Source: Elusimicrobiaceae bacterium (GTDB lineage Bacteria > Elusimicrobiota > Elusimicrobia > Elusimicrobiales > Elusimicrobiaceae). From it: a DNA stretch of 64,000 nucleotides. Position 1 is the first letter of the stretch; the number at the start of each line of letters is the position of its first letter. The notes below the pieces were generated by a model. That model made no database searches. It was given only the letters and a program-made list of their open reading frames with translations, and was not told the DNA's origin. Position numbers and translations under genes: made by a program. Where the stretch lies: contig JAZUPU010000032.1 in assembly GCA_045605325.1 (NCBI GenBank), positions 1,506 to 65,505 on the forward strand. Direction: 5' to 3'. This document shows positions 1 through 64,000 of the stretch, one piece after another.

Positions 1-2
1 AA

Positions 3-254
3 TTGTGTTTATCACCTGTCGGACTTTCAATGGTAACAAAACTTTCGCCGGTAAAATTTATTTCTTTATTTATGGGTATTTGGTTTTTGGCAAACTCCGC
101 CGCCGGATGGCTTGCGGGTAAATACTCCGGCTTCTTAGATAAAGATAATTTAACGCAATTCTTTACCTGGCCGGTGATTACGCCGATAGTTGCATCTTTA
201 ATCTTGCTTGTTTTAGTTAAACCTATTAAGCGTTGGATGCACGGCGTAAAATAA
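3..254 (+). CDS. C-terminal fragment of a POT/PTR2-family proton-dependent oligopeptide transporter (5' end outside window)
   Basis: The motif CLSPVGLSMVTKLSPVKF...MGIWFLANSAAGWLAG is typical of the last TM helices of DtpT-like transporters. The ORF is open to the window edge. Confidence 0.7.
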   Translation: MCLSPVGLSMVTKLSPVKFISLFMGIWFLANSAAGWLAGKYSGFLDKDNLTQFFTWPVITPIVASLILLVLVKPIKRWMHGVK

Positions 255-282
255 AATTGAAGTGAAATCAGAGTTTTACAAT

Positions 283-314
283 ACCCACGATAAAACATCG
301 TGGGTATTTTTTTT
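283..314 (+). terminator. Rho-independent terminator after the transporter gene
   Basis: Perfect 9-bp stem acccacgat / atcgtgggt (283-291 / 297-305) with a 5-nt loop, followed by a + T8. Confidence 0.75.
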
Positions 315-328
315 GTAAAATTATATAT

Positions 329-1009
329 ATGCCACAGTATTTAGCAGAAATTAAAGAAAATAATTTTACGCTCTCTAAAGAAGAAGCACACCACTTAAAA
401 GTGGCGCGATACAACGCAGGGCAGGAAATAAAAATTTTTGACGGTTGCGGTAAAAAATATCTCGCACGTTTAACTAGTATGCAAGGCGGGGAAATTATTA
501 AACAAATTCCAAACCGCGAACTTAAAAGAAATATTACACTTTACTTTAGCGCAATTTCCCGCCCCGCGACAGAAGAACTTTTGGACCTTTGCACGCAAGC
601 AGGCGCAAGCACTTTTTGCCCGGTTTTCAGTAAATTTTGCGACGCAAAATTATTAAAAAAATGGGACACTAAACAAGAGCGTTGGGGGCAAATTGTTTTG
701 GCCTCCGCCAAACAATGTGAGATTGCAAAAATACCGCAAATTTTGCCACCGCTTACTTTTGAAAATGCTTTAAAAAATTTAAAAACACCTGCTTTAATTT
801 GTTATGAAGATGAGCAAAAAACATCTATAACAGAACAAATACCGACAGGGAAAGATATTGCTATTTTTATCGGCCCCGAAGGCGGATATGCACAAGAAGA
901 AATAACCCTTGCAAAAATTTACGGTGTAAAACCTGTAACACTAGGTGCAAATATTTTACGTGCGCAAACTGCCGCCGCTTGTGCGGTATGGGCATTGGCT
1001 AATTTATGA
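329..1009 (+). CDS. rsmE: 16S rRNA (uracil1498-N3)-methyltransferase RsmE
   Basis: 226 aa. N-terminal PUA-like region and C-terminal SPOUT motif FIGPEGGY..EE typical of RsmE. ATGA overlap with the next gene. Confidence 0.8.
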   Translation: MPQYLAEIKENNFTLSKEEAHHLKVARYNAGQEIKIFDGCGKKYLARLTSMQGGEIIKQIPNRELKRNITLYFSAISRPATEELLDLCTQAGASTFCPVFSKFCDAKLLKKWDTKQERWGQIVLASAKQCEIAKIPQILPPLTFENALKNLKTPALICYEDEQKTSITEQIPTGKDIAIFIGPEGGYAQEEITLAKIYGVKPVTLGANILRAQTAAACAVWALANL

Positions 1010-2229
1010 AAATTTATATAAAGACATTTGGTTGCCGTGTGAATCAAGTAGAAAGTGAGGCATTACTTGAGGAATTTTTACGCCGCGGATATACCATAAC
1101 AAAAACTCCGCAAGATGCCGATATTTGCCTAATAAACACTTGCTCTGTAACACGCAAAGCAGATAAAGACGCCCTCAAAGAAGCCAACACTATTAAACGC
1201 AAAAACCCAAACGCGCGCTTAATTTTGACAGGTTGTTTTGCAAGGCACGGTGCCAAGGAAATTTTGGATAAAATAAAACAAGCGGAAATTGTGCAAAAGG
1301 AAAATTTACCCCAAGAATTATTTAAACAAAATATTGATTGGACAGTTAAAGAACATCACGGCAAAACACGCGCTTTTGTTAAAATTCAAGACGGGTGCAC
1401 AAATTTTTGCACTTATTGCATTGTGCCTTTTACACGCCCGATTAAAACTTCAAAACCCAAAAAAATTGTGCTTGAGGAAATTAAAACTTTAATTGCAAAC
1501 AATTACAAAGAAATTGTTTTAACGGGCATAAATATCGGTAATTATTTTTGTGCGGAAACAAAAACAAATTTGGCAGGACTTGTTAAAGAAATTTTTGCGT
1601 TGGACGGTGATTTTCGTATACGATTTTCTTCCATAGAATTGCCTACGGTAACTGATGAACTTTTGGAAGTTATTTCAAAAGCCGGAAACAAATTTTGCAA
1701 TTATTTGCATTTGCCTTTACAAAGCGGCTCAAGCAAAGTTTTAAAAGAAATGCACCGCCATTATATTGCTGAGGACTTTGAAAAACGCGTGCAAGAAATA
1801 CGCCACAAAATAAAAGATATTTTTATTTATACTGATATTATTGCCGGCTTCCCGACTGAAACTTTGGAAGATTTTGAAAACTCTGTTAATTTTGTCCGCA
1901 AAATAGGTTTTGCCGGTTTGCATATTTTCAGTTATTCACCGCGCCCTATGACAGCGGCGGCAAAACTGCCGCAAATTGATGTTAAGGAAATAAAACGCCG
2001 TGCCGATATTTTGCGTGAAGAAGATTTTATTTTACGCAAAACTGCCGCCGAAAATTTAATAAACACAACACAAGAAATTTTAGTTGAAGATTTAACTAAA
2101 GACGGCAAATTTCAAATTGCAACTGCGGCAAATTTCCAAAAGGTCTTAGTCCCTTTAAATACCCCCAAAAACACTTTAGTAAAAGTTAAAATCACCAAAG
2201 CCCAAGACGGTGTTTGCTTTGGTAAATAA
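1006..2229 (+). CDS. mtaB: Radical-SAM methylthiotransferase, MtaB-like (MiaB/RimO family)
   Basis: N-terminal UPF0004 motif TFGCRVNQVESE, radical-SAM CTNFCTYC (CxxxCxxC) and a C-terminal TRAM-like region. 407 aa. Confidence 0.75.
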   Translation: MKIYIKTFGCRVNQVESEALLEEFLRRGYTITKTPQDADICLINTCSVTRKADKDALKEANTIKRKNPNARLILTGCFARHGAKEILDKIKQAEIVQKENLPQELFKQNIDWTVKEHHGKTRAFVKIQDGCTNFCTYCIVPFTRPIKTSKPKKIVLEEIKTLIANNYKEIVLTGINIGNYFCAETKTNLAGLVKEIFALDGDFRIRFSSIELPTVTDELLEVISKAGNKFCNYLHLPLQSGSSKVLKEMHRHYIAEDFEKRVQEIRHKIKDIFIYTDIIAGFPTETLEDFENSVNFVRKIGFAGLHIFSYSPRPMTAAAKLPQIDVKEIKRRADILREEDFILRKTAAENLINTTQEILVEDLTKDGKFQIATAANFQKVLVPLNTPKNTLVKVKITKAQDGVCFGK

Positions 2230-2247
2230 AAATTATAAAATATTTTT

Positions 2248-3171
2248 ATGACGTGGTATACTTACTTAATTTTCCCGATAATTGGTTTTATCGGTATGCT
2301 ATGCGGCGGTTTTTGGAGCGTCGGCTGCGGTTGGCTTATAGTGCCCACAATGCTAATTTTCGGGTTTGAACCTTTGGAAGCAGTCGGTGCGGCATTGGTG
2401 CAAATGGTATTTTCAACAGCACCGACAATATTAAAAGAAATGCCAAAACTTTCTTGGAAAAAATATTCAATTATGCGTTCTTTGGCTTTACCTATGGCAA
2501 TAGGTGTTGTTTTAACCGCTTTCAGCGGCCGCTTGATAAATGATTATTTGTATAATAAATTCGGTTCAAAAGCTCTGCTCTGCTTATTTGTTTTTGTAAT
2601 GCTTTTTATCGGCTTTCAAAGTTTATTCGGTAAGACAACAAAAAATCAAAATGAAGAACCGAATATTTCAAAATTACAAAGTATAGTTGCACTTTTTTGC
2701 GGAATGTTTGTTGGGGTTATAAGTTCGGTGCTTGGCATAAGCGGTGCTTTAGTTTTTAGACCGATAATAATAAACGGTTTTAAAATTGCTGAGAAACCGG
2801 CAACGCAAGCAGTACGCTTTTTGCTTTTAGTTGCGACAATAAGCGGCTCTATATTTTACTTATTTTCCGGTGGCAAATTCCATACAAATATTTTATTTTT
2901 AGGTGCACTTATTGCACTTGGCGGGGCTTTCGGTTTTCCGCTTGGGGTTAAATACGGAAGTATAGTTTTAAAAAACGGTTATGTTAAATTTTTACAAAAA
3001 AGTTTTGGTAGCATAATTTTAATAATCATCACGAATGCGATTTTAAATTTGCTTAATTTTGTTGCTTTTAGCCGTTATTTAATGATAATTTGTGCAATAG
3101 TTTTATTTACCGGTATAAATATATTTACTTTTTACGCTGCAAAACATCCGCAGTCAAACTCACAAAATTGA
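2248..3171 (+). CDS. TSUP (TauE/SafE, DUF81) family membrane transporter
   Basis: 307 aa, about 8 predicted TM helices, Gly-rich repeated halves typical of TauE/SafE permeases. Confidence 0.6.
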   Translation: MTWYTYLIFPIIGFIGMLCGGFWSVGCGWLIVPTMLIFGFEPLEAVGAALVQMVFSTAPTILKEMPKLSWKKYSIMRSLALPMAIGVVLTAFSGRLINDYLYNKFGSKALLCLFVFVMLFIGFQSLFGKTTKNQNEEPNISKLQSIVALFCGMFVGVISSVLGISGALVFRPIIINGFKIAEKPATQAVRFLLLVATISGSIFYLFSGGKFHTNILFLGALIALGGAFGFPLGVKYGSIVLKNGYVKFLQKSFGSIILIIITNAILNLLNFVAFSRYLMIICAIVLFTGINIFTFYAAKHPQSNSQN

Positions 3172-3228
3172 TATAATTTATTATAGCTTTAGGGCTAAAC
3201 AATTTGCTGTTTTTGGGGGCATTTGCCG

Positions 3229-3348
3229 CCTTCTTTTAGAAGGAATTCCAAACCAAAAATAGCCGTTTTATCTTTTGTTTTTTATTAAACAAAAGATAGC
3301 GGCTGTTTATTTGAGTGCTTGGAATTCCTCAAATAACAGCCGTTTTTT
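3229..3348 (+). promoter_or_regulatory. Leader with a long antiterminator-like hairpin competing with a terminator; short variant of the leader family at 9712 and 34204
   Basis: Outer arms ggaattccaa (3242-3251) / ttggaattcc (3319-3328), with inner arms atcttttgtt / aacaaaagat and agccg / cggct. Alternative terminator cggctgtttatttgag / ctcaaataacagccg followed by T6 (about 3300-3348). The terminator sequence is homologous to that of copy A. Confidence 0.4.
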
Positions 3349-3369
3349 ATTTTTGAAATCGGAGAATAT

Positions 3370-3483
3370 ATGAAAGAAATATTAATATTATTTTGTTTTT
3401 TTGCAGTTATGTTTTTGGCTTTTTATTCTGTATATTTAATTGCTAAACACGACAGAGAAAAGAATAAAATAAGGTTTAAGTAA
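3370..3483 (+). CDS. Possible 37-aa single-TM small protein (MKEILILFCFFAVMFLAFYSVYLIAKHDREKNKIRFK)
   Basis: GGAG at 3361-3364 lies 5 nt before the ATG. Hydrophobic helix plus a basic tail. Sits directly downstream of the switch-like leader and is below the ORF-track length cutoff. Confidence 0.35.
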   Translation: MKEILILFCFFAVMFLAFYSVYLIAKHDREKNKIRFK

Positions 3484-3834
3484 TTACTTCTTAAAAATCA
3501 AAAATGCCGCACAAATAATTAAGGCAAAACCGATATAATGATTCCAACGTAAATCTTCTTTAAGGTAAGTTATGCTGAATACGGCGAAAACAATAAGTGT
3601 AATAATTTCCTGCATACCTTTAAGTTGCGGTGCACTGTAATACATATGCCCTATACGGTTTGCCGGAATCAAAAAACAATATTCAAAAAATGCTATTAAC
3701 CAACTTGTAAGAACAATAATCCAAACGGCTTTATCTTTAAAACGCAAATGACCGTACCAGGCAAAAGTCATAAAAATATTTGAAATTGTCAATAAAATTA
3801 TAGGTTTGTACATAAGGGGTAAAAAATTAATCAC
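3484..3834 (-). CDS. DMT-superfamily small membrane protein (DUF486-like)
   Basis: 116 aa, 4 TM helices, motif SNIFMTFAWYGHLRFKD characteristic of DUF486. Overlaps the tolB end by 8 nt. Confidence 0.6.
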   Translation of the reverse strand: MINFLPLMYKPIILLTISNIFMTFAWYGHLRFKDKAVWIIVLTSWLIAFFEYCFLIPANRIGHMYYSAPQLKGMQEIITLIVFAVFSITYLKEDLRWNHYIGFALIICAAFLIFKK

Positions 3835-5119
3835 TCCAACTTGGGGTAAAAGAGTTTCCTTTAATATTAGCGACTAAATGCTGTGCGCTACCGTCGGCAT
3901 CCATAACATAAATTTGACGTTTACCTGCACGATTCGTTGTAAATGCTATAAAACGCCCATCGGGGGACCACCAAGGATCTTCATTAGAACCACTATCAGC
4001 TGTAAGTTGCCTGATTTGACCGCCGGTAATATCAACTAAGAAAATATCTATCGGGTGATTAGCATCTTGACGTCCGGCAAAAGCAATCCAATCACCGTTT
4101 GGAGACCATTGTGGGGAGTCCGTCCAGTTAAATCTGGTTAAGCGGCGTGTTTGTTTTGTTTCAAGATTCATAATATAAATTTGTGGGTTACCTGCACGAT
4201 TTGAAACGAAAGTAACAAATTTACCGTCAGGTGAAAATGATGGTGAGCCGTCAACACCGTATTTATCAGTAAGTTGTAAAACACGACCGCTTGAAAGTTC
4301 TTTTAAATAAATACTTGGGTTTTCCCCGCGGGATAAAGTCATAACCAATTTTCTGCTATCCGGGGAGACACCGCCAACTAAATTTAAGCCCTTTTCTTTT
4401 ACTACTGCGGAAATTTCCCCTTCTTTTAAATCAACCATATAAATTTGCGGATTACCGTTACGGTAAGTTGTATAATAAAGTTTTGTACCGTTATTACCCC
4501 AACGCGGTAAAAGGGAAATGGACCTGTCATTTGTAAGTTTTGTTAAATTATAACCGTCATAATCAACGAAATAAATTTCTTTCCTGCCGGTACTGTCATT
4601 AGCAAAGGCAATTTTTGTTGTTGAAAGTCCACGTTTACCTGTGAGCATCTTTATAATTTGGTCGGCAAACATATGGGCGCTTCTTCTTATACTTCTTGAC
4701 GGAACTGTAAAGCTTTTACCAAGAAGAGCTTTTTTACCTGAAGTATCATACAAAAATGCCTTTATTTGCCAAGTGTCCTCCATATCGGTTGGAACAAAAT
4801 TGAAAAAGACATAGTATAAAATATTTTGCTTTTCAAGTGTTGAAAGTTGAGGTCCTAAAGAAGAAACTTTAGCAGGGGCGGTATCAGCAATATCAAAATA
4901 ACGGGAACGGTACAAATCGCTCCTTAAAACCTCGGCGAAAAGATCTGTATATTTTTTTTCATCTTCAGTTGTATCTTGTGTATAAACATTAGCGGCAAGC
5001 CCGATTTTCGGTAAATCATTGGGGTTATATCTTGAAGAAAGGCCGATATAAACATCACTTTCCCTTGCAAATAAAAAGACGGGGAGTAAAAGAAAAATGG
5101 ATAATAAAAATTTTTTCAT
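3827..5119 (-). CDS. tolB: Tol-Pal system beta-propeller protein TolB
   Basis: 430 aa with a signal peptide. Repeated PxxSPDG/WSPDG blades (SPSFSPDGKF, SPQWSPNGDW, DPWWSPDGRF). Confidence 0.85.
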   Translation of the reverse strand: MKKFLLSIFLLLPVFLFARESDVYIGLSSRYNPNDLPKIGLAANVYTQDTTEDEKKYTDLFAEVLRSDLYRSRYFDIADTAPAKVSSLGPQLSTLEKQNILYYVFFNFVPTDMEDTWQIKAFLYDTSGKKALLGKSFTVPSRSIRRSAHMFADQIIKMLTGKRGLSTTKIAFANDSTGRKEIYFVDYDGYNLTKLTNDRSISLLPRWGNNGTKLYYTTYRNGNPQIYMVDLKEGEISAVVKEKGLNLVGGVSPDSRKLVMTLSRGENPSIYLKELSSGRVLQLTDKYGVDGSPSFSPDGKFVTFVSNRAGNPQIYIMNLETKQTRRLTRFNWTDSPQWSPNGDWIAFAGRQDANHPIDIFLVDITGGQIRQLTADSGSNEDPWWSPDGRFIAFTTNRAGKRQIYVMDADGSAQHLVANIKGNSFTPSWSD

Positions 5120-5791
5120 TTATTTAAGACCTTTCAAAATCGCAGGTACTTCTTTAGCAGCTTTAGATTTAGGATAATCTTGGGTAATAGATTTTAAATA
5201 ATTTTTTGCTTCATCTTTCTTTCCTAAAGGAATTATACTTTTTGCATAAACAAGACGTGCACCGGCCACGAAATTTCCTTTCGGGAATTTTTCCATTAAA
5301 GTAGCTGCTGTTATTGCGGCGGAAGTATAATCTTCTTTCTCTAAATAAATTTTTGCGATATTTAAGTATGCTTCTTCGGCTGATGCACCGCGGGATTCGG
5401 TGGCTTTTAAGTAAAGCCCATAGCCCTGCAAAGCGGCATCATACTGTTTGTTTTCAAATTGTTTTTTTGCCTGTGAATAAATTTCAGAAGGAAGAACAGT
5501 GGTATTAGATTTTTTTACTAAAGCTTCCAAGTTATCAAGTTTAGTATTTAGATCATCAATTTTATATTCAAAATTTTCTAAATTATCTGTTGCTTGTGTA
5601 AGGCGGCCGATAAGCTCTTCCATTTGCACGGCATTATCAGCTTGGTTCTTTTGTAAATCTTGAACCGTTTTATTAAGTTGGGAAATTTGTAATTTTAAAA
5701 TTTGTGTATCTTCTTGCGTTGCTAAACAACCGCAAAAAAGAAAAGAGGCACATCCTACCAAAAGAAATGATTTTAAAAATTTTCCGTTCAT
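5120..5791 (-). CDS. cpoB: YbgF/CpoB-like Tol-Pal associated protein (coiled coil + TPR)
   Basis: Signal/lipobox-like N-terminus, a coiled-coil segment, then a TPR-like C-terminus. Lies between pal and tolB. Confidence 0.5.
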   Translation of the reverse strand: MNGKFLKSFLLVGCASFLFCGCLATQEDTQILKLQISQLNKTVQDLQKNQADNAVQMEELIGRLTQATDNLENFEYKIDDLNTKLDNLEALVKKSNTTVLPSEIYSQAKKQFENKQYDAALQGYGLYLKATESRGASAEEAYLNIAKIYLEKEDYTSAAITAATLMEKFPKGNFVAGARLVYAKSIIPLGKKDEAKNYLKSITQDYPKSKAAKEVPAILKGLK

Positions 5792-5810
5792 AAAATGTAC
5801 CTCCTTTAAA

Positions 5811-6323
5811 CTATTTGGCAGAAACTACTGTATCTGCTCTTCTGTTTTTTGCCCAGCAAGCTTCTGTTTGATCAGAGCAAAGCGGGTTTTCTTCACCGTA
5901 AGAAACGGTGTTAATATAATCTGCGTTGATACCGAGTTTAATATAATAATCTCTTACTTCATTGGCTCTTTTTTGACCTAAAGCGATATTATAAGAAATA
6001 GTACCTCTATCATCACAGTTACCTTCTACTGTAATATTTTTAATGCCTTTGAGTTTCAAAATTTCGGCATTTGCGCTTAAAATGTTTCTTGCACCTTTTG
6101 ACAAGGAATATTCATTTAAAGCAAAAAATACAGGTGCTAAATTGGCTTCAGCATTATTAACTGCATCGGTAACAACTTCCCCCTCCTCTACGACTATGGC
6201 ATCATAGTTAGAGTCGGCTGCGGCTTGTAAATCTGCTGCGGCATCAGCTTTTGCATTTTTACTGCAAGCTGCTAAACCGAGAGCAAGCCCTAAGACAAGC
6301 ATTAAGCTTAATGTTTTTTTCAT
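5811..6323 (-). CDS. pal: Peptidoglycan-associated lipoprotein Pal (OmpA-C domain)
   Basis: Lipobox LGLAAC. OmpA-like domain with NCDDRGT..YNIALGQKRA..V and RRAD. Confidence 0.8.
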   Translation of the reverse strand: MKKTLSLMLVLGLALGLAACSKNAKADAAADLQAAADSNYDAIVVEEGEVVTDAVNNAEANLAPVFFALNEYSLSKGARNILSANAEILKLKGIKNITVEGNCDDRGTISYNIALGQKRANEVRDYYIKLGINADYINTVSYGEENPLCSDQTEACWAKNRRADTVVSAK

Positions 6324-6380
6324 ATACGTCCTCCGTAAATATATAATACTAATTTAATGCAAAACAAGTCAATAAAATTT

Positions 6381-6535
6381 TAGAGGAATGTTCTACAATT
6401 TTCATTCTTTACCGTCTAATTTTTTGGTAAATTTTGATTTTTCTACTCCTAAAGTACTGAGTTCACTCCCGTTTTTCTTGGTACTTGTCGTCACAGTAAA
6501 AATTAAAATTTACTTCAAATTATCAAAGGTTATGG
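6381..6535 (-). repeat. MITE/REP-like palindromic repeat, family 1 (copy a, inverted relative to copies b/c)
   Basis: Termini aaattttgattttt ... aaaaattaaaattt and inner arms gtactttaggag / cttggtac. Aligns along its length with 28189-28345, 51963-52125 and 49985-50115. Confidence 0.7.
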
Positions 6536-6559
6536 GAACTGATATAAAATTTTTCTTAA

Positions 6560-9500
6560 TTATAAAATATTTTTTAAAGTATTTAAAATTTGTTTAACTT
6601 CGGTTAATTTATTGTTTTGCGAGGCAAAAATTCTAAAACCGTCGCCGTTAGATGCTTGCAAAAATTCTATTTTCCCTGCAAAAGTTTGCATTATTTTTGC
6701 AAGTGATTCTTGCGGTATCTGTGCATTCCTTGCAAGGTAAAAATCATAAAATTTTGCGCCGGCTTCAATGGCGCGTATTTTTATTTCTCCCGCATCGGCA
6801 GAAATTTGCATAATCTCAATTAAGTTATTTAATTCTTTTGGAGCAGGACCGCATAAATCTTCTATTTTTTGTTTGAGTTTTTGTTTTGTTTCCGCATCAG
6901 TTTCCAAAAAATCTTTATAGAATTTCAAACGTTCTTCATCACTCGGCAAATAGTCCGGCGCAATAAAAGCCGGTATACCTAAATTAACTGTCGCATACAT
7001 TTTGCGGATAACCGGTTCTCCGCGTAATTTTTTAACTTCGTTTGCAACCAAATCGCAATAAAGAGAAAGCCCGACGGCATTTACATAACCGTGTTGCCTA
7101 ATACCTAGTAAATCACCTCCGCCGCGAATTTCCAAATCACGTAAAGCAAGTTTAAAACCGCTGCCGAGTTCACTAAATTCAAGCAAAGCGGATAAACGTT
7201 TTTGCGCCTCTGCATATGAGGGTTTATTTTTCTTTTTAGGGAAATAAAAATCTTCCGGGTTAAAATCTTCTTCGCGCTTATTTAAAATCCAAGACGGTGC
7301 AAGTAAATAACAATATGCTTTTTTATTTCCGCGCCCGATTCTGCCGCGCAACTGATAAAGTTGTGCAAGCCCGAAATTTTGCGGATTTTCCACAATCAAA
7401 GTATTTGCATTTGTAACATCAAGCCCACTTTCCACGATAGTAGAGCAAAGCAAAACATCATATTTTTTATTGTAAAAATCCCACAAAGTTTTTTCAAGTT
7501 CTTGTTCAGGCATTTGACCGTGTGCGCAAATTATTTTTATTTCCGGCATAAGTTTTTGTAAATACTCGCGCTTTTCTTCCATAGTGGCAACTGTATTAAA
7601 AAGATAAAAAACCTGACCGCCGCGCGCAAGTTCCTGGCGAACGGCATTAGTTACAATGCTGTCTTCATAGGCACACAAGAAAGTTTTAATAGGCATACGG
7701 CCTTGCGGCGCAGTTTGAATAATTGACATTTGCCTTAATGCCGATAAAGATTGGTTTAAAGTGCGCGGTATCGGCGTTGCGGAAAGCATTAAAGTATGTA
7801 CGCCGACGCTTTTAGCTTTAATCTTTTCTTTTTGCTTGACACCGAAGCGGTGTTCTTCATCAACAATACACAAACCTAAATTTTTAAAAATAACATCTTT
7901 TGAAAGCAAACGGTGCGTACCCACAACGATATCCACTTTGCCGTTTTTAATATTTTCCACAACTTTTTTTTGCTCAGTTTTTGTTTGAAAACGACTTAAC
8001 ATTTCAATATTAATAGGGTATGCCTGCAAACGTTCTTTAAAAGTTTTAAAATGTTGGCTTGCAAGAACTGTCGTCGGCACCAAAACAAGAACTTGCTTGT
8101 TACTTAAAACAGCACGCAAAGCAGCGCGTATTGCAACTTCCGTTTTCCCAAAACCTACATCGCCGATAAGCACACGGTCCATAGGAATATCTTTATTAAG
8201 ATCCTGCATAATTTCATTGATAGCTTGGTTTTGATCATCTGTTTCTTGATAAGGAAAAGAGTCAGCAAATTCCCTTTCCAAATGTTCATTACCGAGTAAA
8301 ATATCTGCCTTATGCGCACTACGCAAAGCAGCGGCCTGTAAAATTTCTTTAGCAACTTTTTGAGCATCTTCTTTAACCCGTTTTTTTACTTCCTTCCAAG
8401 TGGTTGTGTTTAATGAAGAAATTTTAGGTGCACGTCCTTTTAAGCCGATGTATTTTTGCACTTTTCTAAAATCGTGCAAAGGAACATATAATTTTTGCGA
8501 ACCTTTAAATTCAATTAACAGGCAATCAAGCGGTAAATCATTTTCATTTAAAGTAATCAGCCCACCGTAACGCCCTATACCGTGTTCTTGATGGACCACA
8601 TAATCCCCGATTTCAAGTTCTTTAAAGCGTACATATTTAGAAGAAGTTTTATCAAATTTTTCTGCAAAATTTGTTTGTTTGTACGAGTGTTTTAAAAGTT
8701 GTGCCGAAGTAAAAAAAGCAAAATTTTCCTTAGTACTGTAAAACCCTTCTTGCAAAGGGGCTACACTGATACTTAAGGTTTTTAATCCGTCATAATCTTG
8801 GAAAACTTCTGTTAATCTTTCCATTTCCCCTTTATTTAAACAAAAGAAAGTGCTTTGAATATTTTTCTTGTTTAAGTTTAAAATTTCGCTATCAAACAAA
8901 GCAAAGTTTGCTTTAAAATCAAGCGGCGAACGCAAAAAACTGTCAACCCCATTTTCTGGAGGTAAATCGGTTAAAATTGTGGCTTCATTTTCTTGCAAAA
9001 ATTCTTGGGGCGGCTCAAAATAAAAATTATTAAAATCTTGCAACCAACGCGATAAAGTTGATGGTTTGACCTCAAATTCAAAAGGCAAAATTAAAATATC
9101 TTCAGCGGCGGAAATAGTATTTTGAGTATCCAAATCAAATACGGAAATTTGTTCTATTGTGTTTGCTTTAAAATATAGGCGAACAGGTTTTGCTGAGTTT
9201 ATCGGAAAGATATCAAGTACGCTGCCACGCACGGCATAATCGGCAGGGGTTTCGGTGAAATCCACACGTTTATAATTTAGTTTATTTAAAGTGTTTAAAA
9301 ATTCTGCACGGTTAATTGTTTGCCCTCTTTGCAATTTAAAAACTTGGGAATTAAAATCTTTTTTCCCGGCAACTTCTTGCTTTAAAGCTTCGTAAGTTGT
9401 AGCAATAAATAAAGGTTTATCGTTTTTTGAAATAGCTTCCAAAGCGGAGTATAAAGAAAATTTATCCTCGTAAATTGTTAAGAATTTACAACCGGTGTTT

Positions 9501-9646
9501 GTAGCAAAAGTTTGATAAGCGGCTTCAAAAATTTCAATTTCTTCTTCGCTATTACAGACAAAAAGAGTGCGTGCGCTTTTTTGTTTTAATACATTTATTA
9601 TAAAAAAAGCACTTGCGGAAATATTAGGAACATACACAGTTGCCAT
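6560..9646 (-). CDS. mfd: Transcription-repair coupling factor Mfd
   Basis: 1028 aa. CarD/RID-like region (YVVHQEHGIGRY), SF2 helicase motifs (GDVGFGKTEVA, DEEHRFG, SATPIPRT) and a TRG region. Confidence 0.95.
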   Translation of the reverse strand: MATVYVPNISASAFFIINVLKQKSARTLFVCNSEEEIEIFEAAYQTFATNTGCKFLTIYEDKFSLYSALEAISKNDKPLFIATTYEALKQEVAGKKDFNSQVFKLQRGQTINRAEFLNTLNKLNYKRVDFTETPADYAVRGSVLDIFPINSAKPVRLYFKANTIEQISVFDLDTQNTISAAEDILILPFEFEVKPSTLSRWLQDFNNFYFEPPQEFLQENEATILTDLPPENGVDSFLRSPLDFKANFALFDSEILNLNKKNIQSTFFCLNKGEMERLTEVFQDYDGLKTLSISVAPLQEGFYSTKENFAFFTSAQLLKHSYKQTNFAEKFDKTSSKYVRFKELEIGDYVVHQEHGIGRYGGLITLNENDLPLDCLLIEFKGSQKLYVPLHDFRKVQKYIGLKGRAPKISSLNTTTWKEVKKRVKEDAQKVAKEILQAAALRSAHKADILLGNEHLEREFADSFPYQETDDQNQAINEIMQDLNKDIPMDRVLIGDVGFGKTEVAIRAALRAVLSNKQVLVLVPTTVLASQHFKTFKERLQAYPINIEMLSRFQTKTEQKKVVENIKNGKVDIVVGTHRLLSKDVIFKNLGLCIVDEEHRFGVKQKEKIKAKSVGVHTLMLSATPIPRTLNQSLSALRQMSIIQTAPQGRMPIKTFLCAYEDSIVTNAVRQELARGGQVFYLFNTVATMEEKREYLQKLMPEIKIICAHGQMPEQELEKTLWDFYNKKYDVLLCSTIVESGLDVTNANTLIVENPQNFGLAQLYQLRGRIGRGNKKAYCYLLAPSWILNKREEDFNPEDFYFPKKKNKPSYAEAQKRLSALLEFSELGSGFKLALRDLEIRGGGDLLGIRQHGYVNAVGLSLYCDLVANEVKKLRGEPVIRKMYATVNLGIPAFIAPDYLPSDEERLKFYKDFLETDAETKQKLKQKIEDLCGPAPKELNNLIEIMQISADAGEIKIRAIEAGAKFYDFYLARNAQIPQESLAKIMQTFAGKIEFLQASNGDGFRIFASQNNKLTEVKQILNTLKNIL

Positions 9647-9711
9647 ATATAAATGATAGCAAAATTTGTAATTTAATACTAAAAATACAACTCAAAAATA
9701 ATTATCATATT

Positions 9712-9971
9712 TGCTATAATAAAGTATAAGTTGTAAAAGGAGTTTTAAAATTATGTAGGGTTTAAAACCCTAAAAAATTTAATCTGTTTTTGGCCCGCAA
9801 TGGCGGGATGTTAATAGAAATATTAACGCATATAGATGCCAAGAACAGTCGTTAAGGCACATAATGGTCTGGTTGATCCCCTTACTGTTATGTGCTGAAT
9901 GTTTGTCAGTAGACAAACTACGGCTGTTTTATTTAGGATCATCTATATGCCCAAAATAATCAGCCGTTTTT
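9712..9971 (+). promoter_or_regulatory. Extended -10 promoter plus a roughly 245-nt structured leader RNA with antiterminator/terminator switch (copy A)
   Basis: TGcTATAAT at 9712-9720. Helices 9758-9770, 9794-9807 and 9810-9827 (GAAA loop). P1 is 9828-9840 / 9936-9950 and the junction helix is 9844-9852 / 9920-9928. Hairpins at 9857-9895 and 9901-9918. Terminator cggctg (9921-9926) / cagccg (9961-9966) + T5. Covaries with copy B. Confidence 0.55.
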
Positions 9972-10006
9972 ATATGTAAAAATTTAGGAGGTTTAACATA
10001 ATACCT

Positions 10007-10447
10007 ATGTATAATATTGATGAAAAAATAAAAGATTTTACCGAACTGATTAAACAAAGGCCCGATATAAACGAACTTTATATTGAAAGAGCTAAACTTT
10101 ATTACGCAAAAGGGCAATATAAAAAAGTAGCCGAAGATTTTATAAAATCATTATCAGTTTATTATGACCTTATTGATATAAAAGAAGTATGTGAAAAAAA
10201 TAATCTAATTAAAGAGGCCGAATATTTTTATACCAAAGAAATAAACAAAAATAAAAATGATATTAATGCGTATATGGGCCGTTTGCATTTTTATATACGC
10301 AACGAGCAAATAGAAAAAGCAATTTTAGATTGTAAAGCAATATTAAAACTTTCCCCGAAAGATGAAACTATATTAGCACTTCGTAAAATATTAACCAGCC
10401 GCGAACCGCCTTTAAAAATGCGTAAAGGAGATTGGGTTATACGGTAA
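10007..10447 (+). CDS. TPR-repeat protein
   Basis: 146 aa with TPR-like helical repeats (YIERAKLYYAKGQYKKVAEDF, YMGRLHFYIRNEQIEKAILDCKAIL). The SD AGGAGG lies 15 nt upstream, which is long spacing. Confidence 0.55.
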   Translation: MYNIDEKIKDFTELIKQRPDINELYIERAKLYYAKGQYKKVAEDFIKSLSVYYDLIDIKEVCEKNNLIKEAEYFYTKEINKNKNDINAYMGRLHFYIRNEQIEKAILDCKAILKLSPKDETILALRKILTSREPPLKMRKGDWVIR

Positions 10448-10500
10448 ATTATCAATTATCTGCCCTTTAAAATTCGGCAAGTATTTTAAGAAAAGTTTTT

Positions 10501-10572
10501 ATCCCCCATCCGTCAAGCAAAATGAAAAACATTTTGCTTGCCACCCTCCGCCCGTCCACGACGGGTGAGGGC
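10501..10572 (+). repeat. GC-rich double-hairpin repeat, family 2
   Basis: atcccccatccgtc + hairpin caagcaaaatg/cattttgcttg + hairpin ccctccgcccgtc/gacgggtgaggg. Near-identical to 34097-34167. Confidence 0.6.
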
Positions 10573-10618
10573 AACAAGGAAAGCAAATTTAATAAAGCCA
10601 AATAATGCGCACAATCTG

Positions 10619-10812
10619 TCAAGTATTTTGAGGAAATTTTGATTTTTACTACGACAACATCGGAGAACGAAGCCGAAGCGTTAAAAAACGTCTTCGCATC
10701 GCGCAGTAGATTTAATGGAATTTTCAATTTTTACTTTGACGACGAATACCCAGAAGTATAGGAGCGTAGCGATTTTCGGTATTCTAGGAAATGAAAAATT
10801 GAAAATTACTTA
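10619..10812 (+). repeat. Compound family-1 repeat (two nested or adjacent units)
   Basis: Starts with the canonical terminus caagtattttgaggaaattttgatttttac. An internal module gaagcg..cgcttc/cgcgcagtagatttaatgg is also seen at 28090-28130. A second unit runs ttttcaatttttactttgacgacgaatacc...ggtattctagg...aaaaattgaaaatt. Confidence 0.65.
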
Positions 10813-10867
10813 AATGTACAAGCGCGTTATATGCGTTTGTGAATATAATTCGGCACGTAAACACGTG

Positions 10868-11425
10868 TCAAATCTCGTGGCAGTCGGCGCAGCGGGCTTC
10901 ATAATCATCTGCCCCGCCGACATAAATCCTGCTCTTAACTTTTGCAGTTCTTTGTGTGCGGCGTGCCGGTTTACCGCAAATCACACAACGTGCGGCAAGC
11001 TTTAGAACACTATCGGCAATCGCTAAAAGTTTTGCAGTGCTTCCAAACGGAACCCCCTGATAATCCATATCAAGCCCACAACAAATTACACGTTTACCTT
11101 GTTTTGCTAATGTTAAGGCAACATTTACAATATCTTCAGTAAAAAAATTAACTTCATCAAGGGCAATAACTTCTGTATCTTTTTCAACAAGATTTAGGAT
11201 TTCTTCGGCTTTATCAATGGGGGTTGCATCCATTTTGACTAAATCGTGGGTGGCTATACCTTTACGGGCATAACGTTTATCTAAAGTAGAATTAAAAACT
11301 TGAACTTTTTGTCCGGCGTGACGGGCAACTTCAATACGCCTAATAAGTTCCGTACTTTTGCCGGAAAACATACATCCGCAAACAACTTCAATGCGCCCGT
11401 AAGGGACTTTTGCTTTTGTCATCAT
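10868..11425 (-). CDS. tdk: Thymidine kinase
   Basis: 185 aa. P-loop GCMFSGKSTELIRR and C-terminal zinc ribbon CxxCG...CxxCH. Confidence 0.9.
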   Translation of the reverse strand: MMTKAKVPYGRIEVVCGCMFSGKSTELIRRIEVARHAGQKVQVFNSTLDKRYARKGIATHDLVKMDATPIDKAEEILNLVEKDTEVIALDEVNFFTEDIVNVALTLAKQGKRVICCGLDMDYQGVPFGSTAKLLAIADSVLKLAARCVICGKPARRTQRTAKVKSRIYVGGADDYEARCADCHEI

Positions 11426-11434
11426 AATGCACCT

Positions 11435-13561
11435 CTACATACTTGGCCCTGCGGCCGTATATCCTTCTTGCCAAGGATACCAAAATTCATTTATGCGCTT
11501 TTGCGCTGCTGTTTCTTTCCCTGCAGCACCGCATAGAACATTTATTGCGAAATGGAAGGATAAATTATGCCTTCTATCTCTAACACCTAACATTAAATTG
11601 AAATCGTGAAAGTCCTTATAAAATAAAATATGTTTTGAATATCCGCGAAGTGAAGAATCTTTAACAGCGAAATCAACACCCATATCAGCGCGCCAAGTTT
11701 TATTTTTAGGGGCTATGGCAAATTGCGTAGTAAATAAAAAACTATTACGAGATGTCTTATAATTTGTAACACCTAAAGTAATAAATTTTTGATCCGGATT
11801 ACGCGGATCGCGGAAAGTTGTGTTTAAAACAAATGCTTGATTGCCTGCGGCAAAATCATATAAATTTTGTAAATAAAAATTTGTGCCGGTTTTTTGGTCA
11901 AAGTAGCCGATTTCGGCAAGTAACGGTTCCAATCTGTCGTTAAGATTCCAAGATCTTTTATTTTCGTTTATATTTATACCGCTTGCTACTTTGAAATATA
12001 AATTATTTAACGGCATATAATAGTTTTGGATATAAAAAGCATTTTGTTCTTCACGGTTAAAAATATTTTGATATTCCGCAAATTCATCGGTAACTAAAAC
12101 TTTATCGGTAGTACGGTGTTTATAACGATAGCCGAAATCCAGCATACCTGTCGGTAAATCTGTTCTTAAATTAATTTCCGTTCCGTAACGGCCGACGAAA
12201 TTATCTTTCCGCTGCGAAACAGGGTCTTTAAAACCGATTTCTTGATTATAAAAAACACTTGGCGTTAAAGTCAAAATACGATTTAAGCGGAAACTTTTTG
12301 AACCTTTCCAATCAGCTTTAAAATATTGCAAATAATCATTATGATCAGCAGATTTTTCATTAAATTTTGTGTTGTTAAATGAAAAGTTAAGATTGTTTAC
12401 TATACCGCCGGTTTTGGGCAAAACAAAAGGCGTAAAAGTCCAAGCAATTTCAGGCAAATCGGTTTGATAATTGAGGAAAGTTTTTGTTGATTCATCTAAT
12501 TTGCTGATATCATAATAGCTTATGCGGAAATTGCTAACCCTGCTCTGTCGGGCTAAAGATGTTTGCACCAATTTATCCGGGGAAACTACATAAGGATTAT
12601 TTCTAAAAAAGTCATTATTAAAATCAGGGTCCGATACTGTACGGGTTCTTGTTTGTGCAAAATACATTGCACCGTCTTCGTCATTTAAAGAATTTGAATT
12701 ATCATAAATCTCCCACCAAAAACCACCGTTTACACCCCAACGCTGAGTATTTAAAACCCTATCTTTAATAGTATAAGTTTGAATATTGCCGCGGAATTTA
12801 TTAGGGTCATCATAACCTAAAGTTAAGCCATAACCTATGCCGGCTTTTGTATAATAATCAAGATTACCGGTAGCGGCAAAATCACCTTTGGAATAGACAG
12901 TGGAAGTCAAAATACCAAAGCCCGTATTTCCGCTTTGACCGAAGTTTAAATAAGTTGTAAAAAGATGGTCTTTCTTTAGAGAACGATAAAAATAAGGAAA
13001 ATAAAAAACCGGAATTTTACCAATCCTCGCGACAGCATTGTAACCCGAAACCCTTTGTTCCGGAATAAGTTTTGCTTTTGAAAGTGAAATTGTGTAATGC
13101 GGGGGTTCCATATCACAACAAGTAACCTTTGCGTTTTTTAAAACATATTCATCTTGCCGGCTTGAAAGCTGTTCCGCTGCAATAACTCGTAAAGAACCGT
13201 ATTGCGCTTGGAAATTATCTAAAACAATTTGTTTTTCGGCACTATTATAATTAAATTTTTGTAAAGTAAAAGTACCGTCATTATTTTGAATTGTTACAGG
13301 TGAATTTGATTTTATATTCTTTTCTTTTGGGTAAACTTCAAATTCTTGACCTAAAACCGCATAGTCCTGCCCGTCTTTTTGCAAATTTATACGGGCATTA
13401 CCCACTAATTTAGCTACACCCGTAATATTATTATAATTAACTTCATCGGCAGAAAAATAAATAAAATCTTGTTTATCAGGTGTAGGTAAACCTGAACTTT
13501 GGCAAAAAGCAAAAGTATTAAAAAACAAATAAAAAGATAAAAATAAAAATTTATATTTCAT
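11435..13561 (-). CDS. LptD/OstA-like outer-membrane beta-barrel protein
   Basis: 708 aa with a signal peptide, an N-terminal OstA-like beta-jellyroll region and an aromatic-rich alternating beta-strand C-terminus. Assigned from size and composition only. Confidence 0.5.
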   Translation of the reverse strand: MKYKFLFLSFYLFFNTFAFCQSSGLPTPDKQDFIYFSADEVNYNNITGVAKLVGNARINLQKDGQDYAVLGQEFEVYPKEKNIKSNSPVTIQNNDGTFTLQKFNYNSAEKQIVLDNFQAQYGSLRVIAAEQLSSRQDEYVLKNAKVTCCDMEPPHYTISLSKAKLIPEQRVSGYNAVARIGKIPVFYFPYFYRSLKKDHLFTTYLNFGQSGNTGFGILTSTVYSKGDFAATGNLDYYTKAGIGYGLTLGYDDPNKFRGNIQTYTIKDRVLNTQRWGVNGGFWWEIYDNSNSLNDEDGAMYFAQTRTRTVSDPDFNNDFFRNNPYVVSPDKLVQTSLARQSRVSNFRISYYDISKLDESTKTFLNYQTDLPEIAWTFTPFVLPKTGGIVNNLNFSFNNTKFNEKSADHNDYLQYFKADWKGSKSFRLNRILTLTPSVFYNQEIGFKDPVSQRKDNFVGRYGTEINLRTDLPTGMLDFGYRYKHRTTDKVLVTDEFAEYQNIFNREEQNAFYIQNYYMPLNNLYFKVASGININENKRSWNLNDRLEPLLAEIGYFDQKTGTNFYLQNLYDFAAGNQAFVLNTTFRDPRNPDQKFITLGVTNYKTSRNSFLFTTQFAIAPKNKTWRADMGVDFAVKDSSLRGYSKHILFYKDFHDFNLMLGVRDRRHNLSFHFAINVLCGAAGKETAAQKRINEFWYPWQEGYTAAGPSM

Positions 13562-14501
13562 TTTCTAAACTCAAAGCATATAAAGCTGCACCCAAAGCAC
13601 CGATATCTTTTGTTTTTGAAATTAAAATTTTGACATTTTTAAACGGCTCTTTAATTTTTTGTTCTTTTAAAATTTGTTTTAAAGAAGGCATAAAATATTT
13701 TGCCCCACCTGAAACACCTCCGCTGAAAACTATTGCTTCGGGGTTAAAACTTAAAACTAAATCAGACAAACCGATCCCTAAATATTTACCGAAATATTGC
13801 CAAATTAAAAGGGCTGATTTATCTTTTGCTTTAGCAGCTACTGATAAAATTTTTACTGAAAATTTTTCTTTTTTAAGTAATTTCGCAAGTTTGCTTTTTG
13901 GGTTTTCTTTGACAAATTTAAATGTTAATTTTTTTAAATTATTTGTACCTATATAACTTTCCAAACAACCACGCGCACCGCAACCGCAAAGATTTCCTGT
14001 TTTAGTATCAGCCACTTTTATATGACCGAATTCCCCTGCAGTCCCTGTTGCACCCTGACATAATTGACCGTCAATAATTATACCGCCGCCGATACCTGTA
14101 CCTAAAGTTAAAACCAAAATATTTTTAAATTTACTTTTAAGATCTTTTTTATACACACCGAAAGCAGCCATATTAGCATCATTTGAAACAAAACATTCAC
14201 AATTTGTTAATTTTTTTAGACCGTCAGCTATTTTTAAATTAGCCCAAGGTATATTCGGTGCAAAGCGCAAAATACCTTTTTTGTTATCGGTATCACCGGC
14301 AATGCCTACACCGATAACCGCTTTTTTAACTTTCAATTTTTTTTGCCACTCTTTTATAATATCTGCTAAAAATTTTAAAAATTCTTTATTTGATAAATGA
14401 ACAGGTGTTTTAAATTTTTCATTTTTCAAAACTTTGCCTTGCTCATTTACTGCAAGTATTTTAACGAAAGTACCGCCGATATCTATACCAAAACTTATCA
14501 T
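13551..14501 (-). CDS. glk: ROK-family glucokinase
   Basis: GIDIGGT ATP-binding motif and ROK signature CGCGARGCLE. The start is moved to the ATG at 14501, which forms an ATGA overlap with the xerC stop and has a GGGGGG SD. The ORF track gives 14534. Confidence 0.8.
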   Translation of the reverse strand: MISFGIDIGGTFVKILAVNEQGKVLKNEKFKTPVHLSNKEFLKFLADIIKEWQKKLKVKKAVIGVGIAGDTDNKKGILRFAPNIPWANLKIADGLKKLTNCECFVSNDANMAAFGVYKKDLKSKFKNILVLTLGTGIGGGIIIDGQLCQGATGTAGEFGHIKVADTKTGNLCGCGARGCLESYIGTNNLKKLTFKFVKENPKSKLAKLLKKEKFSVKILSVAAKAKDKSALLIWQYFGKYLGIGLSDLVLSFNPEAIVFSGGVSGGAKYFMPSLKQILKEQKIKEPFKNVKILISKTKDIGALGAALYALSLENEI

Positions 14502-15385
14502 ATTTGCCCCCCATTTTTGCTTTTTGGATGGCAATGATTGTAAACTTTTTTAAGGCGGTCAAGTGAAACATGTGTATAGACCTGTGTTGCACTTAAACTT
14601 TTGTGGCCCAGCATTTCTTGCAAGGTCTTTAAATCACAACCGTTATTTAATAAATGTGTCGCAAAAGTATGACGCAAACTATGCGGAGTAATGTGCCTGA
14701 CAAGTTTTGTATTAATTGCGCTTTGTTTAATAATTTTTCTTATACCTTCACCGCTGATACGACGGTTATAACTGCTTAAAAATAAAGGGTCAGACGGCAA
14801 ATATTTAGGCCGCGTGAGAAGATAATTTTGTATACTATCAAGCGCAATATATGTTATTGGGACAATGCGTTCTTTTGAACCTTTACCCAAAACTTTTGCA
14901 TAGCCCTGTTCAAAATTTATATCGCAAACATTTAAACCGGTAAGCTCACTGCGACGAAGGCCGCTTGAATATAAAAGTTCCAAAATTGCTTTATTTCTTA
15001 AAGCATATAATTTACTTGGTTGTGCTTCCATTAAATTTGACGCCTCTTCTTGCGTTAAAAATTTAGGAAGTAATTTTTCGCGTTTCGGTGCATCAAAAAG
15101 TTTAAAAGGATTTAATTTTATTAAATTGCGCGTTTCCAAGAATTTAGCGAAACTTCTTAAAGAACTTATTTTGCGGAGCATAGTATTACGCTTAATTTGC
15201 GCAGAATTTTCCATAGCTAAATAAGAGCGGATATTTCTAATATTAAAGTCCTTAATTTGTGTTAAATTATTTTTTGCAAAAAAAGTGTATGCGTCCTCTA
15301 AATCCTTAGTATAAGCCCTTAAGGTATGCGGGGACATATTACGCACTTTCAAACTTTGCAAAAAATTATTTATTTGATTCTGCAT
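14498..15385 (-). CDS. xerC: Tyrosine recombinase XerC/XerD family
   Basis: 295 aa. Catalytic region HSLRHTFATHLL ... GHKSLSATQVYTHV. Conserved dprA-topA-xerC neighbourhood. Confidence 0.85.
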   Translation of the reverse strand: MQNQINNFLQSLKVRNMSPHTLRAYTKDLEDAYTFFAKNNLTQIKDFNIRNIRSYLAMENSAQIKRNTMLRKISSLRSFAKFLETRNLIKLNPFKLFDAPKREKLLPKFLTQEEASNLMEAQPSKLYALRNKAILELLYSSGLRRSELTGLNVCDINFEQGYAKVLGKGSKERIVPITYIALDSIQNYLLTRPKYLPSDPLFLSSYNRRISGEGIRKIIKQSAINTKLVRHITPHSLRHTFATHLLNNGCDLKTLQEMLGHKSLSATQVYTHVSLDRLKKVYNHCHPKSKNGGQI

Positions 15386-17639
15386 TTTTTGCTTCTATTT
15401 CTTTAATTTCTTCCGGCGTAACTTGAATAATTGTTTTGCATTTCGGGTAACCGGAACATCCTAAAAATGAACCGCGTGCGGAGTGCCTAAGCAACATTGC
15501 TTTCCCGCAATTAGGGCATTTTTTACCGGAGTCCAAAGCTACTTTTGCGGCAACTTTTTTACCTTCGGAATCAATAGAATAAGTATTTTTACATTTCGGG
15601 TACGCCGAGCAAGCCATAAATTGCCCGCGGCGACCTGTTCTTATTACCATCGGCGCACCGCATTTATCACAAACTTCATTTGTTTGCTGAACAGGCGCAG
15701 CAGTTGTTGCATTTAAATTTCTTTTACCTTTACAATTAGGATAATCGGAACAAACTAAATACTCGCCATATCTGCTATGTTTTAATAACATTGGTTTTTG
15801 ACAAATCGGGCACTTTTCATCTGTTTTAACAGGGCCGGAATTCATATTCTGCGAAGCATTTTTTAAATCGCGTGAAAACCCTGTATAAAAATCAGATAAA
15901 ACCGTTACCCATTTTTTATTACCTTCGGCGATATCGTCAAGTTTTTCTTCAACGCCTGCCGTATAAGAAAGGTCCATAATATCCTTAAAAAATTCCTTTA
16001 AATGTTCTGTAACCCTTATACCTAAAGGCGTTGCCGTAAGCTTTGTGGATTTCGGTAATTTTTCAATATACTTCCTATCTATAATTGTTTTAATCGTTGG
16101 TGCATAAGTGGATGGGCGACCGATACCGTGCTTTTCCAATGTCTTGATTAAACTTGCTTCATTATAATTCGGTGGTGGTGCGGTTTTGTGGTCTTTGGTT
16201 TCAATATCAACTAAAGTAAGTTTATCACCTTCCTCCAAAGCCGGTAATAATGCTGTGGAAGATTCTTCTTTCTCATTTTCTTCCGGTTCTTCATCTTTAT
16301 ATACAGAGAGGTACCCTTCAAATTTAACTGTTCTGCCGCTTGCACGGAGTAAACACTTTTCTTTACTACCTGCGGAGATATCAATACTTACAGTATTAAA
16401 TATTGCATCTGCCATTTGTGAAGCAACAAAACGAAGCCAAATAAGTTCATACAATTTATATTGGTCCGCCGTCAAAGAATTTTTTATGCTTTGCGGTGTT
16501 TTAAAAACATCAGTTGGGTGTATTGCCTCGTGTGCTTCTTGCGCACCTTTTACTTTGCCTTTATAAACAGGTGCTTTTGCAGGTGCAAATTCCGGACCGT
16601 ATTTTTCTTTAATAAATTTATTTGTTTGTGTTTGAAGAAGTTTGGAAACATTGAAAGAGTCCGTTCTCATATAAGTAATTAAACCTACATTTTTACCGCC
16701 GATTTCCACACCTTCGTATAAAGATTGTGCTGTTTGCATTGTTTTTTGAGGTGAAAACCCAAGTTTATTATAAGCATCTTGTTGTAAAGTACTTGTAATA
16801 AAAGGAGGTTTGGGATGCTGTTTAACTTCCTTCTTTTCAACTTTTTCTACTGTTAAAGGACCTTCCCTTAAAGATGCGTTAACAACTGCTAAACTTTCAT
16901 TAGTATCAAAAACGGTTGATTTAACTTTATAGTCCTCGGCAAAAAGTTTATATGTAGTTGTATTTTCTACATTTTTACCTTGCCATTTTAAAACACGCGC
17001 AAAAAATTGTGGCTTTGAATCTTTCTTTTCAAGTTTAGCGCGCAAAGTCCAATATACTTTACTTTTAAAATCGGCAATTTCTTTTGCTCTTTCCGCAAGC
17101 AAGCGAACTGCCACTGACTGTACACGCCCTGCACTTAAACCGCTAGTAATTTTACGCCATAAAATCGGTGATATTTTATAACCTACAAGACGATCCAAAA
17201 CACGGCGAGCTTGTTGTGCATCAACTAAATTATGGTCTATGGCACGGGCATTATCAAAACTTTCTTTAATAGCGGTATCAGTAATTTCGTGAAAGAAAAT
17301 ACGGCGTGTATTTTCCGGTTTAAGTTTTAAAAGTTGCTCAAGATGCCAAGCAATAGCTTCACCTTCACGGTCAGGGTCAGTAGCAAGGTAAACAATAGAT
17401 GCTTTTTTAACTGCATCTTTTAATTCTGCAATAATTTTTGGTTTACCGCTGACCACATAAGTTGGTTTAAAATCATGTTGTTCATCAACACCGATTTCTT
17501 TTGAGGGCAAATCTCTTACATGTCCGAAAGAACTTTTAACAATATAATTAGGCCCTAAAATTTTGCCGATAGTGCGTTGTTTTGTGGGGGACTCCACAAT
17601 AACAAGGGCTTTGCCTGTTGTAGATTTTTGTACTGTCAT
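15366..17639 (-). CDS. topA: DNA topoisomerase I
   Basis: 757 aa. TOPRIM domain (LVIVESPTKQ, ATDPDREGE), active-site region YMRTDS, and four C-terminal C4 zinc ribbons. Confidence 0.95.
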   Translation of the reverse strand: MTVQKSTTGKALVIVESPTKQRTIGKILGPNYIVKSSFGHVRDLPSKEIGVDEQHDFKPTYVVSGKPKIIAELKDAVKKASIVYLATDPDREGEAIAWHLEQLLKLKPENTRRIFFHEITDTAIKESFDNARAIDHNLVDAQQARRVLDRLVGYKISPILWRKITSGLSAGRVQSVAVRLLAERAKEIADFKSKVYWTLRAKLEKKDSKPQFFARVLKWQGKNVENTTTYKLFAEDYKVKSTVFDTNESLAVVNASLREGPLTVEKVEKKEVKQHPKPPFITSTLQQDAYNKLGFSPQKTMQTAQSLYEGVEIGGKNVGLITYMRTDSFNVSKLLQTQTNKFIKEKYGPEFAPAKAPVYKGKVKGAQEAHEAIHPTDVFKTPQSIKNSLTADQYKLYELIWLRFVASQMADAIFNTVSIDISAGSKEKCLLRASGRTVKFEGYLSVYKDEEPEENEKEESSTALLPALEEGDKLTLVDIETKDHKTAPPPNYNEASLIKTLEKHGIGRPSTYAPTIKTIIDRKYIEKLPKSTKLTATPLGIRVTEHLKEFFKDIMDLSYTAGVEEKLDDIAEGNKKWVTVLSDFYTGFSRDLKNASQNMNSGPVKTDEKCPICQKPMLLKHSRYGEYLVCSDYPNCKGKRNLNATTAAPVQQTNEVCDKCGAPMVIRTGRRGQFMACSAYPKCKNTYSIDSEGKKVAAKVALDSGKKCPNCGKAMLLRHSARGSFLGCSGYPKCKTIIQVTPEEIKEIEAKNAESNK

Positions 17640-17663
17640 TTCACACCTCTAAATTTAATAAAT

Positions 17664-18776
17664 CTAAATTTTTGCTTTTGAATATTTACCGTCTTCACAT
17701 CTTAAATAACCGCTTACTTCCAGCGAAAATAAAACGGTTGATAAACTCGGAACATCCATATTTAATTTTACGGACAATTCATCTATTGTACTTTCCCCCG
17801 CACCGATAGCTTCAATAATTTTAGATTCTTCAGGGGATAAATCTGAAATTTCTTCTTTTTCTTTATAAATTTCTTTTGTTTGTAAATTGCTTTTTATATT
17901 AACCGGCAGAGCGTCAATAATATCCCTTGCATCCAAACAAATGCCGGCACCCTCTTTAATAAGTTTATTTGGACCGCCGCTTGTGGGCGAATCTATCGGG
18001 CCGGGAACAGCAAAAACATCAAGCCCTTGCTCTAATGCCATTTTTGCGGTTATTAATGCGCCGGACTTAACTTCCCCCTCAACAATCAATGCAACTCTTG
18101 AAAGGGCGGCAATAAGGCGGTTCCTTCTTGGAAAATGCTGGGCAAGCGGCGCGGTAGCAAAAGGATATTCCGAAATTATTGCACCGCCGCTTTCAATAAT
18201 ACCTAAAGCAAGTTCTTTATTTTCCGCCGGATAACAACGCCCGATACCTGTACCGATTAAAGCCCAAGTCGGTTTTTTGCGTTTTACTGCCTCGGCATGA
18301 GCGACACTATCAACACCCCTTGCAAGACCGCTGACTATAATTATGCCGGCATCAGCTAAATCCCCTGCAAGTTTAATGGTTGCACGTCTGCCGTAAGGGG
18401 TAATTTTGCGTGTACCGACAATGGCAACCGTGGGTGCTAATTGTGTATTTAATTCCCCGCGAACATAAATAACTAAAGGAGGTTCTTTAATATCTAAAAA
18501 TTCTTGAGGGTAACCTTCTTCCCCTTTAATATAAATATGCCCACCCACTTTTGCGGTTTCTTCAATTTCCTTTTCCGCATCTAATTCTAAAGCGGATTTT
18601 AAAAAATATTCCGCAGTTTCAATGGAAATTTTACCTTCTTCACTTAATGTTTGCGGAGTTTGTTTTAAAATTTCTTCACCGCTGCCGAAAATTTCCAATA
18701 AACGCTCAAGCCAATCAGTCCTTAAATAACTAAAGGCGTTAATTTTAATTAATGCTAACTTTTCTTCAGGTTTCAT
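17664..18776 (-). CDS. dprA: DNA-processing protein DprA (Smf)
   Basis: 370 aa. Rossmann-fold motif VSGLARGVDSVAHAEA and a C-terminal winged-helix region. Confidence 0.9.
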   Translation of the reverse strand: MKPEEKLALIKINAFSYLRTDWLERLLEIFGSGEEILKQTPQTLSEEGKISIETAEYFLKSALELDAEKEIEETAKVGGHIYIKGEEGYPQEFLDIKEPPLVIYVRGELNTQLAPTVAIVGTRKITPYGRRATIKLAGDLADAGIIIVSGLARGVDSVAHAEAVKRKKPTWALIGTGIGRCYPAENKELALGIIESGGAIISEYPFATAPLAQHFPRRNRLIAALSRVALIVEGEVKSGALITAKMALEQGLDVFAVPGPIDSPTSGGPNKLIKEGAGICLDARDIIDALPVNIKSNLQTKEIYKEKEEISDLSPEESKIIEAIGAGESTIDELSVKLNMDVPSLSTVLFSLEVSGYLRCEDGKYSKAKI

Positions 18777-20320
18777 TATATATCACTAACTCCTTTTCTA
18801 TCCAAAGGACGATATTGCATAACTTCTATTATATGTTCTTTTTTGATATTTGGGCTGCCTTCTAAATCAGCAATAGTGCGTGCTGTTTTTAAAATTTTAT
18901 CTAAACTTCTGGCGGAAAGGCCAAGCTTTTTCATTGCAAGTTCTAAGACCTCGCCACCCCCTTCCGGTAAAGGACAATATTTTTTTATTTCCGACACTGT
19001 CATAAAAGCATTGGCAGTTGTTTTGGAATTTTTAAAACGTTCTTCTTGAATTTTGCGGGCTTTAATTACACGCTCACGAATTTGTGCGCTTGTTTCACCC
19101 TCACTTTTTGCCTGCCAATCTTTATAATTAACAGGGTTTAAATTTACTGTTAAATCAATTCTGTCAAGTAAAGGACCTGATACTTTTGACTTATATCTAC
19201 TTATTTGCACCGGTGTACAATTACATGTTTTTACCGGATGACCGTGATAACCGCAAGGGCATGGGTTCATCGCCGCAATTAAAGTAAATTTAGCCGGAAA
19301 AGTTAAAGTATCTTTTGCACGTGCAATAGTTACTTTAAATGTCTCCAAGGGTTCACGCAAAACTTCAAGGGAATTGCGGGAAAATTCCGCAAATTCATCT
19401 AAAAATAAAATACCGTTATGAGCCAAACTTGCTTCACCCGGTTTAGGATTTGCACCTCCGCCGATTAAAGCAATATTTGAAATTGTGTGATGAGGTTCCC
19501 TAAAAGGACGCTGAAAAATCTTTTTACCTTTACCTAACATCCGGCAAACTGAATATATTTGTAAAATTTCAAGCATTTCTTCTTTTGTTAAAGGAGGTAA
19601 AATACTTGAAAAGCGTTTTGCTAACATGCTTTTACCTGTACCGGGGGTTCCTATCATTAAAACATTATGCCCACCGGCAGCTGCAATTTCCAAAGCGCGT
19701 TTGGCAAGTGCTTGACCTTTTACTTCTGAAAAATCTTCTTTAAGTTCATAATTTTCAAGGAGATCTTCGGGTTTTTGCGATTTATATTCTTGATGGAATA
19801 AAATATTGCCTTCAAGTAGATCTATAACTTCTTTTAAAGAACTTGCGCCGAAATTAGGAACATCTGCAAATTCCCCTTCCTCTTTATTTGCTAAAGGAAT
19901 AACTGCCTTCTTTGTACCGGTTTTTCTTAAAGCAATAAGCATCGGTAAAACACCGGCACAAGCGTGAATTTTACCGTTTAACCCAAGTTCGCCGATAAAA
20001 ACCATTTCAGTTAATTTGTTTTGTGCGATATTGCTTAAAGCACCGCTTGCAGCTAAAATACCTAAAGCAATAGGCAAGTCAAAATGTGTGCCTGTCTTTT
20101 TTATTTCCGCGGGAACTAAATTGACGGTAATTTTTCTTAAAGGAAAATCAAAACCGCTGTTACGAATTGCTGCTTGTACACGGTCTTTTGCTTCTTTAAC
20201 TTCCTGTTCGGGAAGCCCAACAATAGTAAAAGTAGGTGAACCGCCGGCAATGTCAACTTCTACTTTGACAATAAAACCGTCTAAAGCTCTGATTGCGGAG
20301 GTTAACACACTTGAAAGCAT
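18776..20320 (-). CDS. comM: YifB/ComM-family Mg-chelatase-like AAA+ ATPase
   Basis: 514 aa. N-terminal Lon-protease-like domain, Walker A GTPGTGKS, Walker B LFLDEF, and a CPCG zinc motif. Confidence 0.9.
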   Translation of the reverse strand: MLSSVLTSAIRALDGFIVKVEVDIAGGSPTFTIVGLPEQEVKEAKDRVQAAIRNSGFDFPLRKITVNLVPAEIKKTGTHFDLPIALGILAASGALSNIAQNKLTEMVFIGELGLNGKIHACAGVLPMLIALRKTGTKKAVIPLANKEEGEFADVPNFGASSLKEVIDLLEGNILFHQEYKSQKPEDLLENYELKEDFSEVKGQALAKRALEIAAAGGHNVLMIGTPGTGKSMLAKRFSSILPPLTKEEMLEILQIYSVCRMLGKGKKIFQRPFREPHHTISNIALIGGGANPKPGEASLAHNGILFLDEFAEFSRNSLEVLREPLETFKVTIARAKDTLTFPAKFTLIAAMNPCPCGYHGHPVKTCNCTPVQISRYKSKVSGPLLDRIDLTVNLNPVNYKDWQAKSEGETSAQIRERVIKARKIQEERFKNSKTTANAFMTVSEIKKYCPLPEGGGEVLELAMKKLGLSARSLDKILKTARTIADLEGSPNIKKEHIIEVMQYRPLDRKGVSDI

Positions 20321-21426
20321 TAAATAAATTCCATTGTTATACTATCGGCAGAAGTATTTATAACCGTAAAATTCGCAACATTTTTACGCAAAATTTTAGC
20401 GGAGAATTCTTCTGCTGCAGAAACTTTTGCCTGTACTGTAAAAGTAGCGGTTGAGTTTCTGTATTTAACTAAAGCGAAATCTTCAATATCCCTTTGAGCG
20501 CGCATAATATTTTGTAGTTTTTCCAAACGCTCAATTGTATTAACATTGGATACAATAAACTTAAAAGTTGTAGCGGAATTGATAGCTTGCGTAATACTTT
20601 CTTCCATTTGCTCGGTTGCTGTTTGGCAAGCATTTGTTAACGCTTTTTGTTCAGCTAAACTTTGTACAGCATCTAACCCGCTTGCACTTTCCGATGCTTC
20701 TGCGACAGTTTGATAATTGCTTGTAGCTACTACTTTTAAATTTACTTTTGCTCTGATTGGTTTAAATGTAGTAGTTAAAGCCGCTGCACTTTCTAATGGG
20801 GACGCATCTGCTTCCGCTATAATAACGAAACGCGCTCCTTCTTTTTTGGCTTTATCTATAAAAGAAGTAAGGTCCGTCAAATTATTTTCACTTAAAACTC
20901 CACCGTCAAGCAGAGTATAAGGAAAATTCTTGAGAGCTTTGTAAACACCTTGGCGGCAATACTGTTTTAGCGAAACTTCATTATTAATTAATTCTCTTGA
21001 AGCAACTAAGATGTTCGTCTTACGGACATAAGAACTATCTTCAATTTCTTTAATTTTAGTAGCTAAATCGCTAACCAAAACCATAACGCGACCTTCCACA
21101 TAAAATTTATCACCCTTTCTATAAGAAGAGGCAACATAAGAGTTTCTAATATATTTCTTATATTCGTCTAAAATATCTGTTTTTACTCTTTCAGGATATT
21201 CTACTAAACTGTTGGAAGAAAGAAAGACCCTGGCAGCTTTTTCAACAGCAGCTTTTTCTACCAAATTAAGCCCTTCTGCCTTCATTGCAGAAACAGACCC
21301 TTCCACAAAAGGGACTTCTGTACTTGCTATAACATATTCCCCTTCACCTTTCGGTCCTATGTTAAACCTTTGACAAGCACTTAATGAAAGGCACAATACT
21401 ATTAATAAAAATAGAAGTTTCTTCAT
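20320..21426 (-). CDS. Putative lipoprotein, function unknown
   Basis: Signal peptide with lipobox LSLSAC. 368 aa with no family recognised by eye. Translationally linked between the AAA+ protein gene and comM. Confidence 0.5.
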   Translation of the reverse strand: MKKLLFLLIVLCLSLSACQRFNIGPKGEGEYVIASTEVPFVEGSVSAMKAEGLNLVEKAAVEKAARVFLSSNSLVEYPERVKTDILDEYKKYIRNSYVASSYRKGDKFYVEGRVMVLVSDLATKIKEIEDSSYVRKTNILVASRELINNEVSLKQYCRQGVYKALKNFPYTLLDGGVLSENNLTDLTSFIDKAKKEGARFVIIAEADASPLESAAALTTTFKPIRAKVNLKVVATSNYQTVAEASESASGLDAVQSLAEQKALTNACQTATEQMEESITQAINSATTFKFIVSNVNTIERLEKLQNIMRAQRDIEDFALVKYRNSTATFTVQAKVSAAEEFSAKILRKNVANFTVINTSADSITMEFI

Positions 21427-21435
21427 TATTACTCC

Positions 21436-24414
21436 TTATTTTAGAATATCACCAAGCATTTTAATGTAAGCACTCGGTTTTTTGATATCTTCAAAATTTA
21501 TAGTACCGCAACGAATCATCATAACTTCTAACATATGGGATAAAATGTCATAGAAATTATTTCTGATAGGTTCTTTGCATTCCAATAAAGAAGGACCTAA
21601 AATAATGGCGCCTTTTAAACCTTTTAAATCACAAATATTGGCTATTTTAAAAGCAGATGAAATGATATGCTCCGTTGAATAAGCAGATTTTAAAGCATAA
21701 TTAAAACCGCCTCTTATACCAAGTTCTTTTGCCGCTTCCTGAGCAGCAAAAGCAACCCAACGGAATTTATCTATTTGGGAAGTCGGGAAGAAGAAACCAA
21801 AACTCCCCCAAGTATTTTCTTTATTTTTTTCCAAAGATATTACATCAGAAAAATCTTTCTTTACTATTTCACTTTCCTGATTTTCCCCTTCTACCGCTGT
21901 CATTACTTTTAATAAATCTTCGTAAGACATTTTCTTTATTCCGCTACTTTCAATACGGCGTGATAAAACTTTTACCCTCTTAACATTTGTTGCAACTTCA
22001 CCCAAAGATTTGTTTTGTCCTGTAAAAAATTCCTGAATTTGATTATCCGTTAAATTTAAAACAGAATTGGTTACTAGTTTATTTGTTAATTTCGCAAAAT
22101 TATCTTTACCGGGAACTTTAACTTCGGCAATAGTTCCGATAGAAAATTTAAAATTAACTAATTCCTCAAACCTTTTTAAACTTTCAGGAGGATATTTTGA
22201 AGATAAAATAATCTGTTTTTTATTCTGTAAAAAATCATTTAAAACTTTTGATATATATTCCCTGTTATGTTCATTTACGGCTGTTAAATGTACATCATCA
22301 ACAATTAATACTTCAGCATTATTAAAGAATTCATCTAATTTATCTTTTTTACCTCTTTCTAATAAATATTGTACACCCCTTGAAAGGCGCACACCGTTTG
22401 TAAATAAAATTTTAGCTTGAGGTATTTTTTTAGAAATTTCATAACCCATAGCATTTAAAAAATGTGTTTTACCGGTACCGCTTTCCCCTTGCAAAAGGAA
22501 AGGATTATTTGTTGTTCCTAAATTATCTAATGTTACCATTGCCATAGCATGCGCAAAACGAATAGAAGAAATATCCATATTAGCAAAAGTATAAGTAGGA
22601 ATTAAGGGCATTTCTATCGGATAATTTTTATATTTTGTTTCTTTTGAAGGCGTAGCGACATGTAATGTATGGTCTATCTTCTCTTTATTTCCAGTAATGT
22701 TTTGATGATTATTTTGTATTTTATTAAACATATTTTGTTTTGGTGTTTGCATATTTTCCCCTTCTCCTTTTTCAACAATTTTCGCGGTTGTTCCTGCCAT
22801 CTCTTTTTTAGGTTCAACCTTTGAAAATTCCTGTTTATTTTTTGAAATTGCTCTTGACTCTTTTATACTCACTATACGAAATGATTTTTCTTTGTTCTCC
22901 TGTTTATTTTCTTTTTTTACTGCTTCTACTGCAGATACTTTTTTATTATCCGATACTGCTTCTATCCTATTTTGATTATGGAAATTATTTTCTGTTTTTG
23001 GTTTAACATTTTTAGTTTCTGTTTTAATATTGTTTTGTGTAAAAATTTGTGCCGGGGAAGTTAATTCTTCTATCCCTTGACTATTAGCAAAATTTTCCTT
23101 TTTAGGCAAAATATTACTTTGTAACGAATCAGAAGAAATGTCTTCTCTAGATAACGGTTTTTGTTCTTTTGGTAATACTGTATTTTCCAATTTATCCAAG
23201 GGGCTTGTTCCTTTGACTCTATCAGAATTTATTTTTTTATTTTTTTCTTCAGGTTGATCTGCATAAAATTCACATACGGTTTCAGCATTAAAAATATCAT
23301 CAACTTGCAATTTAGCTGTTAAAGAATTGCTTGTTAAATCTTCTTTCATTTGTTTTTTTGTTTCTTCACTTAATTCCTCAGGGTTCAAAAGACCTTTTTT
23401 AACAATAATACCGCTTCCTAAATTTTGGAAAGGGTTCTCTTTTTCTTGTACAGGTTGTTCTGCGGTATTTTGTTTTTTAGGTTCTTCAGATGTTAAATCT
23501 TGAATAAAATTTTCTTTAACTTTACTTTCTTGTCTAAGTAAAGATGAAAAATTTTGTTGTTCGTTTTGTTTTAATTCTTCCGGTTTTGCTTTTTGTTCAA
23601 TAGGTTTATTGTGTTTTATTACTGATTTTATTTTACCGAACATATTTTTCAAGAAGCCCTTATTTTCAGGTTCTACTGTAATAGAAACATCTTGTATCTC
23701 TTCAGGGGAAAAAGAAACAACAGTTTTATTTTCTTCTACGGATGTCTTGTGTTCTTGTGTAGGAATTGCAGGGGTAATTGATTCCTGTTTTAAATTTTCT
23801 TCTTGTTCCGGCTTTTTTATCTCTGAAAACGTTTGAGCTATTTTTAGAGGTTCTCCTTCAAGTGATATTTTTGTTTCACCGTCAGAAATTTTATTGTTAA
23901 CAAATAAGTTATCAAAAGAAGTATCTTCACTTTCTTTATCTATATTAAAACCTGTTTTTGCAAGAGATAACGCCGGAATACTAACCCCACTTTTTTGTTG
24001 TTCCTCGGAAAGATTAGTTTGCTCATTAACGGTATTAACGAATATATCTTCCGGGGTATAATCTTTTTTAAAATTTGTAAAGGTTTTGTTTATTTGTGGG
24101 ATATTAGTTAAGGGATTTTCCTCAACTGTAAAAGTAGATGTTTTTAAAGCATTACCGAAAGTTTGTGTTTCACCTTGAAAAGTAGATGAAAGTGTCTCTA
24201 ATCTATACCTAACTTTTTCAAGCATAGAATTGTCAGTGATACCTGATAATTCAAAAACATAATCAAAACCTTTAACTTTTACATTTATTAATTTACAAAA
24301 ACCGGAAAGACCTTGTTTTACATCTTCACAACCCTGCAGATCTGCTTTTAATAAAAGTAAAAAAATAGAATTTTTTGTTAAAGTATTTTCTCTTATCTCA
24401 TAATTATCTATCAT
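21436..24414 (-). CDS. Large protein with a DnaA-domain-III-like AAA+ module, a long E/K/Q/N-rich disordered region and an unknown C-terminal domain
   Basis: 992 aa. Residues of roughly 620-800 align with the window's own DnaA: NPFLLQGESGTGKTHFLNAMG vs [28 protein letters not shown] vs LLIDDIQ, KKQIILSSKYPP vs QKQIVLTCDKTP. No DnaA domain IV motif was seen. Confidence 0.6.
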   Translation of the reverse strand: MIDNYEIRENTLTKNSIFLLLLKADLQGCEDVKQGLSGFCKLINVKVKGFDYVFELSGITDNSMLEKVRYRLETLSSTFQGETQTFGNALKTSTFTVEENPLTNIPQINKTFTNFKKDYTPEDIFVNTVNEQTNLSEEQQKSGVSIPALSLAKTGFNIDKESEDTSFDNLFVNNKISDGETKISLEGEPLKIAQTFSEIKKPEQEENLKQESITPAIPTQEHKTSVEENKTVVSFSPEEIQDVSITVEPENKGFLKNMFGKIKSVIKHNKPIEQKAKPEELKQNEQQNFSSLLRQESKVKENFIQDLTSEEPKKQNTAEQPVQEKENPFQNLGSGIIVKKGLLNPEELSEETKKQMKEDLTSNSLTAKLQVDDIFNAETVCEFYADQPEEKNKKINSDRVKGTSPLDKLENTVLPKEQKPLSREDISSDSLQSNILPKKENFANSQGIEELTSPAQIFTQNNIKTETKNVKPKTENNFHNQNRIEAVSDNKKVSAVEAVKKENKQENKEKSFRIVSIKESRAISKNKQEFSKVEPKKEMAGTTAKIVEKGEGENMQTPKQNMFNKIQNNHQNITGNKEKIDHTLHVATPSKETKYKNYPIEMPLIPTYTFANMDISSIRFAHAMAMVTLDNLGTTNNPFLLQGESGTGKTHFLNAMGYEISKKIPQAKILFTNGVRLSRGVQYLLERGKKDKLDEFFNNAEVLIVDDVHLTAVNEHNREYISKVLNDFLQNKKQIILSSKYPPESLKRFEELVNFKFSIGTIAEVKVPGKDNFAKLTNKLVTNSVLNLTDNQIQEFFTGQNKSLGEVATNVKRVKVLSRRIESSGIKKMSYEDLLKVMTAVEGENQESEIVKKDFSDVISLEKNKENTWGSFGFFFPTSQIDKFRWVAFAAQEAAKELGIRGGFNYALKSAYSTEHIISSAFKIANICDLKGLKGAIILGPSLLECKEPIRNNFYDILSHMLEVMMIRCGTINFEDIKKPSAYIKMLGDILK

Positions 24415-24430
24415 TACATTATCCCAATTA

Positions 24431-25066
24431 TTATAATACTATTTGTACCCCCGCACTAGCCCCAAGCCGGGATGCACCTGCCTCAATCATTTTTAAAGCA
24501 TCTTCTTTAGTTCTTACACCACCGGAGGCCTTAACTTTAATACCGCTTGCCTCCTTCATAAGTTTAACATCTTCAGCTTTTGCACCGGAAGAAGAAAATC
24601 CTGTTGAGGTCTTTACAAAATCGGCACCGGCTTTTGCAGCGAGTTTACAAACGGTTTTCTTTTCTTCGTCGGTTAAATAAGATGTTTCAATGATAACTTT
24701 TAAAATTTTGCCTTCACTTGCTTTGCGAACAGCTAAAATATCTTGGTAAACATAATCTGTGTTACCTTCTTTTAAAGCACCGATATTTATAACCATATCT
24801 ACTTCCGTTGCACCTTGTTTGATAGCAAGGGCGGCTTCTTCCGCCTTAATTTGGCTTGCATTTGCCCCTAACGGAAAACCTATTACTGTACAAACCTGAA
24901 CCCCGCTATCTTTTAAAACTTCCGCACAAAGTGAAACCCAACATGGATTGACACAAACAGATGCAAAATGATATTGTTTGGCTTCCTCGCAAAGTTTTAA
25001 AATATCGGCTTTTGTTGCAATAGGTTTAAGTAAAGTATGGTCAATATAAGATGCCAAATTATTCAT
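24431..25066 (-). CDS. deoC: Deoxyribose-phosphate aldolase
   Basis: Motifs IDHTLLKP..., CVNP and FVKTSTGF (Schiff-base Lys). Start placed at [13 protein letters not shown] (25066), an 8-nt overlap with the tpiA stop. The ORF track gives 25096. Confidence 0.88.
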
Positions 25067-25811
25067 AATCAATAATCCTGATAAACTTTTCAGCAATCAA
25101 TGCTTGCCCACCGACTAATACACCGTCAACATTTTCTTTAGCCATAATTGAGTCCACATTTTCTGCTTTAACGCTGCCGCCGTATAAAATGCGAATATTA
25201 TTTGCAAAATCCGCACCCAAAATTTGTGTTAAAACTTTTCTTATTAAAGCATGTACTTCTTCTGCCTGTTCCGGTGTTGCGGTTTTCCCTGTACCGATAG
25301 CCCAAACCGGCTCATAAGCAATAACTAAAGTTTTTAAATCTTCGGCAGTAAAACCTTTTAGTCCTTCAACAAGTTGGGAGGTAATAACCGTTTCAATTTT
25401 ATTTGCTTCACGTTCGGCGAGTGTTTCACCGACGCAATAAATAACTTGTAAATTATGTTTTAAAGCGGCAGAAATTTTTTTATTTAAAATTTCATTTGTA
25501 TCACCGAACAAAGCGCGGCGTTCGCTGTGCCCTAAAATAACGGCAGTTGCACCGGCTTCTTTAATTTGTGAAGGAGAAACTTGGGAAGTAAAAGCACCCT
25601 TTTCTTCAAAATAACAATCTTGTGCGGCAACAATAAAACTCGTTCCTTTTAAAGCTTGTGCGACAGCGTTAATAGCAGTAAAACTCGGCGCTACCATAAT
25701 ATCGGCATTATTTTTATTTGTTGCTGTTTTCAGAGCATTAACTAAAGTTACCCCTTGCTCTATTGTATTATTCATTTTCCAATTACCTGCAATAAATGGT
25801 TTTCTTGCCAT
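25059..25811 (-). CDS. tpiA: Triosephosphate isomerase
   Basis: Motifs [15 protein letters not shown] and [11 protein letters not shown]. Start placed at MARKPF (25811), which has an AGAGG SD. The upstream extension in the ORF track is not TIM-like. Confidence 0.9.
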
Positions 25812-25929
25812 AACAAATACCTCTTTATTTTTAAAATTTTTTTGTGTTTTGCGCCAATGCGCTATAATATATATTAACATTTTATACATTAATATGGCAA
25901 AAGTTTTTCAAATTTTATAAAATTTCTAT

Positions 25930-26805
25930 ATGGCAATAATACTTGAAGGCAAGACACTTGCACAACAAATAAGACACCCTTTACAAGAAAGGGCTTATAA
26001 TATTTTTAAGGAAATGGGAAGGCGCGCTTCTTTAATCGGTTTCGGTTGGAAGGGCGATGCCGCCGGCTTTTATTATCTAAATAAAGAAGTTGAAGCCGCA
26101 CGCAAAACAGGAATAGATGCTGATATTGTTTTGCTTGAAGGGAATACAACACCTAAACAATTATTTACTTTGCTTGAAGCGGTATTTCAAAAATCAAACA
26201 CTGTTGATGCCCTTTTAATTGCAAGGCCTTTACCACCGCAACTAAACAGTTTAGATATCGCTGCAAATATTAACCCAATGCAAGATATTGACGGTTCAGG
26301 GCTAATCAGTATGGGACGCTTGTTTATGTGCAAGACCTGGCAAGAAATTGAAAATTTACAAACTTTTATTCCCTGCTGCCCAAAAGCGGTTGTGCGTTTG
26401 CTTAAATATCATAAAATAAATTTAGAAGGTAAAAAAGTGGCAGTTATAGGAAGGAGCAATACCGTCGGTTCCCCTTTAGCAAAAATGCTGACGGCAAAAA
26501 ATGCAACCGTAACTTTATGCCATAGTAAAACAAAAGATTTAAAAGAAATTACTTTAAATAGTGATATTATAATTTCTGCGGCAGGCAAAATAAATTTAAT
26601 TACAAAAGATTTTGTAAAAAAAGGTACAATACTTATAGATGTGGCAACTATCGTAAACGAAGAAGGGAAATGTGTGGGTGATATGGATTTTGAAAATTTG
26701 AAGGATATTTGCCCTATTTCCCCTGTACCGGGCGGTGTCGGCCCTGTAACTTTGGCTTGCTTACTGGAAAATATTATAATTTCTGCAGAGAGGAAAATGA
26801 AATGA
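25930..26805 (+). CDS. folD: Bifunctional methylene-THF dehydrogenase/methenyl-THF cyclohydrolase FolD
   Basis: 291 aa. Motifs GRSNTVGSPLAKML and PVPGGVGPVT. Confidence 0.9.
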   Translation: MAIILEGKTLAQQIRHPLQERAYNIFKEMGRRASLIGFGWKGDAAGFYYLNKEVEAARKTGIDADIVLLEGNTTPKQLFTLLEAVFQKSNTVDALLIARPLPPQLNSLDIAANINPMQDIDGSGLISMGRLFMCKTWQEIENLQTFIPCCPKAVVRLLKYHKINLEGKKVAVIGRSNTVGSPLAKMLTAKNATVTLCHSKTKDLKEITLNSDIIISAAGKINLITKDFVKKGTILIDVATIVNEEGKCVGDMDFENLKDICPISPVPGGVGPVTLACLLENIIISAERKMK

Positions 26806-27335
26806 AACAATTTATTTCTTTAATGATTTTATTTGTAACAGTATTTTGTATTAACGGTTGTATTTCAAGTGAAGGGTACCCAACTACTTTTGAAAAACAA
26901 TACAGACAACTTGAAAGAGAAACAAAATATTATACGGAAAAAGATTTTTTTGATGCAGATAAACGCTCTGCAGACGATAAAAGAGCAATGAGTGAAGGTG
27001 ACAGGCAAGCCGCCGTCGCACAAGAAGCACAAAAGGAAAGAAGGGCAAAAACAGTTGTTGAATCTAATTATTATTTCCAAGTTTACCCGGGAAGAACGGA
27101 ATCTTATTCCTATAACGAATATAATGAAGTTTGGTCTGACGGATATCCTTTAAATGCTTATAAAGAAACACAACGGCTTTGGAATAAACCAAAACGCCAT
27201 AAACCTGAAGATTATGTCGGTGTACCCGATGACGGTATGGTCACCGAACAGGCAGTAGCCGCCGCGGAAGAAGCCGCCCGTAAAGCAGAACAAGAAGCAG
27301 CAGATGAAGCCGCAAACGCCCCTGTCTACGAATAA
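26802..27335 (+). CDS. Putative lipoprotein with a charged Ala/Glu-rich tail
   Basis: Start at MKQFISLMILFVTVFCINGC (signal + lipobox-like Cys), in ATGA overlap with the folD stop. The ORF-track start at 26709 lies inside folD. Confidence 0.5.
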   Translation: MKQFISLMILFVTVFCINGCISSEGYPTTFEKQYRQLERETKYYTEKDFFDADKRSADDKRAMSEGDRQAAVAQEAQKERRAKTVVESNYYFQVYPGRTESYSYNEYNEVWSDGYPLNAYKETQRLWNKPKRHKPEDYVGVPDDGMVTEQAVAAAEEAARKAEQEAADEAANAPVYE

Positions 27336-27352
27336 AATATTTAATTTGTTAT

Positions 27353-27388
27353 AAAAACAACCCCCAAGGAAACCGGGGGTTGTTTTTT
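27353..27388. terminator. Bidirectional rho-independent terminator between convergent genes
   Basis: Stem acaaccccc / gggggttgt with an A-run on the left and T6 on the right. Confidence 0.7.
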
Positions 27389-27409
27389 ATAACAAAATTT
27401 ATTTGGCTA

Positions 27410-27931
27410 TTAAAACGGACAAGAATAATAATTATTTACATTATTCGCATATAAAAAATTACATTTTAACAAATCAGAACAAAAACCATTTTGTGCATAT
27501 TCATAACACAGCAACTTGTTTTCCGGTAAATTGATACTAGCTTTATTTCTAATATAAAAACCTGAAAATTTATATTTACCTGTTTTACGAAGGGAAAAGA
27601 TACTACCGGATATAAGAACGACATTTTTTTCATTTGACAAGCAATCTGTTTTGTTCCAAAAAATAGAAAAATCTTCGCAACCATTCCTTTCATAACCACT
27701 TAAATTAATATCTAAATCGTCAAAATTTGTTGCAAATGTTCCGTTTGCTAAATAATATCTGTGTTGCGCTTCGTATAATGCTTTAACATTTATTAATAAT
27801 TCGCTTGCTTCTGATTTTTCTTTTGCGCGGCGATACTGCGGTAAAGCAATTGCTGCTAAAATGCCGATAATTAAAATAACTACTAATAATTCAAGCAATG
27901 TGAAACCTTGACTACTGTTTTTTATTTTCAT
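27410..27931 (-). CDS. Prepilin-type N-terminal cleavage/methylation-domain protein (type IV pilin/pseudopilin-like), paralog 1
   Basis: Motif GFTLLELLVVILIIGILAAIALPQY. 173 aa. The first roughly 85 aa are almost identical to the gene at 47894-48433. Conserved Cys pattern in the C-terminus. Confidence 0.85.
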   Translation of the reverse strand: MKIKNSSQGFTLLELLVVILIIGILAAIALPQYRRAKEKSEASELLINVKALYEAQHRYYLANGTFATNFDDLDINLSGYERNGCEDFSIFWNKTDCLSNEKNVVLISGSIFSLRKTGKYKFSGFYIRNKASINLPENKLLCYEYAQNGFCSDLLKCNFLYANNVNNYYSCPF

Positions 27932-27980
27932 TTTGTTTTCTCCAATTTAATTTATACAGCATTTTAGCGCTATATATTAT

Positions 27981-28007
27981 ATTTTAGAAAAAAAAAAAAA
28001 TAGTCAA
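27981..28007 (-). promoter_or_regulatory. Sigma70-like promoter of pilin paralog 1 with a T13 tract in the spacer (15-bp spacer)
   Basis: The minus strand reads TTGACT-a-T13-c-TAAAAT. It is homologous to the promoter at 47815-47843, which has T15. Confidence 0.55.
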
Positions 28008-28188
28008 GTGGGCTTTTTTACCGTCGTAAAAAAATGTATGTTAAAATAATTTTTTATTAATTTTTGCTTTGATATTAGTTTTTAAAACCGAAGCGAATGG
28101 AAATGTTTTCGCGCTGCGCAGCAAATTTAAGATGATTTTTTATTTTTATCTGACGACAAAAAAACAAGGCCAAACAGAATTCGTAAAA

Positions 28189-28345
28189 CCGGCAAGTATT
28201 TTTGAGGAAATTTCAATTTTTTCTTTGACGACGAGTACTAAGAAGAACGGGAGCGGAGCGACTCTCGGTACTCTAGGAAAAGAAAAATTAAAATTTACCA
28301 AAAAGACTTTGACGGCAAAGAATATTTACTGCAGATTTCCTATTT
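28189..28345 (+). repeat. MITE/REP-like palindromic repeat, family 1 (copy b)
   Basis: ccggcaagtatttttgaggaaatttcaatttttt...gacgacgagtactaagaagaacgggag...ctcggtactctagg...gaaaaattaaaatttaccaaaaagactttgacggcaaagaat. Confidence 0.7.
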
Positions 28346-28373
28346 AAAAAGGCCTTCCTTTCGGAAGACCTTT
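28346..28373 (-). terminator. Rho-independent terminator downstream of rubredoxin
   Basis: On the minus strand, aggtcttcc-gaaa-ggaaggcct (one G-U pair) followed by TTTTT. Confidence 0.6.
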
Positions 28374-28383
28374 AAATTACAAC

Positions 28384-28542
28384 TTAATTTTCAGCGGAAA
28401 ATTGGTCCTTACCCACTCCGCAAACAGGGCAAACCCAATCTTCCTTAACATCTTTCCAAGGTGTTCCTGCCGGAATTCCGTGTTCCGGATCACCTACTGC
28501 TTCGTCATAAACATAACCGCAAACATTACATATATATTTCAT
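28384..28542 (-). CDS. rub: Rubredoxin (52 aa, absent from the ORF track)
   Basis: Translation [52 protein letters not shown] has both CxxCG knuckles and the conserved W/F residues. The SD GGAGA lies 7 nt upstream. Confidence 0.9.
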
Positions 28543-28561
28543 TTTATTTCTCCTCTATTTT

Positions 28562-29074
28562 TTATTTTTGATAAGTTACTGCACCTTTCGGCGTTTTGCC
28601 TTTTAACTCGTGATGATAAAAATTATAAGTCATTGGCGGAACGGATGTGTCTAAAATTTCAGCGTCGGTTAAAGAACAAATAAACATTGTATGTGTTTCT
28701 AGATCAACACTGTTAGTAACTTTTAAAATCAAATATGCTGCCGTATTTTCTGTAACTATCGGCAAACCCTCTTTGGTTAATTTATGGGCGATTTTGGCAA
28801 ATTTATCAAAATTCCTGCCTGTTCTAAAACCGAAATTTCCTATAAACACCATATTTGCTTTTTCCGTCACAGGTTGCACGCAAATTAAAGATGATTGTTT
28901 AATATACTCATAAGTTAAACTTTCTTTATTTATAGTAACCGCTATACGCACAGGATCTGCAGTAACCTGTTCAACAGAGTTTGCAATCATACCGTTAATT
29001 TTACCGTTTTTGCCGACGGAAGAAACTATATAAAGCCCATAATTTAAAGTAAAAAGAGTTTGCAAATTAACCAT
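28562..29074 (-). CDS. Flavin reductase-like FMN-binding domain protein
   Basis: 170 aa. Motif LYIVSS...NGMIANSVEQVTADPVRIAV is typical of the Flavin_Reduct split-barrel fold. Lies between dfx and rubredoxin. Confidence 0.65.
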   Translation of the reverse strand: MVNLQTLFTLNYGLYIVSSVGKNGKINGMIANSVEQVTADPVRIAVTINKESLTYEYIKQSSLICVQPVTEKANMVFIGNFGFRTGRNFDKFAKIAHKLTKEGLPIVTENTAAYLILKVTNSVDLETHTMFICSLTDAEILDTSVPPMTYNFYHHELKGKTPKGAVTYQK

Positions 29075-29457
29075 TATTTTTTATTACTCCAAAGGCCGTG
29101 CAAATTGCAATATTCCCTAACTTCAATAATATTTCCGTCGGATTTCGGGAACCACGCTTCCGGTTTAACACCGGGCCTTAAATTTGCACGAGCGACTTTA
29201 TTGTTATCATAAATAACTTCAATAAATTCTATAAAGTGAACATCTAACATTGGATGTTCTACTGATCCTACTTTCACTAAATAACCGCCGTCCTTTTCTT
29301 CTACGACCGGTATATGTTTTTCCGTCACAGCTTCTTTTGTATTTGCAATTTGTTTAACCATTTCTTTACCGCAACAAGACGGCGTACAACTGCCAGCGTG
29401 GGCAACTTCCAAAACATTGCCGCAAACTTCACATTTATATATTTCGTTTATTTCCAT
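29074..29457 (-). CDS. dfx: Desulfoferrodoxin (2Fe superoxide reductase)
   Basis: Start at MEINEIYKCEVCGNVLEV...CCGKEM (desulforedoxin-like CxxC..CC) followed by an SOR domain. SD GGGGGAAGG. The longer ORF-track N-terminus runs into the rbr terminator hairpin. Confidence 0.85.
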   Translation of the reverse strand: MEINEIYKCEVCGNVLEVAHAGSCTPSCCGKEMVKQIANTKEAVTEKHIPVVEEKDGGYLVKVGSVEHPMLDVHFIEFIEVIYDNNKVARANLRPGVKPEAWFPKSDGNIIEVREYCNLHGLWSNKK

Positions 29458-29549
29458 ACCTTCCCCCTTTTTTATTATAATTTCCCCTGTTATTTTAGCG
29501 GAAAATTTACAATTAAAAGATTCTTTTATTTCCATAACTTTTTTACAAA

Positions 29550-29576
29550 AACGCACCTTAACGGGTAAGGTGCGTT
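29550..29576 (-). terminator. Rho-independent terminator after rubrerythrin
   Basis: On the minus strand, aacgcacctta-cccg-ttaaggtgcgtt followed by TTTTgT. Confidence 0.7.
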
Positions 29577-29604
29577 AAATTATTTTTTATACTTGGCAAA
29601 ATGA

Positions 29605-30180
29605 TTACCAATTTTCGCACAAAAGTTCAAAATAACTTTGTTCGTGTGCGCAAGCGGGGCATTTTTGCGGGGCTTCTTTACCTTCAAAAATGAAACCGCA
29701 ATTTATACATCTCCATTGAACAGGTGCATCTTTTTTGAAAACTTTACCGTCAACAATATTTTTGTGTAAAGCTTTATAGCGTTTGGAGTGTTCTTTTTCC
29801 GCAATGGCAATATTTTCCATAACGGCGGCAATTTCTTCAAAACCTTCTTCGCGTGCGGTTTTTGCAAAAGAAGGATACATATGTTGCCATTCTTCATCTT
29901 CACCTGCAGCAGAAGCAACCAAATTATCTACTGTATCGGAAATTACACCGGCAGGGAAAGATGCAGTTATTTCAACTTCGCCGCCTTCTAAAAATTTAAA
30001 CAAGCGTTTTGCATGTTCTTTTTCTTGATTTGCGGTTTCTTCAAAAATTTTGCTGACTTGGACAAAACCGTCTTTTTTTGCTTTGCTTGCAAAGAAAGAA
30101 TAGCGGTTTCTTGCCTGTGATTCACCTGCAAAAGCAGTTAAAATATTTTTTTCTGTTTGAGTTCCTTTTAAAGATTTCAT
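29605..30180 (-). CDS. rbr: Rubrerythrin
   Basis: 191 aa. Diiron ExxH motifs (EKEHAKRL, EKEHSKRY) and a C-terminal rubredoxin-like CINCG...CPAC. Confidence 0.9.
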   Translation of the reverse strand: MKSLKGTQTEKNILTAFAGESQARNRYSFFASKAKKDGFVQVSKIFEETANQEKEHAKRLFKFLEGGEVEITASFPAGVISDTVDNLVASAAGEDEEWQHMYPSFAKTAREEGFEEIAAVMENIAIAEKEHSKRYKALHKNIVDGKVFKKDAPVQWRCINCGFIFEGKEAPQKCPACAHEQSYFELLCENW

Positions 30181-31067
30181 TTTAATTTCTCCTGATTTTT
30201 TAAAGTCAAATAACCCATTAAGCGGTAAATTAATTTTGCGGCATTAAATTCGCTTATAGGATTGTCTTTCATCGGTGCTGTTTCAACAACATCTGCTGCA
30301 ACGATTTTTTTGTTTTTAACAACTTCCCTAAACAAATTCATAGCATCATACCACATAAAACCGCCCGGTTGAGGGGTGCCTGTTCCTGGGATTACAGACG
30401 GATCAAAACCGTCAACATCAATTGTCATATAAACGGTGTCAGTTAAATTTGCTAAAACATCTTTGATTAATTTTTTTTGGTCCAAATTTTCGTGCATCAA
30501 AAATGTTTTTACATTACCGGAATTAACATTATCTTTTTCTTCTAAACCGATAGAACGAATTCCGACTTGTACGACGCGCACTTTGCGGGAAGCAGGATAT
30601 AAAGCACAAGCGTGGGAGCGTTCATCACCGTAATATTCTTTCCTTAAATCGGCGTGGGCATCAAAGTGTAAGACAGAAAGTTCTTTGCCGTATTTTTCAA
30701 TATAGGGGTTAATTAAAGCTTGGGAAATTGAGTGTTCCCCCCCTAAATAAAAAGGAAATTGTTTATAAGTATTAATATATTCTTTGACGAAATTTTCAAT
30801 GCGGTTAAAAACTTCTTCTTCTGTACCTTCGCAATTTATTGCATCAAAAGTTGCAATACCTTGGCGGAAAGTTTCGGTTTTTGTTTCTTCGTCAAAAAAT
30901 TCCACTTGGCTTGACGCCTCTAAGATAGCGGCAGGGCCTTGTTTTGTTCCGCCGAAATAGGACACTGTCCTTTCATACGGAACGGGAATAACGGCGAATT
31001 TCGCCGTATTAATATCGCAAAATTCGCCGTCTAGTGCTAAAAAGTTGTTACTGCTTGGTTTTAACAT
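30177..31067 (-). CDS. speB: Agmatinase (arginase/ureohydrolase family)
   Basis: Motifs HFDAHADLR, GGEHSIS and TIDVDGFDP. Adjacent to pdaD. Confidence 0.85.
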   Translation of the reverse strand: MLKPSSNNFLALDGEFCDINTAKFAVIPVPYERTVSYFGGTKQGPAAILEASSQVEFFDEETKTETFRQGIATFDAINCEGTEEEVFNRIENFVKEYINTYKQFPFYLGGEHSISQALINPYIEKYGKELSVLHFDAHADLRKEYYGDERSHACALYPASRKVRVVQVGIRSIGLEEKDNVNSGNVKTFLMHENLDQKKLIKDVLANLTDTVYMTIDVDGFDPSVIPGTGTPQPGGFMWYDAMNLFREVVKNKKIVAADVVETAPMKDNPISEFNAAKLIYRLMGYLTLKNQEKLK

Positions 31068-31078
31068 AAATTAAGAAA

Positions 31079-31630
31079 TTACCTCACAAAAACAGCGGCT
31101 GCAACAACTGTTGTCCAAAGACCGTCAACACAAATTGCAGATTGTGTAATGTTTGTTGTTTTAACGATTTTGCCGCTCATTTTCCAAATTTCTTCTTTTT
31201 GGTTCCAAGTTGTATCGTTATCAAATTCCATACCTAAAGTGGTGGATAACATCATTGCCGCCAAATCTTCGGCGTAATCGCCGGCTTTTTGGTCGGCTTC
31301 ACCAAAGCTATGGTGTTCGGAAATATATCCGTGTGTATTTCTGTCTTTAGGAATTGCAAGACCGACAGAAGCAGAAATTAAACGTCTGTTTTCATTGCTT
31401 GTGTTGCGGCTAATAACGCAATGTAAAATTTGTCCGGCTGATAAGTGTTCTAAACCTTTGGAGATGGACACTACTTTACATCTCGGCGGGAAAATACTTG
31501 AAACAGGAACTAAGTTGAACTTAGCGATTTTTGCATCGCGTAATGCTTCCTCAAAGCTTGCTAATTTTTCTTTATGTCTACCTACACCTTTTGTTAAGAA
31601 TATCTCTTTCGGGATAAACGGTTCGTACAT
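31079..31630 (-). CDS. pdaD: Pyruvoyl-dependent arginine decarboxylase
   Basis: 183 aa. N-terminal LTKGVG...FEEALRDAKIAKFNLVPVSSIFPP contains the self-cleavage SS site context typical of PdaD. Confidence 0.85.
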   Translation of the reverse strand: MYEPFIPKEIFLTKGVGRHKEKLASFEEALRDAKIAKFNLVPVSSIFPPRCKVVSISKGLEHLSAGQILHCVISRNTSNENRRLISASVGLAIPKDRNTHGYISEHHSFGEADQKAGDYAEDLAAMMLSTTLGMEFDNDTTWNQKEEIWKMSGKIVKTTNITQSAICVDGLWTTVVAAAVFVR

Positions 31631-31698
31631 TTTCTTTTCCTCTTTTTAATTAAAATAGCCACAAGGGGCAATTATTTTATAAAATAATTATAACAAAT

Positions 31699-33750
31699 AT
31701 GTTACACAAATGGACAATTATTTTTTTAATACTTTTTTTATGCCCCTTTGCTTTGTGGGGGACGGAGGATCATATGTACGACGGTAACGGTTATCTACAT
31801 TTTAATTATAAAGCGGCGGAACTTGCCCCTAAAGAAAAGGCCGCGCGTGTTGCTTTGGAAGATGCTTTAAATAAAATTGCAAATATTCCCGCCGCTGAAA
31901 GAACTTTTGAAAACACTTTGCTTGCATACGAAGAAGCCCTTGATAGTTACGGTGATGCTTTGGGTCAAGCAGGTTTTTTAGCTTATGTTTCTACCGACGA
32001 GAAATTAAGAAACGCAGCATTAGAACAAGCACAAATTATAAGTGCATATATGGTGGAAGTCGCAACGCGCCGCGATATTTATAAAGCATTTAAAGAACTT
32101 GAAAGTTTAAAACCTAATCTTCCTAAAATTGAAGCAAAAATGCTTAAAGATACAATGATAGGTTTTAAAAAATCAGGTCTTGCTTTAGACGATAAAAAAT
32201 TGGAACAGTTTAAAGAAATCGCAAAACAAAAATCAGTAAACTCTATAAACTTTTCAAAAAATATTCGCGATTATAAAGATTATTTAGATGTTACCGAAGA
32301 AGAACTTGAAGGGCTGCCGGATGACTTTAAAAATAAACTTGAAAAAGTTGACGGTAAATATCGTGTAACTTTAGATTACCCCGACTACGGACCATTTATG
32401 TTAAACGCAGTTAAAGATGAACCGCGCAAAATTTTGGAATATAAATATTCACGCCGCGGCGGTAAAGAAAATGTAAAAATTTTTGAAGATACTTTAATGT
32501 TGCGTTATAAAAGTGCGCGCCTGCTCGGCTACAAAAATCACGCCGAAAACCGCCTTGATATACGCATGGCAAAAAATGTAAAAACAGTAAATAATTTTTT
32601 GAAAGATTTGGAAAAGAAATTAAAACCGCTTGCTAAAAAAGAACAAAAAGAATTTTTGAAATTAAAAGAAGAACACACAGGCGTAAAATCAAAAGTTTTG
32701 CAACCTTGGGAAAGCGGTTATTGGATAAATCTACACAAAAAATTAAATTATAATATTGACCCGGAAATTATAAAAGAATATTTCCAAACTGATATTGTAA
32801 TAAAAAATATGTTTGAAATTTTCGGCAATTTGTTCGGTGTGGAGTTTAAAGAAGTTAAAATTCCCGTTTGGCACGAAAGCGTAAAAAGTTATGCAGTTAC
32901 CGACGAGGAAACAAAAAAAATTCTCGGTTATATTTATATGGATTTGTTTCCGCGCGACGGCAAATATAAACACGCCGCGTGTTTTGATTTAGTTGAAGGT
33001 AAACTTTTAAAAGACGGTACTTATCAAAAACCGTTTACCGCAATAGTTGCAAATTTAAATCCGCCGACGAAAAATACCCCCTCACTTTTAAAACACGGCG
33101 AAGTGGAGACATTGTTCCATGAGTTTGGGCATGTGTTGCATAATGTTTTAACGGAAGCAAAATATTCATCAATTTCCGGCACAGCGGTCAGCCAGGACTT
33201 TGTGGAAGTACCTTCTCAAATTTTAGAAAATTGGGCATGGGAACCGACAGTTTTAAAACGCATTTCAAAGCATTACAAAACAGGTAAAAGTTTAGACGAT
33301 GAAACCATTAACAAAATGCTTGCCGCAAAAAACCATGCCGCCGCAAATTTCTATATCAGGCAAAACTTTTTGGCGCAAATTGATATGAAATACCACACCT
33401 TAACAAAGCCCTCCGATACGACGGCAATGTGGGAAAAATATGCCGCAAAAATTAAACTTACACCGATGACAAAAGATACATATCCGCAAGCAAGTTTTGA
33501 CCACCTTATGGGCGGTTACGACGCCGGTTATTACGGTTATTTGTGGGCGGAGGTTATTGCACAAGATTTCTTTTCCGAATTTCAAAAACACGGTTTGTTT
33601 AATAAAGAGATCGGCAAAAAATTCCGCAAAGAAATTTTGGCTGTCGGCGGATCTTATGATGAAGAAGAACTTGTTAAAAATTTCTTGGGCCGCAAAATTT
33701 CAAATGAACCTTTCTTAAAACACATAGGTTTAGGCACTAATCAAAAATAG
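31699..33750 (+). CDS. M3-family zinc metallopeptidase (oligopeptidase A / Dcp-like), secreted
   Basis: 683 aa with a signal peptide. HEFGH zinc motif with a downstream E. M3-type length. Confidence 0.85.
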   Translation: MLHKWTIIFLILFLCPFALWGTEDHMYDGNGYLHFNYKAAELAPKEKAARVALEDALNKIANIPAAERTFENTLLAYEEALDSYGDALGQAGFLAYVSTDEKLRNAALEQAQIISAYMVEVATRRDIYKAFKELESLKPNLPKIEAKMLKDTMIGFKKSGLALDDKKLEQFKEIAKQKSVNSINFSKNIRDYKDYLDVTEEELEGLPDDFKNKLEKVDGKYRVTLDYPDYGPFMLNAVKDEPRKILEYKYSRRGGKENVKIFEDTLMLRYKSARLLGYKNHAENRLDIRMAKNVKTVNNFLKDLEKKLKPLAKKEQKEFLKLKEEHTGVKSKVLQPWESGYWINLHKKLNYNIDPEIIKEYFQTDIVIKNMFEIFGNLFGVEFKEVKIPVWHESVKSYAVTDEETKKILGYIYMDLFPRDGKYKHAACFDLVEGKLLKDGTYQKPFTAIVANLNPPTKNTPSLLKHGEVETLFHEFGHVLHNVLTEAKYSSISGTAVSQDFVEVPSQILENWAWEPTVLKRISKHYKTGKSLDDETINKMLAAKNHAAANFYIRQNFLAQIDMKYHTLTKPSDTTAMWEKYAAKIKLTPMTKDTYPQASFDHLMGGYDAGYYGYLWAEVIAQDFFSEFQKHGLFNKEIGKKFRKEILAVGGSYDEEELVKNFLGRKISNEPFLKHIGLGTNQK

Positions 33751-33828
33751 TTAGTCAAAAATTTGCGTGATTTTTTAAAAAGTTTCCCCCCTCTTTTTTG
33801 ATTTTTCAAATTTGAGGGGTTATTTTTT

Positions 33829-33857
33829 GCCTGTTTTTGCGTAAAAACGGGCTTTTT
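33829..33857 (+). terminator. Probable terminator downstream of the M3 peptidase
   Basis: gcctgttttt-gcgt-aaaaacgggc (one G-U pair) followed by TTTTT. Confidence 0.5.
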
Positions 33858-33870
33858 GCGCTAAAATCGG

Positions 33871-34167
33871 CTCAAATTTTGATTTTTGTTTAAATTCAAA
33901 GCAGTTTATCGTTTTTTAAAAACAAATTAAAATTTGGGCAGTTTTTATTTGATTTTGATTTTTTACGACGGAGAATTTAAAAAAGTCCTTATTGTCGCCA
34001 CCCGTATGCCTTGTCATACGGGCGGGAGATGCTGAGCAAGGGCAGTTCTTGCGAAGCAGAGGGGGGATCAATAAGGAAATAAAATAGGAAAACCTTATCC
34101 CCCATCCGTCAAGCAAATAAAAAGCCATTTGCTTGCCACCCTCCGCCCGTCCACGACGGGTGAGGGC
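33871..34167. repeat. Mosaic of short family-1-like palindrome and family-2 GC-rich hairpin modules
   Basis: aaattttgatttttgttt ... aaacaaattaaaattt; cacccgtatg..catacgggcg; ggggggat..ccttatccccc. The canonical family-2 unit then occupies 34097-34167. Confidence 0.55.
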
Positions 34168-34203
34168 TATACGGAAAATTTTTACAAATTTACCTTTAAA
34201 ATA

Positions 34204-34475
34204 TGATATACTTTAAAAAACGAAAGGAGTGTTTTTATTTTTTAATGTAAGCCGATAACGGCTTAATACAATTTAATCTGTTTTTGGCCCGTAACGACGG
34301 AGAGTTAATAGAAATATTAACGCATATAGAAACCAAAAACAGTCGTATGGGCACAAAGCAAGAGGATTAATTACCCTCTTACTTTGTGCTTAATGTTTGT
34401 TATCGCAAGATAATAAACTACGACTGTTATGTTTTTGGTCTTTCTATATGCCCGAAACACAATAGTCGTTTTTTT
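34204..34475 (+). promoter_or_regulatory. Extended -10 promoter plus a roughly 260-nt structured leader RNA with antiterminator/terminator switch (copy B)
   Basis: TGaTATACT at 34204-34212. Same helix order as copy A, with compensatory substitutions. Terminator stem cgactgttatgtttttgg / ccgaaacacaatagtcg followed by T7 (ends 34475). Confidence 0.55.
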
Positions 34476-34494
34476 ATTTAGAAAAGGAGAAATT

Positions 34495-35034
34495 ATGAAA
34501 GAAAAACAAAAAATTATAAATAAAAAATTCACTAAAGGTTTTACCCTATTAGAACTTTTAGTTGTAGTATTAATTATCGGAGTTCTTGCTGCTATTGCTT
34601 TGCCGCAATATAATATGGCAGTAGCAAAAAGTAAATATAATACTATAAAAACAATGACGGAAGATCTAGTTTCATCAGTAGAGAGATATTATTTAGCAAC
34701 AAACACTAAACCTACGAACTTGGAAGATTTGGACATAGAGATAGAAGGAGAATATAAAAATAATTCTAAATTAAGAAAAATTTTACCAAACGGAGCAGAA
34801 TGCGGTTTCAATTATGGTACAGATGATTTTCAAGAAATTGTATGCATCACTAAAGTAAACGGTAAAACCATGTATTACCTGAGTACTTTTTATTATAAAA
34901 TTTCTAAACAAGAAAGACTTTGCTACGCTTCTACTAATATTACAGATATTACCAATAAATTATGCCAAATCGAAACAGGAAAAAATTCACCAACATCTTC
35001 TTGTCAAAGTTATTATTGTCCGTACGAATATTAA
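34495..35034 (+). CDS. Prepilin-type N-terminal methylation-domain protein (pilin/pseudopilin-like), paralog 3
   Basis: Start at MKEKQKIINKKFTKGFTLLELLVVVLIIGVLAAIALPQY with SD AAGGAGA. The ORF-track start at 34429 lies inside the leader terminator. Confidence 0.85.
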   Translation: MKEKQKIINKKFTKGFTLLELLVVVLIIGVLAAIALPQYNMAVAKSKYNTIKTMTEDLVSSVERYYLATNTKPTNLEDLDIEIEGEYKNNSKLRKILPNGAECGFNYGTDDFQEIVCITKVNGKTMYYLSTFYYKISKQERLCYASTNITDITNKLCQIETGKNSPTSSCQSYYCPYEY

Positions 35035-35062
35035 AAAAACCCCGGCTTTTCCGGGGTTTTTT
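35034..35062. terminator. Bidirectional terminator between the pilin gene and parB
   Basis: A7-ccccgg-ctttt-ccgggg-T6. Confidence 0.75.
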
Positions 35063-35122
35063 GCGTTTTAAATTTCTTTTTTTGCCCGCACTGCTTTTTG
35101 TGCAGGACGGATGGGGGAAAAA

Positions 35123-36001
35123 TTAAACCAAAGTTTTTAACTTATCGCCCAATACATTTAATTCTTCATAAGAATTAAAGTGTAAGGTTAAAGTCCCTTT
35201 ACCTTTGCCGTTTTCCTTAACTTCAACTTTGGTACCGAGCGCCTCTTGCAAGGACTGTTCAAAAGCAACTGTATTGGGGTCTTTGCTTTGTTTTGGGGCA
35301 GAGGTTTTGCCTTCCAAAATAGTTCTTGCGGCATTTTCTGCCTGGCGGACAGACATTTTAGAACTGATTATTTTTTTGAACAAAACTGCCCTTTTCCCCT
35401 CGTCACCAACCATTAAAAGTGCGCGACCGTGACCCTCTGTAATAGTTCCGTCTTGCAAGGCATTTTGTATTTCTTGGGAAAGGTTTAACAACCTTAAAGA
35501 ATTTGATACCGCCGCTTTTGATTTGCCGCAATATTCCGCAAGTTCCACTTGGGAAACCAAGAATTTTTGCATCAAATTTTTGTAACCGAGGGCGGTTTCA
35601 ATGGGGTTTAAGTCCTCCCTTTGAATATTTTCAATTAAAGCAAGGGCGCAAAGTTGTTTGTCGTCAAGTTTGGTATGTACAATACAATCAATTTCTTTAA
35701 AGCCCGCCATTTCGCTTGCTCTGAAGCGGCGTTCCCCTACTACTAATTCATATTTATCAAGACCGGCATCATAAACAACCACTACCGGCTGGGTTAAACC
35801 GTGTTGCTTAATTGACTGTGCCAAGTCCTTTAAACTGTCTTCATTAAATGTCTTTCTGGGTTGATATCTGTTAGGAATGATTTTGTCAATAGAAATCTTT
35901 TGAATATTCCTTTTACCTTCCCCACCGTTATTAATTTCCTGCTCCATTTCAAAAGAGGAGCCAAGCAAAGCATCTAAACCTTTTCCTAAAGCGTTTCTCA
36001 T
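35123..36001 (-). CDS. parB: Chromosome partitioning protein ParB (Spo0J)
   Basis: Motifs IPNRYQPRKTF and LVVGERRFRAS, plus an HTH region. Confidence 0.9.
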   Translation of the reverse strand: MRNALGKGLDALLGSSFEMEQEINNGGEGKRNIQKISIDKIIPNRYQPRKTFNEDSLKDLAQSIKQHGLTQPVVVVYDAGLDKYELVVGERRFRASEMAGFKEIDCIVHTKLDDKQLCALALIENIQREDLNPIETALGYKNLMQKFLVSQVELAEYCGKSKAAVSNSLRLLNLSQEIQNALQDGTITEGHGRALLMVGDEGKRAVLFKKIISSKMSVRQAENAARTILEGKTSAPKQSKDPNTVAFEQSLQEALGTKVEVKENGKGKGTLTLHFNSYEELNVLGDKLKTLV

Positions 36002-36004
36002 AAA

Positions 36005-36838
36005 TTAACCTCCGAAATCAAAATCATTATTCTTATTGACAGAGGTTTTAAAAGATTCATAATCCTCTGCTTTTGCACCGCGGCGAACTAAAAATTCTAT
36101 TGCTAAATCAAGATATGCCCTGGCACCGCGGCAAGTGGGCTCATATTCAAATATGCTTTGTCCAAAGCTCGGTGCTTCCGCTAAACGAATATTACGCGGT
36201 ATAGGGTTTTGGTATACTTTGGAACCGAAGAATTTACTAACATCTTCCTTAACTTGTTTGGAAAGATTCATACGGGTATCAAACATTGTCAAAATACCGC
36301 CGTCCACCTTTAAATTGGGGCTTAAAAACTGTTTGACTTTGCCCGTTGTATTGATAAAATTAGCCAAACCTTCCATAGCATAATATTCGCATTGTATAGG
36401 AGTTATTACGCTGTCTGCCGCAACTAAAGCGTTAATCGTAAGCAAACTAAGAGAGGGGGGGCAATCAATAATAATAAAGTTATACATCCTTTTAATAGCA
36501 TCAAGGGCTTGTTTTAAGAATTTTTCCCTTTGCGGAGTATTGACAAGCTCTACTTCCGCACCGGCAAGATTTTTATTTGCCGGCAAAATATCTAATAATT
36601 CATTAGATGTTTGATGTACAACTTCTTTAAATGTAGCGGTTTTGGTTAGAAAATTATAAACGGATTTTTCATCTTCCTTTAAATTAACTCCTAGACCGGA
36701 ACTTGCATTGCTCTGAGGGTCAAAATCCACTAAAAGGACTTCTTGCCCGAGGTAAGCTAAGGCATAAGCCAAGTTTACAGAGGTAGTAGTTTTTCCCACA
36801 CCGCCTTTTTGGTTTGCTACACAGACAATTTCACTCAT
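36005..36838 (-). CDS. parA: Chromosome partitioning ATPase ParA (Soj)
   Basis: Deviant Walker A NQKGGVGKTTTSVNLA. 277 aa. Confidence 0.9.
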   Translation of the reverse strand: MSEIVCVANQKGGVGKTTTSVNLAYALAYLGQEVLLVDFDPQSNASSGLGVNLKEDEKSVYNFLTKTATFKEVVHQTSNELLDILPANKNLAGAEVELVNTPQREKFLKQALDAIKRMYNFIIIDCPPSLSLLTINALVAADSVITPIQCEYYAMEGLANFINTTGKVKQFLSPNLKVDGGILTMFDTRMNLSKQVKEDVSKFFGSKVYQNPIPRNIRLAEAPSFGQSIFEYEPTCRGARAYLDLAIEFLVRRGAKAEDYESFKTSVNKNNDFDFGG

Positions 36839-36894
36839 AATATCTCCTTATACAAATATTGTATAATAAATTTTTGAAAGTGTCAATTATATTA

Positions 36895-36910
36895 GTTTTC
36901 ACATGAAAAC
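36895..36910. promoter_or_regulatory. parS-like site 1
   Basis: GTTTTCACATGAAAAC. The core TTTCACATGAAA matches 11 of 12 positions of the parS core TTTCACGTGAAA. Directly upstream of parA. Confidence 0.55.
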
Positions 36911-36931
36911 TTTTTAATTTGCTGAAATTTT

Positions 36932-36947
36932 GATTTCACGTGAAAAC
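36932..36947. promoter_or_regulatory. parS-like site 2
   Basis: GATTTCACGTGAAAAC, with the core TTTCACGTGAAA identical to the canonical parS core. Confidence 0.65.
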
Positions 36948-37952
36948 TTATTTAATAATTCTAAATCTGTTTAAAGGCCAATGTAAGAGCCATGCCTTAC
37001 CTTTAATATTTTCTTTAGGAACAGGTCCCCAAAAGCGGGAATCGCAAGAAAAATCCCTATTATCGCCCATAGCAAAATATTGCCCTTCTGGCACAATTAC
37101 AGGACCAAAACTATCTCTTAAAGAAATACCGAAAAATTTCTCTAATTTACGATCTTCCCATAACTTTTGATATTCTTGTTCAGTCAAAGGATTTTCAATA
37201 TCTATCTTATCGTGTTCGGCAAAAATAGCATATTCTTGGGGGGGGAGTTCTTTATCATTTATATATATTGTCTGATTCTTTACTTCAACTTTTTCACCGG
37301 GCAAAGCAATAACTCTTTTAACAAAATCTCTACCATACTGTGGTTCGCCGCAATTTGATTGTTTTCTATCTTTTGCCGGAAATCTGAAAATAATAATATC
37401 ACCGCGGTTTACGTCGTGAAAATTAACAAAATTTTCCTTTACAAAAGGCAAGCGCATACCGTAATATGCTTTGTTTACAAAGAGATTATCGCCTTCAAGT
37501 AAAGTGTTCCTCATTGAAGCAGACGGTATTCTAAATGCCTGCAAGAAAAAGAACATAACTATTGATGCAAAAAAAGCGGCAAAATATATTGTTTGCGCCC
37601 AGTCCAAATTGAAGGCAATAATTTTATCTTTTGCCTGTTTATCTGCTTTTTTTGCCTTTATGTAGTTAAAATAAATATAACCTAAAGTAATTAGTATAAT
37701 TAAAGAAAATGTGCCTTTTGAAAGCCCAAAAGTTGCACCGTTTGACATCATAAAATTTAAAATATAGAAAACCAAAATGCCGGCAATTAATGCAAAAGAT
37801 GAATTCCACAAAGCAAATTTGGAATTATTTTCAAAACAATTTTTTTTGATAAAATACTTGGATATTTTATCAAAAGCAAATGCGACGACGGCAGTTATAA
37901 ATAAATGCTGTTCCATATAAATATTATAACATTTATTACAATAATTATGCAC
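36948..37952 (-). CDS. lepB: Signal peptidase I with a multi-TM N-terminal extension
   Basis: Motifs IPSASMRNTL (catalytic Ser), GDNLFVNK and GDNRDFSCDSRFWG. The start codon is uncertain (M1 or M13). Confidence 0.85.
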   Translation of the reverse strand: MHNYCNKCYNIYMEQHLFITAVVAFAFDKISKYFIKKNCFENNSKFALWNSSFALIAGILVFYILNFMMSNGATFGLSKGTFSLIILITLGYIYFNYIKAKKADKQAKDKIIAFNLDWAQTIYFAAFFASIVMFFFLQAFRIPSASMRNTLLEGDNLFVNKAYYGMRLPFVKENFVNFHDVNRGDIIIFRFPAKDRKQSNCGEPQYGRDFVKRVIALPGEKVEVKNQTIYINDKELPPQEYAIFAEHDKIDIENPLTEQEYQKLWEDRKLEKFFGISLRDSFGPVIVPEGQYFAMGDNRDFSCDSRFWGPVPKENIKGKAWLLHWPLNRFRIIK

Positions 37953-38054
37953 AATTTTTATAATTTTGGATAATTTTATAAAAAACTGTACTTTTTGCTA
38001 AAAAACTGCTAAAATTAAACTATATTTGATTTTTACATCAAAACCATACATAAG

Positions 38055-39422
38055 GTGCGGAAAGTGGAAAACAACGATATAAACGAAATTTGGGCTAAAT
38101 TACTGGAAAAGTTAGAAATAACTTTAGGTAAAGACACTTGCGATATGTGGCTTAAGCCCATGAAAATTGCGGAATTTAATGAAGGTGTTTTTAAACTTGA
38201 AGTTCCTAATAATGCTTGGCTTAAAACAATTAAAGACCGTTATGAAACTCCTATTTTACACGCTTTAACAGAAATTACAAATTTTCCTTGCACCGTTGAT
38301 TATATTATTCAAAAACAAGAAGAACCGCAGGTTTTTAAAGCACCTCCGATAGTTGTTCATCAAAATTACGGCAGGCAAACTTCTAGGGAAGAAAGTAAAC
38401 TTGATCCTCATTATACTTTTGAGGGTTTTATTGAAGGTCCTTCAAACCGATTTGCTTATAAAGCGTCTGAGGCAGTAGTAAAAAAAATCGGTAACCGTGC
38501 AAATAACCCTTTTGTAATTTTCAGTGCACCGGGGCTTGGTAAAACTCATCTTTTGCACGCTATCGGTAATGAACTTTTAAAAAATAACCCTTATGCAAAA
38601 GTTTTATATATGTCGGGAGAAGATTTTTTTACTCAATGTATAGACCATATGGCAAAAAAATCAACCACACCTTTCCATAAACAATATGAAAATATTGATT
38701 GTTTACTTATTGATGATATACAATTTTTAGTTGGTAAAAACAGATCTGAAGAAGAATTTTTTTATACCTTTAATTCCTTATTTAATAATCAAAAACAAAT
38801 TGTTTTAACTTGTGATAAAACACCAAACCAACTTGAATTCAGTGAGCGTTTATCTTCCCGCCTTTTAAGTGGAATTTCAGCCGAAATTAAACGCCCGGAT
38901 TTGGAAACAAGGATTGCAATTTTACGTCATAAAAGAGATTTAAATAATTATGATATTTCAGATGATGTTTTATCTTTTATAGCGCAAGGTGTACAGGCAA
39001 ATATTAGGGAACTTGAAGGGTGTTTATATCGTCTTACAGCTTTTGCAAGTATACACGGTGTAACAGCAACCGTTAATATAGCCAAAGAAGTTCTTGCTGA
39101 TATTATAAATTTAGATCAACAAAAATATAATATAAGTATTAATAAAATAAAACAAGTTGTTTGTAAACATTTTAAAGTCAATTTAGAGGACTTAAATTCT
39201 AAAAAGAAAAATAATTCTATTGCTTGGCCCAGACAAATTGCTATGTACCTTGCAACGGAATTAACATCTTTATCTTTACCTGAAATCGGGAGGGAATTCA
39301 ATAGGGACCATACCACAATTATTCACGCTAAAGAAAAGGTAAAAGAAGAAATTAAAAATAATACCTTTTTTATCCCTGTTATTAACTTGATAACAGAGGA
39401 AATAAAAGCTGGGGATAATTAA
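38055..39422 (+). CDS. dnaA: Chromosomal replication initiator DnaA
   Basis: 455 aa. Motifs GLGKTHLLHAIG, LLIDDIQFL, a sensor/box VII region and the domain IV motif DHTTIIHA. The start is GTG at 38055 or GTG at 38064. Confidence 0.95.
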   Translation: MRKVENNDINEIWAKLLEKLEITLGKDTCDMWLKPMKIAEFNEGVFKLEVPNNAWLKTIKDRYETPILHALTEITNFPCTVDYIIQKQEEPQVFKAPPIVVHQNYGRQTSREESKLDPHYTFEGFIEGPSNRFAYKASEAVVKKIGNRANNPFVIFSAPGLGKTHLLHAIGNELLKNNPYAKVLYMSGEDFFTQCIDHMAKKSTTPFHKQYENIDCLLIDDIQFLVGKNRSEEEFFYTFNSLFNNQKQIVLTCDKTPNQLEFSERLSSRLLSGISAEIKRPDLETRIAILRHKRDLNNYDISDDVLSFIAQGVQANIRELEGCLYRLTAFASIHGVTATVNIAKEVLADIINLDQQKYNISINKIKQVVCKHFKVNLEDLNSKKKNNSIAWPRQIAMYLATELTSLSLPEIGREFNRDHTTIIHAKEKVKEEIKNNTFFIPVINLITEEIKAGDN

Positions 39423-39565
39423 ATATTTTTTGTGTATAAATTTTTTATTTGTGGATATTGTGGATGAATTTTAAAATCTATTAACAAATTATAAAATAAA
39501 TTTGTATAGTAAATTAACATTTATCCACTAAATTCACAGAACAATATAATAATAAGGATAATAAT
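39423..39565. other. Probable oriC (DnaA-box cluster + AT-rich region) in the dnaA-dnaN spacer
   Basis: Four one-mismatch DnaA boxes: TGTGtATAA 39431-39439, TGTGGATAt 39450-39458, TGTGGATgA 39459-39467 and TTATCCACt 39521-39529. The region is more than 80% AT. The coding-strand switch is nearby. Confidence 0.6.
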
Positions 39566-40675
39566 ATGAAAATTAATATTACTAAAGAAAAATTCTCTGA
39601 AGGTATACAAATTATACAATCATCAGTTGGCGGCAGAACTACTTTACCTATATTATTTAACTTTTTGATAGAAGCCCAAGATGGTACTATTAAATTAACC
39701 CGTACTGATATGGAAATGGCTATTATTCATACTTTTAAAGCTGAAGTTATTGAAAATGGTTCTTTAACAGTACCTTTAAAAGATCTTTCAGATATATTAA
39801 AAAATTTACCCTCAGGTAAAGAAATTGTTTTGGAAAGTGATGAAGATAATAAATTACATATTAAAAGCGGACGTTCAAAATTTTGGCTTATAGGTACACC
39901 TAAATCAGAATATCCTATTATTCCGGAAATTGAAAAAAATCAGTCATTTTCAATTAAGGCATTAAAGTTAAAGGAAATGATAGAAAAAACAATATTTTCC
40001 GCTTCTACACAAGAAACTCGTTATGTTTTAAACGGTTTACTTTGGAATAATACTAAAGAAAAATTTGAAGTTGTTTCAACTGACGGCCGCCGTTTGGCTT
40101 TATGTTTAAACCCTGTTTTAGAAGGTGTTAATGAATTTAAAATTATTGTTCCAAGCAAAATTTTAAACGAGGTCTTAAAACTTACCGGTTTGAATAAATT
40201 TAAAGAAGATGAAGTTATAGATGTTACAACTTCTGCAAATCAAATAAGTTTTAAAATAAAAGATACTGTTTTAATTTCCCGTTTAATAGAAGGTAATTTT
40301 CCAAACTATGAACAAGTTATTCCGGCAAAAAAGAATATTACCTTTTTAGCAGAGACATCAAGTATTTTATCTTCTACAAAAAGTGCTGCTGTTTGTGCCG
40401 GTGATTTAGGCGGAACGGTAAAATATCAATTAACCGAAAATAATATTTTAATTACGGCAAATTCTTCAAAAATGTCCTTTTCAGATGAAGTTAAAGTTAA
40501 TTATAGCGGCGAAGATTTTGAAACTTCTTTTAACCCGCAATATTTAATAGATGTATTAAAAAATATTGATACGGATAAAGTTAATTTTTCCTTTGTAAAT
40601 GCTACACAACCCGTATTAATAGAACCGGAAGGTAATACAAACTATAAATATATTATTATGCCTGTAAGGGTTTAA
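39566..40675 (+). CDS. dnaN: DNA polymerase III beta sliding clamp
   Basis: 369 aa with three-domain clamp length and motifs. Lies directly after dnaA. Confidence 0.93.
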   Translation: MKINITKEKFSEGIQIIQSSVGGRTTLPILFNFLIEAQDGTIKLTRTDMEMAIIHTFKAEVIENGSLTVPLKDLSDILKNLPSGKEIVLESDEDNKLHIKSGRSKFWLIGTPKSEYPIIPEIEKNQSFSIKALKLKEMIEKTIFSASTQETRYVLNGLLWNNTKEKFEVVSTDGRRLALCLNPVLEGVNEFKIIVPSKILNEVLKLTGLNKFKEDEVIDVTTSANQISFKIKDTVLISRLIEGNFPNYEQVIPAKKNITFLAETSSILSSTKSAAVCAGDLGGTVKYQLTENNILITANSSKMSFSDEVKVNYSGEDFETSFNPQYLIDVLKNIDTDKVNFSFVNATQPVLIEPEGNTNYKYIIMPVRV

Positions 40676-40966
40676 ATGAAAATAAAAAAAGAATTTAGTT
40701 GGCATAGTGCTTCTGAGGTAACAAAACAATACAGCCGTTTAAATTTAAAATTAAATAATTTAATTTTACTTGATAATATTTGGCCTATTGTTTTAAAAAA
40801 TAAAGCAAAATTTTGGGAGCTTGATGCCGTACAAGGCGGAAATATTTTTGTAAAAGTTAAATCATCAACAGCGCGTCATGAACTTTTACTTAAAGAACAA
40901 GAAATAATTAAAGAATTGAATAAAAAATTTTCCAAACCTTGGATAAAAAAAATTTTAATTAAATAA
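40676..40966 (+). CDS. DUF721 (DciA-like) small protein
   Basis: 96 aa. Lies between dnaN and gyrB, where DUF721 genes are typically found. Motif W..IVG/LKNKA...V..G.L.V.V.SS..R.EL. Confidence 0.65.
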   Translation: MKIKKEFSWHSASEVTKQYSRLNLKLNNLILLDNIWPIVLKNKAKFWELDAVQGGNIFVKVKSSTARHELLLKEQEIIKELNKKFSKPWIKKILIK

Positions 40967-43447
<2,481 letters not shown>

Positions 43448-43455
43448 GAGTTTTT

Positions 43456-45984
43456 ATGACAGATAATACTAACAATCAAACAAATTCCACAGAATTATTT
43501 GACCAAATACACCAGCGCGATATCGGCGAGGAAATGCGTAATTCCTATATTGATTACGCAATGAGTGTTATTATAGGGCGTGCTTTGCCGGATGCAAGAG
43601 ACGGTTTAAAACCTGTACACCGCCGCATTTTATATGCAATGCAGGAAATGGGTTTAAAATATAATAAACCGTTTAAGAAATCTGCGCGTGTAGTCGGTGA
43701 TGTTTTGGGTAAATACCATCCGCACGGGGATAGTTCAGTTTATGATGCTTTAGTTCGTATGGCACAAAATTTTTCAATAAGAAATACCCTTGTTAACGGG
43801 CAAGGAAACTTTGGTTCTATTGATGGTGATAGCCCAGCTGCTATGCGTTATACCGAAGTCCGCTTAAATCATATTGCCGATGAACTTTTAGAAGATTTAG
43901 ATAAAGATACAGTTAAATTTGTTCCGAACTACGACGGTTCTTTAATGGAACCGGCAGTTTTACCTGCAAAAATGCCGCAACTTTTAGTTAACGGTTCAAA
44001 CGGTATCGCGGTAGGTATGGCAACAAATATTCCTACACATAACTTAGCAGAAATTTGCGATGGTATCATTGCTTTGATTAAGAACCCTGCAATTTCTACA
44101 AAAGAAATGATGCAAATTGTCAAAGGGCCGGACTTCCCTACCGGCGGTATTTTACGCGGTACAAAAGGTGTTTATGATTATTTTGAATCCGGCCGCGGTT
44201 CTTTAAAAATTCAAGCCCGTGCCGAGATTGAGGAAATCAAAGGAGGTCGTGAAGCAATTATCGTAACTGAAATTCCTTATCAAGTTAATAAAACTGTTTT
44301 AATTGAGACAATTGCCGGCCTTGTTAAAGATAAAAAGATTACAGAAATTTCAGATATTCGCGATGAATCAGACCGCCGCGGTATGCGCCTTGTAATTGAA
44401 CTTAAACGCGAGGCAACCGGTCAAGTTGTATTAAACCAATTATTTAAACATACACAGCTTCAAACATCTTTTGGTGTAAATATGCTTGCTATTGTTGACG
44501 GTAAACCACGCGTTTTGAGTATGAAAGAAGCAATGCGCCAATATATCCGCCACCGTCAAGAAGTTATTACAAACAGAACGCGCTTTGATTTAAATAAGGC
44601 ATTAAAACGTTCCCACATTTTAGACGGTTTACTTTTGGCAATCGCAAATTTGGATGAAGTTGTTGCTATTATTCGTAAGTCAAAAGATGCTGCAGAAGCC
44701 CGCATTAATTTAATGGCGCGCTTTAAATTTACAGAGCCGCAAGCCCAAGCAATTTTGGATATGCGCTTGCATCAACTTACACAATTATCCTCTATTGCAA
44801 TTGAGCAAGAACAAAAGGACTTAAAAGCATTAATAACTGAACTTCAAGACATTTTAGGTAATCCGCAAAAGATTTTAGACATTATTGTTGATGAACTTAC
44901 CAAAATGAAAAAGGACTATGGTGATGAACGCCGTACAGAAATTTCAACAGATGTTACGGATTTCTCAATAGAAGATTTTATTGAGGAAGAAGAAGTTGTT
45001 ATTACACTTTCCCACGGTGGTTATGCAAAACGCATCCCGCTTGACACTTACCGTTCGCAGAACCGCGGCGGTAAAGGGATTATCGGCGGCAAAACAAAAG
45101 AGGAAGATTTTATTGAACATCTTTTTGTAACATCAAGCCACGCAACTATTTTGATGTTTACGAACCGCGGTAGAGTTTTTGCCTTAAAGGCGTATGAAAT
45201 ACCTGAAGGTAACCGCCAAGGTAAAGGTAAGGCAATTGTTAATATGCTCCAAATTTCCGGGGAAGAAAAGGTAACCTCTGCTGTTGCGTTTAAGGATTTT
45301 GACCCCAAAAATGCAGGGGAAACTTACCTTACAATGTGTACCCGTTTCGGTACTATGAAACGCGTTGGTTTGGAAAACTTTGCAAATATACGCCGTAAAG
45401 GTATCATTGCAATAGGTTTAGATGAAGGCGATGTTTTGGTTTCCGTACAAGAAACACACGGTAAATCAGATATTATTGTTGCCACAAAGAACGGTAAATC
45501 CATCCGCTTTGATGAAAACCAAATTCGCAGTATGGGTCGCGCCGCATGCGGTGTAAGGTCAATACGCCTTGGAGAGGGTGATGTCGTAATCGGTATGGAA
45601 CATTCCGAAAGGGATGGAGAGCAACCGGATGTTTTATCCGTATGTGAAAACGGTTACGGTAAACGCACCGCCTTTAGCGAATACAAATCACAACGCCGCG
45701 GCGGTATGGGTGTTATAACTATTAAAACAAGTGAAAGAAACGGCAAAGTTGTAGGTATCAAATTAGTTGATGAATCAAAGGACTTAATGGTTATTACCGA
45801 AAAGGGTATGGCAATCCGTATCCGCTGTGAAGAAATACGCTCTGTGGGTAGGAATACTCAAGGAGTGCGTTTAGTAAAACTTGACGAAGGGGATAAGATT
45901 GCAAAAGTAACCCCCGTAGTTAAGGAAGAAGAAGAGAAAGGAAAGCAAGATCTTTCTTTAGAAGAAAAAACACAAACTAAATAA
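43456..45984 (+). CDS. gyrA: DNA gyrase subunit A
   Basis: 842 aa. Motif AAMRYTE (catalytic Tyr), QRDR-like [15 protein letters not shown] and C-terminal beta-pinwheel repeats. Confidence 0.97.
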
Positions 45985-46033
45985 AATATTTTGCGCCGCT
46001 CTTTAAAGGGCGGCGCATAATTAAAAGGTATTT

Positions 46034-46258
46034 ATGGAAAAACAAATTATAGCTTTAATTCAAAAAATCCGCCCTGCTTTGCAAGCAGACGGCGGTGATG
46101 TGGAATTCGTTTCTTTTGACGAAAAAACCGGCATTGTAAAGGTTAAATTACAAGGGGCTTGCTCCGGATGCCCGATGGCAACAATGACAATCAAAAACGG
46201 AATAGAGGCATTTTTAAAAGAAAGTATCCCCCAAGTAACTGCGGTTGAAAGGGTTTAA
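46034..46258 (+). CDS. NifU C-terminal-domain (Nfu-type) Fe-S cluster protein
   Basis: 74 aa. Motif DGGDVEFV...GACSGCPMA. Confidence 0.8.
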   Translation: MEKQIIALIQKIRPALQADGGDVEFVSFDEKTGIVKVKLQGACSGCPMATMTIKNGIEAFLKESIPQVTAVERV

Positions 46259-47067
46259 TGCCGATAATTGATTTACATTCCCACTCCAGATATTCAGACG
46301 GTGCGGTAAGTATTGCAGAGTTGTTATATACTTACAGCAAAGCCGGGGTGGAAATGATGTCTTTAACTGATCACGATTGTATTTTAGGTCTTGAAGAAGC
46401 CCGCACTAAAGCTGCAAGATATAATATTCTTTTTGTTAACGGTGTGGAAATCAGCACTTGCGATCACGATAATTTACACTTTGTCGGTTATAACTTTGAC
46501 CCGCAAAATCCCGCTTTACTTAAATTGCTTGAAAATAATGCTGCAATGCGGCTTGAGCGCGTAAAAAAAACAATCAAACTCTTGCAAGAAAATAAAATTA
46601 AAATAAGGGAAGACGAAGTTTTGCAAATTGCAAAAGGTGTTTCTTCCCGCGCACATGTTGCCGATTGTTTACGTCGGCACCGTTTAGGTTATATGCGCTC
46701 TGATATCTTTAAAAAATATTTAGGTAAAGGTTGTATAGCATATGTTCCGCCTATGGCAGCAACAGTTAAAGAAACTATTGATACAATAAAACAAGCCGGT
46801 GGTAAATGTTTTATTGCACATCCCGGTCTTGTAAAGGAATATTGGGATTTTGAAAAGTGGGCTTCTTGGGGGCTTGACGGCATAGAAGTTTATTACCCTT
46901 CACACCGCGAAGCAATGCGCGAGGAACTTTTGCAAATCGCAAAAAAATATAATTTGCTTGTTTCCGGCGGTTCTGATTTTCACGGCAATATTGCCGGGCG
47001 TATGCTTGTTCCGGGGCGTGAAGTTCCGCAAGAAGTTTACGATAAATTATATTCAACTTTCTTTTAA
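46258..47067 (+). CDS. PHP-domain metal-dependent phosphoesterase (TrpH/YciV-like)
   Basis: Motif DLHSHSRYSDG, with downstream H/D ligands (LTDHD, AHPG, GGSDFHG). Confidence 0.75.
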   Translation: MPIIDLHSHSRYSDGAVSIAELLYTYSKAGVEMMSLTDHDCILGLEEARTKAARYNILFVNGVEISTCDHDNLHFVGYNFDPQNPALLKLLENNAAMRLERVKKTIKLLQENKIKIREDEVLQIAKGVSSRAHVADCLRRHRLGYMRSDIFKKYLGKGCIAYVPPMAATVKETIDTIKQAGGKCFIAHPGLVKEYWDFEKWASWGLDGIEVYYPSHREAMREELLQIAKKYNLLVSGGSDFHGNIAGRMLVPGREVPQEVYDKLYSTFF

Positions 47068-47069
47068 TT

Positions 47070-47747
47070 ATGTTAATAATTGCACATCGTGGGGCAAGTG
47101 CCTACGCTAAAGAAAACACATTAGAATCTTTTAACTTGGCATTTAAACTAGGTTCAACTTGGCTTGAAACAGATATTCAACGCTCTAAAGACGGCGTACT
47201 TGTTTTATATCACGATTACAATTTTAAAAACGGTAAACAAATTAAGGACCGCAGTTACGATTATTTAAAAAAATTTAATATTCCCACACTTGCCGATTTA
47301 CTAAAAATTACACCGAAAAATTTTACTTTAAATTTAGAAATAAAAAATGATAATAATATTTATCCAGACATTGAAACCCAAATTTTAGCGGAAATTACAA
47401 AAGCAAAAAATATTAACCAAAACCAAATTTTAATTTCTTCTTTTGATGTCCCTACTTTACAAAAAATTCGTGCTTTAGATAAACAAATAAATATCGGTGT
47501 TTTGACACGTAATTTTGAAGTAAAAACACCCCTTTCTTTAAAAGCGAAAAGTGTAAATATAAGTGCAAAAAGAGTAACAAAAAAATTTATTGAAATTTGC
47601 CATAAAAATAATTTAAAAGTTTTAGTTTATACCGTTAATGATTTACAAACTTACCACAAACTTCAAGCTTGGAAAGTTGACGGAATTTTCAGTGATAATC
47701 CTGTTTTAAACTGCCCTAATTTTTTTGCCGTTGGCTGCACAGAATAA
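47070..47747 (+). CDS. Glycerophosphodiester phosphodiesterase family protein
   Basis: Motif IAHRGAS..A.ENTL.SF ... ETDIQ.SKDG..V..HD is typical of GDPD enzymes. Confidence 0.8.
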   Translation: MLIIAHRGASAYAKENTLESFNLAFKLGSTWLETDIQRSKDGVLVLYHDYNFKNGKQIKDRSYDYLKKFNIPTLADLLKITPKNFTLNLEIKNDNNIYPDIETQILAEITKAKNINQNQILISSFDVPTLQKIRALDKQINIGVLTRNFEVKTPLSLKAKSVNISAKRVTKKFIEICHKNNLKVLVYTVNDLQTYHKLQAWKVDGIFSDNPVLNCPNFFAVGCTE

Positions 47748-47814
47748 TTAACATTTTATTTAACAACCAAAAATTCCCTGATATAAAGTCAATTTTACGA
47801 CAATAAAATTTCGC

Positions 47815-47843
47815 TTGACTATTTTTTTTTTTTTTTCTAAAAT
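47815..47843 (+). promoter_or_regulatory. Sigma70-like promoter of pilin paralog 2 with a T15 tract in the spacer (17-bp spacer)
   Basis: TTGACT (47815-47820)-a-T15 (47822-47836)-c-TAAAAT (47838-47843). Confidence 0.6.
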
Positions 47844-47893
47844 ATATATGTAGCGAAATTAAAAACACTGTATAAATTAATTTGGGGACATTT

Positions 47894-48433
47894 ATGAAAG
47901 GAATAAAGAAAGGTAACAAAGGTTTTACATTACTTGAATTATTAGTAGTTATTTTAATTATCGGGATTTTAGCTGCAATTGCCTTACCGCAATATAGGCG
48001 CGCAAAAGAAAAATCAGAAGCTAGTGAATTATTAATAAACGTTAAAGCATTACACGAAGCGCAACAAAGATATTATTTAGCAAACGGAACATTTGCAACA
48101 AATTTTGATGATTTAGATATTAATTTAAGTGGTTATGAAAGGGGTGGTTGCGAAGATTTTGAGACATTTCACAATAAAAATGATTGTCTTTCAAATAATA
48201 AAAACATAATTTTTATTCAGAACGATGGTGCAAATTTAATTTCTCTACGAAAAACAGGGAAATATCAAAAGTCAGGATTTTCATTTAGGGAAATTGTTAC
48301 TGATGCCCGTCCGGAAAACAAATTACTTTGTTATGAATATAATATGAGTGGTTTTTGTTCCGAGTTATTAAAGTGCGATTCAATAGTATATGTGCCTAAT
48401 AATATAAATGGTTTTTACTCTTGTAACCTTTAA
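47894..48433 (+). CDS. Prepilin-type N-terminal methylation-domain protein (pilin/pseudopilin-like), paralog 2
   Basis: Sequence MKGIKKGNKGFTLLELLVVILIIGILAAIALPQYRRAKEKSEASELL. The ATG at 47894 is preferred over the upstream non-ATG start of the ORF track. Confidence 0.85.
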   Translation: MKGIKKGNKGFTLLELLVVILIIGILAAIALPQYRRAKEKSEASELLINVKALHEAQQRYYLANGTFATNFDDLDINLSGYERGGCEDFETFHNKNDCLSNNKNIIFIQNDGANLISLRKTGKYQKSGFSFREIVTDARPENKLLCYEYNMSGFCSELLKCDSIVYVPNNINGFYSCNL

Positions 48434-49902
48434 AACTCAAAAGAATAAATTCTGGTTTCAAAAGGTTTTAGAGAAACAGGCAAACCGCCGTCTTGCTTAA
48501 AGGCAGATATAGGCAATTCGTTAACAATATTTGAAAGTTCTTCGGTAAATCTGATTTGCTCTTTGCTCGTTTTTGGGAATTTATCAGCATTAATTTTAAA
48601 ATTTGACGGTTTATCGCTGTAATTAATAAAAACAAATTTACAGCAAGTGCTTTGAATCCAAATCCAAGCCAAAATATTTTTAAAAGTTAAATCATCTTTG
48701 CTGACGGCACCAATCGGCTTTAAAGACCATTGACCGCCGTGAAAGCAGGGATCATTTATAACACGTAAAAATTTTTCATAAAATGCAACTACTTTTAAAT
48801 CTTTTTCTTCTTTTGGGATATATTGAATTGGATACCTAACCGTTGCACCGTAAATTTGTTTTAATGTAAACAAACGGGCACCTTCAATAGTATAACAAGC
48901 GGCTGCTGCAGCACGGGACTTTTCTGCCCCGAAGGCCTTTATCGGCATTTCTTCGTCGTGATTTGATATAAAACGGAGTGAGCGTTTTTGATATAAATGT
49001 TCCGCATTCAAATGCCCTTGAATATCTTGTGCGTTGGAAAGTAGTAAGCGGTCATATAAAGTTTTATCATAAGTATAATCAAAACCCATTTCCTGCACTT
49101 CCCAATCAAGCCCCCAATAAACTTCGGCAAGAAAGGTAAAATAATTATTTTTTTCTTTAATTTCTTTGATTGCTTTAGGCCAAAATTCTTCTTGCGGTTG
49201 AGGGCTGTCAAGATACATTTTCCAAGTTTCCGCAAAGACCTTGTTAAGCATCAACATAACCATATCGCAACGTAAGCCATCACATAAAGTAAAAAGATAT
49301 TTCAAAATATTATTTAAAAATTCGCGCGTTTTTGGGTTAAATAAATTTAATTGTGCGGTATCGCTCCACGAATAAAAATGCGGATCCCTTCCATGTGCGA
49401 AATATTGACCGTTAGGACCTTTAAAAAATAAACCTTCTTCCTGTGGTTTAATACCCGGTTTGCTTATAAAATATTCCGGATTAGTTTTTAAATAAGGTGT
49501 ATCACAAGAAAGATGATTGCCGGCAAAATCTAAAATTAATTTTACGCCTAAATCATTAAGACGGTTTTTAAGGGATAATAATGCCGCTTCCCCGCCAAAA
49601 TCCGGGTTAACTTTATAATCGTAAATTGCGTATAAAGAGGGACCAATATCTTTAATGTCAAAATCAGGTTTAACTTTGGCAAGATAATTTAAAATGTCTG
49701 GGTGATTTCTTGCAATTTCGGCACTTGCCGGGCTTTGTTGCCAAACACCCATAAGCCATAAAGCATCAAAACCGAAATACTTAATTTCTTCTAAATAACT
49801 TTGCGGAACGTCGGCAAGAGTTATTTTTTTGCCTAACTCTTTTGAAAATTTATTTAGCCAAAGTTGTGTGTTTACTTCTAAAATATGTGGATTTTTACGC
49901 AT
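48430..49902 (-). CDS. GH13-family alpha-amylase-like glycoside hydrolase
   Basis: The four GH13 regions are present: DFAGNH, GLRCDMVML, EVYW and FISNHDE. 490 aa with no signal peptide. Confidence 0.75.
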   Translation of the reverse strand: MRKNPHILEVNTQLWLNKFSKELGKKITLADVPQSYLEEIKYFGFDALWLMGVWQQSPASAEIARNHPDILNYLAKVKPDFDIKDIGPSLYAIYDYKVNPDFGGEAALLSLKNRLNDLGVKLILDFAGNHLSCDTPYLKTNPEYFISKPGIKPQEEGLFFKGPNGQYFAHGRDPHFYSWSDTAQLNLFNPKTREFLNNILKYLFTLCDGLRCDMVMLMLNKVFAETWKMYLDSPQPQEEFWPKAIKEIKEKNNYFTFLAEVYWGLDWEVQEMGFDYTYDKTLYDRLLLSNAQDIQGHLNAEHLYQKRSLRFISNHDEEMPIKAFGAEKSRAAAAACYTIEGARLFTLKQIYGATVRYPIQYIPKEEKDLKVVAFYEKFLRVINDPCFHGGQWSLKPIGAVSKDDLTFKNILAWIWIQSTCCKFVFINYSDKPSNFKINADKFPKTSKEQIRFTEELSNIVNELPISAFKQDGGLPVSLKPFETRIYSFEF

Positions 49903-49984
49903 ACTTTCCCCTGTTCCCCTAGAATAGTATAACTATTTAAAAGCAAAAAAGCAAGAGGAGAATATGAAGTTCGGTTTTGTTGTT

Positions 49985-50115
49985 TTGTGCTGTCTGCGTC
50001 TTTTTAATAAATTTTGATTTTTTAGCTCCTAAAGTACCGAGAGTCGCTTTTCTCCCGTTCTTCTTGGTACTTGTCGTCGTAGTAAAAATCAAAATTTCCT
50101 CAAAATACTTGCCGG
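49985..50115 (-). repeat. MITE/REP-like palindromic repeat, family 1 (copy d, inverted)
   Basis: The reverse complement reads ccggcaagtattttgaggaaattttgatttttactacgacgacaagtaccaagaagaacgggag...ctcggtactttaggagctaaaaaatcaaaattt. Confidence 0.7.
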
Positions 50116-50200
50116 TTGTTACTTATGGTTTGTCTTTATTGACAGACAAAAACTTTTTTAATATAATTTTTCGGTAGCTATTTTTTAAAAGGGGTTATTT

Positions 50201-51064
50201 ATGGAAAAATCTTTCGGTGAAATACTTTCAGATTCTTTTGCGGTTTTCAAAAAATCTTTTCTTCCTGCTTTGGGAGTATCTGCAATATTAGGGGGAGTAA
50301 TTCTTGCTTTAATAATTCTTGCTGTTATTGTTACTATATTAACCGTTGGGATGAGCGGAATACAAAATGCAAATGATTTGAAATCTCTTCTAACGGCTCA
50401 AATTCCCTTCCTTATCGGAGCAGTATTATTTTTTGGTTTAATTGCTTTTGTATCTTACCTTATGTATGCTTGGATAACGCTCATTATAAGAAATTATGTA
50501 TTAGTAGATAAAAGTTTCTTTAAAGAAAGTTTTTTTGAAGCAATGAGAAAATTTTTAAAACTTGCTTTGTTTTTAATACTTATATTAGGTTTTTTTGCAA
50601 TATTCTTTGCTGTGATAGGTCTATTAAGTTATTTTGTGTCAAAGTATTTCTTATTGTTATCTGTACTTTTGTTACCTTTGGGTATAATAGTGGGGCCTTC
50701 TTTGCTGATGTCCTTTTACGGTCTTTTATTTAGGGAAGGTAAATTTTGGGAAATTGTTTCCAAATCCTTTTCTTTCGGTTTTGCAAAGTGGGGCAGAATT
50801 TTTGGTTATTCCTTTTTGTTTTCATGCTGTTATATGGGTATCTTTTTTGTGATTGCTTTGGGCATTTCTATATTTGAAGGAACACAATTGGAAAAATTAT
50901 TAGGAGCACTTTTTTCTATCTTCCAATTTTGTATGGGTATATTTTCATATTGTTTCTACACCGTATTCTATTTAGATTTAGCTGGTATTAAGCCGCAGCA
51001 AACAGAGAATTTAATTGAAACAAATCAATCAAATCAAACGAATCAAAACCAGATAATACCATAA
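50201..51064 (+). CDS. Multi-pass membrane protein with a Q/N-rich C-terminal tail, paralog 1
   Basis: 287 aa, about 6-7 TM helices. Shares architecture and the C-terminal motif YL.LAGIKPQ..ENLI.TNQ with the next gene. Confidence 0.5.
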   Translation: MEKSFGEILSDSFAVFKKSFLPALGVSAILGGVILALIILAVIVTILTVGMSGIQNANDLKSLLTAQIPFLIGAVLFFGLIAFVSYLMYAWITLIIRNYVLVDKSFFKESFFEAMRKFLKLALFLILILGFFAIFFAVIGLLSYFVSKYFLLLSVLLLPLGIIVGPSLLMSFYGLLFREGKFWEIVSKSFSFGFAKWGRIFGYSFLFSCCYMGIFFVIALGISIFEGTQLEKLLGALFSIFQFCMGIFSYCFYTVFYLDLAGIKPQQTENLIETNQSNQTNQNQIIP

Positions 51065-51110
51065 AGCCAAACTGTGTGCAATATTCAGCAAGTATTTTTG
51101 AGGAAATTTT

Positions 51111-51941
51111 ATGAATAAAAGTTTTAAAGCCATTTTTTTGGAAAGTATCTCTGTTTTACGTAAAACATTATTAACCTTAATATGGGTATATTTAGTTTGG
51201 GTGTTTTTTGTCAGCATTTGTGGCAGTATAGCCTCGTTAATGGGCGGCAAAGAAATATTTACCATACTGTTTGCATCAATTAAAAACCCTGCCTCTTTAA
51301 ATGTTACGAAGGAACAAGCTTTACCGGTATTTTTATGGGGACTGTTTGTTTTGGGAACTTTCTATTTAACTTGTTTTTGGGCAATACTCATTATTAGAAA
51401 TAAAATTTTATTAGGGCAAAGTTTGATAATAGAAACTTTTATTGAATGTTGCAGAAAATTATGGAGAATAATATTTGTTAATATCATCTTAGTTGTCATA
51501 GATTTTGCTGCCTTATTTATTTCAATACTTTTGCTTGGTAAATGGTATTCGATAATTTTTATTCCTTTTTTCTTTTTCCTAGGTCCTATGTGGTTTACCT
51601 CTGTATATGGGGTTATTTGCCAAAACGGCAAGTTTTGGAAAATAGTAGCACAAAATGTTTCCTTGGCATATCATAATTGGTTAAATATAACTATTAAAAT
51701 AATTTTATTACAATTAACATTAGTATTACTAATAATTCTCTTAACATGCTTTAACTTTATATTTAGGGTAATAGAGATTAACATTGTAGTTAATTTAACT
51801 GAGGCATTATTTACAGTTTTTATTGCAACTTTTTTACCTTGTTTTGCTACGGTACTCTATTTAAATATTGCCGGTATTAAACCTCAAAATGAGAATTTAA
51901 TTGGAACAAATCAAATAAATCAAAGCCAAATAATGCCATAA
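51111..51941 (+). CDS. Multi-pass membrane protein with a Q/N-rich C-terminal tail, paralog 2
   Basis: 276 aa, a tandem paralog of 50201-51064. The SD GAGGA lies within a repeat-terminus-like sequence. Confidence 0.5.
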   Translation: MNKSFKAIFLESISVLRKTLLTLIWVYLVWVFFVSICGSIASLMGGKEIFTILFASIKNPASLNVTKEQALPVFLWGLFVLGTFYLTCFWAILIIRNKILLGQSLIIETFIECCRKLWRIIFVNIILVVIDFAALFISILLLGKWYSIIFIPFFFFLGPMWFTSVYGVICQNGKFWKIVAQNVSLAYHNWLNITIKIILLQLTLVLLIILLTCFNFIFRVIEINIVVNLTEALFTVFIATFLPCFATVLYLNIAGIKPQNENLIGTNQINQSQIMP

Positions 51942-51962
51942 AACCAAATCGTGCACTCCAGC

Positions 51963-52125
51963 CCGGCAAATATTTTTGAGGAAATTTTGATTTTCTCTTT
52001 GACGACGAGTACCAAGAAGAACGTGGAGCGAAGCGACATCTCGGTACTATAGGAAAAGAAAAATCAAAATTTACCAAAAAGAATTAGCCGGCAATAAACA
52101 GTAATTGCAAATTTCCAATTTCTTA
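51963..52125 (+). repeat. MITE/REP-like palindromic repeat, family 1 (copy c)
   Basis: ccggcaaatatttttgaggaaattttgattttctctttgacgacgagtaccaagaagaacg...ctcggtactatagg...gaaaaatcaaaatttaccaaaaagaattagccggcaataaac. Confidence 0.7.
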
Positions 52126-52184
52126 TACAAACTAATCAAAATATGCTATAATTACATTAATAGTTTGCGGATAATCTTTGCTTA

Positions 52185-52213
52185 TTGCAAATGGCAGCTT
52201 AATTTGATATAAT
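52185..52213 (+). promoter_or_regulatory. Strong sigma70-like promoter for rplJL(-rpoBC)
   Basis: TTGCAA (52185-52190), 17-bp spacer, extended -10 TGaTATAAT (52205-52213). Confidence 0.55.
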
Positions 52214-52219
52214 ATTTTA

Positions 52220-52435
52220 AAGATGTATTGGGACTTAAAGCAATTTTTGTAAGTTAATGGTGCTTTAAGCGCCCGTTTTCCGCTTAAAAATGTAAAGCCC
52301 AAAAGGGTATTTTACGACGGGAATTTTAAACAGCAGTTTTAACTGTATGTTAATGGGTTTTTTGCCCGCGTTTTTTGCGTTTATATAAACAAAAAAACAA
52401 AGGCAAAAGTAGTAAAGTAGTAAATTGTTAAAAGT
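52220..52435 (+). ncRNA. Long rplJ 5' UTR, possible L10-leader-type autoregulatory RNA
   Basis: About 215 nt between the promoter and the rplJ ATG, with hairpins such as cttaaagca/tgctttaag flanked by ggg/ccc. The position is analogous to known L10 leaders. The motif itself was not verified. Confidence 0.3.
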
Positions 52436-52966
52436 ATGAACTTAACAAAAGAACAAAAAAAAGAAAGGTCCAGCAGTTTAGCAAGCGACATTAAAGAAGC
52501 CGCTGGCATTTTCTTTACCGCATATCAAGGTTGCAAGTTCACAGAACTTGCAGGTTTAAGAGGTAAACTTGCAGACGCTAAATGTAAATTTAGAGTTGAA
52601 CGCAATTCTATCTTAGAACATGCCTTGAAACAAGCCGGTATTGAAGGTGTTGACGCTTCCCTTTTAAAAGGGCCGACAGCTGTTGCCATCTTGAAAAAAG
52701 ACGGCGATGTTGCCTTGTCCGCTAAAGGGTTAACTGAGTTTGCAAAAACCAATGCGGCCTTTAAAATCAGGGCTGGCTTTACCGACGGTACTTGGTATGA
52801 TGAAGCGCAGATTAAAATTCTTGCTACCCTTGGTAGTAAAGAAGAAAATATCGGCAAACTCGCCAACGCTTTATACAGCGTTGTTGCAAGTTCTGCACAA
52901 GTGCTTCAAGCCCCGATTAGAGATTTTGCTTACGTACTGCAAGCTGTTGAAAACAGCAAAAAATAA
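52436..52966 (+). CDS. rplJ: 50S ribosomal protein L10
   Basis: 176 aa, L10-like sequence, directly upstream of rplL. Confidence 0.9.
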   Translation: MNLTKEQKKERSSSLASDIKEAAGIFFTAYQGCKFTELAGLRGKLADAKCKFRVERNSILEHALKQAGIEGVDASLLKGPTAVAILKKDGDVALSAKGLTEFAKTNAAFKIRAGFTDGTWYDEAQIKILATLGSKEENIGKLANALYSVVASSAQVLQAPIRDFAYVLQAVENSKK

Positions 52967-53074
52967 GCAAAGTCAAACCCGCCTTAGAGCGGTAGTAGTC
53001 CGAAAGGATAAATGCACGGGTTTAAGCTCGGCTTAAACAGAAGGCAGCTACTCAAAAATGAAAGGAATAAAAAA

Positions 53075-53461
53075 ATGGCAAAATTAACAAAAGATGAAAT
53101 TCTTAATGCTATTGCAGAAATGACAGTACTTGAGCTTTCTGAGCTCGTTAAAGCAGTTGAAGAAAAATTCGGCGTAAAGGCACAAGCCGCCGCTGTAGCA
53201 GTTGCTGCAGCCCCTGCTGCCGGTGCCGCTGCCGCCGCAGAAGAAAAGGACGAATTTAACGTCGTTCTCAAATCAGTTGATGCTGCAAAGAAAATCGCAG
53301 TAATCAAAATCGTTCGCGAAATCACCGGTTTAGGTCTTAAAGAAGCCAAAGATTTAGTCGAAGGCGCACCTAAAGCAGTGAAAGAAGGCGTTGCAAAAGC
53401 TGAAGCAGAAGAAATGAAAAAGAAAATTACTGAAGCTGGCGGCGTCGTAGAACTCAACTAA
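53075..53461 (+). CDS. rplL: 50S ribosomal protein L7/L12
   Basis: Sequence [34 protein letters not shown], an Ala-rich hinge and the C-terminal [13 protein letters not shown]. The ORF-track start at 53012 is an upstream extension. Confidence 0.92.
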
Positions 53462-53470
53462 AAAATATCA

Positions 53471-53505
53471 AGACCTAAACCCTTTCGGGGGTTTAGGTCT
53501 TTGTG
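53471..53505 (+). terminator. Hairpin (partial terminator/attenuator) between rplL and rpoB
   Basis: agacctaaaccc-tttc-gggggtttaggtct followed by only a short T-run (ttgtg). This position is a known attenuator in other bacteria. Confidence 0.5.
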
Positions 53506-53548
53506 CATTAAACAGGGAATGCACCGAAGCAGGTAGGGACCAAATAAA

Positions 53549-56500
53549 ATGGAACAATTAAATTTCGGCAAAATTAAAACCAAAGTTGCAATGACACATT
53601 TGCTTGCCATGCAACATCAATCATTTAACAATTTTTTGCAAAGATATACAGACCCTAAAAAAAGGGAAACACGTGGCCTTCAAGGCGTATTTGAAGATAT
53701 TTTCCCGATAGAAGCCCCAGACGGGAGCATGAGATTAGATTTTGTAAAATATATCGTCGGTGAAGAAAAGTATTCTTCCCCAATGGAAGCTATTAACAGG
53801 GACGGCACTTACAGCGTTCCTTTAAAAGCTACTTTGCGTTTAAGTTTTTATAAAGTAAAAAAAGATAAAAGTTCAAGAGATTTTATTAAAGCTGAAGAAG
53901 AAGATATACTTCTTTGTGATTTACCGGTTATGACAGAAGCCGGTTGCTTCGTTTATAACGGTGATGAACGCGTTGTAGTAAGCCAACTTCACAGATCCCC
54001 TGGTATTATCTTTGAAGAAGACGAAGAAAAACAACAAAGTACACTCGGTAAAAAATTATATGTCGCACGCATTATTCCTTACAGAGGTGCGTGGATTGAA
54101 TTTCAATTTGATATAGCCAACGTTTTGTGGGTGCGTATTGATAAAAAGAAAAAATTCTTAGCAACAACTTTCTTACGCGCTTGCGGCCTTGAAACAAATG
54201 CACAAATTTTACAGGCATTCTACCCTACGGAAACTGTACAAGTAAAATTAAACGATATTGATAATGTCGTCGGCCGCTATGCAGCTGAAGATATCGTTAA
54301 TGATCAAGGTGAAGTCCTTTGGAACTTAGATGAAAAGGCCTCAACCCCGATTGATGATAAAACCTTTGGTATATTAATAGAAAATAAAATTAAAACAATT
54401 AAGGTTTTAAGCGGTAACCCTCGCCAAGATAACCCCGGTATTTTAGTTACTTTGGAAGCTAGCAAAAAAGATGAACCGAAAACTAAAGGCGAAGCCCAAT
54501 ATGAAGTTTACAGGAAAATGCGCGGGCAAGATTTTATCATTAAAGAACAAGCCGAACACTTTTTGGATAGCTTAATATTTAAGAATATTAAAAGGTATGA
54601 TTTAAGCTTTGTCGGCCGCTTTAAAATCAACAAAAAATTTGATTATTTCTTTGAAAAATTAGCCAAACAAAATAAAGAATTTGCAAAACCTAAAGACAAT
54701 GCAAGAACTTTATCTACACAAGATGTTATCGTTACTTTGCAATATCTTTTGGCATTAAACGCAGGTGAAGAAGTTTCAAATGAAATGTATAAAGATTTCA
54801 CCTTTAAAATAGACGATATTGACCATTTAGGAAACAGGCGTGTACGCGGTATCGGCGAACTTTTGGAAAACCAAGTCCGCATCGGTTTATCACAAATGGC
54901 GAAAATCGTTCGCGATAAGATGACTAAAGAAAACGGTAACAGGAAAATTACCCCAAGAACTTTAGTCAATGATCAACAAATCCGTGTTTGTATGAGAAGG
55001 TTTTTCGGTACCCATCAACTTTCACAGTTTATGGACCAAATTAACCCTCTATCAGAACTTACACATAAAAGGCGTTTATCAGCATTAGGTCCCGGTGGTT
55101 TAAACAGAAAACGCGCCGGCTTTGAAGTCCGCGACGTTCACTATACTCATTATGGTCGTCTTTGCCCGATTGAAACCCCTGAAGGTCCGAACATCGGTTT
55201 GATTACCTCTTTAGCTTGTTATTCAAAAGTTAATGAATACGGTTTGCTTGAAACCCCGTTTAGAAAAGTCAAAAACGGTAAAGCAACCGATGAAGTTGAT
55301 TATTTAACAGCCGATATTGAAGACGATTTTATGGTAGCACAGTCAAATACTCCGTTGGATGCAAAAGGTAATTTGGCTACCGATCAAGTTGCTTGCCGTG
55401 TTAGGGCAGATTATCCTATTGTTACCCCTACGGAAGTTGACTATATGGATATTTCACCCTTGCAAGTTATCAGCGTTTCAGCAGCTTTAATTCCTTTCTT
55501 GGAACACGATGACGCAAACCGTGCTTTGATGGGTTGTAACATGCAACGTCAGGGTGTCCCTTTACTTAATACCGAAGCACCTTTAGTAGGTACAGGTATT
55601 GAAGAAATCGTAGCACATGACTCCGGCACAACAATCATTGCAAAACGTGCAGGTAAAGTAGTTTTATCTTCTGCAGATTTAATTGTTGTTGAAGCAGCAG
55701 ATAAAAAAGGACCCAGATATGATACTTATGAACTTGTTAAATATAAAAGGTCTAACCAAGATACTTGTATTAACCACAGACCTCTTGTAAAAACAGGCGA
55801 TATCGTAAAAGAAGGGCAAACCTTGGTTGACGGTCCTGCAATGAAAGACGGTATCTTATCATTAGGTCGTAACTTGCTTGTTGGCTTTATGAGTTGGGAA
55901 GGTTATAACTACGAAGACGCTATTTTGATTTCTAATCGTTTAGTGAAAGAAGATATTTTAACTTCTATACACTTACACGAATTTTCAACTGATGCAAGAA
56001 GTACAAAACTCGGTGCGGAAGAAATTACAAAAGATATTCCGAATATTGCCAATGATACTTTAGCTCATTTGGATAATGACGGTATTATTTTACCGGCAAC
56101 AGTTGTAGGTCCCGGTGATATTTTGGTAGGTAAAGTTACACCGAAAGGTGAACAACAACTTACACCGGAAGAAAGATTACTCAAAGTAATCTTCGGCAAA
56201 AAAGCTGATGATGTTGTTGATGCTTCTTTACGCGTTCCGCCCGGCACAACAGGTAAAGTTATCGGTACAAGAGTTTTTGTCCGTATGGAAAAGAACTTTG
56301 ACGATAAAATTGAAAAGATTACCAAAAAAGTTGTTGAAGCCGTTTCCGCTAAAGAGAAACACGCAGCCATTGCTAATATTGATTCGGAATTGGAAAAAAT
56401 TATTAAAACAAAAAATGACAGAATGTCTAATTTTGTTAAGAAATTAAAAGAAATCCGCGATGAATATAATGCAGATCTTTCCTCCGTACAAGAAGCAAAA

Positions 56501-57490
56501 GCAATTGCTTTGGAAGAAGCTAAAGAAAAATATTCTAAAGCAGCAGAATTAAAGAAAGCACAGGAATCTATCACCAGCCTTTATAAAGATTTAGAAGAAA
56601 AGGCACTTAACAAATATATTGCAAATATTAAACTATTGCAAGCAGGTGATGAAAACTTAGCAGTTGTAGTCAATAAATCAGTAAAAGTATTTATTGCTTC
56701 AAAACGCAAAGTTCAAGTCGGTGATAAACTTTCCGGCCGCCACGGTAACAAAGGTATCGTTGCAAGAATTTTACCGGAAGAAGATATGCCTTACTTGCCT
56801 GATGGTACACCTCTTGATGTCGTTCTTTCACCTTTAGGTATCCCGTCAAGAATGAACGTGGGTCAGCTCTTAGAAGTTATGCTCGGTTGGGCAGCTCACC
56901 ACTTAAATATCAATACAGCAACCCCTGTGTTTGACGGTCCGAGTGAAGAAGAAGTAAAAGAACAAATCAGAAAAGCAAAAGATGTTTTACGCAAAAAAGG
57001 TGTACCGGAACAATATTTACCGGATGATTATTGCCGTATAACTTTATATGACGGTCGCACCGGTGAACCTTTTGAAGAAAAAGTTACAATCGGTTATATG
57101 TACATTATGAAACTTATTCACTTAGTTGAAGATAAAGTACATAGCCGTTCAACAGGACCTTATAGTTTAATTACACGCCAACCTTTGGGCGGTAAAGCAC
57201 AATTCGGCGGTCAGAGATTCGGTGAAATGGAAGTATGGGCCATTGAAGGTTATGGTGCTACATATACTTTACAAGAGTTCTTAACAGTTAAATCAGACGA
57301 TTTTAACGGCAGAACAAAAATGTATGAAGCTATTGTAAAAGGTCAATTACCGACACAACCCGGTGTACCGGAATCTTTCAAAGTTCTTGTAAAAGAATTA
57401 CAAGCCCTAGGGCTTAGCGTGGAGTTGCCGAGAATTAGAAAAACGAACTCTAAAACTCCTGTCGTAGAAAAAGAAGAGAAGGTTAAATAG
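53549..57490 (+). CDS. rpoB: DNA-directed RNA polymerase beta subunit
   Basis: 1313 aa with rif-region and catalytic motifs ([25 protein letters not shown]). Coiled-coil lineage insertion at about aa 880-1000. Confidence 0.98.
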
Positions 57491-57499
57491 GAGCATAAA

Positions 57500-60400
57500 A
57501 TGATGGAAACAAAGAAAACTAAAAAAACAAATGAACTTAACTTCTTTGATTTTGATGCCATTAAATTAGGTATTGCAAGCCCGGAGCAAATTTTATCTTG
57601 GTCTTATGGTGAAGTTAAAAAACCGGAAACAATCAATTACAGAACTTTAAAACCGGAGAGAGACGGCTTATTCTGTGAACGCATTTTCGGTCCTACAAAG
57701 GATTATGAATGCGCTTGCGGCAAATATCGTTGGGTCAAATTTAAAGGTATGTGCTGTGACAGATGCGGTGTTGAAATTACCGAATCAAAAGTTCGCCGCG
57801 AAAGAATGGGGCATATTGAACTTGCCGTTCCTGTAACCCATGTTTGGTTTTTAAAGAAAACCCCGTCAAGAATCGGTGTCTTGCTTGATATGAGAACTAT
57901 TGACCTTGAAAGGGTTGTTTACTATGCAAGCTATGTAGTTCTTGAAGACGCAGTTGATTCCGTAACCGGCAGAACGGACTTCAAAAAAGGTGATATTTTA
58001 TCAGAAGAACAAGTCCGCGAAGCACGCAAAAAATACGGTTCAAAACTTAAAGCCGATATCGGTGCACCTGCAATTCAAGCTTTACTTGCAAGTTTAGATT
58101 TTAATAAAGAAATTCCTGCTCTTGAAGCTACATTAAAAGAGACACAAAGTGAAGCAGAAAGAACAAAACTTATCCGCCGTATTAAAATGATGAAGGAATT
58201 TAGAGATTCCGGTAATAAACCCGAGTGGATGGTTTTATCTGTTCTTCCTGTTATTCCGCCGGATTTAAGGCCTTTAGTTCCTCTTGACGGTGGTCGTTTT
58301 GCCGCATCTGACTTAAACGATTTATATAGACGCATTATTAACAGAAATAACCGCTTAAAACATATTAAATCCTTACAAGCACCTAAAGTAATGGTTTATA
58401 ATGAAATGCGCTTATTACAAGAAGCAGTTGATGCTTTAATTGAAAACGGTGCACGCGGTAAAGTATTTTTAGGACCCGGTGGCAGACCTTTGAAATCTTT
58501 ATCAGATTCCATTAAAGGTAAACACGGTAGATTCCGCCAAAACCTTCTCGGTAAAAGGGTTGACTATTCCGGTCGTTCAGTTATTGTTGTTGGTCCTAGC
58601 TTAAAACTTAATCAATGCGGTTTACCGAAACTTATGGCTTTGGAACTCTTTAAACCTTTTATCATCGGCGAATTGATGAAAAAGGAAGGTGTAACTTTAA
58701 AAGCCGCTAAAAAGAAACTTGAAAGAGTAAGCCCTGAAATTTGGGATATTTTGGAAAAAGTTACAAAGAACCACCCCGTTCTTTTAAACCGTGCTCCTAC
58801 TTTGCACCGCTTGGGTATTCAGGCATTTGAGCCGGTGTTAATTGAAGGTAAAGCCATACAACTTCACCCGTTAACTTGTGCAGCTTTTAACGCTGACTTC
58901 GACGGTGACCAGATGGCTGTTCACGTTCCTTTAACTATTGAAGCACAAATTGAAGCAAGAACTTTAATGCTTGCAACTAATAACATTTTATCACCGGCTT
59001 CAGGCAGACCTATTGCCAGCCCTTCACACGATATGGTTTTAGGTATTAACTATATTACCAAAATCAAAGACAAAGATTTAGGTGAAGGGATGCTTTTTGC
59101 CGATAAAGAAGATGCTTTAACCGCTTTGGAATACGGTAAAATTTCTTTACACGCAAAAATCAAAGTTGCCGGTATAACTAAAAATATGAACGAAGGTAAA
59201 GATGCTTCTAAGTGGACTGATTATACATCAGTCGGTCGCATCATCTTCAATCAAATTTTACCGAAAGGTTGGGCTTTCTTAAATAAAGATATTGGTAAGA
59301 AAGAACTTGCCAAAATGGTTAGCGATTGTTATAAAGACCCTAAATACGGTCATTATGAAACAGTACAATTCTTGGACAGAATTATGGCCCTTGGTTACAA
59401 ATATGCAACCAAATCCGGTCTTTCAATTTCTATCGCAGACATGATAGTTCCTTCCGATAAAGAAAAGAAAGTTAAAGAAGCACAAAAGAAAGTTAAAGCA
59501 ATTCAAGAACAAGCAGAAACCGGTACGATTACCGAAGGCGAAAGGTATAATAAAGTTATTGATATCTGGACAAAAGTTACCGATGATATTGCTGAAAAGC
59601 TTTTTGAAGAAATGGCTGCTGTTGAAAAGAAACCTGTTAAGAAAGGGGAACAGAAATTTAACTCTGTTTACTTGATGGCTAACTCCGGTGCCCGCGGTTC
59701 AAGGCAACAGGTCAGGCAGCTTGCCGGTATGCGCGGTTTGATGGCAAAACCGCAAAAGAAACTCACCGGCGGTGCAGGTGAAATTATTGAAAACCCGATT
59801 ACCGCAAACTTCCGTGAAGGTTTGTCTGTCTTGGAATACTTCATTTCAACACACGGTGGTCGTAAAGGTTTGTCAGATACAGCTTTGAAAACTGCTGATG
59901 CAGGTTATTTGACAAGGCGTCTTATTGACGTCGGGCATAACTTGGTGGTCACCGAAGATGATTGCGGTACAACCGAAGGCGTCGTCTTGCGTGACTTAAA
60001 GAGCGGTGAAGAAATTATTGAACCGCTTTCAGAGCGTATAGTCGGTCGCACATCTTTAGAAGATGTTCAAGGTAAAAACGGTGAAATAATTATTAAAGCC
60101 GGCGATCTTATTACCGCAGCCCAAGGTGATTTGGTTAAGAAAAACGAAGTTGAATCCGTTAGGGTTCGCTCGGTATTAACTTGTAACTCCAAACACGGTA
60201 TTTGTGCTAAATGTTACGGTAACAGCTTAGCAACAGGTGCATTAGCTCGCGTCGGTGATACAGTTGGTATTATTGCAGCGCAATCAATCGGTGAACCTGG
60301 TACACAGTTAACCTTGAGAACCTTCCACATCGGTGGTGCGGCGTCACGTGTTTTAAGCCGCTCTCAAGCGATGGCAGAAATTAACGGTAAAGTTACCTTT

Positions 60401-61594
60401 AAAGATATTAAAATTATTGAAGACAGATTTGAAAATAAACTCTGTCTTTCAAGGAACGGCTCTATCTTCGTAGAAGATGAAAAAGGAAATGTTAAAGAGT
60501 ATAAAATCCCATACGGTGCCAAAATTTTGGTAGATGATAAATCAAAAGTTACCAAAGATACCATTATGGCTGAATGGGATCCTCACTCACTTCCTTTGAT
60601 TGCTGAAAGAAACGGTAAAATTAAACTTCTTGATGTTGTAGAAGGTATTACACTTCAAGAAGAGCGTAACAAAGTAACAGGTATTATTGAACGCAAAATT
60701 ACCGCCAGCAAGATGGGCCGCAAAAACCCGCGTATCATTATTGATAAAGTTCCTTATCCTTTAACTATTGATACTATTTTATTAGTTGAAGAAGGTGAAG
60801 AAGTCCAAGCGGGTGATATTTTAGCAAAAATTGCTAAAGAATCAGGCGGTACAAAAGATATTACGGGCGGTTTGCCTCGTATTGCAGAATTGTTTGAGGC
60901 AAGAACCCCCAGAAACCCCGCCATTATCGCAGAATTTGCAGGTGTGATTCGCTTAGAAACCTCTTCTAAGGGCTTGACTGAGGTAGTCCTTAGTAATGAG
61001 GAAATACAACAAGAAAAGCATTACCCGATTCCGCAAGGTAAACACTTAAGAGTTTACACCGGAGATAAAGTCGCAAAAGGTGATGCTTTAACCGATGGTG
61101 CTATAGATCCACACGACGTGCTGCGCGTGAAGGATATTCAAGAAGTGCAGGAATTCTTGCTTAACGCCATTCAGGAGGTTTACCGCTTACAGGGTGTTAC
61201 GATTAACGACAAACATATTGAAGTTATCGTTCGCCAAATGTTAAGCAATGTGAAGATCCAAGAAGTTGGTGATTCAACCTTCTTAAAAGGCCAAATTGTT
61301 AGCAAATCCGAGTATAGAAAGGAAAATGAACGTTTAGAAGCAGAAGGTAAAAAACCTGCTTTTGCAAAACCGATCTTACTTGGTATCAGTAAAGCATCAC
61401 TAGCATCTGAATCATTTATATCAGCTGCCAGCTTCCAGGAAACAACCCGCGTGTTAACAGATGCTGCTATCAAAGGGCAAGTTGACGACTTAGAAGGCCT
61501 AAAAGAAAACGTAATCGTAGGCCATTTAATTCCCGCAGGAACAGGTATAGCTACCAAAAATATCAAGCGAGAATTTGAAGAGAAAGCAAAATAA
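57500..61594 (+). CDS. rpoC: DNA-directed RNA polymerase beta' subunit
   Basis: 1364 aa. Zinc motif CxC..C..C, active site NADFDGDQM, bridge-helix and trigger-loop regions. Confidence 0.98.
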
Positions 61595-61613
61595 AATAGG
61601 AGAAAAGAAATAA

Positions 61614-61994
61614 ATGCCGACAGTAAATCAATTAATTAAACACGGCAGAAGCAAAACGGAGTTTAAAACTAAAGCTCCGGCTTTAAACAGCTGCCCGCAA
61701 AGGCGTGGCGTTTGCACCCGTGTCTATACGACAACCCCTAAAAAGCCAAACTCAGCTTTGAGAAAGGTTGCCCGTGTAAAGTTAACCTCCAAAATGGAAG
61801 TAACTGCTTATATTCCGGGTGTAGGTCATAATTTGCAAGAACACTCCATCGTGTTAGTTCGCGGTGGTCGTGTTAAGGACTTACCGGGTGTAAGATATCA
61901 CATCATCCGCGGCGCATTAGACGCAAGCGGCGTAGAAAATAGAAAGCAAGGCCGTTCACTTTACGGTGTAAAAAGGCCTAAAGCTGGTAAATAG
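61614..61994 (+). CDS. rpsL: 30S ribosomal protein S12
   Basis: Sequence MPTVNQLIK...[10 protein letters not shown]. Confidence 0.98.
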
Positions 61995-62008
61995 GAGATT
62001 AACTTAAT

Positions 62009-62488
62009 ATGCCTAGAAAAGGTTTAAGACCAAGAGATCGTCGCCCCCTTCCCCCGGCAGATTATAAATATAATTCTGTCTTAATGGCGAGATTCATCAA
62101 TAAAATTAATTTTGAAGGGAAGAAAGCCACTGCTGAAAAAATCGTTTTTGATGCTTTAGATATTATCAAAGCCAAAACCAAAGCAGATCCGATGGAAGTT
62201 TTCAATAAATGTATTGAAAATGTCCGCCCTCTTTTAGAGGTTAAAGCCCGCAGAGTCGGCGGTGCAACATATCAAGTGCCTGTTGAAGTTAAACCTTTAA
62301 GAAGCACCTCTGTTGCAATGCGCTGGTTACTTGCAGCCGCACAAGGCCGTAAGGGGCGCCCTATGGCTGAAAAGTTAGCCGAAGAAATTATTTTGGGTTC
62401 CAAAAAAGAAGGTACTGCCTTTAAGAAACGTGAAGATACTCACAAAATGGCAGAAGCAAACCGTGCATTTGCACACTTTAAATGGTAG
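62009..62488 (+). CDS. rpsG: 30S ribosomal protein S7
   Basis: 159 aa. Motif [18 protein letters not shown]. Confidence 0.98.
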
Positions 62489-62494
62489 GTTATT

Positions 62495-64000
62495 ATGGCT
62501 GACGATTTGCAAAAATTTCCTTTAGAGAAAATCAGAAATATCGGTATTATCGCGCACATTGATGCCGGTAAGACAACCACCACAGAACGTATTTTATATT
62601 ATACGGGCCGCACCCACAAAATCGGTGAGACACACGACGGTGCATCAGTTACTGACTGGATGGAACAGGAACGCGAAAGAGGTATTACCATTACCTCTGC
62701 CGCTGTTTACTGCACATGGCGTGATTGCCAATTTAACATCATCGACACCCCGGGACACGTGGACTTTACCGCAGAAGTAGAACGTTCACTCCGCGTCCTT
62801 GACGGTGCAGTATGCTGCTTTGACGGCGTACAAGGTGTTGAGCCGCAATCTGAAACAGTTTGGCGCCAAGCAGATAAATACGGTGTTCCGCGTATTGCCT
62901 ATATTAACAAGATGGATAGGGTTGGTGCAAATTTCCAACGCTCTGCAAAGTCCATCGTTGATAAATTAGGCGGTAATGCTTGCCCTATTCAAATCCCAAT
63001 CGGTGCGGAAGACCAATTTAAAGGTGTTGTAGATATCATCAAAATGAAAGGCCTTATATGGTCCGGTGACCATAACGGTGCTGAATTTAATGAAGTTGAT
63101 ATTCCTGCAGATTTAGTTGAAGAAGCACAAGCAGCACGCACTCATATGCTTGAAAAATTAGCTGACTTTGACGATAAAATTATGGAACGCTATTTAAACG
63201 GCGAAACTAATTTTACCGAAGAAGAAATCCGCGCTGCTATCCGCAAAGGGACATTAACCGGTAAATTCTTCCCGGTTGTTTGCGGTTCTTCTTACAAAAA
63301 CAAAGGCGTTCAGCCATTACTTGACGCGGTATGCTATTATTTGCCTTCACCGCTTGATATTCCCCCTGTAAAAGGTACTAACCCCGATACAGGCGAGGAA
63401 GTTACCAGAAGCCATTCTGATAAAGATCCTTTCTGTGCTTTACTCTTCAAAATCCAGACGGATCCTTATGTCGGCAAGTTATCTTTCTTCAGAATTTATT
63501 CCGGTAAACTTGATGCAGGCGATACAGTTTTATTCCCATCTAAGAATGCGGAAGAACGTGTCGGACGTATCATGCGCTTACACGCAAATAAGAGGGAAGA
63601 AGTTAAATCCCTCCGCGCAGGCGATATTGCCGCAACAGTCGCTTTGAAAAACGCTTCCGTCGGGCAAACTTTCTGCTCTCCGGAACATCCGATTGTTCTT
63701 GAAAGTATTACTTTCCCTGAACCGGTTATTTCAATCGCAGTTGAGCCGAAATCAAAAGACGATTCCGATAAAATGTCTAATGCTTTGGCAAAACTCGCAG
63801 AAGAAGACCAAACTTTCCGCGTCAAAACTGACGAAGAAACCGGTCAAACCGTTATTTCCGGTATGGGTGAATTACACTTGGACATCTTGGTTGATCGTAT
63901 GAAACGCGAGTTTAACGTTCAAGCCAATGTCGGTGCACCGCAAGTTGCTTACAGGGAAACTATTACAAAAACAGTTGAACAAGAAAGCAAATTTATCAGG
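62495..64000 (+). CDS. fusA: Elongation factor G, N-terminal 502 codons (continues past window end)
   Basis: My own translation gives [38 protein letters not shown]...[17 protein letters not shown] and [10 protein letters not shown]. It is absent from the ORF track because no stop codon falls in the window. Confidence 0.95.

What the first reader, a model, noticed from the sequence alone, without database searches (positions are those of the whole stretch)
9712..9971. Riboswitch-like structured leader, copy A (upstream of a TPR-protein gene)
A roughly 245-nt transcript segment follows an extended -10 promoter (TGcTATAAT) and folds into an ordered set of helices that recur at 34204-34475.

Compensatory changes between the two copies:
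- P1: gcatatagaTGcc / gg..CAtctatatgc in A, against gcatatagaAAcc / gg..TTtctatatgc in B.
- Hairpin: gcacaTAA / TTAtgtgc in A, against gcacaAAG / CTTtgtgc in B.
- Small hairpin: cccgC / Gcggg in A, against cccgT / Acgg in B.

A GAAA-capped hairpin, gttaata-GAAA-tattaac, is identical in both copies.

The 3' strand acggctg of the junction-closing helix (aacagtcgt / acggctgtt) is also the 5' half of an intrinsic terminator (cggctg...cagccg + T5). The folded sensor and the terminator are therefore mutually exclusive, which is the classic riboswitch or antitermination-leader layout. I could not match it by eye to any riboswitch class I know. I checked the c-di-GMP I/II, T-box, purine, TPP, SAM, FMN, glycine, lysine, ykkC and c-di-AMP consensus cores.
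Basis: seen in the sequence. Interest (0 to 1): 0.72.

Follow-up and report, generated by a model that had tools for sequence, protein, structure and literature searches.

The report
New pilin-gene attenuator leader RNA family
The region is one of three copies in this window, and well over a hundred in gut Elusimicrobia, of an undescribed 200-nt leader RNA that can fold either into a transcription terminator or into a competing anti-terminator in front of pilin-like genes, and that carries a hairpin loop built to pair with itself.

Summary
A third, compact copy lies at 3195-3353.

No Rfam 15 family matches, and no paper I could search describes it. One DNA pattern found at least 120 loci, all in Elusimicrobiota genomes (mostly gut and rumen MAGs), with up to 17 copies seen per genome. 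Mean identity between copies is 54%. About 71% sit a median 42 nt upstream of a type IV pilin-like gene and 9% upstream of a small TPR gene.

The anatomy is a four-segment attenuator:
- seg1:seg2 plus seg3:seg4 (terminator) competes with seg2:seg3 extended by a copy-specific helix, P4.
- Both folds are conserved, covary, and are nearly equal in energy.

This is the geometry of a kissing-loop dimerisation site.

The input signal is unknown. A metabolite pocket is poorly supported, so "riboswitch" is only partly supported. I class it as a new variant of a known kind.

The parts
9712..9720 (+). Copy A promoter: extended -10 element TGCTATAAT. Transcription is inferred to start near 9727.
   Evidence: Read directly in the sequence. 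Homologous leaders have a -10 hexamer at the equivalent or a closer position. The simple sigma-70 scan did not call it because there is no -35 element.
9738..9772 (+). Copy A 5' extension, present only in a subfamily. It holds AGGAG (9738-9742), a start-stop mini-ORF AUG-UAG (9753-9758) and hairpin P0 (9756-9772).
   Evidence: A Shine-Dalgarno sequence plus AUG plus stop occurs in 20 of 123 leaders, against 3.8 in shuffles. It is absent from the 56 leaders whose -10 hexamer lies 16 nt from seg1, so it is not part of the core.
9784..9793 (+). Copy A seg1, CUGUUUUUGG: the anti-antiterminator strand. It pairs with seg2 and, alternatively, with seg4.
   Evidence: The seg1:seg2 helix is paired in 98.9% of cells over 128 sequences, and 5 of its 10 pairs show changes on both sides. 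It forms first in the growing-chain folds.
9794..9827 (+). Copy A hairpins P2 (9794-9807, CCCGC-AAUG-GCGGG) and P3 (9810-9827, GAAA tetraloop).
   Evidence: In the family, two hairpins lie here in 127 of 135 copies. The P3 loop is GNRA in 46 of 135, and the P2 loop is a GNRGA pentaloop in 43 of 135.
9828..9838 (+).
   Evidence: It pairs with 9940-9950. Across the family, a copy's own pair of strands gives -14.1 kcal/mol against -3.9 for strands from different copies. The own partner is the best of 117 in 94 cases.
9839..9852 (+). Copy A seg2, CCAAGAACAGUCGU. It pairs either with seg1 or with seg3 (helix P5, the antiterminator).
   Evidence: P5 is paired in 96.3% of cells. Pair 107-234 is C-G in 101 sequences, U-G in 15 and U-A in 12.
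9856..9896 (+). Copy A hairpin P6. Its apical loop UUGAUCC (9873-9879) carries the palindrome GAUC.
   Evidence: All 14 P6 pairs show changes on both sides. The loop holds a palindrome in 129 of 135 copies.
9901..9918 (+). Copy A hairpin P7, GUUUGUC-AGUA-GACAAAC.
   Evidence: All 8 pairs covary and 97.9% of cells are paired.
9920..9937 (+). Copy A seg3, ACGGCUGUUUUAUUUAGG. It is the 3' strand of P5 or the 5' half of the terminator stem.
9940..9950 (+). Copy A P4 3' strand, CAUCUAUAUGC. It forms the loop of the terminator hairpin in the terminating fold.
9951..9972 (+). Copy A seg4, CCAAAAUAAUCAGCCGU (the 3' half of the terminator), and the U run at 9967-9971.
   Evidence: The terminator helix is paired in 91.8% of cells, and 7 of its pairs show changes on both sides.
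9986..10447 (+). Controlled gene of copy A: ribosome-binding site AGGAGG (9986-9991) and a 146-aa TPR protein (10007-10447).
   Evidence: TPR homologues in other genomes are each preceded by the same leader.
34204..34476 (+). Copy B. -10 element TGATATACT at 34204-34212; mini-ORF AUGUAA at 34245-34250; P0 at 34249-34264; seg1 at 34278-34287; P2 at 34289-34300; P3 at 34304-34321; P4 5' strand at 34322-34332; seg2 at 34333-34346; P6 at 34349-34391, with loop AUUAAUUAC at 34366-34374 holding the palindrome UAAUUA; P7 at 34395-34418; seg3 at 34420-34438; P4 3' strand at 34441-34451; seg4 at 34452-34469; U run at 34469-34475.
   Evidence: (158.1 bits).
34484..35034 (+). Controlled gene of copy B: ribosome-binding site AAGGAG and a 179-aa type IV pilin-like protein (34495-35034) with the motif [25 protein letters not shown].
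   Evidence: Pfam N_methyl at 1.1e-07, above its cut-off. NCBIfam TIGR02532 above its cut-off.
3172..3348 (+). Copy C, a compact variant without P6. -10 element TATAAT at 3172-3177; seg1 at 3207-3216; P2 at 3218-3227; P3 at 3229-3243; P4 5' strand at 3242-3251; seg2 at 3253-3265; a single hairpin at 3272-3297; seg3 at 3300-3315; P4 3' strand at 3319-3328; seg4 at 3327-3342; U run at 3343-3348.
   Evidence: Covariance-model hit of 60.5 bits, E about 3e-14. Sequence. The growing-chain folds show the same order of pairings.
3370..3483 (+). ORF downstream of copy C: a 37-aa hydrophobic peptide, MKEILILFCFFAVMFLAFYSVYLIAKHDREKNKIRFK.
   Evidence: No family match. Whether it is expressed is not known.

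Best explanation
Copy A belongs to an undescribed family of roughly 200-nt 5' leader RNAs found in Elusimicrobiota (Elusimicrobiaceae and relatives). These leaders gate transcription into pilin-like, small TPR and a few other genes by attenuation.

**The switch.** Four segments with two-fold sequence symmetry can pair in two ways. Seg1 (CUGUUUUUGG) resembles the distal part of seg3, and seg2 (CCAAAAACAGCCGU) resembles seg4.
- Terminating fold: seg1:seg2 plus seg3:seg4. The second helix is a long intrinsic terminator followed by a U run.
- Read-through fold: seg2:seg3 (P5), prolonged by a copy-specific helix P4. P4 forms between the stretch 5' of seg2 and the terminator loop. Seg1 is then free or paired with seg4.

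Hairpins P2 and P3 lie inside the seg1:seg2 loop. P6 and P7 lie between seg2 and seg3. All four persist in both folds.

**Order of events during synthesis.** Seg1:seg2 forms first. Seg3 can then invade through the CCGU/ACGG toehold and be locked in place by P4. Seg4 must displace seg2 within the roughly 25 nt before the U run, or the polymerase reads through.

**What is shown.**
- The two folds, their covariation and their near-equal energies.
- The P4 strands co-evolve within each copy.
- The gene association and the taxonomic range.
- The P6 apical loop is self-complementary.

**What is inferred.**
- That termination and read-through actually occur.
- That the decision is set by a trans-acting macromolecule acting on seg1 or the seg1:seg2 helix, rather than by a metabolite.
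- That P6 mediates kissing-loop homodimerisation of leaders carrying the same palindrome, coupling the decision or the RNA's fate to the abundance of like transcripts.

I put about 0.8 on 'new cis-acting four-segment attenuator family'. I put about 0.5 on P6 dimerisation being real. I put about 0.4 on a protein or RNA factor, as opposed to a small molecule, being the input.
For: **Structure beyond chance.** z is -6.4 for copy A and -9.4 for copy B.

**A family, not a pair.**
- A single pattern hit at least 120 stretches of genome DNA, all from Elusimicrobiota, and 0 viral contigs.
- There are 135 unique cores with 54% mean identity.
- The covariance model found 128 full-length hits with E < 1e-20 in 100 sources, including 18 copies the pattern had missed.

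**Terminating fold.**
- 95.0% of cells are paired, against 36-48% when the partners are slid.
- 36 of 46 pairs show changes on both sides.
- 0 of 500 shuffles reach the observed values.
- It is RNAalifold's consensus for 60 sequences.

**Read-through fold.**
- P5 is 96.3% paired, with C-G to U-A exchange.
- P4: a copy's own strands give -14.1 +/- 3.7 kcal/mol, against -3.9 +/- 2.5 for strands from different copies. The own partner is the best of 117 in 94 cases.

**Balance between the folds.** E(read-through) minus E(terminating) is +3.9 +/- 5.5 kcal/mol. The terminating fold is the minimum in 89 copies and the read-through fold in 26, including window copies A and B. Growing-chain folds of the three window copies switch from seg1:seg2 to seg2:seg3 once seg3 appears.

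**Cis role.**
- Of 124 assessable copies, 88 precede pilin-like genes and 11 precede TPR genes.
- The median distance from the U run to the start codon is 42 nt and 30 nt respectively. That leaves little room for a separate promoter.

**P6 loop.**
- 129 of 135 loops hold a Watson-Crick palindrome of at least 4 nt, and 99 of 135 one of at least 6 nt. Shuffled loops give 54.5 and 9.0.
- Only 7 of 135 P7 loops do.
- Self-pair positions 2-5 read AU 46, UA 42, GC 17, CG 14. Positions 3-4 read AU 95, CG 12, GC 10, UA 2.
- 14 of the 18 pattern-independent copies show it too.
- There is no consistent second site in cis.
- The usual 9-nt loop is 2 nt, then a 6-nt palindrome, then 1 nt. This is the HIV-1 DIS layout (PMC7357161 for the DIS palindrome and its flanks; the 2+6+1 count for DIS is from my own knowledge).
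Against: - There is no expression data. Termination at the U runs and read-through have not been observed.
- Seg1, part of seg3 and CGUUUUU were fixed by the search pattern. Their invariance is therefore partly built in, and only 18 copies are free of this bias.
It has almost no independent compensatory change: 1 of its 10 pairs.
- In window copies A and B the read-through fold is the computed minimum. On thermodynamics alone these two copies would rarely terminate.
- No trans-acting factor has been identified.
- Dimerisation rests on loop covariation alone.
- Copy C and a few family members lack the P6 palindrome, so it is not essential to the switch.
- The P5/P6/P7 junction carries an invariant A (100%) and another A at 95%. 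These could belong to a small ligand site.
Confidence: 0.75

Rival explanations
1. It is a small-molecule or second-messenger riboswitch (an ON switch). A ligand binds the three-way junction P5/P6/P7, or the P2/P3/P4 junction. This stabilises the antiterminator and turns on pilin-like genes. A cyclic dinucleotide is the obvious candidate, given the gene class and the many copies per genome.
For: - The antiterminator/terminator layout fits.
- The three-way junction has an invariant A in J6/7 and a 95% conserved A in J5/6.
- P3 often ends in a GNRA tetraloop, which suggests tertiary docking.
- A regulon of many copies before surface-structure genes resembles what is known for c-di-GMP riboswitches (my own knowledge).
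- A GGDEF-EAL gene lies next to one copy in L005. This is anecdotal.
Against: - No hit to c-di-GMP-I or -II, or to any other riboswitch model in Rfam 15, even at E <= 10.
- Only about five conserved unpaired nucleotides lie outside the switching segments.
- P2 and P3 vary in number and sequence.
- Copy C has no P6 and therefore no three-way junction.
- Most sequence conservation sits in the expression-platform strands themselves.
Confidence: 0.2
2. It is a protein-dependent, processive antitermination site of the phage lambda nut or rrn type. U-rich seg1 with its conserved 5' flank would act like boxA. The adjacent P2 hairpin with a GNRGA pentaloop would act like boxB. Together they would load an N-like or Nus factor complex that makes RNA polymerase ignore the terminator.
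For: - P2 loops are GAAGA, GCAGA, GUGGA or GUAGA in 43 of 135 copies. GAAGA is the lambda nutR boxB loop (my own knowledge).
- In 56 of 123 copies seg1 lies only about 10 nt from the inferred 5' end.
- The 5' flank ACAAUUUAUCUG is conserved.
Against: - Window copies A, B and C have tetraloop P2 hairpins (AAUG, AACG, AUUU), not pentaloops.
- L001 and L002 have a single hairpin here.
- Processive antitermination needs no antiterminator helix. Yet P4 and P5 are under strong selection.
- No viral copies were found.
- No candidate N-like protein was identified.
Confidence: 0.1
3. It is primarily a stand-alone small RNA gene, 200-250 nt long, with its own promoter and terminator. The RNA acts in trans or as a homodimeric particle. 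The downstream gene is then only a neighbour, or is expressed by incidental read-through.
For: - It has its own promoter and a strong terminator.
- The self-complementary P6 loop suggests an RNA-RNA assembly role.
- A few copies have no convincing downstream ORF, for example L053, L067 and window copy C with only a 37-aa ORF.
Against: - Orientation is always the same as the downstream gene.
- 80 of the 88 pilin-associated copies end within 100 nt of the start codon, with a median of 42 nt. The gene therefore has no evident promoter of its own.
- A conserved antiterminator with a copy-specific P4 has no purpose in an RNA that is always terminated.
Confidence: 0.1
4. It is a classical leader-peptide (trp-type) attenuator, or alternatively a miniature mobile repeat (MITE/REP) with no RNA function.
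For: - The four-segment layout is that of trp-type attenuators.
- A Shine-Dalgarno sequence plus AUG lies upstream in copies A and B.
- The element is multicopy, and its seg1/seg4 ends are inverted repeats.
Against: - The mini-ORF occurs in only 20 of 123 copies. It usually has zero sense codons and ends about 25 nt before seg1.
- 56 of 123 leaders start about 10 nt before seg1, leaving no room for a leader peptide.
- Against a mobile repeat: copies are 54% identical with compensatory changes in every helix. They always sit upstream of a gene in the same orientation.
Confidence: 0.03

Closest known systems
Terminator/antiterminator/anti-antiterminator leaders: trp-type attenuators, and the expression platforms of transcriptional riboswitches and T-boxes
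   Same: - Four consecutive segments with mutually exclusive 1:2, 2:3 and 3:4 pairings.
- An intrinsic terminator directly before the ribosome-binding site.
- The leader has its own promoter.
- Many copies define a regulon.
   Different: - No leader peptide overlaps seg1.
- There is no specifier loop or T-box sequence, and no match to any Rfam family.
- The antiterminator is prolonged by a copy-specific helix (P4) whose 3' strand is the terminator loop.
- The two hairpins have near-identical stems, so a fully nested 1:4 + 2:3 fold is also possible.
- The sensor is not identified.
HIV-1 dimerisation initiation site (DIS) and the oskar 3'-UTR palindromic loop (kissing-loop homodimerisation)
   Same: - A hairpin whose apical loop, mostly 9 nt, holds a 6-nt Watson-Crick palindrome flanked by unpaired bases.
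- Several palindrome variants coexist, one of them GUGCAC, as in HIV-1 (PMC7357161).
   Different: - It is bacterial, sits inside a transcription attenuator, and is present in many paralogous copies per genome with at least 12 palindromes.
- The flanks are mostly A/C rather than conserved purines.
- Some loops are 7 nt with a 4-nt palindrome.
- Dimerisation has not been shown.
c-di-GMP-I/II riboswitches before pilus and surface genes (for example pilA1 of Clostridioides difficile)
   Same: - A structured leader with a terminator in front of type IV pilin genes.
- Many copies per genome.
- GNRA tetraloops are present.
   Different: No sequence or structure match to either model. The architecture differs, and no conserved pocket is evident.
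Phage lambda nut site (boxA + boxB) and rrn antitermination leaders
   Same: A U-rich single-stranded element close to the 5' end is followed by a short hairpin. In about a third of copies this hairpin has a GNRGA pentaloop. The element sits upstream of a terminator.
   Different: - The pentaloop is absent from the three window copies.
- The family has a conserved alternative-pairing antiterminator, which nut sites lack.
- No N-like factor is known here.

Membership tests
Any described RNA family (Rfam 15, 4227 models) | Score at or above the family's gathering threshold | tested here: not met
   There were 0 hits in the 64-kb window. Scans at E <= 10 around both copies gave only snoRNA and miRNA noise well below gathering scores. 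In 17 related loci carrying about 25 leaders, only tRNAs were found.
Transcriptional riboswitch (small-molecule sensing) | An expression platform in which the aptamer fold and an intrinsic terminator exclude each other | tested here: met
   P5 and P4 against the seg3:seg4 terminator, both conserved.
Transcriptional riboswitch (small-molecule sensing) | A conserved ligand-binding core: many invariant unpaired or junction nucleotides and a fixed helix architecture | tested here: inconclusive
   Outside the switching strands only A7, U10, A121, U143 and A187 are at least 90% conserved and unpaired. P2 and P3 vary. Copy C lacks P6.
Transcriptional riboswitch (small-molecule sensing) | Direct, selective ligand binding that changes the fold | not testable with these tools
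   This needs in-line probing, SHAPE or ITC.
Leader-peptide (trp-type) attenuator | Four segments with alternative 1:2, 2:3 and 3:4 pairings | tested here: met
Leader-peptide (trp-type) attenuator | A translated leader ORF with regulatory codons whose ribosome covers seg1 | tested here: not met
   A Shine-Dalgarno sequence plus AUG plus stop occurs in only 20 of 123 copies. Fourteen of these have zero sense codons, and the ORF ends about 25 nt upstream of seg1. In 56 of 123 copies the leader starts about 10 nt before seg1.
Kissing-loop dimerisation element (HIV-1 DIS type) | A hairpin loop containing a self-complementary 4-6 nt sequence with unpaired flanks, where the sequence varies but the self-complementarity is kept | tested here: met
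   129 of 135 loops hold a palindrome of at least 4 nt and 99 of 135 one of at least 6 nt, against 54.5 and 9.0 in shuffled loops. Several pair types occur at the inner self-pair positions, all four at positions 2-5. The loop is 9 nt in 64 copies.
Kissing-loop dimerisation element (HIV-1 DIS type) | Demonstrated RNA homodimer that depends on the palindrome | not testable with these tools
   This needs native gels, SEC or AUC with palindrome mutants and compensatory pairs.
Lambda nut-type processive antitermination site | A boxB hairpin with a GNRA-like pentaloop next to a boxA element | tested here: not met
   Window copies have AAUG, AACG and AUUU loops in P2. The pentaloop is present in only 43 of 135 family members.
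Miniature mobile repeat (MITE/REP) | Near-identical copies in either orientation relative to genes, with no compensatory substitutions | tested here: not met
   Mean identity is 54%. Compensatory changes occur in 36 of 46 pairs. The orientation is always upstream of a same-strand gene.

The most novel reading that the evidence does not exclude
The leader is a self-recognising attenuator. Variable palindromic P6 loops, and perhaps the copy-specific P4 strands, let leader RNAs of the same 'address' pair with each other. Each pilin paralogue, or each class of paralogues, would then sense the abundance of its own transcripts and adjust termination accordingly. This would be an RNA-only dosage or mutual-exclusion circuit choosing among dozens of pilin-like genes in one cell. 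It would also be the first natural bacterial cis-regulator whose input is homodimerisation of the regulator RNA itself.
Probability: 0.15. Interest if true: 0.9.

Novelty: new variant of a known kind. Interest (0 to 1): 0.7.

Why it matters
Elusimicrobia carry an unusually large set of type IV pilin-like genes whose role and control are unknown. The claim about the size of this gene set rests on my own recollection of the E. minutum genome paper, which I could not read here.

This family gives those genes a shared, testable control element. It defines a regulon of pilin-like, small TPR and a few surface or membrane proteins in an uncultured-rich gut lineage.

For RNA biology it adds three things:
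- A well-supported orphan leader, with more than 128 diverse sequences, two conserved competing folds, and a helix that co-evolves separately in each copy.
- A clean natural case of loop self-complementarity kept through at least 12 sequence variants. Natural RNA homo-oligomers are considered rare (PMC7357161, PMC12286853).
- Simple experiments that could link RNA dimerisation to transcription termination.

Tried and rejected
- **Exact-sequence look-ups.** The window's TPR protein, its thymidine kinase and P0002 were not on record. This genome itself is not in that collection.
- **Known RNA families.** Rfam at gathering threshold and at E <= 10 gave nothing.
- **Leader-peptide idea.** The motif AAAGGAG + AUG + stop looked conserved in the first four sequences. 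It is confined to a subfamily and carries no sense codons. Many leaders start about 10 nt before seg1.
- **Cis partner for the P6 palindrome.** The same 6-mer recurs in 27 of 98 copies at scattered positions, mostly AT-rich promoter or downstream sequence. There is no fixed second site.
- **Canonical 11-nt GAAA receptor.** Not seen by eye in either copy.
It is compatible with most copies but has almost no independent covariation: 1 of its 10 pairs. I therefore do not count it as established.
- **P2 in the MAFFT alignment.** P2 could not be aligned, so P2 and P3 were analysed per sequence.
- **Phage origin.** There were 0 hits in viral contigs.
- **Literature.** Searches for Elusimicrobia with riboswitch, RNA motif, pilin or noncoding RNA found no description. 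The E. minutum genome paper is not held.
Full report
**1. The observation**

There is an extended -10 element: TGCTATAAT in copy A and TGATATACT in copy B. A conserved core of about 200 nt follows, 80% identical between the copies over the aligned stretch. It ends in a stem and a U run just before the ribosome-binding site of a 146-aa TPR protein (A) and a 179-aa pilin-like protein (B).

Both copies fold far better than shuffled sequence, with z of -6.4 and -9.4 and 0 of 200 shuffles as stable.

**2. It is not a known RNA**

- Rfam 15 gives no hit at gathering thresholds in the whole window.
- Permissive scans give only noise.
- Seventeen related loci give only tRNAs.
- Searches of the paper library found no description.

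**3. It is a large family**

Homologues of the TPR protein lie on contigs where each TPR gene is preceded by a homologous leader about 300 nt long. The helix sequences of these leaders are quite different. One contig also has the leader in front of a pilin-like gene.

A pattern built from the shared blocks was CTGTTTTT N115-145 AAAYYACGRCTRTT N25-55 CGTTTTT.
- Every record is Elusimicrobiota, mostly from rumen and gut: Elusimicrobiaceae, Elusimicrobium and Avelusimicrobium. One bin is labelled Spirochaetes.
- Up to 17 copies were seen for one assembly.
- It hit nothing in viral contigs.

There are 135 distinct cores with a mean pairwise identity of 54%.

A covariance model found 128 full-length matches with E < 1e-20 in 100 sources. 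Eighteen of these had been missed by the pattern. It also found a third, compact copy in the window at 3195-3353.

**4. Gene association**

Of 124 copies with enough downstream sequence:
- 88 precede a protein with the prepilin motif [19 protein letters not shown].
- 11 precede the small TPR protein.
- 25 precede something else. Several of these look like frameshifted or truncated pilin genes, and others include a glycosyltransferase-like protein and zinc-ribbon membrane proteins.

The distance from the U run to the start codon has a median of 42 nt for pilins and 30 nt for TPR genes. The downstream gene must therefore be transcribed through the leader. Not every pilin-like gene has it. Two of the three in this window do not.

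**5. Anatomy: two competing folds**

Four segments matter. In copy A they are:
- seg1, CUGUUUUUGG (9784-9793)
- seg2, CCAAGAACAGUCGU (9839-9852)
- seg3, ACGGCUGUUUUAUUUAGG (9920-9937)
- seg4, CCAAAAUAAUCAGCCGU (9951-9967)

Seg1 resembles the distal half of seg3, and seg2 resembles seg4.

*Fold X (terminating).* This is seg1:seg2 plus seg3:seg4. The second helix is a long terminator whose loop is the 3' strand of helix P4. Fold X is RNAalifold's consensus for 60 sequences. On the 128-sequence alignment it is paired in 95.0% of cells, against 36-48% for slid partners. Thirty-six of 46 pairs show changes on both sides, and no shuffle out of 500 reaches the observed values.

P5 is 96.3% paired. 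One position goes from C-G to U-A in 12 sequences and to U-G in 15, while it still pairs with seg1 in fold X.

P4 cannot be aligned because every copy has its own sequence. I therefore compared duplex energies between each copy's 5' strand and each copy's terminator loop.
- Strands from the same copy give -14.1 +/- 3.7 kcal/mol.
- Strands from different copies give -3.9 +/- 2.5 kcal/mol.
- The copy's own partner is the best of 117 in 94 cases.

This is alignment-free evidence that the two P4 strands co-evolve.

The outer helix seg1:seg4 is possible in most copies but has almost no independent covariation.

Hairpins P6 and P7 are in both folds. They covary at every pair.

**6. Energetics and order of folding**

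Constrained folding of 135 copies gives E(Y) minus E(X) of +3.9 +/- 5.5 kcal/mol. X is the minimum in 89 copies and Y in 26, including window copies A and B.

Folding growing chains of the three window copies shows the following order:
- Seg1:seg2 forms as soon as seg2 is made.
- The minimum switches to seg2:seg3 when seg3 appears.
- P4 then adds 10-13 kcal/mol.
- Only then does seg4 emerge.

Seg2 keeps four bases (CCGU or UCGU) unpaired in fold X. These are complementary to the start of seg3 and form a natural toehold.

From this I infer a kinetic decision taken in the roughly 25 nt before the U run. Whatever stabilises seg1:seg2 favours termination. Whatever sequesters seg1 or speeds P4/P5 formation favours read-through.

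**7. What senses?**

*A leader peptide is excluded.* The AGGAG + AUG + stop motif in copies A and B occurs in only 20 of 123 leaders. It usually has no sense codon and ends about 25 nt before seg1. In 56 leaders the -10 hexamer lies 16 nt from seg1.

*A metabolite pocket is poorly supported.*
- Outside the switching strands only about five unpaired positions are at least 90% conserved. Among them are an invariant A in J6/7 and an A in J5/6.
- P2 and P3 vary in number and loop type.
- Copy C has no P6.

The most conserved primary sequence is seg1 with its 5' flank, which is single-stranded in fold Y. I therefore favour a trans-acting macromolecule acting on seg1 or on the seg1:seg2 helix. None has been identified.

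About a third of P2 loops are GNRGA pentaloops, reminiscent of lambda boxB (from my own knowledge). The window copies are not among them.

**8. The self-complementary loop**

The apical loop of P6 holds a Watson-Crick palindrome in nearly every copy.
- 129 of 135 loops have one of at least 4 nt, and 99 of 135 one of at least 6 nt. Shuffled loops give 54.5 and 9.0.
- P7 loops, as a control, have one in 7 of 135.
- More than a dozen palindromes occur: UAAUUA, UUAUAA, UCAUGA, UUCGAA, UUGCAA, UAGCUA, UCUAGA, CUAUAG, GUGCAC, GAUC, GGCC, AGCU and UCGA.
- Up to eight different ones occur in one genome.
- Self-pair positions 2-5 show all four Watson-Crick types: AU 46, UA 42, GC 17, CG 14. Positions 3-4 show AU 95, CG 12, GC 10, UA 2.
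- The loop is usually 9 nt: two bases, the 6-nt palindrome, then one base.
- Copies found by the model alone show the same feature, in 14 of 18.
- No second site with the same hexamer recurs at a fixed place in cis.

A palindrome inside a 9-nt loop cannot pair within the loop. The only reading I can find that explains covariation of a sequence with itself is intermolecular pairing of two like loops, as in the HIV-1 DIS or the oskar 3' UTR (PMC7357161).

In the window, copy A has UUGAUCC (GAUC) and copy B has AUUAAUUAC (UAAUUA). What dimerisation would do to the switch is not shown. The feature is dispensable in copy C.

**9. Comparison and novelty**

The element works like a terminator/antiterminator/anti-antiterminator leader. 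It fails the membership tests for the following:
- every Rfam family;
- trp-type attenuators, because there is no leader peptide over seg1;
- nut sites, because the window copies have no pentaloop;
- mobile repeats, because the copies are diverged, carry compensated changes, and keep a fixed orientation.

It meets the sequence-level definition of a kissing-loop dimerisation hairpin.

I class it as a new variant of a known kind. It is a new, lineage-specific attenuator family with two unusual additions: a copy-specific antiterminator extension that doubles as the terminator loop, and a variable self-complementary loop.

**10. Caveats**

- There is no expression or biochemical evidence.
- Seg1, part of seg3 and the start of the U run were fixed by the search pattern, so their invariance is partly by construction.
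- Sequences are related, so shuffle controls overstate independence. The slid-partner and same-copy versus different-copy controls do not suffer from this.

Noticed in passing
window 3195-3353 (+), ORF 3370-3483: A third, compact copy of the leader. It has seg1-seg4, P2, P3 and P4, but a single hairpin in place of P6/P7. It sits directly after the stop of ORF 2248-3171 and is followed by a 37-aa hydrophobic ORF with no family match.
   Followed up: partly
window 9738-9758 and 34225-34250; 20 of 123 related leaders: A 'start-stop' mini-ORF: a Shine-Dalgarno sequence, then AUG, then an immediate stop codon that overlaps the 5' strand of hairpin P0. It lies about 25 nt upstream of seg1. It is enriched over shuffles (20 against 3.8) but confined to a subfamily.
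   Followed up: partly
window about 10497-10572 and 34084-34172: A GC-rich repeat of about 85 nt (TTATCCCCCATCCGTCAAGC...CCACCCTCCGCCCGTCCACGACGGGTGAGGGC) containing an inverted repeat. It occurs after the TPR gene and before the promoter of copy B. Similar GC-rich elements sit between terminator and start codon in other loci (for example L005 6200-6320) and show up as odd N-terminal 'extensions' of called pilin ORFs.
   Followed up: partly
window 27410-27931 (-) and 47894-48433 (+): Two further pilin-like genes whose N-terminal portions are nearly identical ([44 protein letters not shown]). They have no leader upstream, so the leader marks only part of the pilin-like gene set.
   Followed up: no
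L001 5842-6243; L005 3907-4302 and 10001-10399 (GCA_965132625.1): The small TPR protein has at least three paralogues on one 93-kb contig. Each sits behind its own leader, in different neighbourhoods: next to rpmG-secE-nusG, the S10 operon, and a GGDEF-EAL gene. It might be a regulon member or the regulator itself.
   Followed up: no
P2 hairpin of related leaders (for example L007 5572-5788, L010 2914-3137): P2 is often CCGUAU-GNRGA-AUACGG, with a pentaloop GAAGA, GCAGA, GUGGA or GUAGA in 43 of 135 copies. This resembles phage lambda boxB, and it follows a U-rich 5' element.
   Followed up: partly
L010, L030 (UQJU01, 'uncultured Spirochaetes bacterium UMGS352'): A bin labelled Spirochaetes carries typical leaders and pilin-like genes of this Elusimicrobiota family. 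The label is probably a taxonomic mis-assignment.
   Followed up: no
window 53549-61594 and neighbours: Two very long ORFs (1313 and 1364 aa) preceded by short ORFs look like rplJ/rplL-rpoB-rpoC. A parB gene lies at 35123-36001 and mfd at 6560-9646. The window is ordinary chromosome, not a mobile element.
   Followed up: no

What the first reader, a model, noticed from the sequence alone, without database searches (positions are those of the whole stretch)
27981..28007. The same promoter on pilin paralog 1 has T13, giving a 15-bp spacer (predicted OFF or low state)
The minus strand reads TTGACT - a T13 c - TAAAAT. A 15-bp spacer is strongly suboptimal for sigma70-type promoters. The alternative downstream TATAAT would give 20 bp, which is also poor. 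Homology with the 47.8 kb copy continues about 35 nt upstream of the -35 (ttttacgac..aaaa...cttgacta) and through the 5' UTR.

The two variable-C-terminus pilin paralogs therefore appear to be wired to independently switchable copies of one promoter.
Basis: partly seen in the sequence, partly recalled or inferred. Interest (0 to 1): 0.65.

Follow-up and report, generated by a model that had tools for sequence, protein, structure and literature searches.

The report
Slippery poly-T promoter on pilin gene
Two related pilin (surface-fibre) genes of an uncultured rumen Elusimicrobiaceae bacterium each carry a copy of one promoter whose spacer is a long run of T (13 versus 15), a layout that probably lets copying slips dial each gene up or down; the mechanism is well known from pathogens but I found no report of it in this phylum.

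Summary
The minus strand at 28007..27981 reads TTGACT-a-T13-c-TAAAAT (15-bp spacer), 49 nt upstream of a 173-aa type IV pilin-like gene. The paralog at 47815..47843 has the same module with T15 (17-bp spacer).

These are the only A/T runs of 9 or more in the 64-kb window; a first-order Markov model expects about 34.

Relatives in rumen and gut Elusimicrobia carry the same layout (-35, homopolymer, -10) upstream of pilin-like genes. I found 53 distinct T-tract promoters (T8-T18) and a poly-A version. Between near-identical strains, three of the four internal indels in about 21 kb of pairwise alignment fall inside these tracts.

Best reading: a slippage-prone spacer that sets promoter strength separately for each paralog, as in the Mycoplasma hyorhinis vlp genes. 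T13 is the shortest spacer seen in its subgroup, so a weak state is plausible.

Not shown: variation within one population, any transcription, or that 15 bp means OFF. No raw reads or RNA data exist for this strain.

Verdict: new member of a known kind.

In passing, the two pilin genes are inverted repeats placed about symmetrically around the replication origin, and some relatives have that segment inverted.

The parts
28002..28007 (-). -35 hexamer TTGACT of the pilin-1 promoter
   Evidence: CTTGAC is invariant in six related promoter copies, and TTGAC directly precedes the tract in 33 of the 53 distinct pilin promoters tabulated in relatives.
27988..28000 (-). T13 homopolymer filling the promoter spacer (a-T13-c, 15 bp)
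   Evidence: It is one of only two A/T runs of 9 or more in the window. The orthologous promoter in the closest relative found, L189, has T15 and a 16-bp spacer.
27981..27986 (-). -10 hexamer TAAAAT; an overlapping TATAAT starts 5 nt further downstream
   Evidence: Five of the six related copies read c-TAAAAT; L164 has lost the c.
28014..28034 (-). AT-rich palindrome TTTTTTTACGACGGTAAAAAA just upstream of the -35; this is the upstream limit of the shared promoter module and may be an UP-like element or an operator
   Evidence: The function is inferred only.
27932..27980 (-). conserved leader with the Shine-Dalgarno sequence GGAG
27410..27931 (-). pilin paralog 1: 173 aa, prepilin leader ending ...SQG|FTLLELL, six conserved Cys
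   Evidence: Pfam N_methyl E=3.7e-9. TIGR02532 is above its cut-off. The AlphaFold model has pLDDT 91.5, with a 52-residue N-terminal helix plus a beta head. The best PDB match is gonococcal pilin 1ay2.
27345..27396 (.). GC-rich hairpin downstream of pilin 1, probably a bidirectional terminator
   Evidence: pairs I2 and I5.
47815..47843 (+). paralogous promoter TTGACT-a-T15-c-TAAAAT (17-bp spacer); T15 lies at 47822-47836
47894..48433 (+). pilin paralog 2: 179 aa, 72% identical to paralog 1

Best explanation
The T13 run is a slippage-prone simple-sequence repeat that makes up almost the whole spacer of a sigma-70-type promoter (TTGACT ... TAAAAT) driving a type IV pilin-like gene. Gain or loss of T during replication changes the distance and the rotational phase between the -35 and -10 hexamers, and so changes promoter strength. 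The paralog at 47.8 kb has its own copy of the module, so each gene can drift between stronger and weaker states on its own. This gives cell-to-cell mixtures of pilin variants, as with the Mycoplasma hyorhinis vlp genes. In this assembly copy 1 (15 bp) is predicted to be the weaker promoter and copy 2 (17 bp) the stronger. Shown: the anatomy, the exceptional nature of the tracts, the conservation of the layout across the lineage, and tract-length differences between near-identical strains. Inferred: the hexamer assignment, the slippage mechanism, the effect on transcription, and which lengths are strong or weak.
For: (1) Anatomy.
(2) A/T runs of 9-12 nt are absent from the window (about 33 expected), yet T13 and T15 are kept exactly between the two hexamers of two paralogous promoters.
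(3) Across Elusimicrobia loci there are 53 distinct promoters of the form -35, T8-T18, -10 upstream of pilin-motif ORFs. For the 33 with a TTGAC -35, spacers range 12-24 with a mode of 16. Tract lengths upstream of pilin ORFs are bimodal, 2-7 or 9-17. 34 of 95 pilin-motif ORFs have an A or T run of 9 or more upstream, including a poly-A version, TTGACAAAyC-A11/12-..ATAATA.
(4) Near-identical strains: L001/L002, 10.9 kb with 23 mismatches, the only indel is 1 T in the tract. L163/L164, the only internal indel is 1 T in the tract. L176/L179, 2.9 kb with 1 mismatch, the only indel is 6 T in a tract. Tracts make up about 0.5% of the aligned length.
(5) One relative has four copies of the module with T15, T9, T15 and T16 in otherwise near-identical flanks.
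(6) Among the six aligned c-TAAAAT-type relatives the spacers are 15 (this copy), 16 (three loci) and 17 (two loci), so this copy is the extreme.
(7) The tract lengths exceed the poly-A/T cut-off of 10 or more used for phase-variable loci (PMC6321876). Poly-T tracts of 13-19 at H. pylori sabA vary within cultures (PMC2715451).
(8) Eleven contigs from nine or more samples end in or at these tracts.
Against: No read-level data exist for this strain, so heterogeneity within a population is not shown. No transcription data exist. Several near-identical contig sets keep the same tract: L163=L165, L166=L167=L168, L186=L187=L188 and L189=L190=L191. Homopolymer lengths in metagenome assemblies can be off by one. 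The T15-versus-T9 difference coincides with a nearby substitution that matches the neighbouring promoter copy, so gene conversion or an assembly chimera could explain it rather than slippage. Some relatives have nominal spacers of 19-24 bp, which means either OFF states or a wrong -35 assignment there. Promoter rules for Elusimicrobiota are not established, and my spacer histogram for ordinary promoters was too noisy to confirm a 17-bp optimum.
Confidence: 0.6

Rival explanations
1. The tract is a fixed structural promoter element. A rigid poly(dA).poly(dT) spacer, or an AT-rich recognition feature, is what matters, and its length drifts nearly neutrally. Both paralogs would then be transcribed constitutively or under ordinary regulation, with T13 and T15 making little difference.
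For: Across relatives the commonest spacer is 16, and the poly-A class is almost uniformly A11. Several near-identical strains share one tract length. Most of the distant class has a TG just before the -10 (T-tract-GA-TAAATT), an extended -10 that depends less on the -35. A conserved AT-rich palindrome upstream could carry the regulation.
Against: The window's own class has c-TAAAAT with no TG, so it should depend on the -35. The genome is otherwise purged of A/T runs of 9 or more, which implies such runs are costly and mutable. Indels between close strains concentrate in the tracts. Paralogous copies in one genome range from T9 to T16.
Confidence: 0.25
2. The T13/T15 difference is an assembly or sequencing error at a long homopolymer and has no biological meaning.
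For: Homopolymers of 13-16 nt are error-prone. Many contigs end at these tracts. I could not inspect reads for this contig.
Against: Long ORFs across the window are intact, which argues against systematic homopolymer errors. Independent assemblies of the same strains reproduce identical lengths. Differences of 6 nt and a range of T9-T18 across loci are beyond typical error.
Confidence: 0.08
3. The main switch is recombination, not slippage. The promoter plus the conserved 5' half of the gene is a portable cassette, and homologous exchange or inversion between the inverted pilin loci re-pairs promoters with different pilin 3' halves. Tract length would be secondary.
For: The two loci form a 315-nt, 86% inverted repeat 19,975 nt apart. 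The segment between them holds dnaA, parAB and the GC-skew minimum. Relatives occur in both arrangements. Rubredoxin->pilin-><-FolD side with GDPD->pilin-><-amylase is seen in the window, L176/L001, L182, L163 and L192. Rubredoxin->pilin-><-amylase is seen in L166, L186 and L189. Identical pilins sit behind different upstream flanks, with homology starting at the promoter (L189 versus L190, L163 versus L164).
Against: The two arrangements were seen only in different strains or species, not within one population. No recombinase gene or short flanking inverted repeats lie at the promoters. This does not explain why the spacer is a homopolymer.
Confidence: 0.15
4. The T run is the U-tail of an intrinsic terminator for the upstream rubredoxin operon.
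For: A run of T in an intergenic region, on the same strand as the upstream genes.
Against: No GC-rich hairpin abuts the tract in either window copy. Across 45 related tracts only 3 have such a hairpin, against 1.1 expected by chance. CTTGAC is conserved in sequence, which terminator stems are not.
Confidence: 0.02

Closest known systems
Mycoplasma hyorhinis vlp genes (poly-A tract in the promoter of each vlp paralog; Citti and Wise 1995, as summarised in PMC10502178)
   Same: A family of paralogous surface-protein genes. Each has its own copy of one promoter with an A/T homopolymer, and each copy varies on its own, allowing combinatorial expression. Placement of the vlp tract between the -35 and -10 is from my own knowledge; the cited review says only 'in the promoter region'.
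   Different: The cargo here is a type IV pilin-like protein, not a lipoprotein. The organism is a diderm gut Elusimicrobiaceae. Switching and its effect on transcription are not demonstrated here.
Neisseria meningitidis porA and opc (poly-G or poly-C in the promoter spacer) and Haemophilus influenzae hifA/hifB (TA repeats in the spacer; van Ham 1993, cited in PMC11868660)
   Same: A simple-sequence repeat inside the promoter spacer. Expression is graded with spacer length. The H. influenzae case also concerns pilus genes. Details are from my own knowledge except the citation given.
   Different: G/C or dinucleotide repeats rather than poly-T. These are single loci rather than a lineage-wide promoter module.
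Helicobacter pylori sabA promoter poly-T tract (PMC2715451)
   Same: A poly-T tract of 13-19 nt at an adhesin promoter, with length heterogeneity shown within cultures.
   Different: From my own knowledge, the sabA tract lies beside or upstream of the -35 and acts as a rheostat on upstream contacts. Here the tract is the spacer itself.
Mycoplasma mycoides Vmm (TA repeats in the promoter spacer; Persson 2002, as summarised in PMC10502178)
   Same: A repeat within the promoter spacer that controls transcription of a variable surface protein.
   Different: A dinucleotide repeat at a single gene.

Membership tests
Transcriptional phase variation by a simple-sequence repeat in the promoter spacer | A repeat tract lies between recognisable -35 and -10 hexamers of the controlled gene | tested here: met
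   TTGACT-a-T13-c-TAAAAT lies 49 nt upstream of the ATG. The hexamers are assigned by consensus and conservation, not by transcript mapping.
Transcriptional phase variation by a simple-sequence repeat in the promoter spacer | The tract is long enough to slip (poly-A/T of 10 or more, per PMC6321876) | tested here: met
   T13 and T15.
Transcriptional phase variation by a simple-sequence repeat in the promoter spacer | Tract length varies at high frequency and reversibly within a clonal population | tested here: inconclusive
   Variation was seen only between near-identical strains from different samples and between paralogous copies. No raw reads were available.
Transcriptional phase variation by a simple-sequence repeat in the promoter spacer | Transcript level tracks tract length | not testable with these tools
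   The only candidate RNA run holds contigs of a strain about 93% identical, and its library type is unknown.
Transcriptional phase variation by a simple-sequence repeat in the promoter spacer | The controlled gene is a surface or contingency determinant, often in a paralogous family | tested here: met
   Pilin-like paralogs with divergent C-terminal halves.
Type IV pilin / pseudopilin | Class III signal peptide with G|F-x-x-x-E and a hydrophobic N-terminal helix | tested here: met
   ...SQG|FTLLELLVVILIIGILAAIALPQY. Pfam PF07963 scores 36.2 bits against a cut-off of 21.2. TIGR02532 scores 33 against 16.3.
Type IV pilin / pseudopilin | Lollipop fold: a long alpha-1 helix packed on a beta-sheet head, with disulfide-bonded C-terminal region | tested here: met
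   The model has pLDDT 91.5, helix 12-63 and seven strands. The top PDB matches are Neisseria pilins, but TM-scores are only 0.44-0.48. Six Cys are invariant or nearly so in the family. The head domain is divergent.
Type IV pilin / pseudopilin | Prepilin peptidase and assembly machinery present, and the protein is assembled into a filament | not tested
   None was found among the window ORFs I scanned with Pfam; about 1-5.8 kb and 49.9-64 kb were not scanned. The rest of the genome was not available.
Invertible-promoter switches (fimS, Bacteroides type) | Short inverted repeats flank a promoter segment, with a nearby site-specific recombinase | tested here: not met
   No flanking inverted repeats were found around either promoter. 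No recombinase was found among the neighbouring genes scanned.
H. pylori sabA-type T-tract rheostat | The tract lies upstream of or beside the -35, outside the spacer | tested here: not met
   The tract lies between the hexamers.

The most novel reading that the evidence does not exclude
Gut Elusimicrobiaceae may run a two-layer pilin variation system. Layer one is a lineage-wide portable promoter module whose spacer is a slippery A or T homopolymer and sets expression of each pilin paralog separately. Layer two is homologous recombination between pilin loci placed as inverted repeats roughly symmetrically about the replication origin, which inverts the origin segment and re-pairs promoters with pilin 3' cassettes without upsetting replichore balance or gene orientation.
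Probability: 0.2. Interest if true: 0.75.

Novelty: new member of a known kind. Interest (0 to 1): 0.55.

Why it matters
Repeat-driven phase variation is known mainly from a few pathogens such as Neisseria, Haemophilus, Helicobacter, Campylobacter and Mycoplasma. If it is confirmed here, the same bet-hedging device would be built into the pilin genes of a whole lineage of uncultured gut commensals in a phylum with almost no genetics. About a third of the pilin-like genes I sampled in relatives carry such a tract. That would help explain why Elusimicrobia carry so many pilin paralogs. It would point to pili as targets of phage, protist or host selection in the rumen. It would also warn that consensus genome assemblies hide expression states. 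The module is short and easy to test in reporter assays.

Tried and rejected
1. Read-level heterogeneity. They returned only Logan contigs that hold at most 0.20 of the query words. Laying them on the window showed related strains and paralogs, no usable coverage of the tracts and no RNA evidence.

2. A spacer-length histogram for TTGACN-x-TANWAT sites in 632 kb of related DNA, meant to check for a 17-bp optimum. It was noisy (peaks at 14, 17-19 and 22) and inflated by redundant loci, so I did not use it.

3. Terminator reading of the T run. Rejected.

4. Invertible-promoter reading. No local inverted repeats.

5. Known RNA families. None in the window at gathering thresholds. Nothing credible at the 34.3-kb structured element.

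6. The broad locus scans mostly recovered generic pilin N-termini. They were useful for the lineage-wide survey but not for close relatives, which came from exact-protein look-ups.

7. I tried to find the second junction of the inverted arrangement through P0031. It turned out to be a different locus.

8. Literature. Searches of PMC and bioRxiv found no description of homopolymer promoters or phase variation in Elusimicrobia. The E. minutum genome paper was not held.

Full report
**What is there.** The minus strand at 28007..27981 reads TTGACT-a-T13-c-TAAAAT. The ATG of a 173-aa ORF (27931..27410) lies 49 nt further on. A GGAG ribosome-binding site precedes the ORF and a GC-rich hairpin at 27345-27396 follows it.

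The ORF is a type IV pilin-like protein:
- It has the prepilin leader and G|FTLLELL helix. Pfam N_methyl gives E=3.7e-9 and TIGR02532 is above its cut-off.
- A confident model (pLDDT 91.5) shows a 52-residue N-terminal helix on a beta head.
- Neisseria pilins are the best, though modest, structural matches.

The second copy at 47815..47843 (+) is TTGACT-a-T15-c-TAAAAT and drives a 179-aa paralog at 47894..48433. The two proteins are 72% identical overall. Mature residues 9-92 are 93% identical and the C-terminal half is 52% identical.

**More than chance.** The window is 35.5% G+C.
- It has 181, 60 and 11 A/T runs of 6, 7 and 8 nt, and none of 9-12 nt.
- It then has exactly two longer runs, T13 and T15. 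A first-order Markov model of the window expects about 34 runs of 9 or more.
- The sequence is therefore purged of long A/T runs except at these two promoters.
- The full pattern TTGACT-N14-19-TAAAAT occurs four times against 0.32 expected.

**Organism and context.** Homologs and neighbouring genes place the window in rumen or gut Elusimicrobiaceae.

Gene order in the window is as follows:
- On the minus strand: pilin 1, rubredoxin, flavin reductase, desulfoferrodoxin, rubrerythrin, arginase and arginine decarboxylase.
- Then peptidase M3 (+), a third pilin-like gene (+), parB and parA (-) and signal peptidase (-).
- On the plus strand: dnaA at 38055, an unscanned ORF where L001 has dnaN, an ORF matching gyrB by length and synteny, a gyrA-length ORF, three further ORFs and GDPD, then pilin 2.
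- Alpha-amylase follows on the minus strand.

The cumulative GC skew is lowest at 36-38 kb, and DnaA-box-like sites cluster around dnaA. Both pilin genes therefore point away from the replication origin. The midpoint between their start codons (37.9 kb) is at the origin region.

**The same module in relatives.** Exact-protein look-ups recovered contigs with the same gene order.

| Locus | Context | Core promoter | Spacer |
|---|---|---|---|
| L189 | closest flank found, 91% identical over 709 nt upstream | TTGACG-T15-c-TAAAAT | 16 |
| L163, L165, L190, L191 | same module | same as L189 | 16 |
| L164 | the c is lost | T18 read-through | 17 |
| L001 | ortholog of locus 2 | TTGACT-g-T16-cg-TAAAAT | 19 |
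| L002 | ortholog of locus 2 | TTGACT-g-T15-cg-TAAAAT | 18 |
| L166 | related pilin | T14 | 19 |
| L175 | related pilin | T16 | 22 |
| L194 | related pilin | T15 | not tabulated |

The L001 genome also has three tandem pilins at locus 1. Each follows its own terminator and its own copy of the module, with T15, T9 and T15.

An alignment of six close copies shows what is conserved:
- an AT-rich palindrome (TTTTACGACGGTAAAA) just upstream of the -35;
- CTTGAC, the tract, TAAAAT (preceded by c in five of the six copies) and the leader down to GGAG.

All similarity stops upstream of the palindrome. The promoter therefore behaves as a discrete module.

**A lineage-wide pattern.** I surveyed 420 kb of mostly Elusimicrobia loci fetched around pilin-like genes.
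- 30 of the 54 T runs of 9 or more lie within 120 nt upstream of a pilin-motif ORF.
- The longest T run upstream of pilin ORFs is bimodal: 2-7 nt or 9-17 nt.
- Over all loci there are 53 distinct promoters of the form (c)TTGAy..-T8-18-..TAnnnT. The spacer mode is 16 and the range is 12-24.
- A second class uses poly-A: TTGACAAAyC-A11/12-..ATAATA.
- In all, 34 of 95 pilin-motif ORFs carry an A or T run of 9 or more upstream.
- The tract is not a terminator tail. Only 3 of 45 have a GC-rich hairpin abutting it, against 1.1 expected, and neither window copy has one.

**Is the tract mutable?** No raw reads for this strain are served. The runs found hold only related strains, as contigs. The best proxy is pairs of near-identical strains from different samples.

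| Pair | Aligned length and differences | Tract result |
|---|---|---|
| L001 / L002 | 10,918 nt, 23 mismatches | the only indel is 1 T in the tract |
| L163 / L164 | 2,682 nt | the only internal indel is 1 T in the tract, plus c to t beside it |
| L176 / L179 | 2,896 nt, 1 mismatch | the only indel is 6 T in one tract |
| L186 / L188 | 17 mismatches | tract unchanged |
| L189 / L190 | 3 mismatches, one 23-nt indel in the amylase gene | tract unchanged |

Three of the four internal indels thus fall in about 0.5% of the aligned sequence.

Caveats:
- Differences of one base could be assembly noise.
- The 6-nt change comes with a substitution that matches the neighbouring promoter copy, so gene conversion or a chimeric assembly is possible.
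- Strains with 100% identical contigs share the same length.
- Eleven contigs from several studies end in or at a tract. This fits heterogeneity, but it also fits repeats or weak coverage.

**Mechanism proposed.** By analogy with established systems, slipped-strand mispairing changes the spacer length and so the promoter strength, separately in each copy. Those systems are:
- M. hyorhinis vlp, poly-A (PMC10502178);
- M. mycoides Vmm, TA repeats in the spacer (PMC10502178);
- H. influenzae hif (cited in PMC11868660);
- H. pylori sabA, poly-T 13-19 that is heterogeneous within cultures (PMC2715451).

Both tracts exceed the length of 10 or more used to call poly-A/T loci phase-variable (PMC6321876).

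Copy 1, at 15 bp, has the shortest spacer in its subgroup (15; 16 three times; 17 twice) and no TG extension. A weak state is therefore a fair prediction. OFF is not shown, and a graded effect is equally likely.

I give 0.6 to the mutable, strength-setting spacer and 0.25 to a fixed structural spacer whose length drifts neutrally. Assembly artefact gets 0.08 and the terminator reading 0.02. Recombination as the main switch gets 0.15; it is complementary to the spacer reading rather than exclusive, so these figures are separate confidences and sum to more than 1.

**Recombination at the promoters.** This was noticed while checking relatives.
- The two pilin loci form a 315-nt, 86% inverted repeat 19,975 nt apart, and the origin lies between them.
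- Relatives occur in two arrangements.
  - The window type has rubredoxin->pilin-><-FolD side together with GDPD->pilin-><-amylase. It is seen in L176/L001, L182, L163 and L192.
  - The other type has rubredoxin->pilin-><-amylase. It is seen in L166, L186 and L189. It is what an inversion between the two pilin loci would produce.
- L189, the closest relative found, has the arrangement opposite to the window.
- Identical pilin proteins sit behind different upstream flanks, and the homology starts at the promoter. L189 against L190 starts at TTGACG-T15. L163 against L164 starts about 106 nt upstream of the ATG.
- I could not show both orientations within one population.

**Comparison and novelty.** The closest analogue is the vlp system: paralogous surface-protein genes, each with its own copy of a homopolymer-bearing promoter. 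The differences here are:
- the cargo is a type IV pilin-like protein;
- the host lineage is an uncultured gut Elusimicrobiaceae;
- the module is used lineage-wide, with both T and A versions;
- it is possibly coupled to inversions across the origin.

I found no prior description for this phylum. On present evidence this is a new member of a known kind. Interest is moderate (0.55). It would be higher if the two-layer reading holds.

Noticed in passing
window 27410-28007 (-) and 47815-48433 (+); origin region about 37.9-39.5 kb: The two pilin loci are inverted repeats (315 nt, 86%) 19,975 nt apart, and both point away from the replication origin. dnaA is at 38055-39422, parAB at 35123-36838 and the GC-skew minimum at 36-38 kb. 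The midpoint between the two ATGs is 37,912. Relatives exist with the segment in either orientation (L166, L186 and L189 against L176/L001, L163, L182 and L192).
   Followed up: partly
L176 4001-5975 (contig k141_3250); also L177, L179, L181, L190: Relatives have two or three tandem pilin paralogs at the locus where the window has one. Each has its own terminator and promoter copy (T15, T9, T15), so copy number at this locus changes between strains.
   Followed up: partly
window 34310-34480 (+), upstream of the third pilin-like gene (34429/34496-35034); paralog at 9787-9982: A roughly 180-nt element folds into a very stable long-range structure (-71.5 kcal/mol, z = -10) and ends in a short T run before the gene. 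It has no Rfam match. By eye, leaders with shared motifs replace the T-tract promoter upstream of family pilins P0008 (L182) and P0014 (L192). The window's second copy precedes a TPR protein. It could be a cis-regulatory RNA or a palindromic mobile element.
   Followed up: partly
window 28189-28345, 51963-52121, 49998-50122, 6404-6519, 10717-10809: A dispersed intergenic repeat of about 130 nt forms a long imperfect hairpin; 10 of its 36 predicted pairs show compensatory changes. One copy lies between rubredoxin and the pilin-1 promoter. In rumen metagenome contigs this stretch has depths of several hundred to a few thousand (up to about 2800), against roughly 0-15 over the variable part of the adjacent pilin gene and the right-hand flank, so it is high-copy or widespread.
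   Followed up: partly
L004, L005, L009, L024, L028 (upstream of pilin-like genes): A second promoter class in other Elusimicrobia has a poly-A spacer: TTGACAAAyC-A11/12-..ATAATA (nominal 16-bp spacer). It is almost uniformly A11.
   Followed up: partly
window 28014-28034 (-) and 47790-47810 (+): An AT-rich palindrome, TTTTTTTACGACGGTAAAAAA (TTTTACGAC core), lies directly upstream of the -35 in both copies and in relatives. It marks the upstream edge of the shared module and could be an UP-like element or a regulator binding site. The TTTTACGAC core also occurs at 33961 and 52310.
   Followed up: no
whole window: A/T homopolymers of 9-12 nt are completely absent, whereas about 33 are expected from dinucleotide content. 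This suggests genome-wide selection against slippery runs.
   Followed up: yes
window 37238-37245: A G8 run (C8 on the coding strand, encoding Pro-Pro) lies inside the signal peptidase I gene (36948-37952, -). It is the longest G/C run in the window. G7 at 36455-36461 lies in parA, and C7 at 30737-30743 lies in the arginase gene.
   Followed up: partly
L168-L174, L177, L181, L195, L196: Eleven contigs from at least nine samples and several assemblers end inside or immediately beside the promoter T tract. This fits length heterogeneity, repeated promoter copies, or poor read quality at the tract.
   Followed up: no
window 21436-24414 (-): A 992-aa protein has a DnaA-type ATPase domain in its C-terminal third. 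Relatives have a 978-aa protein with the same DnaA and IstB ATPase-domain hits at the syntenic position (L178, L180, L181). It lies about 14 kb from the true dnaA.
   Followed up: no

What the first reader, a model, noticed from the sequence alone, without database searches (positions are those of the whole stretch)
34204..34475. Same structured leader, copy B, controlling a pseudopilin gene
This second full copy has the same helix order and about 70% identity, with the substitutions concentrated in paired positions. Its terminator is stronger than in copy A. The stem cgactgttatgtttttgg / ccgaaacacaatagtcg is about 17 bp with two mismatches and is followed by T7. The 3' strand of P1 (tttctatatgc) lies in the terminator loop.

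The downstream gene is a prepilin-type protein, unrelated to the TPR protein behind copy A. The leader therefore looks like a portable regulatory module that puts different surface or unknown-function genes under one signal. The ORF-track entry starting at 34429 begins inside this terminator, so the real start is 34495.
Basis: seen in the sequence. Interest (0 to 1): 0.7.

Follow-up and report, generated by a model that had tools for sequence, protein, structure and literature searches.

The report
New pilin-gene attenuator RNA in Elusimicrobia
The flagged stretch is a real, strongly conserved folded RNA leader, absent from the RNA family database, that sits in front of pilin and other surface-related genes in gut and rumen Elusimicrobia and can fold either into a transcription stop signal or into a competing read-through structure; what flips it is unknown.

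Summary
Window 34204-34475 holds an extended -10 promoter and a ~255-nt structured leader ending in an intrinsic terminator, 19 nt upstream of a type IV prepilin gene (34495-35034).

It is 73-74% identical to copy A (9778-9971). I found a third, shorter copy C (3203-3348).

No Rfam 15 family matches the window or 20 homologous loci. Collection scans and a covariance model gave 66 copies (63 distinct with three later additions) in Elusimicrobiaceae MAGs and rumen or gut metagenomes. Of these, 43 precede pilin genes.

Covariation supports every hairpin. It also supports two mutually exclusive states:
- P1 (CUGUUUUUGG/CCAAAAACAG) plus the terminator.
- A long antiterminator, in which the P1 3' strand and the variable strand L pair with the terminator 5' arm and the terminator loop (L').

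The two states are close in predicted energy.

It is therefore a new family of terminator/antiterminator/anti-antiterminator leaders. The effector is unknown, and there is no conserved junction core typical of a metabolite pocket.

Two further features stand out: self-complementary hexamers in the P4 loop (33 of 50), and a 5' Shine-Dalgarno plus AUG-stop mini-ORF (18 of 58).

The parts
34204..34212 (+). Extended -10 promoter TGATATACT of leader copy B. The inferred transcription start is near 34219-34220.
   Evidence: Read from the sequence. TGnTAnnnT lies at a comparable position in 33 of 57 homologues, and another -10-like hexamer in 14 more. The promoter scan tool did not call it because there is no -35 box.
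34223..34250 (+). 5' Shine-Dalgarno-like AAAGGAG (34223-34229), then AUG-UAA (34245-34250), a start-stop mini-ORF. The stop codon opens hairpin P0.
   Evidence: An SD-like box is present in 41 of 58 homologues, SD plus AUG in 21, and AUG followed directly by a stop in 18.
34248..34265 (+). P0 hairpin (UAAGCCG AUAA CGGCUUA).
   Evidence: A hairpin is present at this position in 55 of 57 homologues, with 52 distinct sequences.
34272..34287 (+). Conserved single strand UUUAAU followed by seg1 CUGUUUUUGG (34278-34287), the 5' strand of P1 (anti-antiterminator).
   Evidence: 100% of cells paired with seg2. Every change among the 60 distinct sequences is on the seg2 side and gives G.U. Part of this invariance is ascertainment bias from the search pattern. 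P1 differs in L062, L059 and L056.
34289..34300 (+). P2 hairpin (CCGU AACG ACGG).
   Evidence: All 6 modelled pairs change on both sides across the family; 94.5% of cells are paired.
34304..34321 (+). P3 hairpin, 7 bp with a GAAA tetraloop.
   Evidence: All 7 pairs change on both sides; 90.8% of cells are paired. GNRA-type loops are common.
34322..34331 (+). Strand L (GCAUAUAGAA). It is the junction strand of the P1-P2-P3 three-way junction in the terminator state, and pairs with L' in the antiterminator state.
   Evidence: All 10 L:L' pairs change on both sides, with 3-6 pair types each.
34333..34346 (+). seg2: CCAAAAACAG (the P1 3' strand) plus UCGU. It pairs either with seg1 or with seg3.
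34349..34391 (+). P4 hairpin. Its 9-nt apical loop AUUAAUUAC (34366-34374) contains a self-complementary hexamer.
   Evidence: 13 pairs covary. A 6-nt Watson-Crick palindrome is in the P4 loop of 33 of 50 homologues, and a 4-nt palindrome in 10 more. There are none of 6 nt in the P2, P3 or P5 loops; 3.3 are expected from shuffled loops.
34395..34418 (+). P5 hairpin, 10 bp with a GCAA tetraloop and a conserved GUUU/AAAC base.
   Evidence: 10 pairs covary; 95.3% of cells are paired.
34420..34438 (+). seg3: the terminator 5' arm, which is also the 3' strand of the lower antiterminator helix.
   Evidence: One seg3 position pairs with a seg2-flank position (U.G 26, C-G 20, U-A 5) and with a seg4 position (G-C 45, A-U 5), so both partners are maintained.
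34442..34451 (+). L' (UUCUAUAUGC) in the terminator loop, the partner of L.
34452..34475 (+). seg4: the terminator 3' arm (34452-34469) and the U7 tract (34469-34475).
   Evidence: -17.8 kcal/mol. The terminator helices have 15 of 17 pairs changed on both sides in the MAFFT alignment (12 of 17) and 16 of 17 in the model-fitted alignment.
34484..35034 (+). SD AAGGAG (34484-34489) and the prepilin-type gene (AUG 34495, stop included). The product is 179 aa, MKEKQKIINKKFTKGFTLLELLVVVLIIGVLAAIALPQY...
   Evidence: Pfam N_methyl, E = 1.1e-7. A 100% identical 179-aa database protein exists.
9778..9971 (+). Leader copy A (147 bits), upstream of the TPR-like gene 10007-10447.
3203..3348 (+). Leader copy C (65 bits). 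It is a reduced version with one middle hairpin, promoter TGATATAAT at 3169-3177 and P0 at 3184-3197. A 37-aa hydrophobic ORF follows at 3370-3483.

Best explanation
Copy B is one member of a previously uncatalogued family of cis-acting transcription-attenuation leaders.

Shown:
- Each copy has its own promoter, a 5' hairpin P0 and four switching segments.
- seg1 and seg2 form P1, which closes a three-way junction with hairpins P2 and P3.
- seg3 and seg4 form an intrinsic terminator just upstream of the ribosome-binding site of a small monocistronic gene, usually a type IV pilin-like protein.
- Alternatively, the junction strand L plus seg2 pair with seg3 plus the terminator-loop strand L'. 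This makes one long antiterminator helix capped by hairpins P4 and P5.
- Both states are kept by evolution, and they are close in predicted energy.

Inferred:
- seg3 is transcribed before seg4, has a 4-nt toehold next to seg2, and gains 10 further pairs from L:L'. The antiterminator should therefore form during transcription unless P1 is held shut. That would make the default state read-through.
- My committed guess is that an effector stabilises the P1-P2-P3 junction (the anti-antiterminator), leaves seg3 free for seg4, and switches the gene off.
- The junction strands are not conserved. The effector is therefore more likely a protein, another macromolecule or a global physical input than a metabolite.
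- The direction of the switch and the identity of the effector are not shown.
For: Family membership:
- The covariance model finds copies B, A and C in the window at 168, 147 and 65 bits, and 66 copies overall.

Structure:
- Terminator state on the unbiased MAFFT alignment: 89.8% of cells paired against 78.1% in shuffles, 376 double-change cells against 119, and 38-52% paired when partners are slid.
- Antiterminator state: 86.2% against 69.5%, and 543 double-change cells against 178. All ten L:L' pairs covary.
- Model-fitted alignment: 94.5% paired, and 52 of 63 pairs have compensatory changes.
- One seg3 position keeps pairing with both of its alternative partners.

Bistability:
- The difference E(antiterminator) - E(P1 + terminator) has mean +7.7 kcal/mol. 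The terminator state is the minimum-energy fold in 44 of 51 members. For window copies A and B the antiterminator is lower by 1.5 and 4.5 kcal/mol.
- The distant relative in L056 has a different P1 sequence. At full length it folds as P1 plus terminator; truncated before seg4 it folds as the antiterminator.

Position:
- The leader is on the same strand as the downstream gene and usually 19-50 nt upstream of its SD. Of 63 distinct leaders, 43 precede pilin genes.
Against: - There is no expression data, so condition-dependent termination is not shown.
- P1 is invariant in the main sample, so it carries no covariation there. That sample was selected with a pattern containing P1. Support for P1 rests on perfect complementarity, G.U-only changes, and the altered but still complementary P1 in L056.
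- No conserved junction or loop core was found that would mark a binding site, so the effector part is a guess.
- In most members the terminator state is the thermodynamic minimum. The default could therefore be termination, with an activator needed instead.
- The energies come from nearest-neighbour predictions with alignment-derived constraints, and are too pessimistic for the antiterminator in misaligned members.
Confidence: 0.72

Rival explanations
1. A classical small-molecule riboswitch, for example for a nucleotide second messenger that governs surface or adhesion lifestyle. The ligand would bind the P1-P2-P3 junction and act as an OFF switch.
For: - The layout is the standard OFF-switch design: the P1 3' strand plus a junction strand form the antiterminator with the terminator 5' arm.
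- The regulon consists of pilins, glycosyltransferases and membrane proteins. From my own knowledge, this is the kind of gene set that c-di-GMP and cGAMP riboswitches control elsewhere.
- P3 often has a GNRA loop, and the fold is large and ornate.
Against: - Outside the switching segments almost no nucleotide is conserved at 90% or more. J1/2 is AA in about 75%, and J2/3 has one G in 67%.
- The long junction strand L is free to vary and covaries only with L'. Known aptamers keep a conserved junction core.
- There is no Rfam hit, including the c-di-GMP-I and -II, cGAMP and ppGpp classes.
Confidence: 0.2
2. Ribosome-dependent attenuation. A ribosome loaded on the 5' SD and AUG (a start-stop or short leader ORF) remodels P0 and seg1 and so decides between P1 and the antiterminator.
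For: - An SD-like box is in 41 of 58 leaders, SD plus AUG in 21, and AUG-stop in 18.
- In two leaders a 9-10 codon ORF stops at the UAA of the conserved UUUAAU just before seg1. In L001b the ORF runs through seg1.
Against: - 17 of 58 leaders, including window copy C, have no SD-like box, and 20 more have no AUG.
- In the start-stop form the AUG is about 32 nt upstream of seg1, beyond a ribosome footprint (own knowledge of footprint size).
- There are no regulatory codons.
Confidence: 0.08
3. The terminated transcript of about 250 nt is itself the functional product, a stable and possibly dimeric small RNA. Read-through into the downstream gene would be incidental.
For: - It has its own promoter and a strong terminator.
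- The terminator state is the minimum-energy fold in 44 of 51 members.
- The self-complementary P4 loops suggest RNA-RNA association.
Against: - The leader is on the same strand as the downstream gene and, where this was scored, usually 19-50 nt from its SD.
- The L:L' and seg2:seg3 pairings, which only make sense as an antiterminator, are maintained by covariation.
- About a third of members add an SD-sequestering hairpin whose 5' side repeats seg2. This ties the leader to expression of the gene.
Confidence: 0.08
4. A passive element with no signal: a fixed-efficiency partial terminator that sets the level of each pilin, or a repeated or mobile promoter cassette.
For: - There are many copies per genome at unrelated loci (three in 64 kb here).
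- No conserved effector-binding core was found.
- The energy gap between the two states differs between paralogues, which could tune expression levels.
Against: - Five covarying hairpins and two balanced alternative folds are more than a leaky terminator needs.
- I noticed no terminal inverted repeats or target duplications at the copies I read, but did not search for them.
- The copy next to parB is syntenic across species (L002, L062), so it is inherited vertically rather than hopping.
Confidence: 0.07

Closest known systems
Bacillus subtilis pyr operon attenuators (PyrR-dependent; own knowledge)
   Same: The logic has three layers: an anti-antiterminator, an antiterminator and an intrinsic terminator, placed in the 5' leader. 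Several copies are under one regulator.
   Different: There is no match to the PyrR binding-site model or to any other Rfam family. Here the anti-antiterminator closes a three-way junction, the antiterminator is about 25 bp and carries two extra hairpins, and no PyrR-like binding loop is conserved. The genes controlled are pilins, not pyrimidine biosynthesis genes.
OFF-type transcriptional riboswitch expression platforms such as purine, SAM-I and FMN (own knowledge)
   Same: The P1 3' strand and an adjacent junction strand are shared between the sensor domain and an antiterminator. That antiterminator competes with a downstream terminator.
   Different: There is no conserved ligand-pocket core. 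The shared junction strand L varies freely. No ligand is known.
c-di-GMP-II riboswitch upstream of Clostridioides difficile pilA1 (papers listed; own knowledge)
   Same: A leader RNA with a terminator controls a type IV pilin gene.
   Different: The fold is unrelated. The c-di-GMP-I and -II covariance models do not match, even at E <= 10. The phylum is different.
HIV-1 dimerisation initiation site kissing loop (own knowledge)
   Same: The P4 apical loop is typically 9 nt: 2 unpaired, a 6-nt self-complementary core, then 1 unpaired. Different lineages carry different palindromes: UAAUUA, UCAUGA, UUAUAA, UCUAGA and UUCGAA.
   Different: The cores are AU-rich and weaker. Dimerisation is not tested. 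The context is a bacterial leader rather than a retroviral genome.
5' stabiliser SD sequences (STAB-SD of cryIIIA) and start-stop mini-ORFs in E. coli leaders (own knowledge)
   Same: An SD-like box lies a few nucleotides from the 5' end, in 18 leaders followed by AUG and an immediate stop.
   Different: It is present in only part of the family. Its function here is untested.

Membership tests
Any Rfam 15 family (including c-di-GMP-I/II, T-box, PyrR site, ppGpp, preQ1) | Score at or above the family's gathering threshold with its covariance model | tested here: not met
   There were 0 matches in the whole window. Only chance-level hits at E >= 0.097 appeared in 33800-34700 at E <= 10. In 20 homologous loci only rRNA and tRNA matched.
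Intrinsic-terminator attenuator (terminator / antiterminator / anti-antiterminator leader) | A G+C-containing hairpin followed by a U tract, directly upstream of the regulated ORF on the same strand | tested here: met
   The hairpin at 34420-34469 is predicted at -17.8 kcal/mol and is followed by U7. The AUG is 19 nt downstream. This arrangement is conserved in the family.
Intrinsic-terminator attenuator (terminator / antiterminator / anti-antiterminator leader) | A mutually exclusive antiterminator pairing that uses the terminator 5' arm and is maintained in evolution | tested here: met
   All 10 L:L' pairs covary. seg2:seg3 is 94% paired in its proximal part. The antiterminator structure has 543 double-change cells against 178 in shuffles.
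Intrinsic-terminator attenuator (terminator / antiterminator / anti-antiterminator leader) | An anti-antiterminator that sequesters the antiterminator 5' strand | tested here: met
   P1 is 100% paired in 60 distinct sequences, with G.U-only changes. A different but complementary P1 occurs in L056. Caveat: the main sample was selected with a pattern containing P1.
Intrinsic-terminator attenuator (terminator / antiterminator / anti-antiterminator leader) | Condition-dependent termination in vivo or in vitro | not testable with these tools
   No transcriptome or biochemical data are available here.
Metabolite-binding riboswitch | A core of highly conserved unpaired nucleotides in junctions or loops that forms the ligand pocket | tested here: not met
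   Nucleotides conserved at 90% or more lie almost only in seg1-seg4, plus A and U in J4/5. J1/2, J2/3 and L are variable.
Metabolite-binding riboswitch | Direct, selective ligand binding that changes the fold | not testable with these tools
   Needs in-line probing or similar.
Leader-peptide (ribosome-mediated) attenuator | A leader ORF whose translation overlaps segment 1 | tested here: not met
   In 18 leaders the ORF is AUG-stop, about 32 nt upstream of seg1. Only 3 leaders have an ORF that reaches seg1, and 37 of 58 have no SD plus AUG.
Kissing-loop dimerisation element | A self-complementary core of 6 nt in an apical loop, flanked by unpaired nucleotides | tested here: met
   33 of 50 P4 loops have a 6-nt palindrome (five or six different hexamers), and 10 more have a 4-nt palindrome. 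There are 0 of 6 nt in the P2, P3 and P5 loops; 3.3 are expected by shuffling. Whether dimers form is not testable here.
Type IV pilin / pseudopilin (downstream gene) | An N-terminal prepilin cleavage/methylation motif followed by a hydrophobic helix | tested here: met
   PF07963 N_methyl, 31.5 bits against a cutoff of 21.2, at residues 14-36.

The most novel reading that the evidence does not exclude
This is a new class of RNA sensor, not just an attenuator. It would respond to an as yet unknown cellular signal, either a second messenger or a dedicated RNA-binding protein. It would act as a loop-loop (P4) homodimer and co-ordinate a dispersed regulon of dozens of pilin and surface genes across Elusimicrobia.
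Probability: 0.25. Interest if true: 0.8.

Novelty: new variant of a known kind. Interest (0 to 1): 0.63.

Why it matters
- Elusimicrobia are a poorly studied, mostly uncultured phylum. From my own knowledge, their genomes carry unusually many pilin-like genes of unknown role.
- A single conserved leader in front of most of these genes defines a regulon. It gives an experimental handle on when the cells make these surface filaments.
- For RNA biology it adds a well-supported, about 200-nt, five-hairpin family to the list of orphan cis-regulatory RNAs.
- The switch anatomy is unusually clear, because both alternative folds are supported by covariation.
- Two features are rare in bacterial leaders: a lineage-variable self-complementary loop that suggests dimerisation, and a start-stop mini-ORF at the 5' end.
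- Finding the effector could reveal a new signal or a new RNA-binding regulator.

Tried and rejected
1. Rfam at gathering and at permissive thresholds, on the window and on 20 homologous loci: nothing relevant.

2. A viral-contig scan with the first pattern: 0 hits.

3. The genome scan hit in an Omnitrophota MAG (L003) lies inside coding-like sequence and lacks the other elements. I treated it as the expected chance match.

4. I first thought seg1 (UUUAAUCUGUUUUUGG) was invariant and therefore a sequence-specific binding site for a trans factor.
   - Copies reached through pilin homology rather than through the DNA pattern show CAGUUUUUGG (L062), CUGUUUUUUGG (L059) and a wholly different P1 (L056).
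   - Much of the invariance is therefore ascertainment bias.

5. A search of the window for an RNA complementary to seg1 plus its flank gave chance-level hits only.

6. The seg2-like CCAAAAAC repeat between terminator and SD, which could let free seg1 open an SD-sequestering hairpin, is present in only about a third of members. It is absent from copies A, B and C, so it is not part of the core mechanism.

7. Three full-text searches and term look-ups in two large motif-discovery papers found no earlier description. They contain no mention of pilin or Elusimicrobia.

8. Exact look-up of the window pilin in the contig index failed twice, so the source record is not named.

Full report
**What is at the coordinates**

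Window 34204-34475 (+ strand) reads as follows:
- An extended -10 promoter, TGATATACT (34204-34212).
- An SD-like AAAGGAG (34223-34229).
- AUG-UAA (34245-34250).
- Hairpin P0 (34248-34265).
- The single strand UUUAAU, then seg1 CUGUUUUUGG (34272-34287).
- Hairpin P2 (34289-34300).
- Hairpin P3 with a GAAA loop (34304-34321).
- Strand L, GCAUAUAGAA (34322-34331).
- seg2, CCAAAAACAG plus UCGU (34333-34346).
- Hairpin P4 (34349-34391).
- Hairpin P5 with a GCAA loop (34395-34418).
- seg3 (34420-34438).
- Strand L', UUCUAUAUGC (34442-34451).
- seg4 (34452-34469).
- U7, ending at 34475.

The pilin gene starts at 34495 behind AAGGAG. Its product has the Pfam N_methyl motif and equals a 179-aa database protein.

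The RNA folds far better than shuffles, with z = -11.3.

- Copy A (9778-9971) is 72.9-74.2% identical.
- The terminator of B is stronger than that of A: -17.8 against -13.6 kcal/mol.
- The strand in the terminator loop is complementary to the strand after P3.
- Substitutions are not concentrated in stems: 28 of 121 paired columns differ, against 22 of 73 unpaired. However, 12 of the 18 altered pairs remain paired, 8 of them by double changes.

**More copies in the window**

A profile search and a covariance model built later find a third, reduced copy C at 3203-3348 (65 bits) and nothing else in the window. Copy C has its own TGATATAAT promoter. It is followed by a 37-aa hydrophobic ORF at 3370-3483.

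All three copies lie among housekeeping genes near the replication origin. These include mfd, thymidine kinase, topA, parAB, dnaA and gyrB. Each copy precedes one small gene.

**Relatives elsewhere**

No Rfam 15 family matches the window or 20 homologous loci.

A degenerate DNA pattern found two rumen Elusimicrobiaceae MAGs in the genome collection, plus one chance hit.
- L002 is syntenic with copy B.
- L001 carries two copies. The second has completely different P3, L:L', P4, P5 and terminator sequences, yet keeps every pairing.

A second pattern, anchored on seg1 and seg2, returned 52 metagenome loci.

Model R1 scores 66 copies at 64-189 bits. Nine of them do not contain the search pattern.

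Going through pilin homologues instead of DNA patterns gave three more:
- L062, syntenic, 131 bits.
- L059, 111 bits.
- L056, 41 bits with filters off.

Other pilin genes, in L061 and L062, have no such leader.

**Structure and covariation**

| Measure | Terminator state, MAFFT | Antiterminator state, MAFFT | Terminator state, model-fitted |
|---|---|---|---|
| Cells paired | 89.8% | 86.2% | 94.5% |
| Cells paired in shuffles | 78.1% | 69.5% | 76.3% |
| Cells paired with partners slid | 38-52% | 37-46% | 41-50% |
| Double-change cells | 376 | 543 | 613 |
| Double-change cells in shuffles | 119 | 178 | 151 |

- The MAFFT alignment has 51 distinct leaders and is not fitted to any structure.
- The terminator state comprises P1, P2, P3, P4, P5 and the terminator.
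- The antiterminator state comprises P2-P5, L:L' and seg2:seg3.
- All ten L:L' pairs show changes on both sides, with three to six pair types each.
- In the model-fitted alignment, which leans towards the model, 52 of 63 pairs have compensatory changes.
- One seg3 position keeps pairing with both alternative partners. With the seg2 flank it forms U.G 26, C-G 20 and U-A 5. With seg4 it forms G-C 45 and A-U 5.
- L:L' (10 bp) sits in a 13-nt terminator loop, with 1-3 nt linkers. It therefore cannot coexist with the full terminator stem. This last point is my inference from pseudoknot geometry.

The true anti-antiterminator P1 is seg1:seg2.

**Energetics**

Constrained folding shows that the two states are close in energy.
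- The terminator state is the minimum in 44 of 51 members.
- The mean gap is 7.7 kcal/mol. It is inflated by members whose L:L' columns are misaligned.
- The antiterminator is lower by 1.5 kcal/mol in window copy A and by 4.5 kcal/mol in copy B.

The distant L056 leader has a different P1 (GAUUAUUUUAUGG / CCACGAAAUAAUUAUC). It folds as P1 plus terminator at full length, and as the antiterminator when cut before seg4.

**What it controls**

Of 63 distinct leaders:
- 43 are followed within 450 nt, on the same strand, by a gene with the prepilin motif.
- 5 cannot be scored.
- 15 precede other genes. These are TPR-like proteins (copy A, L012, L025), GT8 and GT2 glycosyltransferases, an EcoRI-like adenine methyltransferase, a SHOCT-domain membrane protein, a Gly-rich protein, and 30-37-aa membrane peptides (copy C, L051).

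The set is dominated by surface or envelope functions.

**How it probably works**

Shown: there are three mutually exclusive pairings in the order 1:2, 2:3 (extended by L:L') and 3:4, with a U tract after segment 4. This is the anatomy of a transcription attenuator with an anti-antiterminator.

Inferred:
- P1 forms first.
- seg3 can invade it from the 4-nt toehold YCGU:ACGR.
- L' then locks the antiterminator before seg4 is made.
- The untreated outcome should therefore be read-through, and an effector that stabilises the P1 three-way junction would cause termination.
- The opposite polarity is possible, because the terminator state is the thermodynamic minimum in most members.

The effector is unknown.
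- Nucleotides conserved at 90% or more lie almost only in the four switching segments. Those segments are constrained by having two partners each.
- J1/2, J2/3 and L are variable.
- This does not look like a metabolite pocket. I therefore rank a protein, another macromolecule or a global input above a small ligand, with low confidence.

**A hypothesis I dropped**

In the pattern-selected sample seg1 never changes, and all P1 variation is on the seg2 side, giving G.U. That suggested sequence-specific recognition of seg1. The pattern-independent copies contradict it. Nothing complementary to seg1 exists elsewhere in the window.

**Unusual features**

1. The P4 apical loop.
   - It carries a 6-nt Watson-Crick palindrome in 33 of 50 leaders: UAAUUA or AUUAAU, UCAUGA, UUAUAA, UCUAGA or UUCGAA.
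   - It carries a 4-nt palindrome in 10 more: GAUC, AGCU, GGCC or AAUU.
   - No P2, P3 or P5 loop has a 6-nt palindrome, and shuffled loops predict 3.3.
   - The usual loop is 9 nt, arranged 2 + 6 + 1. From my own knowledge, this is the layout of the HIV-1 dimerisation loop.
   - Paralogues in one genome often differ. In the window, copy A has GAUC and copy B has UAAUUA.
   - This points to loop-loop homodimerisation, which is untested.

2. The 5' end. An SD-like box lies near the 5' end in 41 of 58 leaders. AUG follows at proper spacing in 21, and an immediate stop follows in 18. It may load a ribosome as a 5' stabiliser, or it may take part in control. It is absent from copy C and from many other members.

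3. The region after the terminator. About a third of members repeat seg2 (CCAAAAAC) between the terminator and the SD, within a CUCC...GGAG hairpin. Free seg1 could open this hairpin. It is absent from the window copies.

4. P0 is present in 55 of 57 leaders, with 52 different sequences.

**Comparison with known systems**

- In logic the closest is the PyrR-type anti-antiterminator / antiterminator / terminator leader, together with OFF-type riboswitch expression platforms.
- In biology the closest is the c-di-GMP-II riboswitch before C. difficile pilA1.
- None of these families matches by covariance model.
- The defining feature of metabolite riboswitches that could be tested, a conserved pocket, is not met.

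I therefore file it as a new family that uses a known principle.

**Limits**
- There is no expression or binding data.
- The main sample is biased by the search pattern.
- E-values from R1 are rough.
- The taxonomic range is known only from two named MAGs, from synteny, and from the rumen or gut origin of the contigs.
- Novelty rests on absence from Rfam 15 and from three full-text searches plus two motif-catalogue papers. It does not rest on an exhaustive literature review.

Noticed in passing
window 3203-3348 (+), ORF 3370-3483: A third, reduced copy of the leader (65 bits, one middle hairpin instead of P4 and P5) with its own TGATATAAT promoter. A 37-aa hydrophobic ORF follows (MKEILILFCFFAVMFLAFYSVYLIAKHDREKNKIRFK). 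A similar small ORF follows the leader in L051.
   Followed up: partly
window 34366-34374 (copy B P4 loop), about 9870-9876 (copy A P4 loop), and the P4 loops of homologues: The apical loop of P4 contains a self-complementary hexamer in 33 of 50 leaders and a tetramer in 10 more. Different lineages, and different paralogues in one genome, carry different palindromes. Other loops have none of 6 nt. This suggests kissing-loop dimerisation.
   Followed up: partly
window 34223-34250; window 9738-9760 (copy A): An SD-like box near the 5' end of the transcript, followed by AUG and an immediate stop codon that opens hairpin P0. This start-stop form is present in 18 of 58 leaders. Three others have short ORFs that reach the conserved UUUAAU or seg1.
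   Followed up: partly
window 33990-34175 (+); partial copy at window 10499-10582; L001 4-162; L002 5957-6185; L016 about 2197-2232: A second repeated, G+C-rich structured element with the core UAUCCCCCAUCCGUCAAGC...GCUUGCCACCCUCCGCCCGU-loop-ACGGGUGAGGGCAAUAAGGAAA. It lies just upstream of the copy B promoter and just after the copy A gene. In L001 it lies directly upstream of a leaderless pilin gene, and in L016 between leader and pilin. The GCCCG/CGGGU hairpin covaries. There is no Rfam hit. It may be another pilin-associated RNA or a terminator-like repeat.
   Followed up: partly
L004, L006, L009, L011/L039, L014, L023, L034, L047, L049, L052 and others, between the terminator and the start codon: About a third of family members carry a second copy of seg2 (CCAAAAAC...) right after the terminator, flanked by CUCC that pairs with the gene's SD. 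In the read-through state free seg1 is complementary to it. This would add translational control. It is not present in the window copies.
   Followed up: partly
window 21436-24414 (-) and 38055-39422 (+): There are two DnaA-ATPase-domain proteins in the window: a canonical 455-aa DnaA next to parAB and gyrB, and a 992-aa protein with a DnaA/IstB-like ATPase domain in its C-terminal half. A homologue of 1165 aa is present in the syntenic locus L062.
   Followed up: no
L013/L031, downstream of the leader: In one lineage the leader precedes an EcoRI-like adenine-specific DNA methyltransferase (Pfam E = 1e-133). This is an odd member of an otherwise surface-related regulon.
   Followed up: no
L001 5573-5680: The pilin gene behind the divergent second leader of L001 has an in-frame stop right after the conserved ...GIALP motif (ttaccgTAAtatcaa). 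This is either a pseudogene or an assembly error.
   Followed up: no

What the first reader, a model, noticed from the sequence alone, without database searches (positions are those of the whole stretch)
47815..47843. Poly-T tract sets the promoter spacer of pilin paralog 2 to the optimal 17 bp, a candidate phase-variable promoter (ON state)
The sequence is TTGACT - a T15 c - TAAAAT, so the whole spacer is essentially a homopolymer. Homopolymeric tracts between -35 and -10 are the established slipped-strand mechanism for phase variation of fimbrial and outer-membrane genes, for example the Bordetella fim, Haemophilus hif and Neisseria opc/porA promoters.

The paralogous promoter at 27981-28007 is identical in layout but carries T13. 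This shows that tract length really does vary between copies of this promoter.
Basis: partly seen in the sequence, partly recalled or inferred. Interest (0 to 1): 0.72.

Follow-up and report, generated by a model that had tools for sequence, protein, structure and literature searches.

The report
Variable poly-T spacer in pilin promoters
Two pilin genes of an uncultured gut Elusimicrobiaceae bacterium have promoters whose spacer is a run of 13 or 15 T's; in sister species this run is the one non-coding place where near-identical strains differ by insertion or deletion, so it is probably a slippage-driven expression switch, a textbook mechanism not reported before in this phylum.

Summary
TTGACT-a-T15-c-TAAAAT lies at 47815-47843, 50 nt upstream of a type IV pilin gene. 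Its inverted paralog carries TTGACT-a-T13-c-TAAAAT at 28007-27981. These are the only A/T homopolymers of 9 nt or more in the 64 kb window.

The window comes from an Elusimicrobiaceae MAG.
- In one species, five samples carry T13, T13, T14, T15 and T15. This is the only non-coding indel in 7.2 kb, and tract length does not follow strain relatedness.
- In another species, two samples differ by 24 SNPs and one indel (T15 versus T16) in 10.9 kb.
- A related promoter with an interrupted T-rich spacer is identical in five samples.

Across Elusimicrobia, pilin genes commonly carry TTGACn-linker-T9-17 (or A11-14)-linker-TAnnnT. The modal form is T12 with a 16-bp spacer, and linker and tract lengths compensate for each other. 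No pilin gene from other phyla had such a tract.

Best reading: a sigma-70-type promoter whose spacing, and therefore pilin transcription, is reset by slipped-strand mispairing, independently for each paralog. The effect on expression, reversibility and switching rate are inferred, not shown. It is a new member of a known kind and of moderate interest.

The parts
47815..47820 (+). -35 hexamer TTGACT of the pilin 2 promoter
   Evidence: Read directly. It is the best promoter-like pair in the region. A TTGACn hexamer is conserved directly upstream of the tract in 40 related promoters. Homology between the two window paralogs begins here.
47822..47836 (+). T15 homopolymer filling the promoter spacer (17 bp in total with the flanking a and c)
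   Evidence: The equivalent tracts in sister species vary in length between samples.
47838..47843 (+). -10 hexamer TAAAAT
   Evidence: A TAnnnT hexamer is conserved 1-2 nt after the tract in most related promoters; the tandem cluster has a 6-nt linker.
47850..47893 (+). Predicted 5' UTR. The start near 47850 is inferred from the -10 position. It contains the GGGGA ribosome-binding site at 47884-47888 and the motif TGTATAAAT shared with the paralog.
   Evidence: Read directly and from the alignment with the paralog. The transcription start is not mapped.
47894..48433 (+). Pilin paralog 2, 179 aa: a type IV pilin-like protein with leader MKGIKKGNKG followed by FTLLELL
   Evidence: ORF. TIGR02532 and PF07963 score above their cut-offs. 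The AlphaFold model has pLDDT 89.8 and shows the pilin helix plus beta head. The best PDB hits are Neisseria type IV pilins.
27981..28007 (-). Paralogous promoter TTGACT-a-T13-c-TAAAAT (15-bp spacer): -35 at 28007-28002, tract at 28000-27988, -10 at 27986-27981
27410..27931 (-). Pilin paralog 1, 173 aa. The aligned 0.77-kb region (promoter, 5' UTR, coding sequence and short flanks) is 84% identical in DNA to that of paralog 2.
34262..35034 (+). A third, divergent pilin gene (34495-35034) with no T tract. It is preceded instead by a roughly 230-nt structured leader (34262-34494), an alternative upstream architecture for pilin genes in this lineage.

Best explanation
Each of the two pilin paralogs has its own sigma-70-type promoter, and almost the whole spacer between -35 (TTGACT) and -10 (TAAAAT) is a poly-T run. 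During replication such runs gain or lose T's by slipped-strand mispairing. Each change shifts the distance and the helical phase between the two hexamers, and so raises or lowers transcription of that pilin gene.

In the assembled state, pilin 2 (T15, 17 bp) should be well expressed. Pilin 1 (T13, 15 bp) should be weak or silent. Because every paralog carries its own tract, the population can vary which pilin, and how much of it, is made. This is a contingency or 'volume-control' system for a surface filament that is under diversifying selection.

Shown: the anatomy, its conservation, its restriction to pilin genes, and tract-length polymorphism between near-identical strains of sister species.

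Inferred: the transcription start, the effect of length on expression, and reversibility and rate within a clone.
For: 1. Anatomy.

2. Hexamers and homopolymer are conserved together. I found 40 promoters of the form TTGnnn-linker-T/A(9-16)-linker-TAnnnT in Elusimicrobia loci, and 36 are followed within 330 nt by a prepilin motif. In distant lineages the total spacer is held at 16-17 bp by compensation: cg+T12+ga, tcg+T11+gc and tg+T13+a each give 16. That is expected only if the flanking hexamers are real -35 and -10 elements.

3. Specificity. In 134 kb of this genus, all 8 A/T homopolymers of 9 nt or more are pilin promoter spacers. None of the roughly 55 pilin-like ORFs in loci from other phyla has one.

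4. Polymorphism:
- Species A, five samples: T13, T13, T14, T15, T15. Across 7,225 columns there are 268 SNP columns and only two indel sites, the tract and one in-frame codon in the pilin gene.
- Species B, two samples: 24 SNPs and a single indel, T15 versus T16, in 10,921 columns.
- Tract length does not track relatedness. The closest pair (85 SNPs) differs T15 versus T13, while the equal-length pairs are among the most distant (151 and 158 SNPs).

5. Natural control. A pilin promoter with an interrupted T-rich spacer (tcgTTTTgccTTTTTTga) is identical in five samples.

6. Both T and A runs occur (L004, L005, L008). This fits selection for a homopolymer as such rather than for a strand-specific protein site.

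7. The product is a type IV pilin. In species A the pilin is a diversity hotspot: 13% amino-acid divergence, against 0.2% for GyrA, 0.3% for PHP and 1.0% for GDPD. The head domain is mosaic and the N-terminus is nearly invariant, with one variable column in the first 65 residues.

8. Precedent. Homopolymeric A tracts in the promoters of all vlp genes switch them on and off in Mycoplasma hyorhinis, and repeats in the promoter spacer switch Vmm (PMC10502178).
Against: - No second assembly and no reads of the window's own species are available, so polymorphism at these two sites themselves is not shown.
- All lengths come from short-read consensus assemblies, where long homopolymers can be miscalled by about 1 nt.
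- In distant Elusimicrobia the tract is a nearly constant T12, including both paralogs of one genome (L021, L023). This shows that a homopolymer spacer can be stably maintained and may have a structural role.
- In the window's genus many assembled spacers are far from 17 bp: 18-20 in species A, and 24 in the tandem cluster. Either most copies are OFF, or the E. coli spacing rule does not apply strictly.
- The largest difference (T9 versus T15) is linked to a neighbouring SNP that matches the adjacent paralog. It therefore reflects gene conversion or assembly mis-threading rather than slippage.
- No transcription data are available.
Confidence: 0.6

Rival explanations
1. The homopolymer is mainly a conserved structural promoter element: a rigid or curved A-tract spacer, or a feature read by the lineage's RNA polymerase or a regulator. 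Its length differences in this genus are non-adaptive slippage noise, not a switch the cell exploits.
For: T12 with a 16-bp spacer is the mode in diverse Elusimicrobia, and is identical in paralogs of one genome (L021, L023). The design is old and lineage-wide.
Against: A purely structural element has no need to be an uninterrupted run. Both T and A runs occur. In the window's genus the spacers range from 15 to 24 bp, and these cannot all be equally functional. Length is homoplasious among strains. The genes are hypervariable surface pilins in multigene families, which is the usual setting for contingency loci.
Confidence: 0.24
2. The tract is genetically stable, and the observed length differences are sequencing, PCR or assembly artefacts at a long homopolymer.
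For: Every assembly whose contig name shows the assembler is a short-read build (k141_, NODE_ and scaffold names). Several contigs end inside or next to the tract (L083-L088, L098, L101).
Against: - Differences of 2 nt recur in independent assemblies: T13 in L107 and L108, T15 in L103 and L109.
- There is no other non-coding indel in 7-11 kb.
- T12 is reproduced exactly in many unrelated assemblies.
- The two window copies differ by 2 nt within a single assembly.
- The contig breaks in the tandem cluster are explained by the repeated promoter and 5' gene segments.
Confidence: 0.07
3. Transcription starts elsewhere, for example from the conserved TGTATAAAT in the 5' region. On this reading the T run acts as an UP-like A/T element, or as the U-tail of a terminator for the upstream gene, so hexamer spacing is irrelevant.
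For: CTGTATAAATTAA is shared by both window paralogs, and a similar GTATAAA occurs in L103 and L106. The T run would lie about 35-50 nt upstream of that motif, where UP elements sit.
Against: - The motif abuts or overlaps the ribosome-binding site in relatives (TTGTATAAAGGAG in L103) and is absent in L001.
- It is the TTGACn and TAnnnT hexamers flanking the tract that are conserved across lineages, with spacer compensation.
- No terminator-like hairpin precedes the tract.
- Homology between the paralogs starts exactly at the -35.
Confidence: 0.09

Closest known systems
Mycoplasma hyorhinis vlp genes (poly-A tract in the promoter of every member of a surface-lipoprotein family)
   Same: Both are multigene families of variable surface proteins. 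Each gene has its own promoter containing an A/T homopolymer, whose insertions and deletions switch transcription (PMC10502178, citing Citti and Wise 1995). From my own knowledge, the vlp tract lies between -35 and -10 and 17 A is the ON length.
   Different: The phylum differs (diderm Elusimicrobia versus wall-less Mollicutes), and so does the product (type IV pilins versus lipoproteins). Switching is demonstrated experimentally for vlp and only inferred here.
Bordetella pertussis fim2/fim3 (poly-C) and Neisseria meningitidis opc/porA (poly-C/poly-G) promoter tracts
   Different: Those are G/C tracts in pathogens, and fim additionally needs the activator BvgA. Here the tracts are T/A runs in a gut commensal lineage, with no known activator.
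Haemophilus influenzae hifA/hifB fimbrial promoter (TA repeats) and Mycoplasma mycoides Vmm (TA repeats in the promoter spacer)
   Same: Repeat number in the spacer between -35 and -10 controls transcription of a pilus or surface gene (van Ham 1993, listed in PMC11868660; Vmm in PMC10502178).
   Different: Those are dinucleotide repeats, and hif is a shared divergent promoter. Here the repeat is a mononucleotide run and each promoter is unidirectional.
Helicobacter pylori sabA promoter poly-T and N. meningitidis nspA promoter poly-A
   Same: A/T homopolymers in promoter regions modulate expression of adhesin or surface genes by slipped-strand mispairing (PMC2715451, PMC6389960).
   Different: From my own knowledge, the sabA T tract lies next to, not between, the hexamers and acts as a rheostat through DNA topology. 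Here the tract is the spacer itself.
Neisseria pilE/pilS antigenic variation
   Same: Both involve a hypervariable type IV pilin with a conserved N-terminus and a mosaic head, multiple pilin copies and recombination between copies (PMC3547852).
   Different: Neisseria varies the pilin sequence by gene conversion from silent copies. Here each copy is a complete gene with its own, apparently mutable, promoter.

Membership tests
Simple-sequence-repeat transcriptional phase variation (promoter-spacer type) | An uninterrupted repeat lies between the -35 and -10 hexamers, so that repeat number sets their spacing | tested here: met
   TTGACT-a-T15-c-TAAAAT and TTGACT-a-T13-c-TAAAAT. The same layout occurs in 40 related promoters.
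Simple-sequence-repeat transcriptional phase variation (promoter-spacer type) | Repeat number differs between strains or clones whose flanking DNA is otherwise near-identical | tested here: met
   Met in sister species: T13-T15 in five samples and T15 versus T16 in two samples, in each case the only non-coding indel. It could not be tested for the window's own species, which has no second assembly.
Simple-sequence-repeat transcriptional phase variation (promoter-spacer type) | Transcription level depends on repeat number | not testable with these tools
   This needs reporter constructs, or metatranscriptomes matched to tract length.
Simple-sequence-repeat transcriptional phase variation (promoter-spacer type) | High-frequency, reversible switching within a clonal population | not testable with these tools
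   This needs raw reads or a cultured isolate. Homoplasy of tract length among strains is only indirect support.
Simple-sequence-repeat transcriptional phase variation (promoter-spacer type) | The controlled gene encodes a surface-exposed structure, typically one of a variable family | tested here: met
   The prepilin motif scores above cut-off and the fold is pilin-like. There are three pilin genes in the window and tandem triplets in a sister species. Pilin amino-acid divergence is 13%, against 1% or less for flanking genes.
Type IV pilin (class III signal peptide proteins) | A short basic leader ending in Gly, then Phe+1, Glu+5 and a hydrophobic helix | tested here: met
   MKGIKKGNKG followed by FTLLELLVVILIIGILAAIALPQY. 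TIGR02532 scores 35.9 bits (cut-off 16.3) and PF07963 scores 37.2 bits (cut-off 21.2).
Type IV pilin (class III signal peptide proteins) | A 'lollipop' fold: a long N-terminal alpha-helix packed on a beta-sheet head | tested here: met
   The AlphaFold2 model has pLDDT 89.8, with a helix at 13-64 and seven strands. The top PDB matches are gonococcal and meningococcal pilins (1ay2, E 8.4e-4, probability 1.00), although TM-scores are only 0.3-0.46.
Type IV pilin (class III signal peptide proteins) | A prepilin peptidase and an assembly ATPase or platform are present in the genome | not testable with these tools
   No GspE/PilB-type Walker motif or PilD motif occurs in the 64 kb window. The rest of the genome is not available. 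Equivalog models (PilA, GspG) match only the N-terminal segment and score below their cut-offs, so whether this is a major pilin or a pseudopilin is undecided.
Sigma-70 -35/-10 promoter | The hexamers are conserved in orthologs, and total spacing is constrained to about 16-18 bp | tested here: inconclusive
   The hexamers are conserved everywhere. The spacer is held at 16-17 bp in distant lineages but is 15-24 bp in the window's genus. A genus-wide count of spacer lengths at other consensus-like sites showed no peak above background. The transcription start is unmapped.

The most novel reading that the evidence does not exclude
Elusimicrobia as a phylum may maintain a dedicated promoter class for pilin genes in which the spacer is deliberately a homopolymer, ancestrally T12 with a 16-bp spacer. 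This would be a built-in mutational rheostat conserved over deep evolutionary time. In a ruminant-gut genus the run has expanded to T13-T16 and become strongly polymorphic.

It would work together with recombination between pilin paralogs to diversify the only surface appendage these bacteria have. Two forms of such recombination are suggested by the data: promoter gene conversion in tandem arrays, and a 20-kb inversion between the two inverted copies that flank oriC.
Probability: 0.35. Interest if true: 0.6.

Novelty: new member of a known kind. Interest (0 to 1): 0.5.

Why it matters
Repeat-driven phase variation has been worked out almost entirely in cultured pathogens such as Neisseria, Haemophilus, Bordetella, Helicobacter, Campylobacter and Mycoplasma. 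Here the same device appears in a barely cultured commensal phylum of animal guts, attached to pilins. Pilins are reported to be the only cell appendages encoded in at least one family of the phylum, the Endomicrobiaceae (PMC11257099).

It implies that host immunity, phages that use pili as receptors, or niche changes select for stochastic pilus variation in these bacteria. It also gives a sequence signature, TTGACn-T(n)-TAnnnT upstream of a prepilin motif, that can be counted directly in metagenomic reads. That makes it possible to follow ON and OFF states in natural populations without cultivation.

The stable T12 forms and the polymorphic T13-T16 forms together offer a natural series for asking when a structural A-tract spacer becomes a contingency locus.

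Tried and rejected
- **Same-species look-ups.** Exact-sequence look-ups for pilin 2, the adjacent GDPD protein and the rubredoxin next to pilin 1 all returned nothing. Polymorphism at the window's own two sites could therefore not be tested.
- **Genome-contig scan.** These were useful for the phylum-wide view but not for close strains.
- **Preferred spacer length.** I counted near-consensus hexamer pairs at spacers of 12-23 bp in 127 kb of this genus. The distribution was flat (5-12 per spacer length), so the count is uninformative in this AT-rich DNA.
- **Contig ends inside the tract.** I considered contigs that end inside the tract (L083-L088, L098, L101) as evidence of within-sample heterogeneity. 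I rejected this for the tandem cluster, where the identical promoter and 5' gene repeats explain the breaks. It remains unexplained for the Logan contigs, which stop at six T's.
- **T9 versus T15 at one promoter.** I considered this as a six-step slippage. I rejected that because the linked SNP matches the neighbouring paralog, which points to gene conversion or assembly mis-threading.
- **Terminator reading of the T run.** No hairpin was found.
- **Rfam.** There were no hits above the gathering threshold anywhere in the window, and only chance-level hits in the pilin leader.
- **G7/G8 runs in the window.** These lie in housekeeping genes (signal peptidase, ParA, arginase) and are not further candidates.
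- **Literature.** Searches found no report of homopolymer promoters or phase variation in Elusimicrobia. The E. minutum genome paper is not held.

Full report
**Observation**

On the plus strand:
- TTGACT at 47815-47820
- a at 47821
- T15 at 47822-47836
- c at 47837
- TAAAAT at 47838-47843

This gives a 17-bp spacer. On the minus strand, TTGACT (28007-28002), a, T13 (28000-27988), c, TAAAAT (27986-27981) gives a 15-bp spacer.

The window has 35.5% G+C, and these two runs are its only A/T homopolymers of 9 nt or more. TTGACT-N-T13 occurs twice, against 0.00 expected in shuffles. The hexamer pair at 47815 is the best promoter-like match nearby (10 of 12). Such matches are, however, no commoner there than in shuffled sequence, so a consensus match alone proves little.

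**The genes**

Each site lies 50-56 nt upstream of an ORF: 47894-48433 on the plus strand (179 aa) and 27931-27410 on the minus strand (173 aa). Both begin with a short basic leader, then G|FTLLELLVVILIIGILAAIALPQY.

- The prepilin N-terminal domain scores above the curated cut-offs (TIGR02532, PF07963). Equivalog models for PilA or GspG match only the N-terminus and score below their cut-offs.
- An AlphaFold2 model built on 33 homologs is confident (pLDDT 89.8). It has the pilin shape, with a helix at 13-64 and a beta-sheet head.
- The best PDB matches are Neisseria type IV pilins, although TM-scores are modest.

The two genes with their promoters and short flanks are 84% identical at the DNA level. 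Their homology begins exactly at the base before the -35 hexamer, and the sequence upstream of that is unrelated.

A third, divergent pilin gene (34495-35034) has no T run. No pilus assembly ATPase motif occurs in the window.

**Organism**

The closest proteins and loci come from Elusimicrobiaceae MAGs from ruminant and other animal guts. The window also contains parA, parB, dnaA, dnaN, gyrB and gyrA, and the cumulative GC-skew minimum falls at about 36-40 kb. It therefore spans the replication origin.

No second assembly of the same species is on record. The identical NifU protein and several pilin homologs, however, led to syntenic loci in sister species with 84-90% DNA identity over gyrA-GDPD.

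*Species A (L103, L107, L108, L109, L111; five samples).* The promoter is TTGACT-tgca-T(n)-c-TATAAT, with n = 15, 13, 13, 15 and 14.
- Over 7,225 aligned columns there are 268 SNP columns and only two indel sites. One is this tract and the other is an in-frame codon inside the pilin gene.
- The closest pair of strains (85 SNPs) differs T15 versus T13. The equal-length pairs are among the most distant (151-158 SNPs). Length has therefore changed repeatedly and does not follow strain relatedness.

*Species B (L001, L002).* The pilin protein is identical in the two samples. There are 24 SNPs in 10,921 columns, and the single indel is T16 versus T15 in TTGACT-g-T(n)-cg-TAAAAT.

*Species B tandem array.* The locus syntenic with pilin 1 holds three tandem pilin genes, each with TTGACT-tga-T(n)-gttttg-TAAAAT. 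Here n is 9 or 15.
- One of these promoters is T15 in one sample and T9 in another.
- That change is linked to a SNP 30 nt upstream that matches the neighbouring paralog.
- I therefore attribute it to gene conversion between promoters, or to assembly mis-threading, not to slippage.

*Natural control.* A pilin promoter whose T-rich spacer is interrupted (tcgTTTTgccTTTTTTga) is identical in five samples.

**A lineage-wide design**

Scanning all Elusimicrobia loci in hand gave 40 promoters of the form TTGnnn, a linker of 0-6 nt, T or A(9-16), a linker of 0-7 nt, then TAnnnT. Of these, 36 are followed within 330 nt by a prepilin motif.

- In distant lineages the mode is T12 with a 16-bp spacer.
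- Linker and tract lengths compensate for each other: cg+T12+ga, tcg+T11+gc and tg+T13+a each give 16.
- This compensation is the strongest evidence that the flanking hexamers really are -35 and -10 elements and that total spacing is under selection.
- Poly-A versions also exist (L004, L005, L008).
- None of the roughly 55 pilin-like ORFs in loci from other phyla has such a run.
- In 134 kb of the window's genus, all eight A/T runs of 9 nt or more are pilin promoter spacers.

**Mechanism**

Slipped-strand mispairing in the run changes the -35/-10 spacing and so changes pilin transcription, independently for each paralog.

By the usual spacing rule, and by the 16-17 bp norm in this phylum, pilin 2 (17 bp) is in an active state and pilin 1 (15 bp) in a weak or silent one. 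In the sister species most assembled copies have 18-24 bp. This fits a family in which most members are off at any time, but it could also mean the rule is looser here.

The pilins themselves are diversity hotspots. In species A, pilin amino-acid divergence is 13%, against 0.2% for GyrA, 0.3% for PHP and 1.0% for GDPD. The N-terminus is nearly invariant, with one variable column in the first 65 residues, and the head is mosaic. That is the usual context for contingency loci.

Still inferred are the transcription start, the dependence of expression on tract length, and reversibility and rate within a clone.

**Rivals**

1. The run is chiefly a structural spacer element and its length changes are noise. 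The stable T12 in distant lineages supports this. The 15-24 bp range, the homoplasy and the existence of both T and A runs argue against it.
2. The length differences are sequencing artefacts. This is unlikely for recurrent 2-nt differences in independent assemblies, and T12 is reproduced exactly elsewhere.
3. The real promoter is elsewhere, for example at TGTATAAAT, and the run acts as an UP-like element or terminator tail. The motif is not conserved in position and abuts the ribosome-binding site in relatives, no hairpin precedes the run, and it is the flanking hexamers that are conserved.

**Comparison with known systems**

The closest analogue is the Mycoplasma hyorhinis vlp family, in which every member of a surface-protein family has a poly-A tract in its promoter and switches independently (PMC10502178). 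Other relatives:
- Bordetella fim and Neisseria opc and porA (G/C tracts)
- Haemophilus hif and Mycoplasma Vmm (TA repeats in the spacer)
- Helicobacter sabA and Neisseria nspA (A/T tracts in promoter regions; PMC2715451, PMC6389960)

Searches of the held literature found no report of homopolymer promoters or phase variation in Elusimicrobia. [quoted passage not shown]

I therefore rate this as a new member of a known kind. The mechanism is textbook. The phylum, the conserved phylum-wide design and the natural series from stable T12 to polymorphic T13-T16 are new.

**Verdict**

Functional switching is unproven. Interest is 0.5.

Noticed in passing
window 34262-34494; also L090 925-1141, L093 915-1135, L112 5290-5510: Pilin genes that lack the T run carry a long conserved leader instead. 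This includes genes at the positions syntenic to pilin 1 and pilin 2 in other species. The leader has shared motifs (AATTTRATYCTGTTTTTGG ... CCAAAAACAGTCGT ... ACGRCTGTTAT ... AGYCGTTTTTTT) and ends in a terminator-like hairpin. RNAalifold on four sequences predicts 58 pairs, 24 of them with compensatory changes. There is no Rfam family match. It is a candidate unknown attenuator or riboswitch-like leader for pilin genes.
   Followed up: partly
L113-L163, about 33 cassette copies, mostly from JGI metagenomes Ga0209755 and JGI24694J35173; e.g. L147 4937-4965 and ORF 5225-9529: A multi-copy promoter cassette, aagtttgttgttaatatttgttaaaagtttgttcatatgc-TTGACT-T(11-14)-GATAAAATAT-acttatacactttaacag, occurs about 33 times on many contigs of one metagenome. 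The T count varies between copies. It sits upstream of giant surface proteins with a signal anchor (e.g. 1,434 aa) and of tandem-repeat regions, and not upstream of pilins. It looks like a second, independent family of homopolymer-spacer promoters. The organism was not identified.
   Followed up: partly
L106 5290-5440 (GCA_045658545.1, JAZOVE010000021.1): This is the closest relative of the window (89.7% DNA identity). At the orthologous site it has TTGACA-acg-T16-c-TATAAT, a 20-bp spacer. Its pilin reading frame is also broken at an A7 run just after the ATG, and one more A would give MNLKKRGFTLLELL. This could be a second, translational switch, a pseudogene or an assembly error.
   Followed up: partly
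window 27410-48433 (pilin 1 on the minus strand, pilin 2 on the plus strand, dnaA 38055-39422): The two pilin paralogs are inverted repeats lying about 10 kb on either side of the replication origin (parAB, dnaA and the GC-skew minimum). Each is transcribed away from the origin. Species A has GDPD-pilin-178aa(-)-FolD(-), which is the gene order expected after inversion of the 20-kb origin segment by recombination between the two pilin genes. Other relatives lack a pilin at that junction (L104, L105, L110).
   Followed up: partly
window 28183-28345, 51963-52121, 49998-50122 (-), 6404-6519 (-), 10717-10809; also L104 6879-6947: An intergenic repeat family of about 120-160 nt has five copies in the window. 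Its core is TTTGACGACGAGTACCAAGAAGAACGGGAGCGAAGCGACTCTCGGTACTnTAGGAAAAGAAAAATCAAAATTTACC, with an internal inverted repeat. One copy lies just upstream of the pilin 1 promoter. There is no Rfam match. It could be a MITE-like, REP-like or small-RNA element.
   Followed up: partly
L083-L088 (Logan contigs of DRR3377xx), L089 81-125: Six of the seven Logan contigs shown (eight are on record) that carry pilin homolog P0019 start inside its promoter run, at TTTTTTCTATAAT. Only L089 spans it (TTGACTTGCTA-T16-c-TATAAT). Why the assemblies stop at exactly six T's is unexplained. A paralogous copy with an interrupted run, or low coverage, are possible causes.
   Followed up: partly
L164-L167 (pilin P0043 locus): The number of tandem pilin genes differs between samples. 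A second, 178-aa pilin is present in L165 and L166, absent in L167, and replaced by a scaffold gap in L164. The promoter and 5' gene segment are repeated at the junction, which suggests unequal recombination between pilin repeats.
   Followed up: no
window 21436-24414 (-): A 992-aa protein whose only recognisable part is a DnaA-type AAA+ ATPase domain (residues about 570-760). It follows a long low-complexity, lysine/glutamate/asparagine-rich N-terminal half, and is encoded in addition to the canonical dnaA. It is conserved in the sister species, where a 978-aa homolog is called in L097.
   Followed up: no
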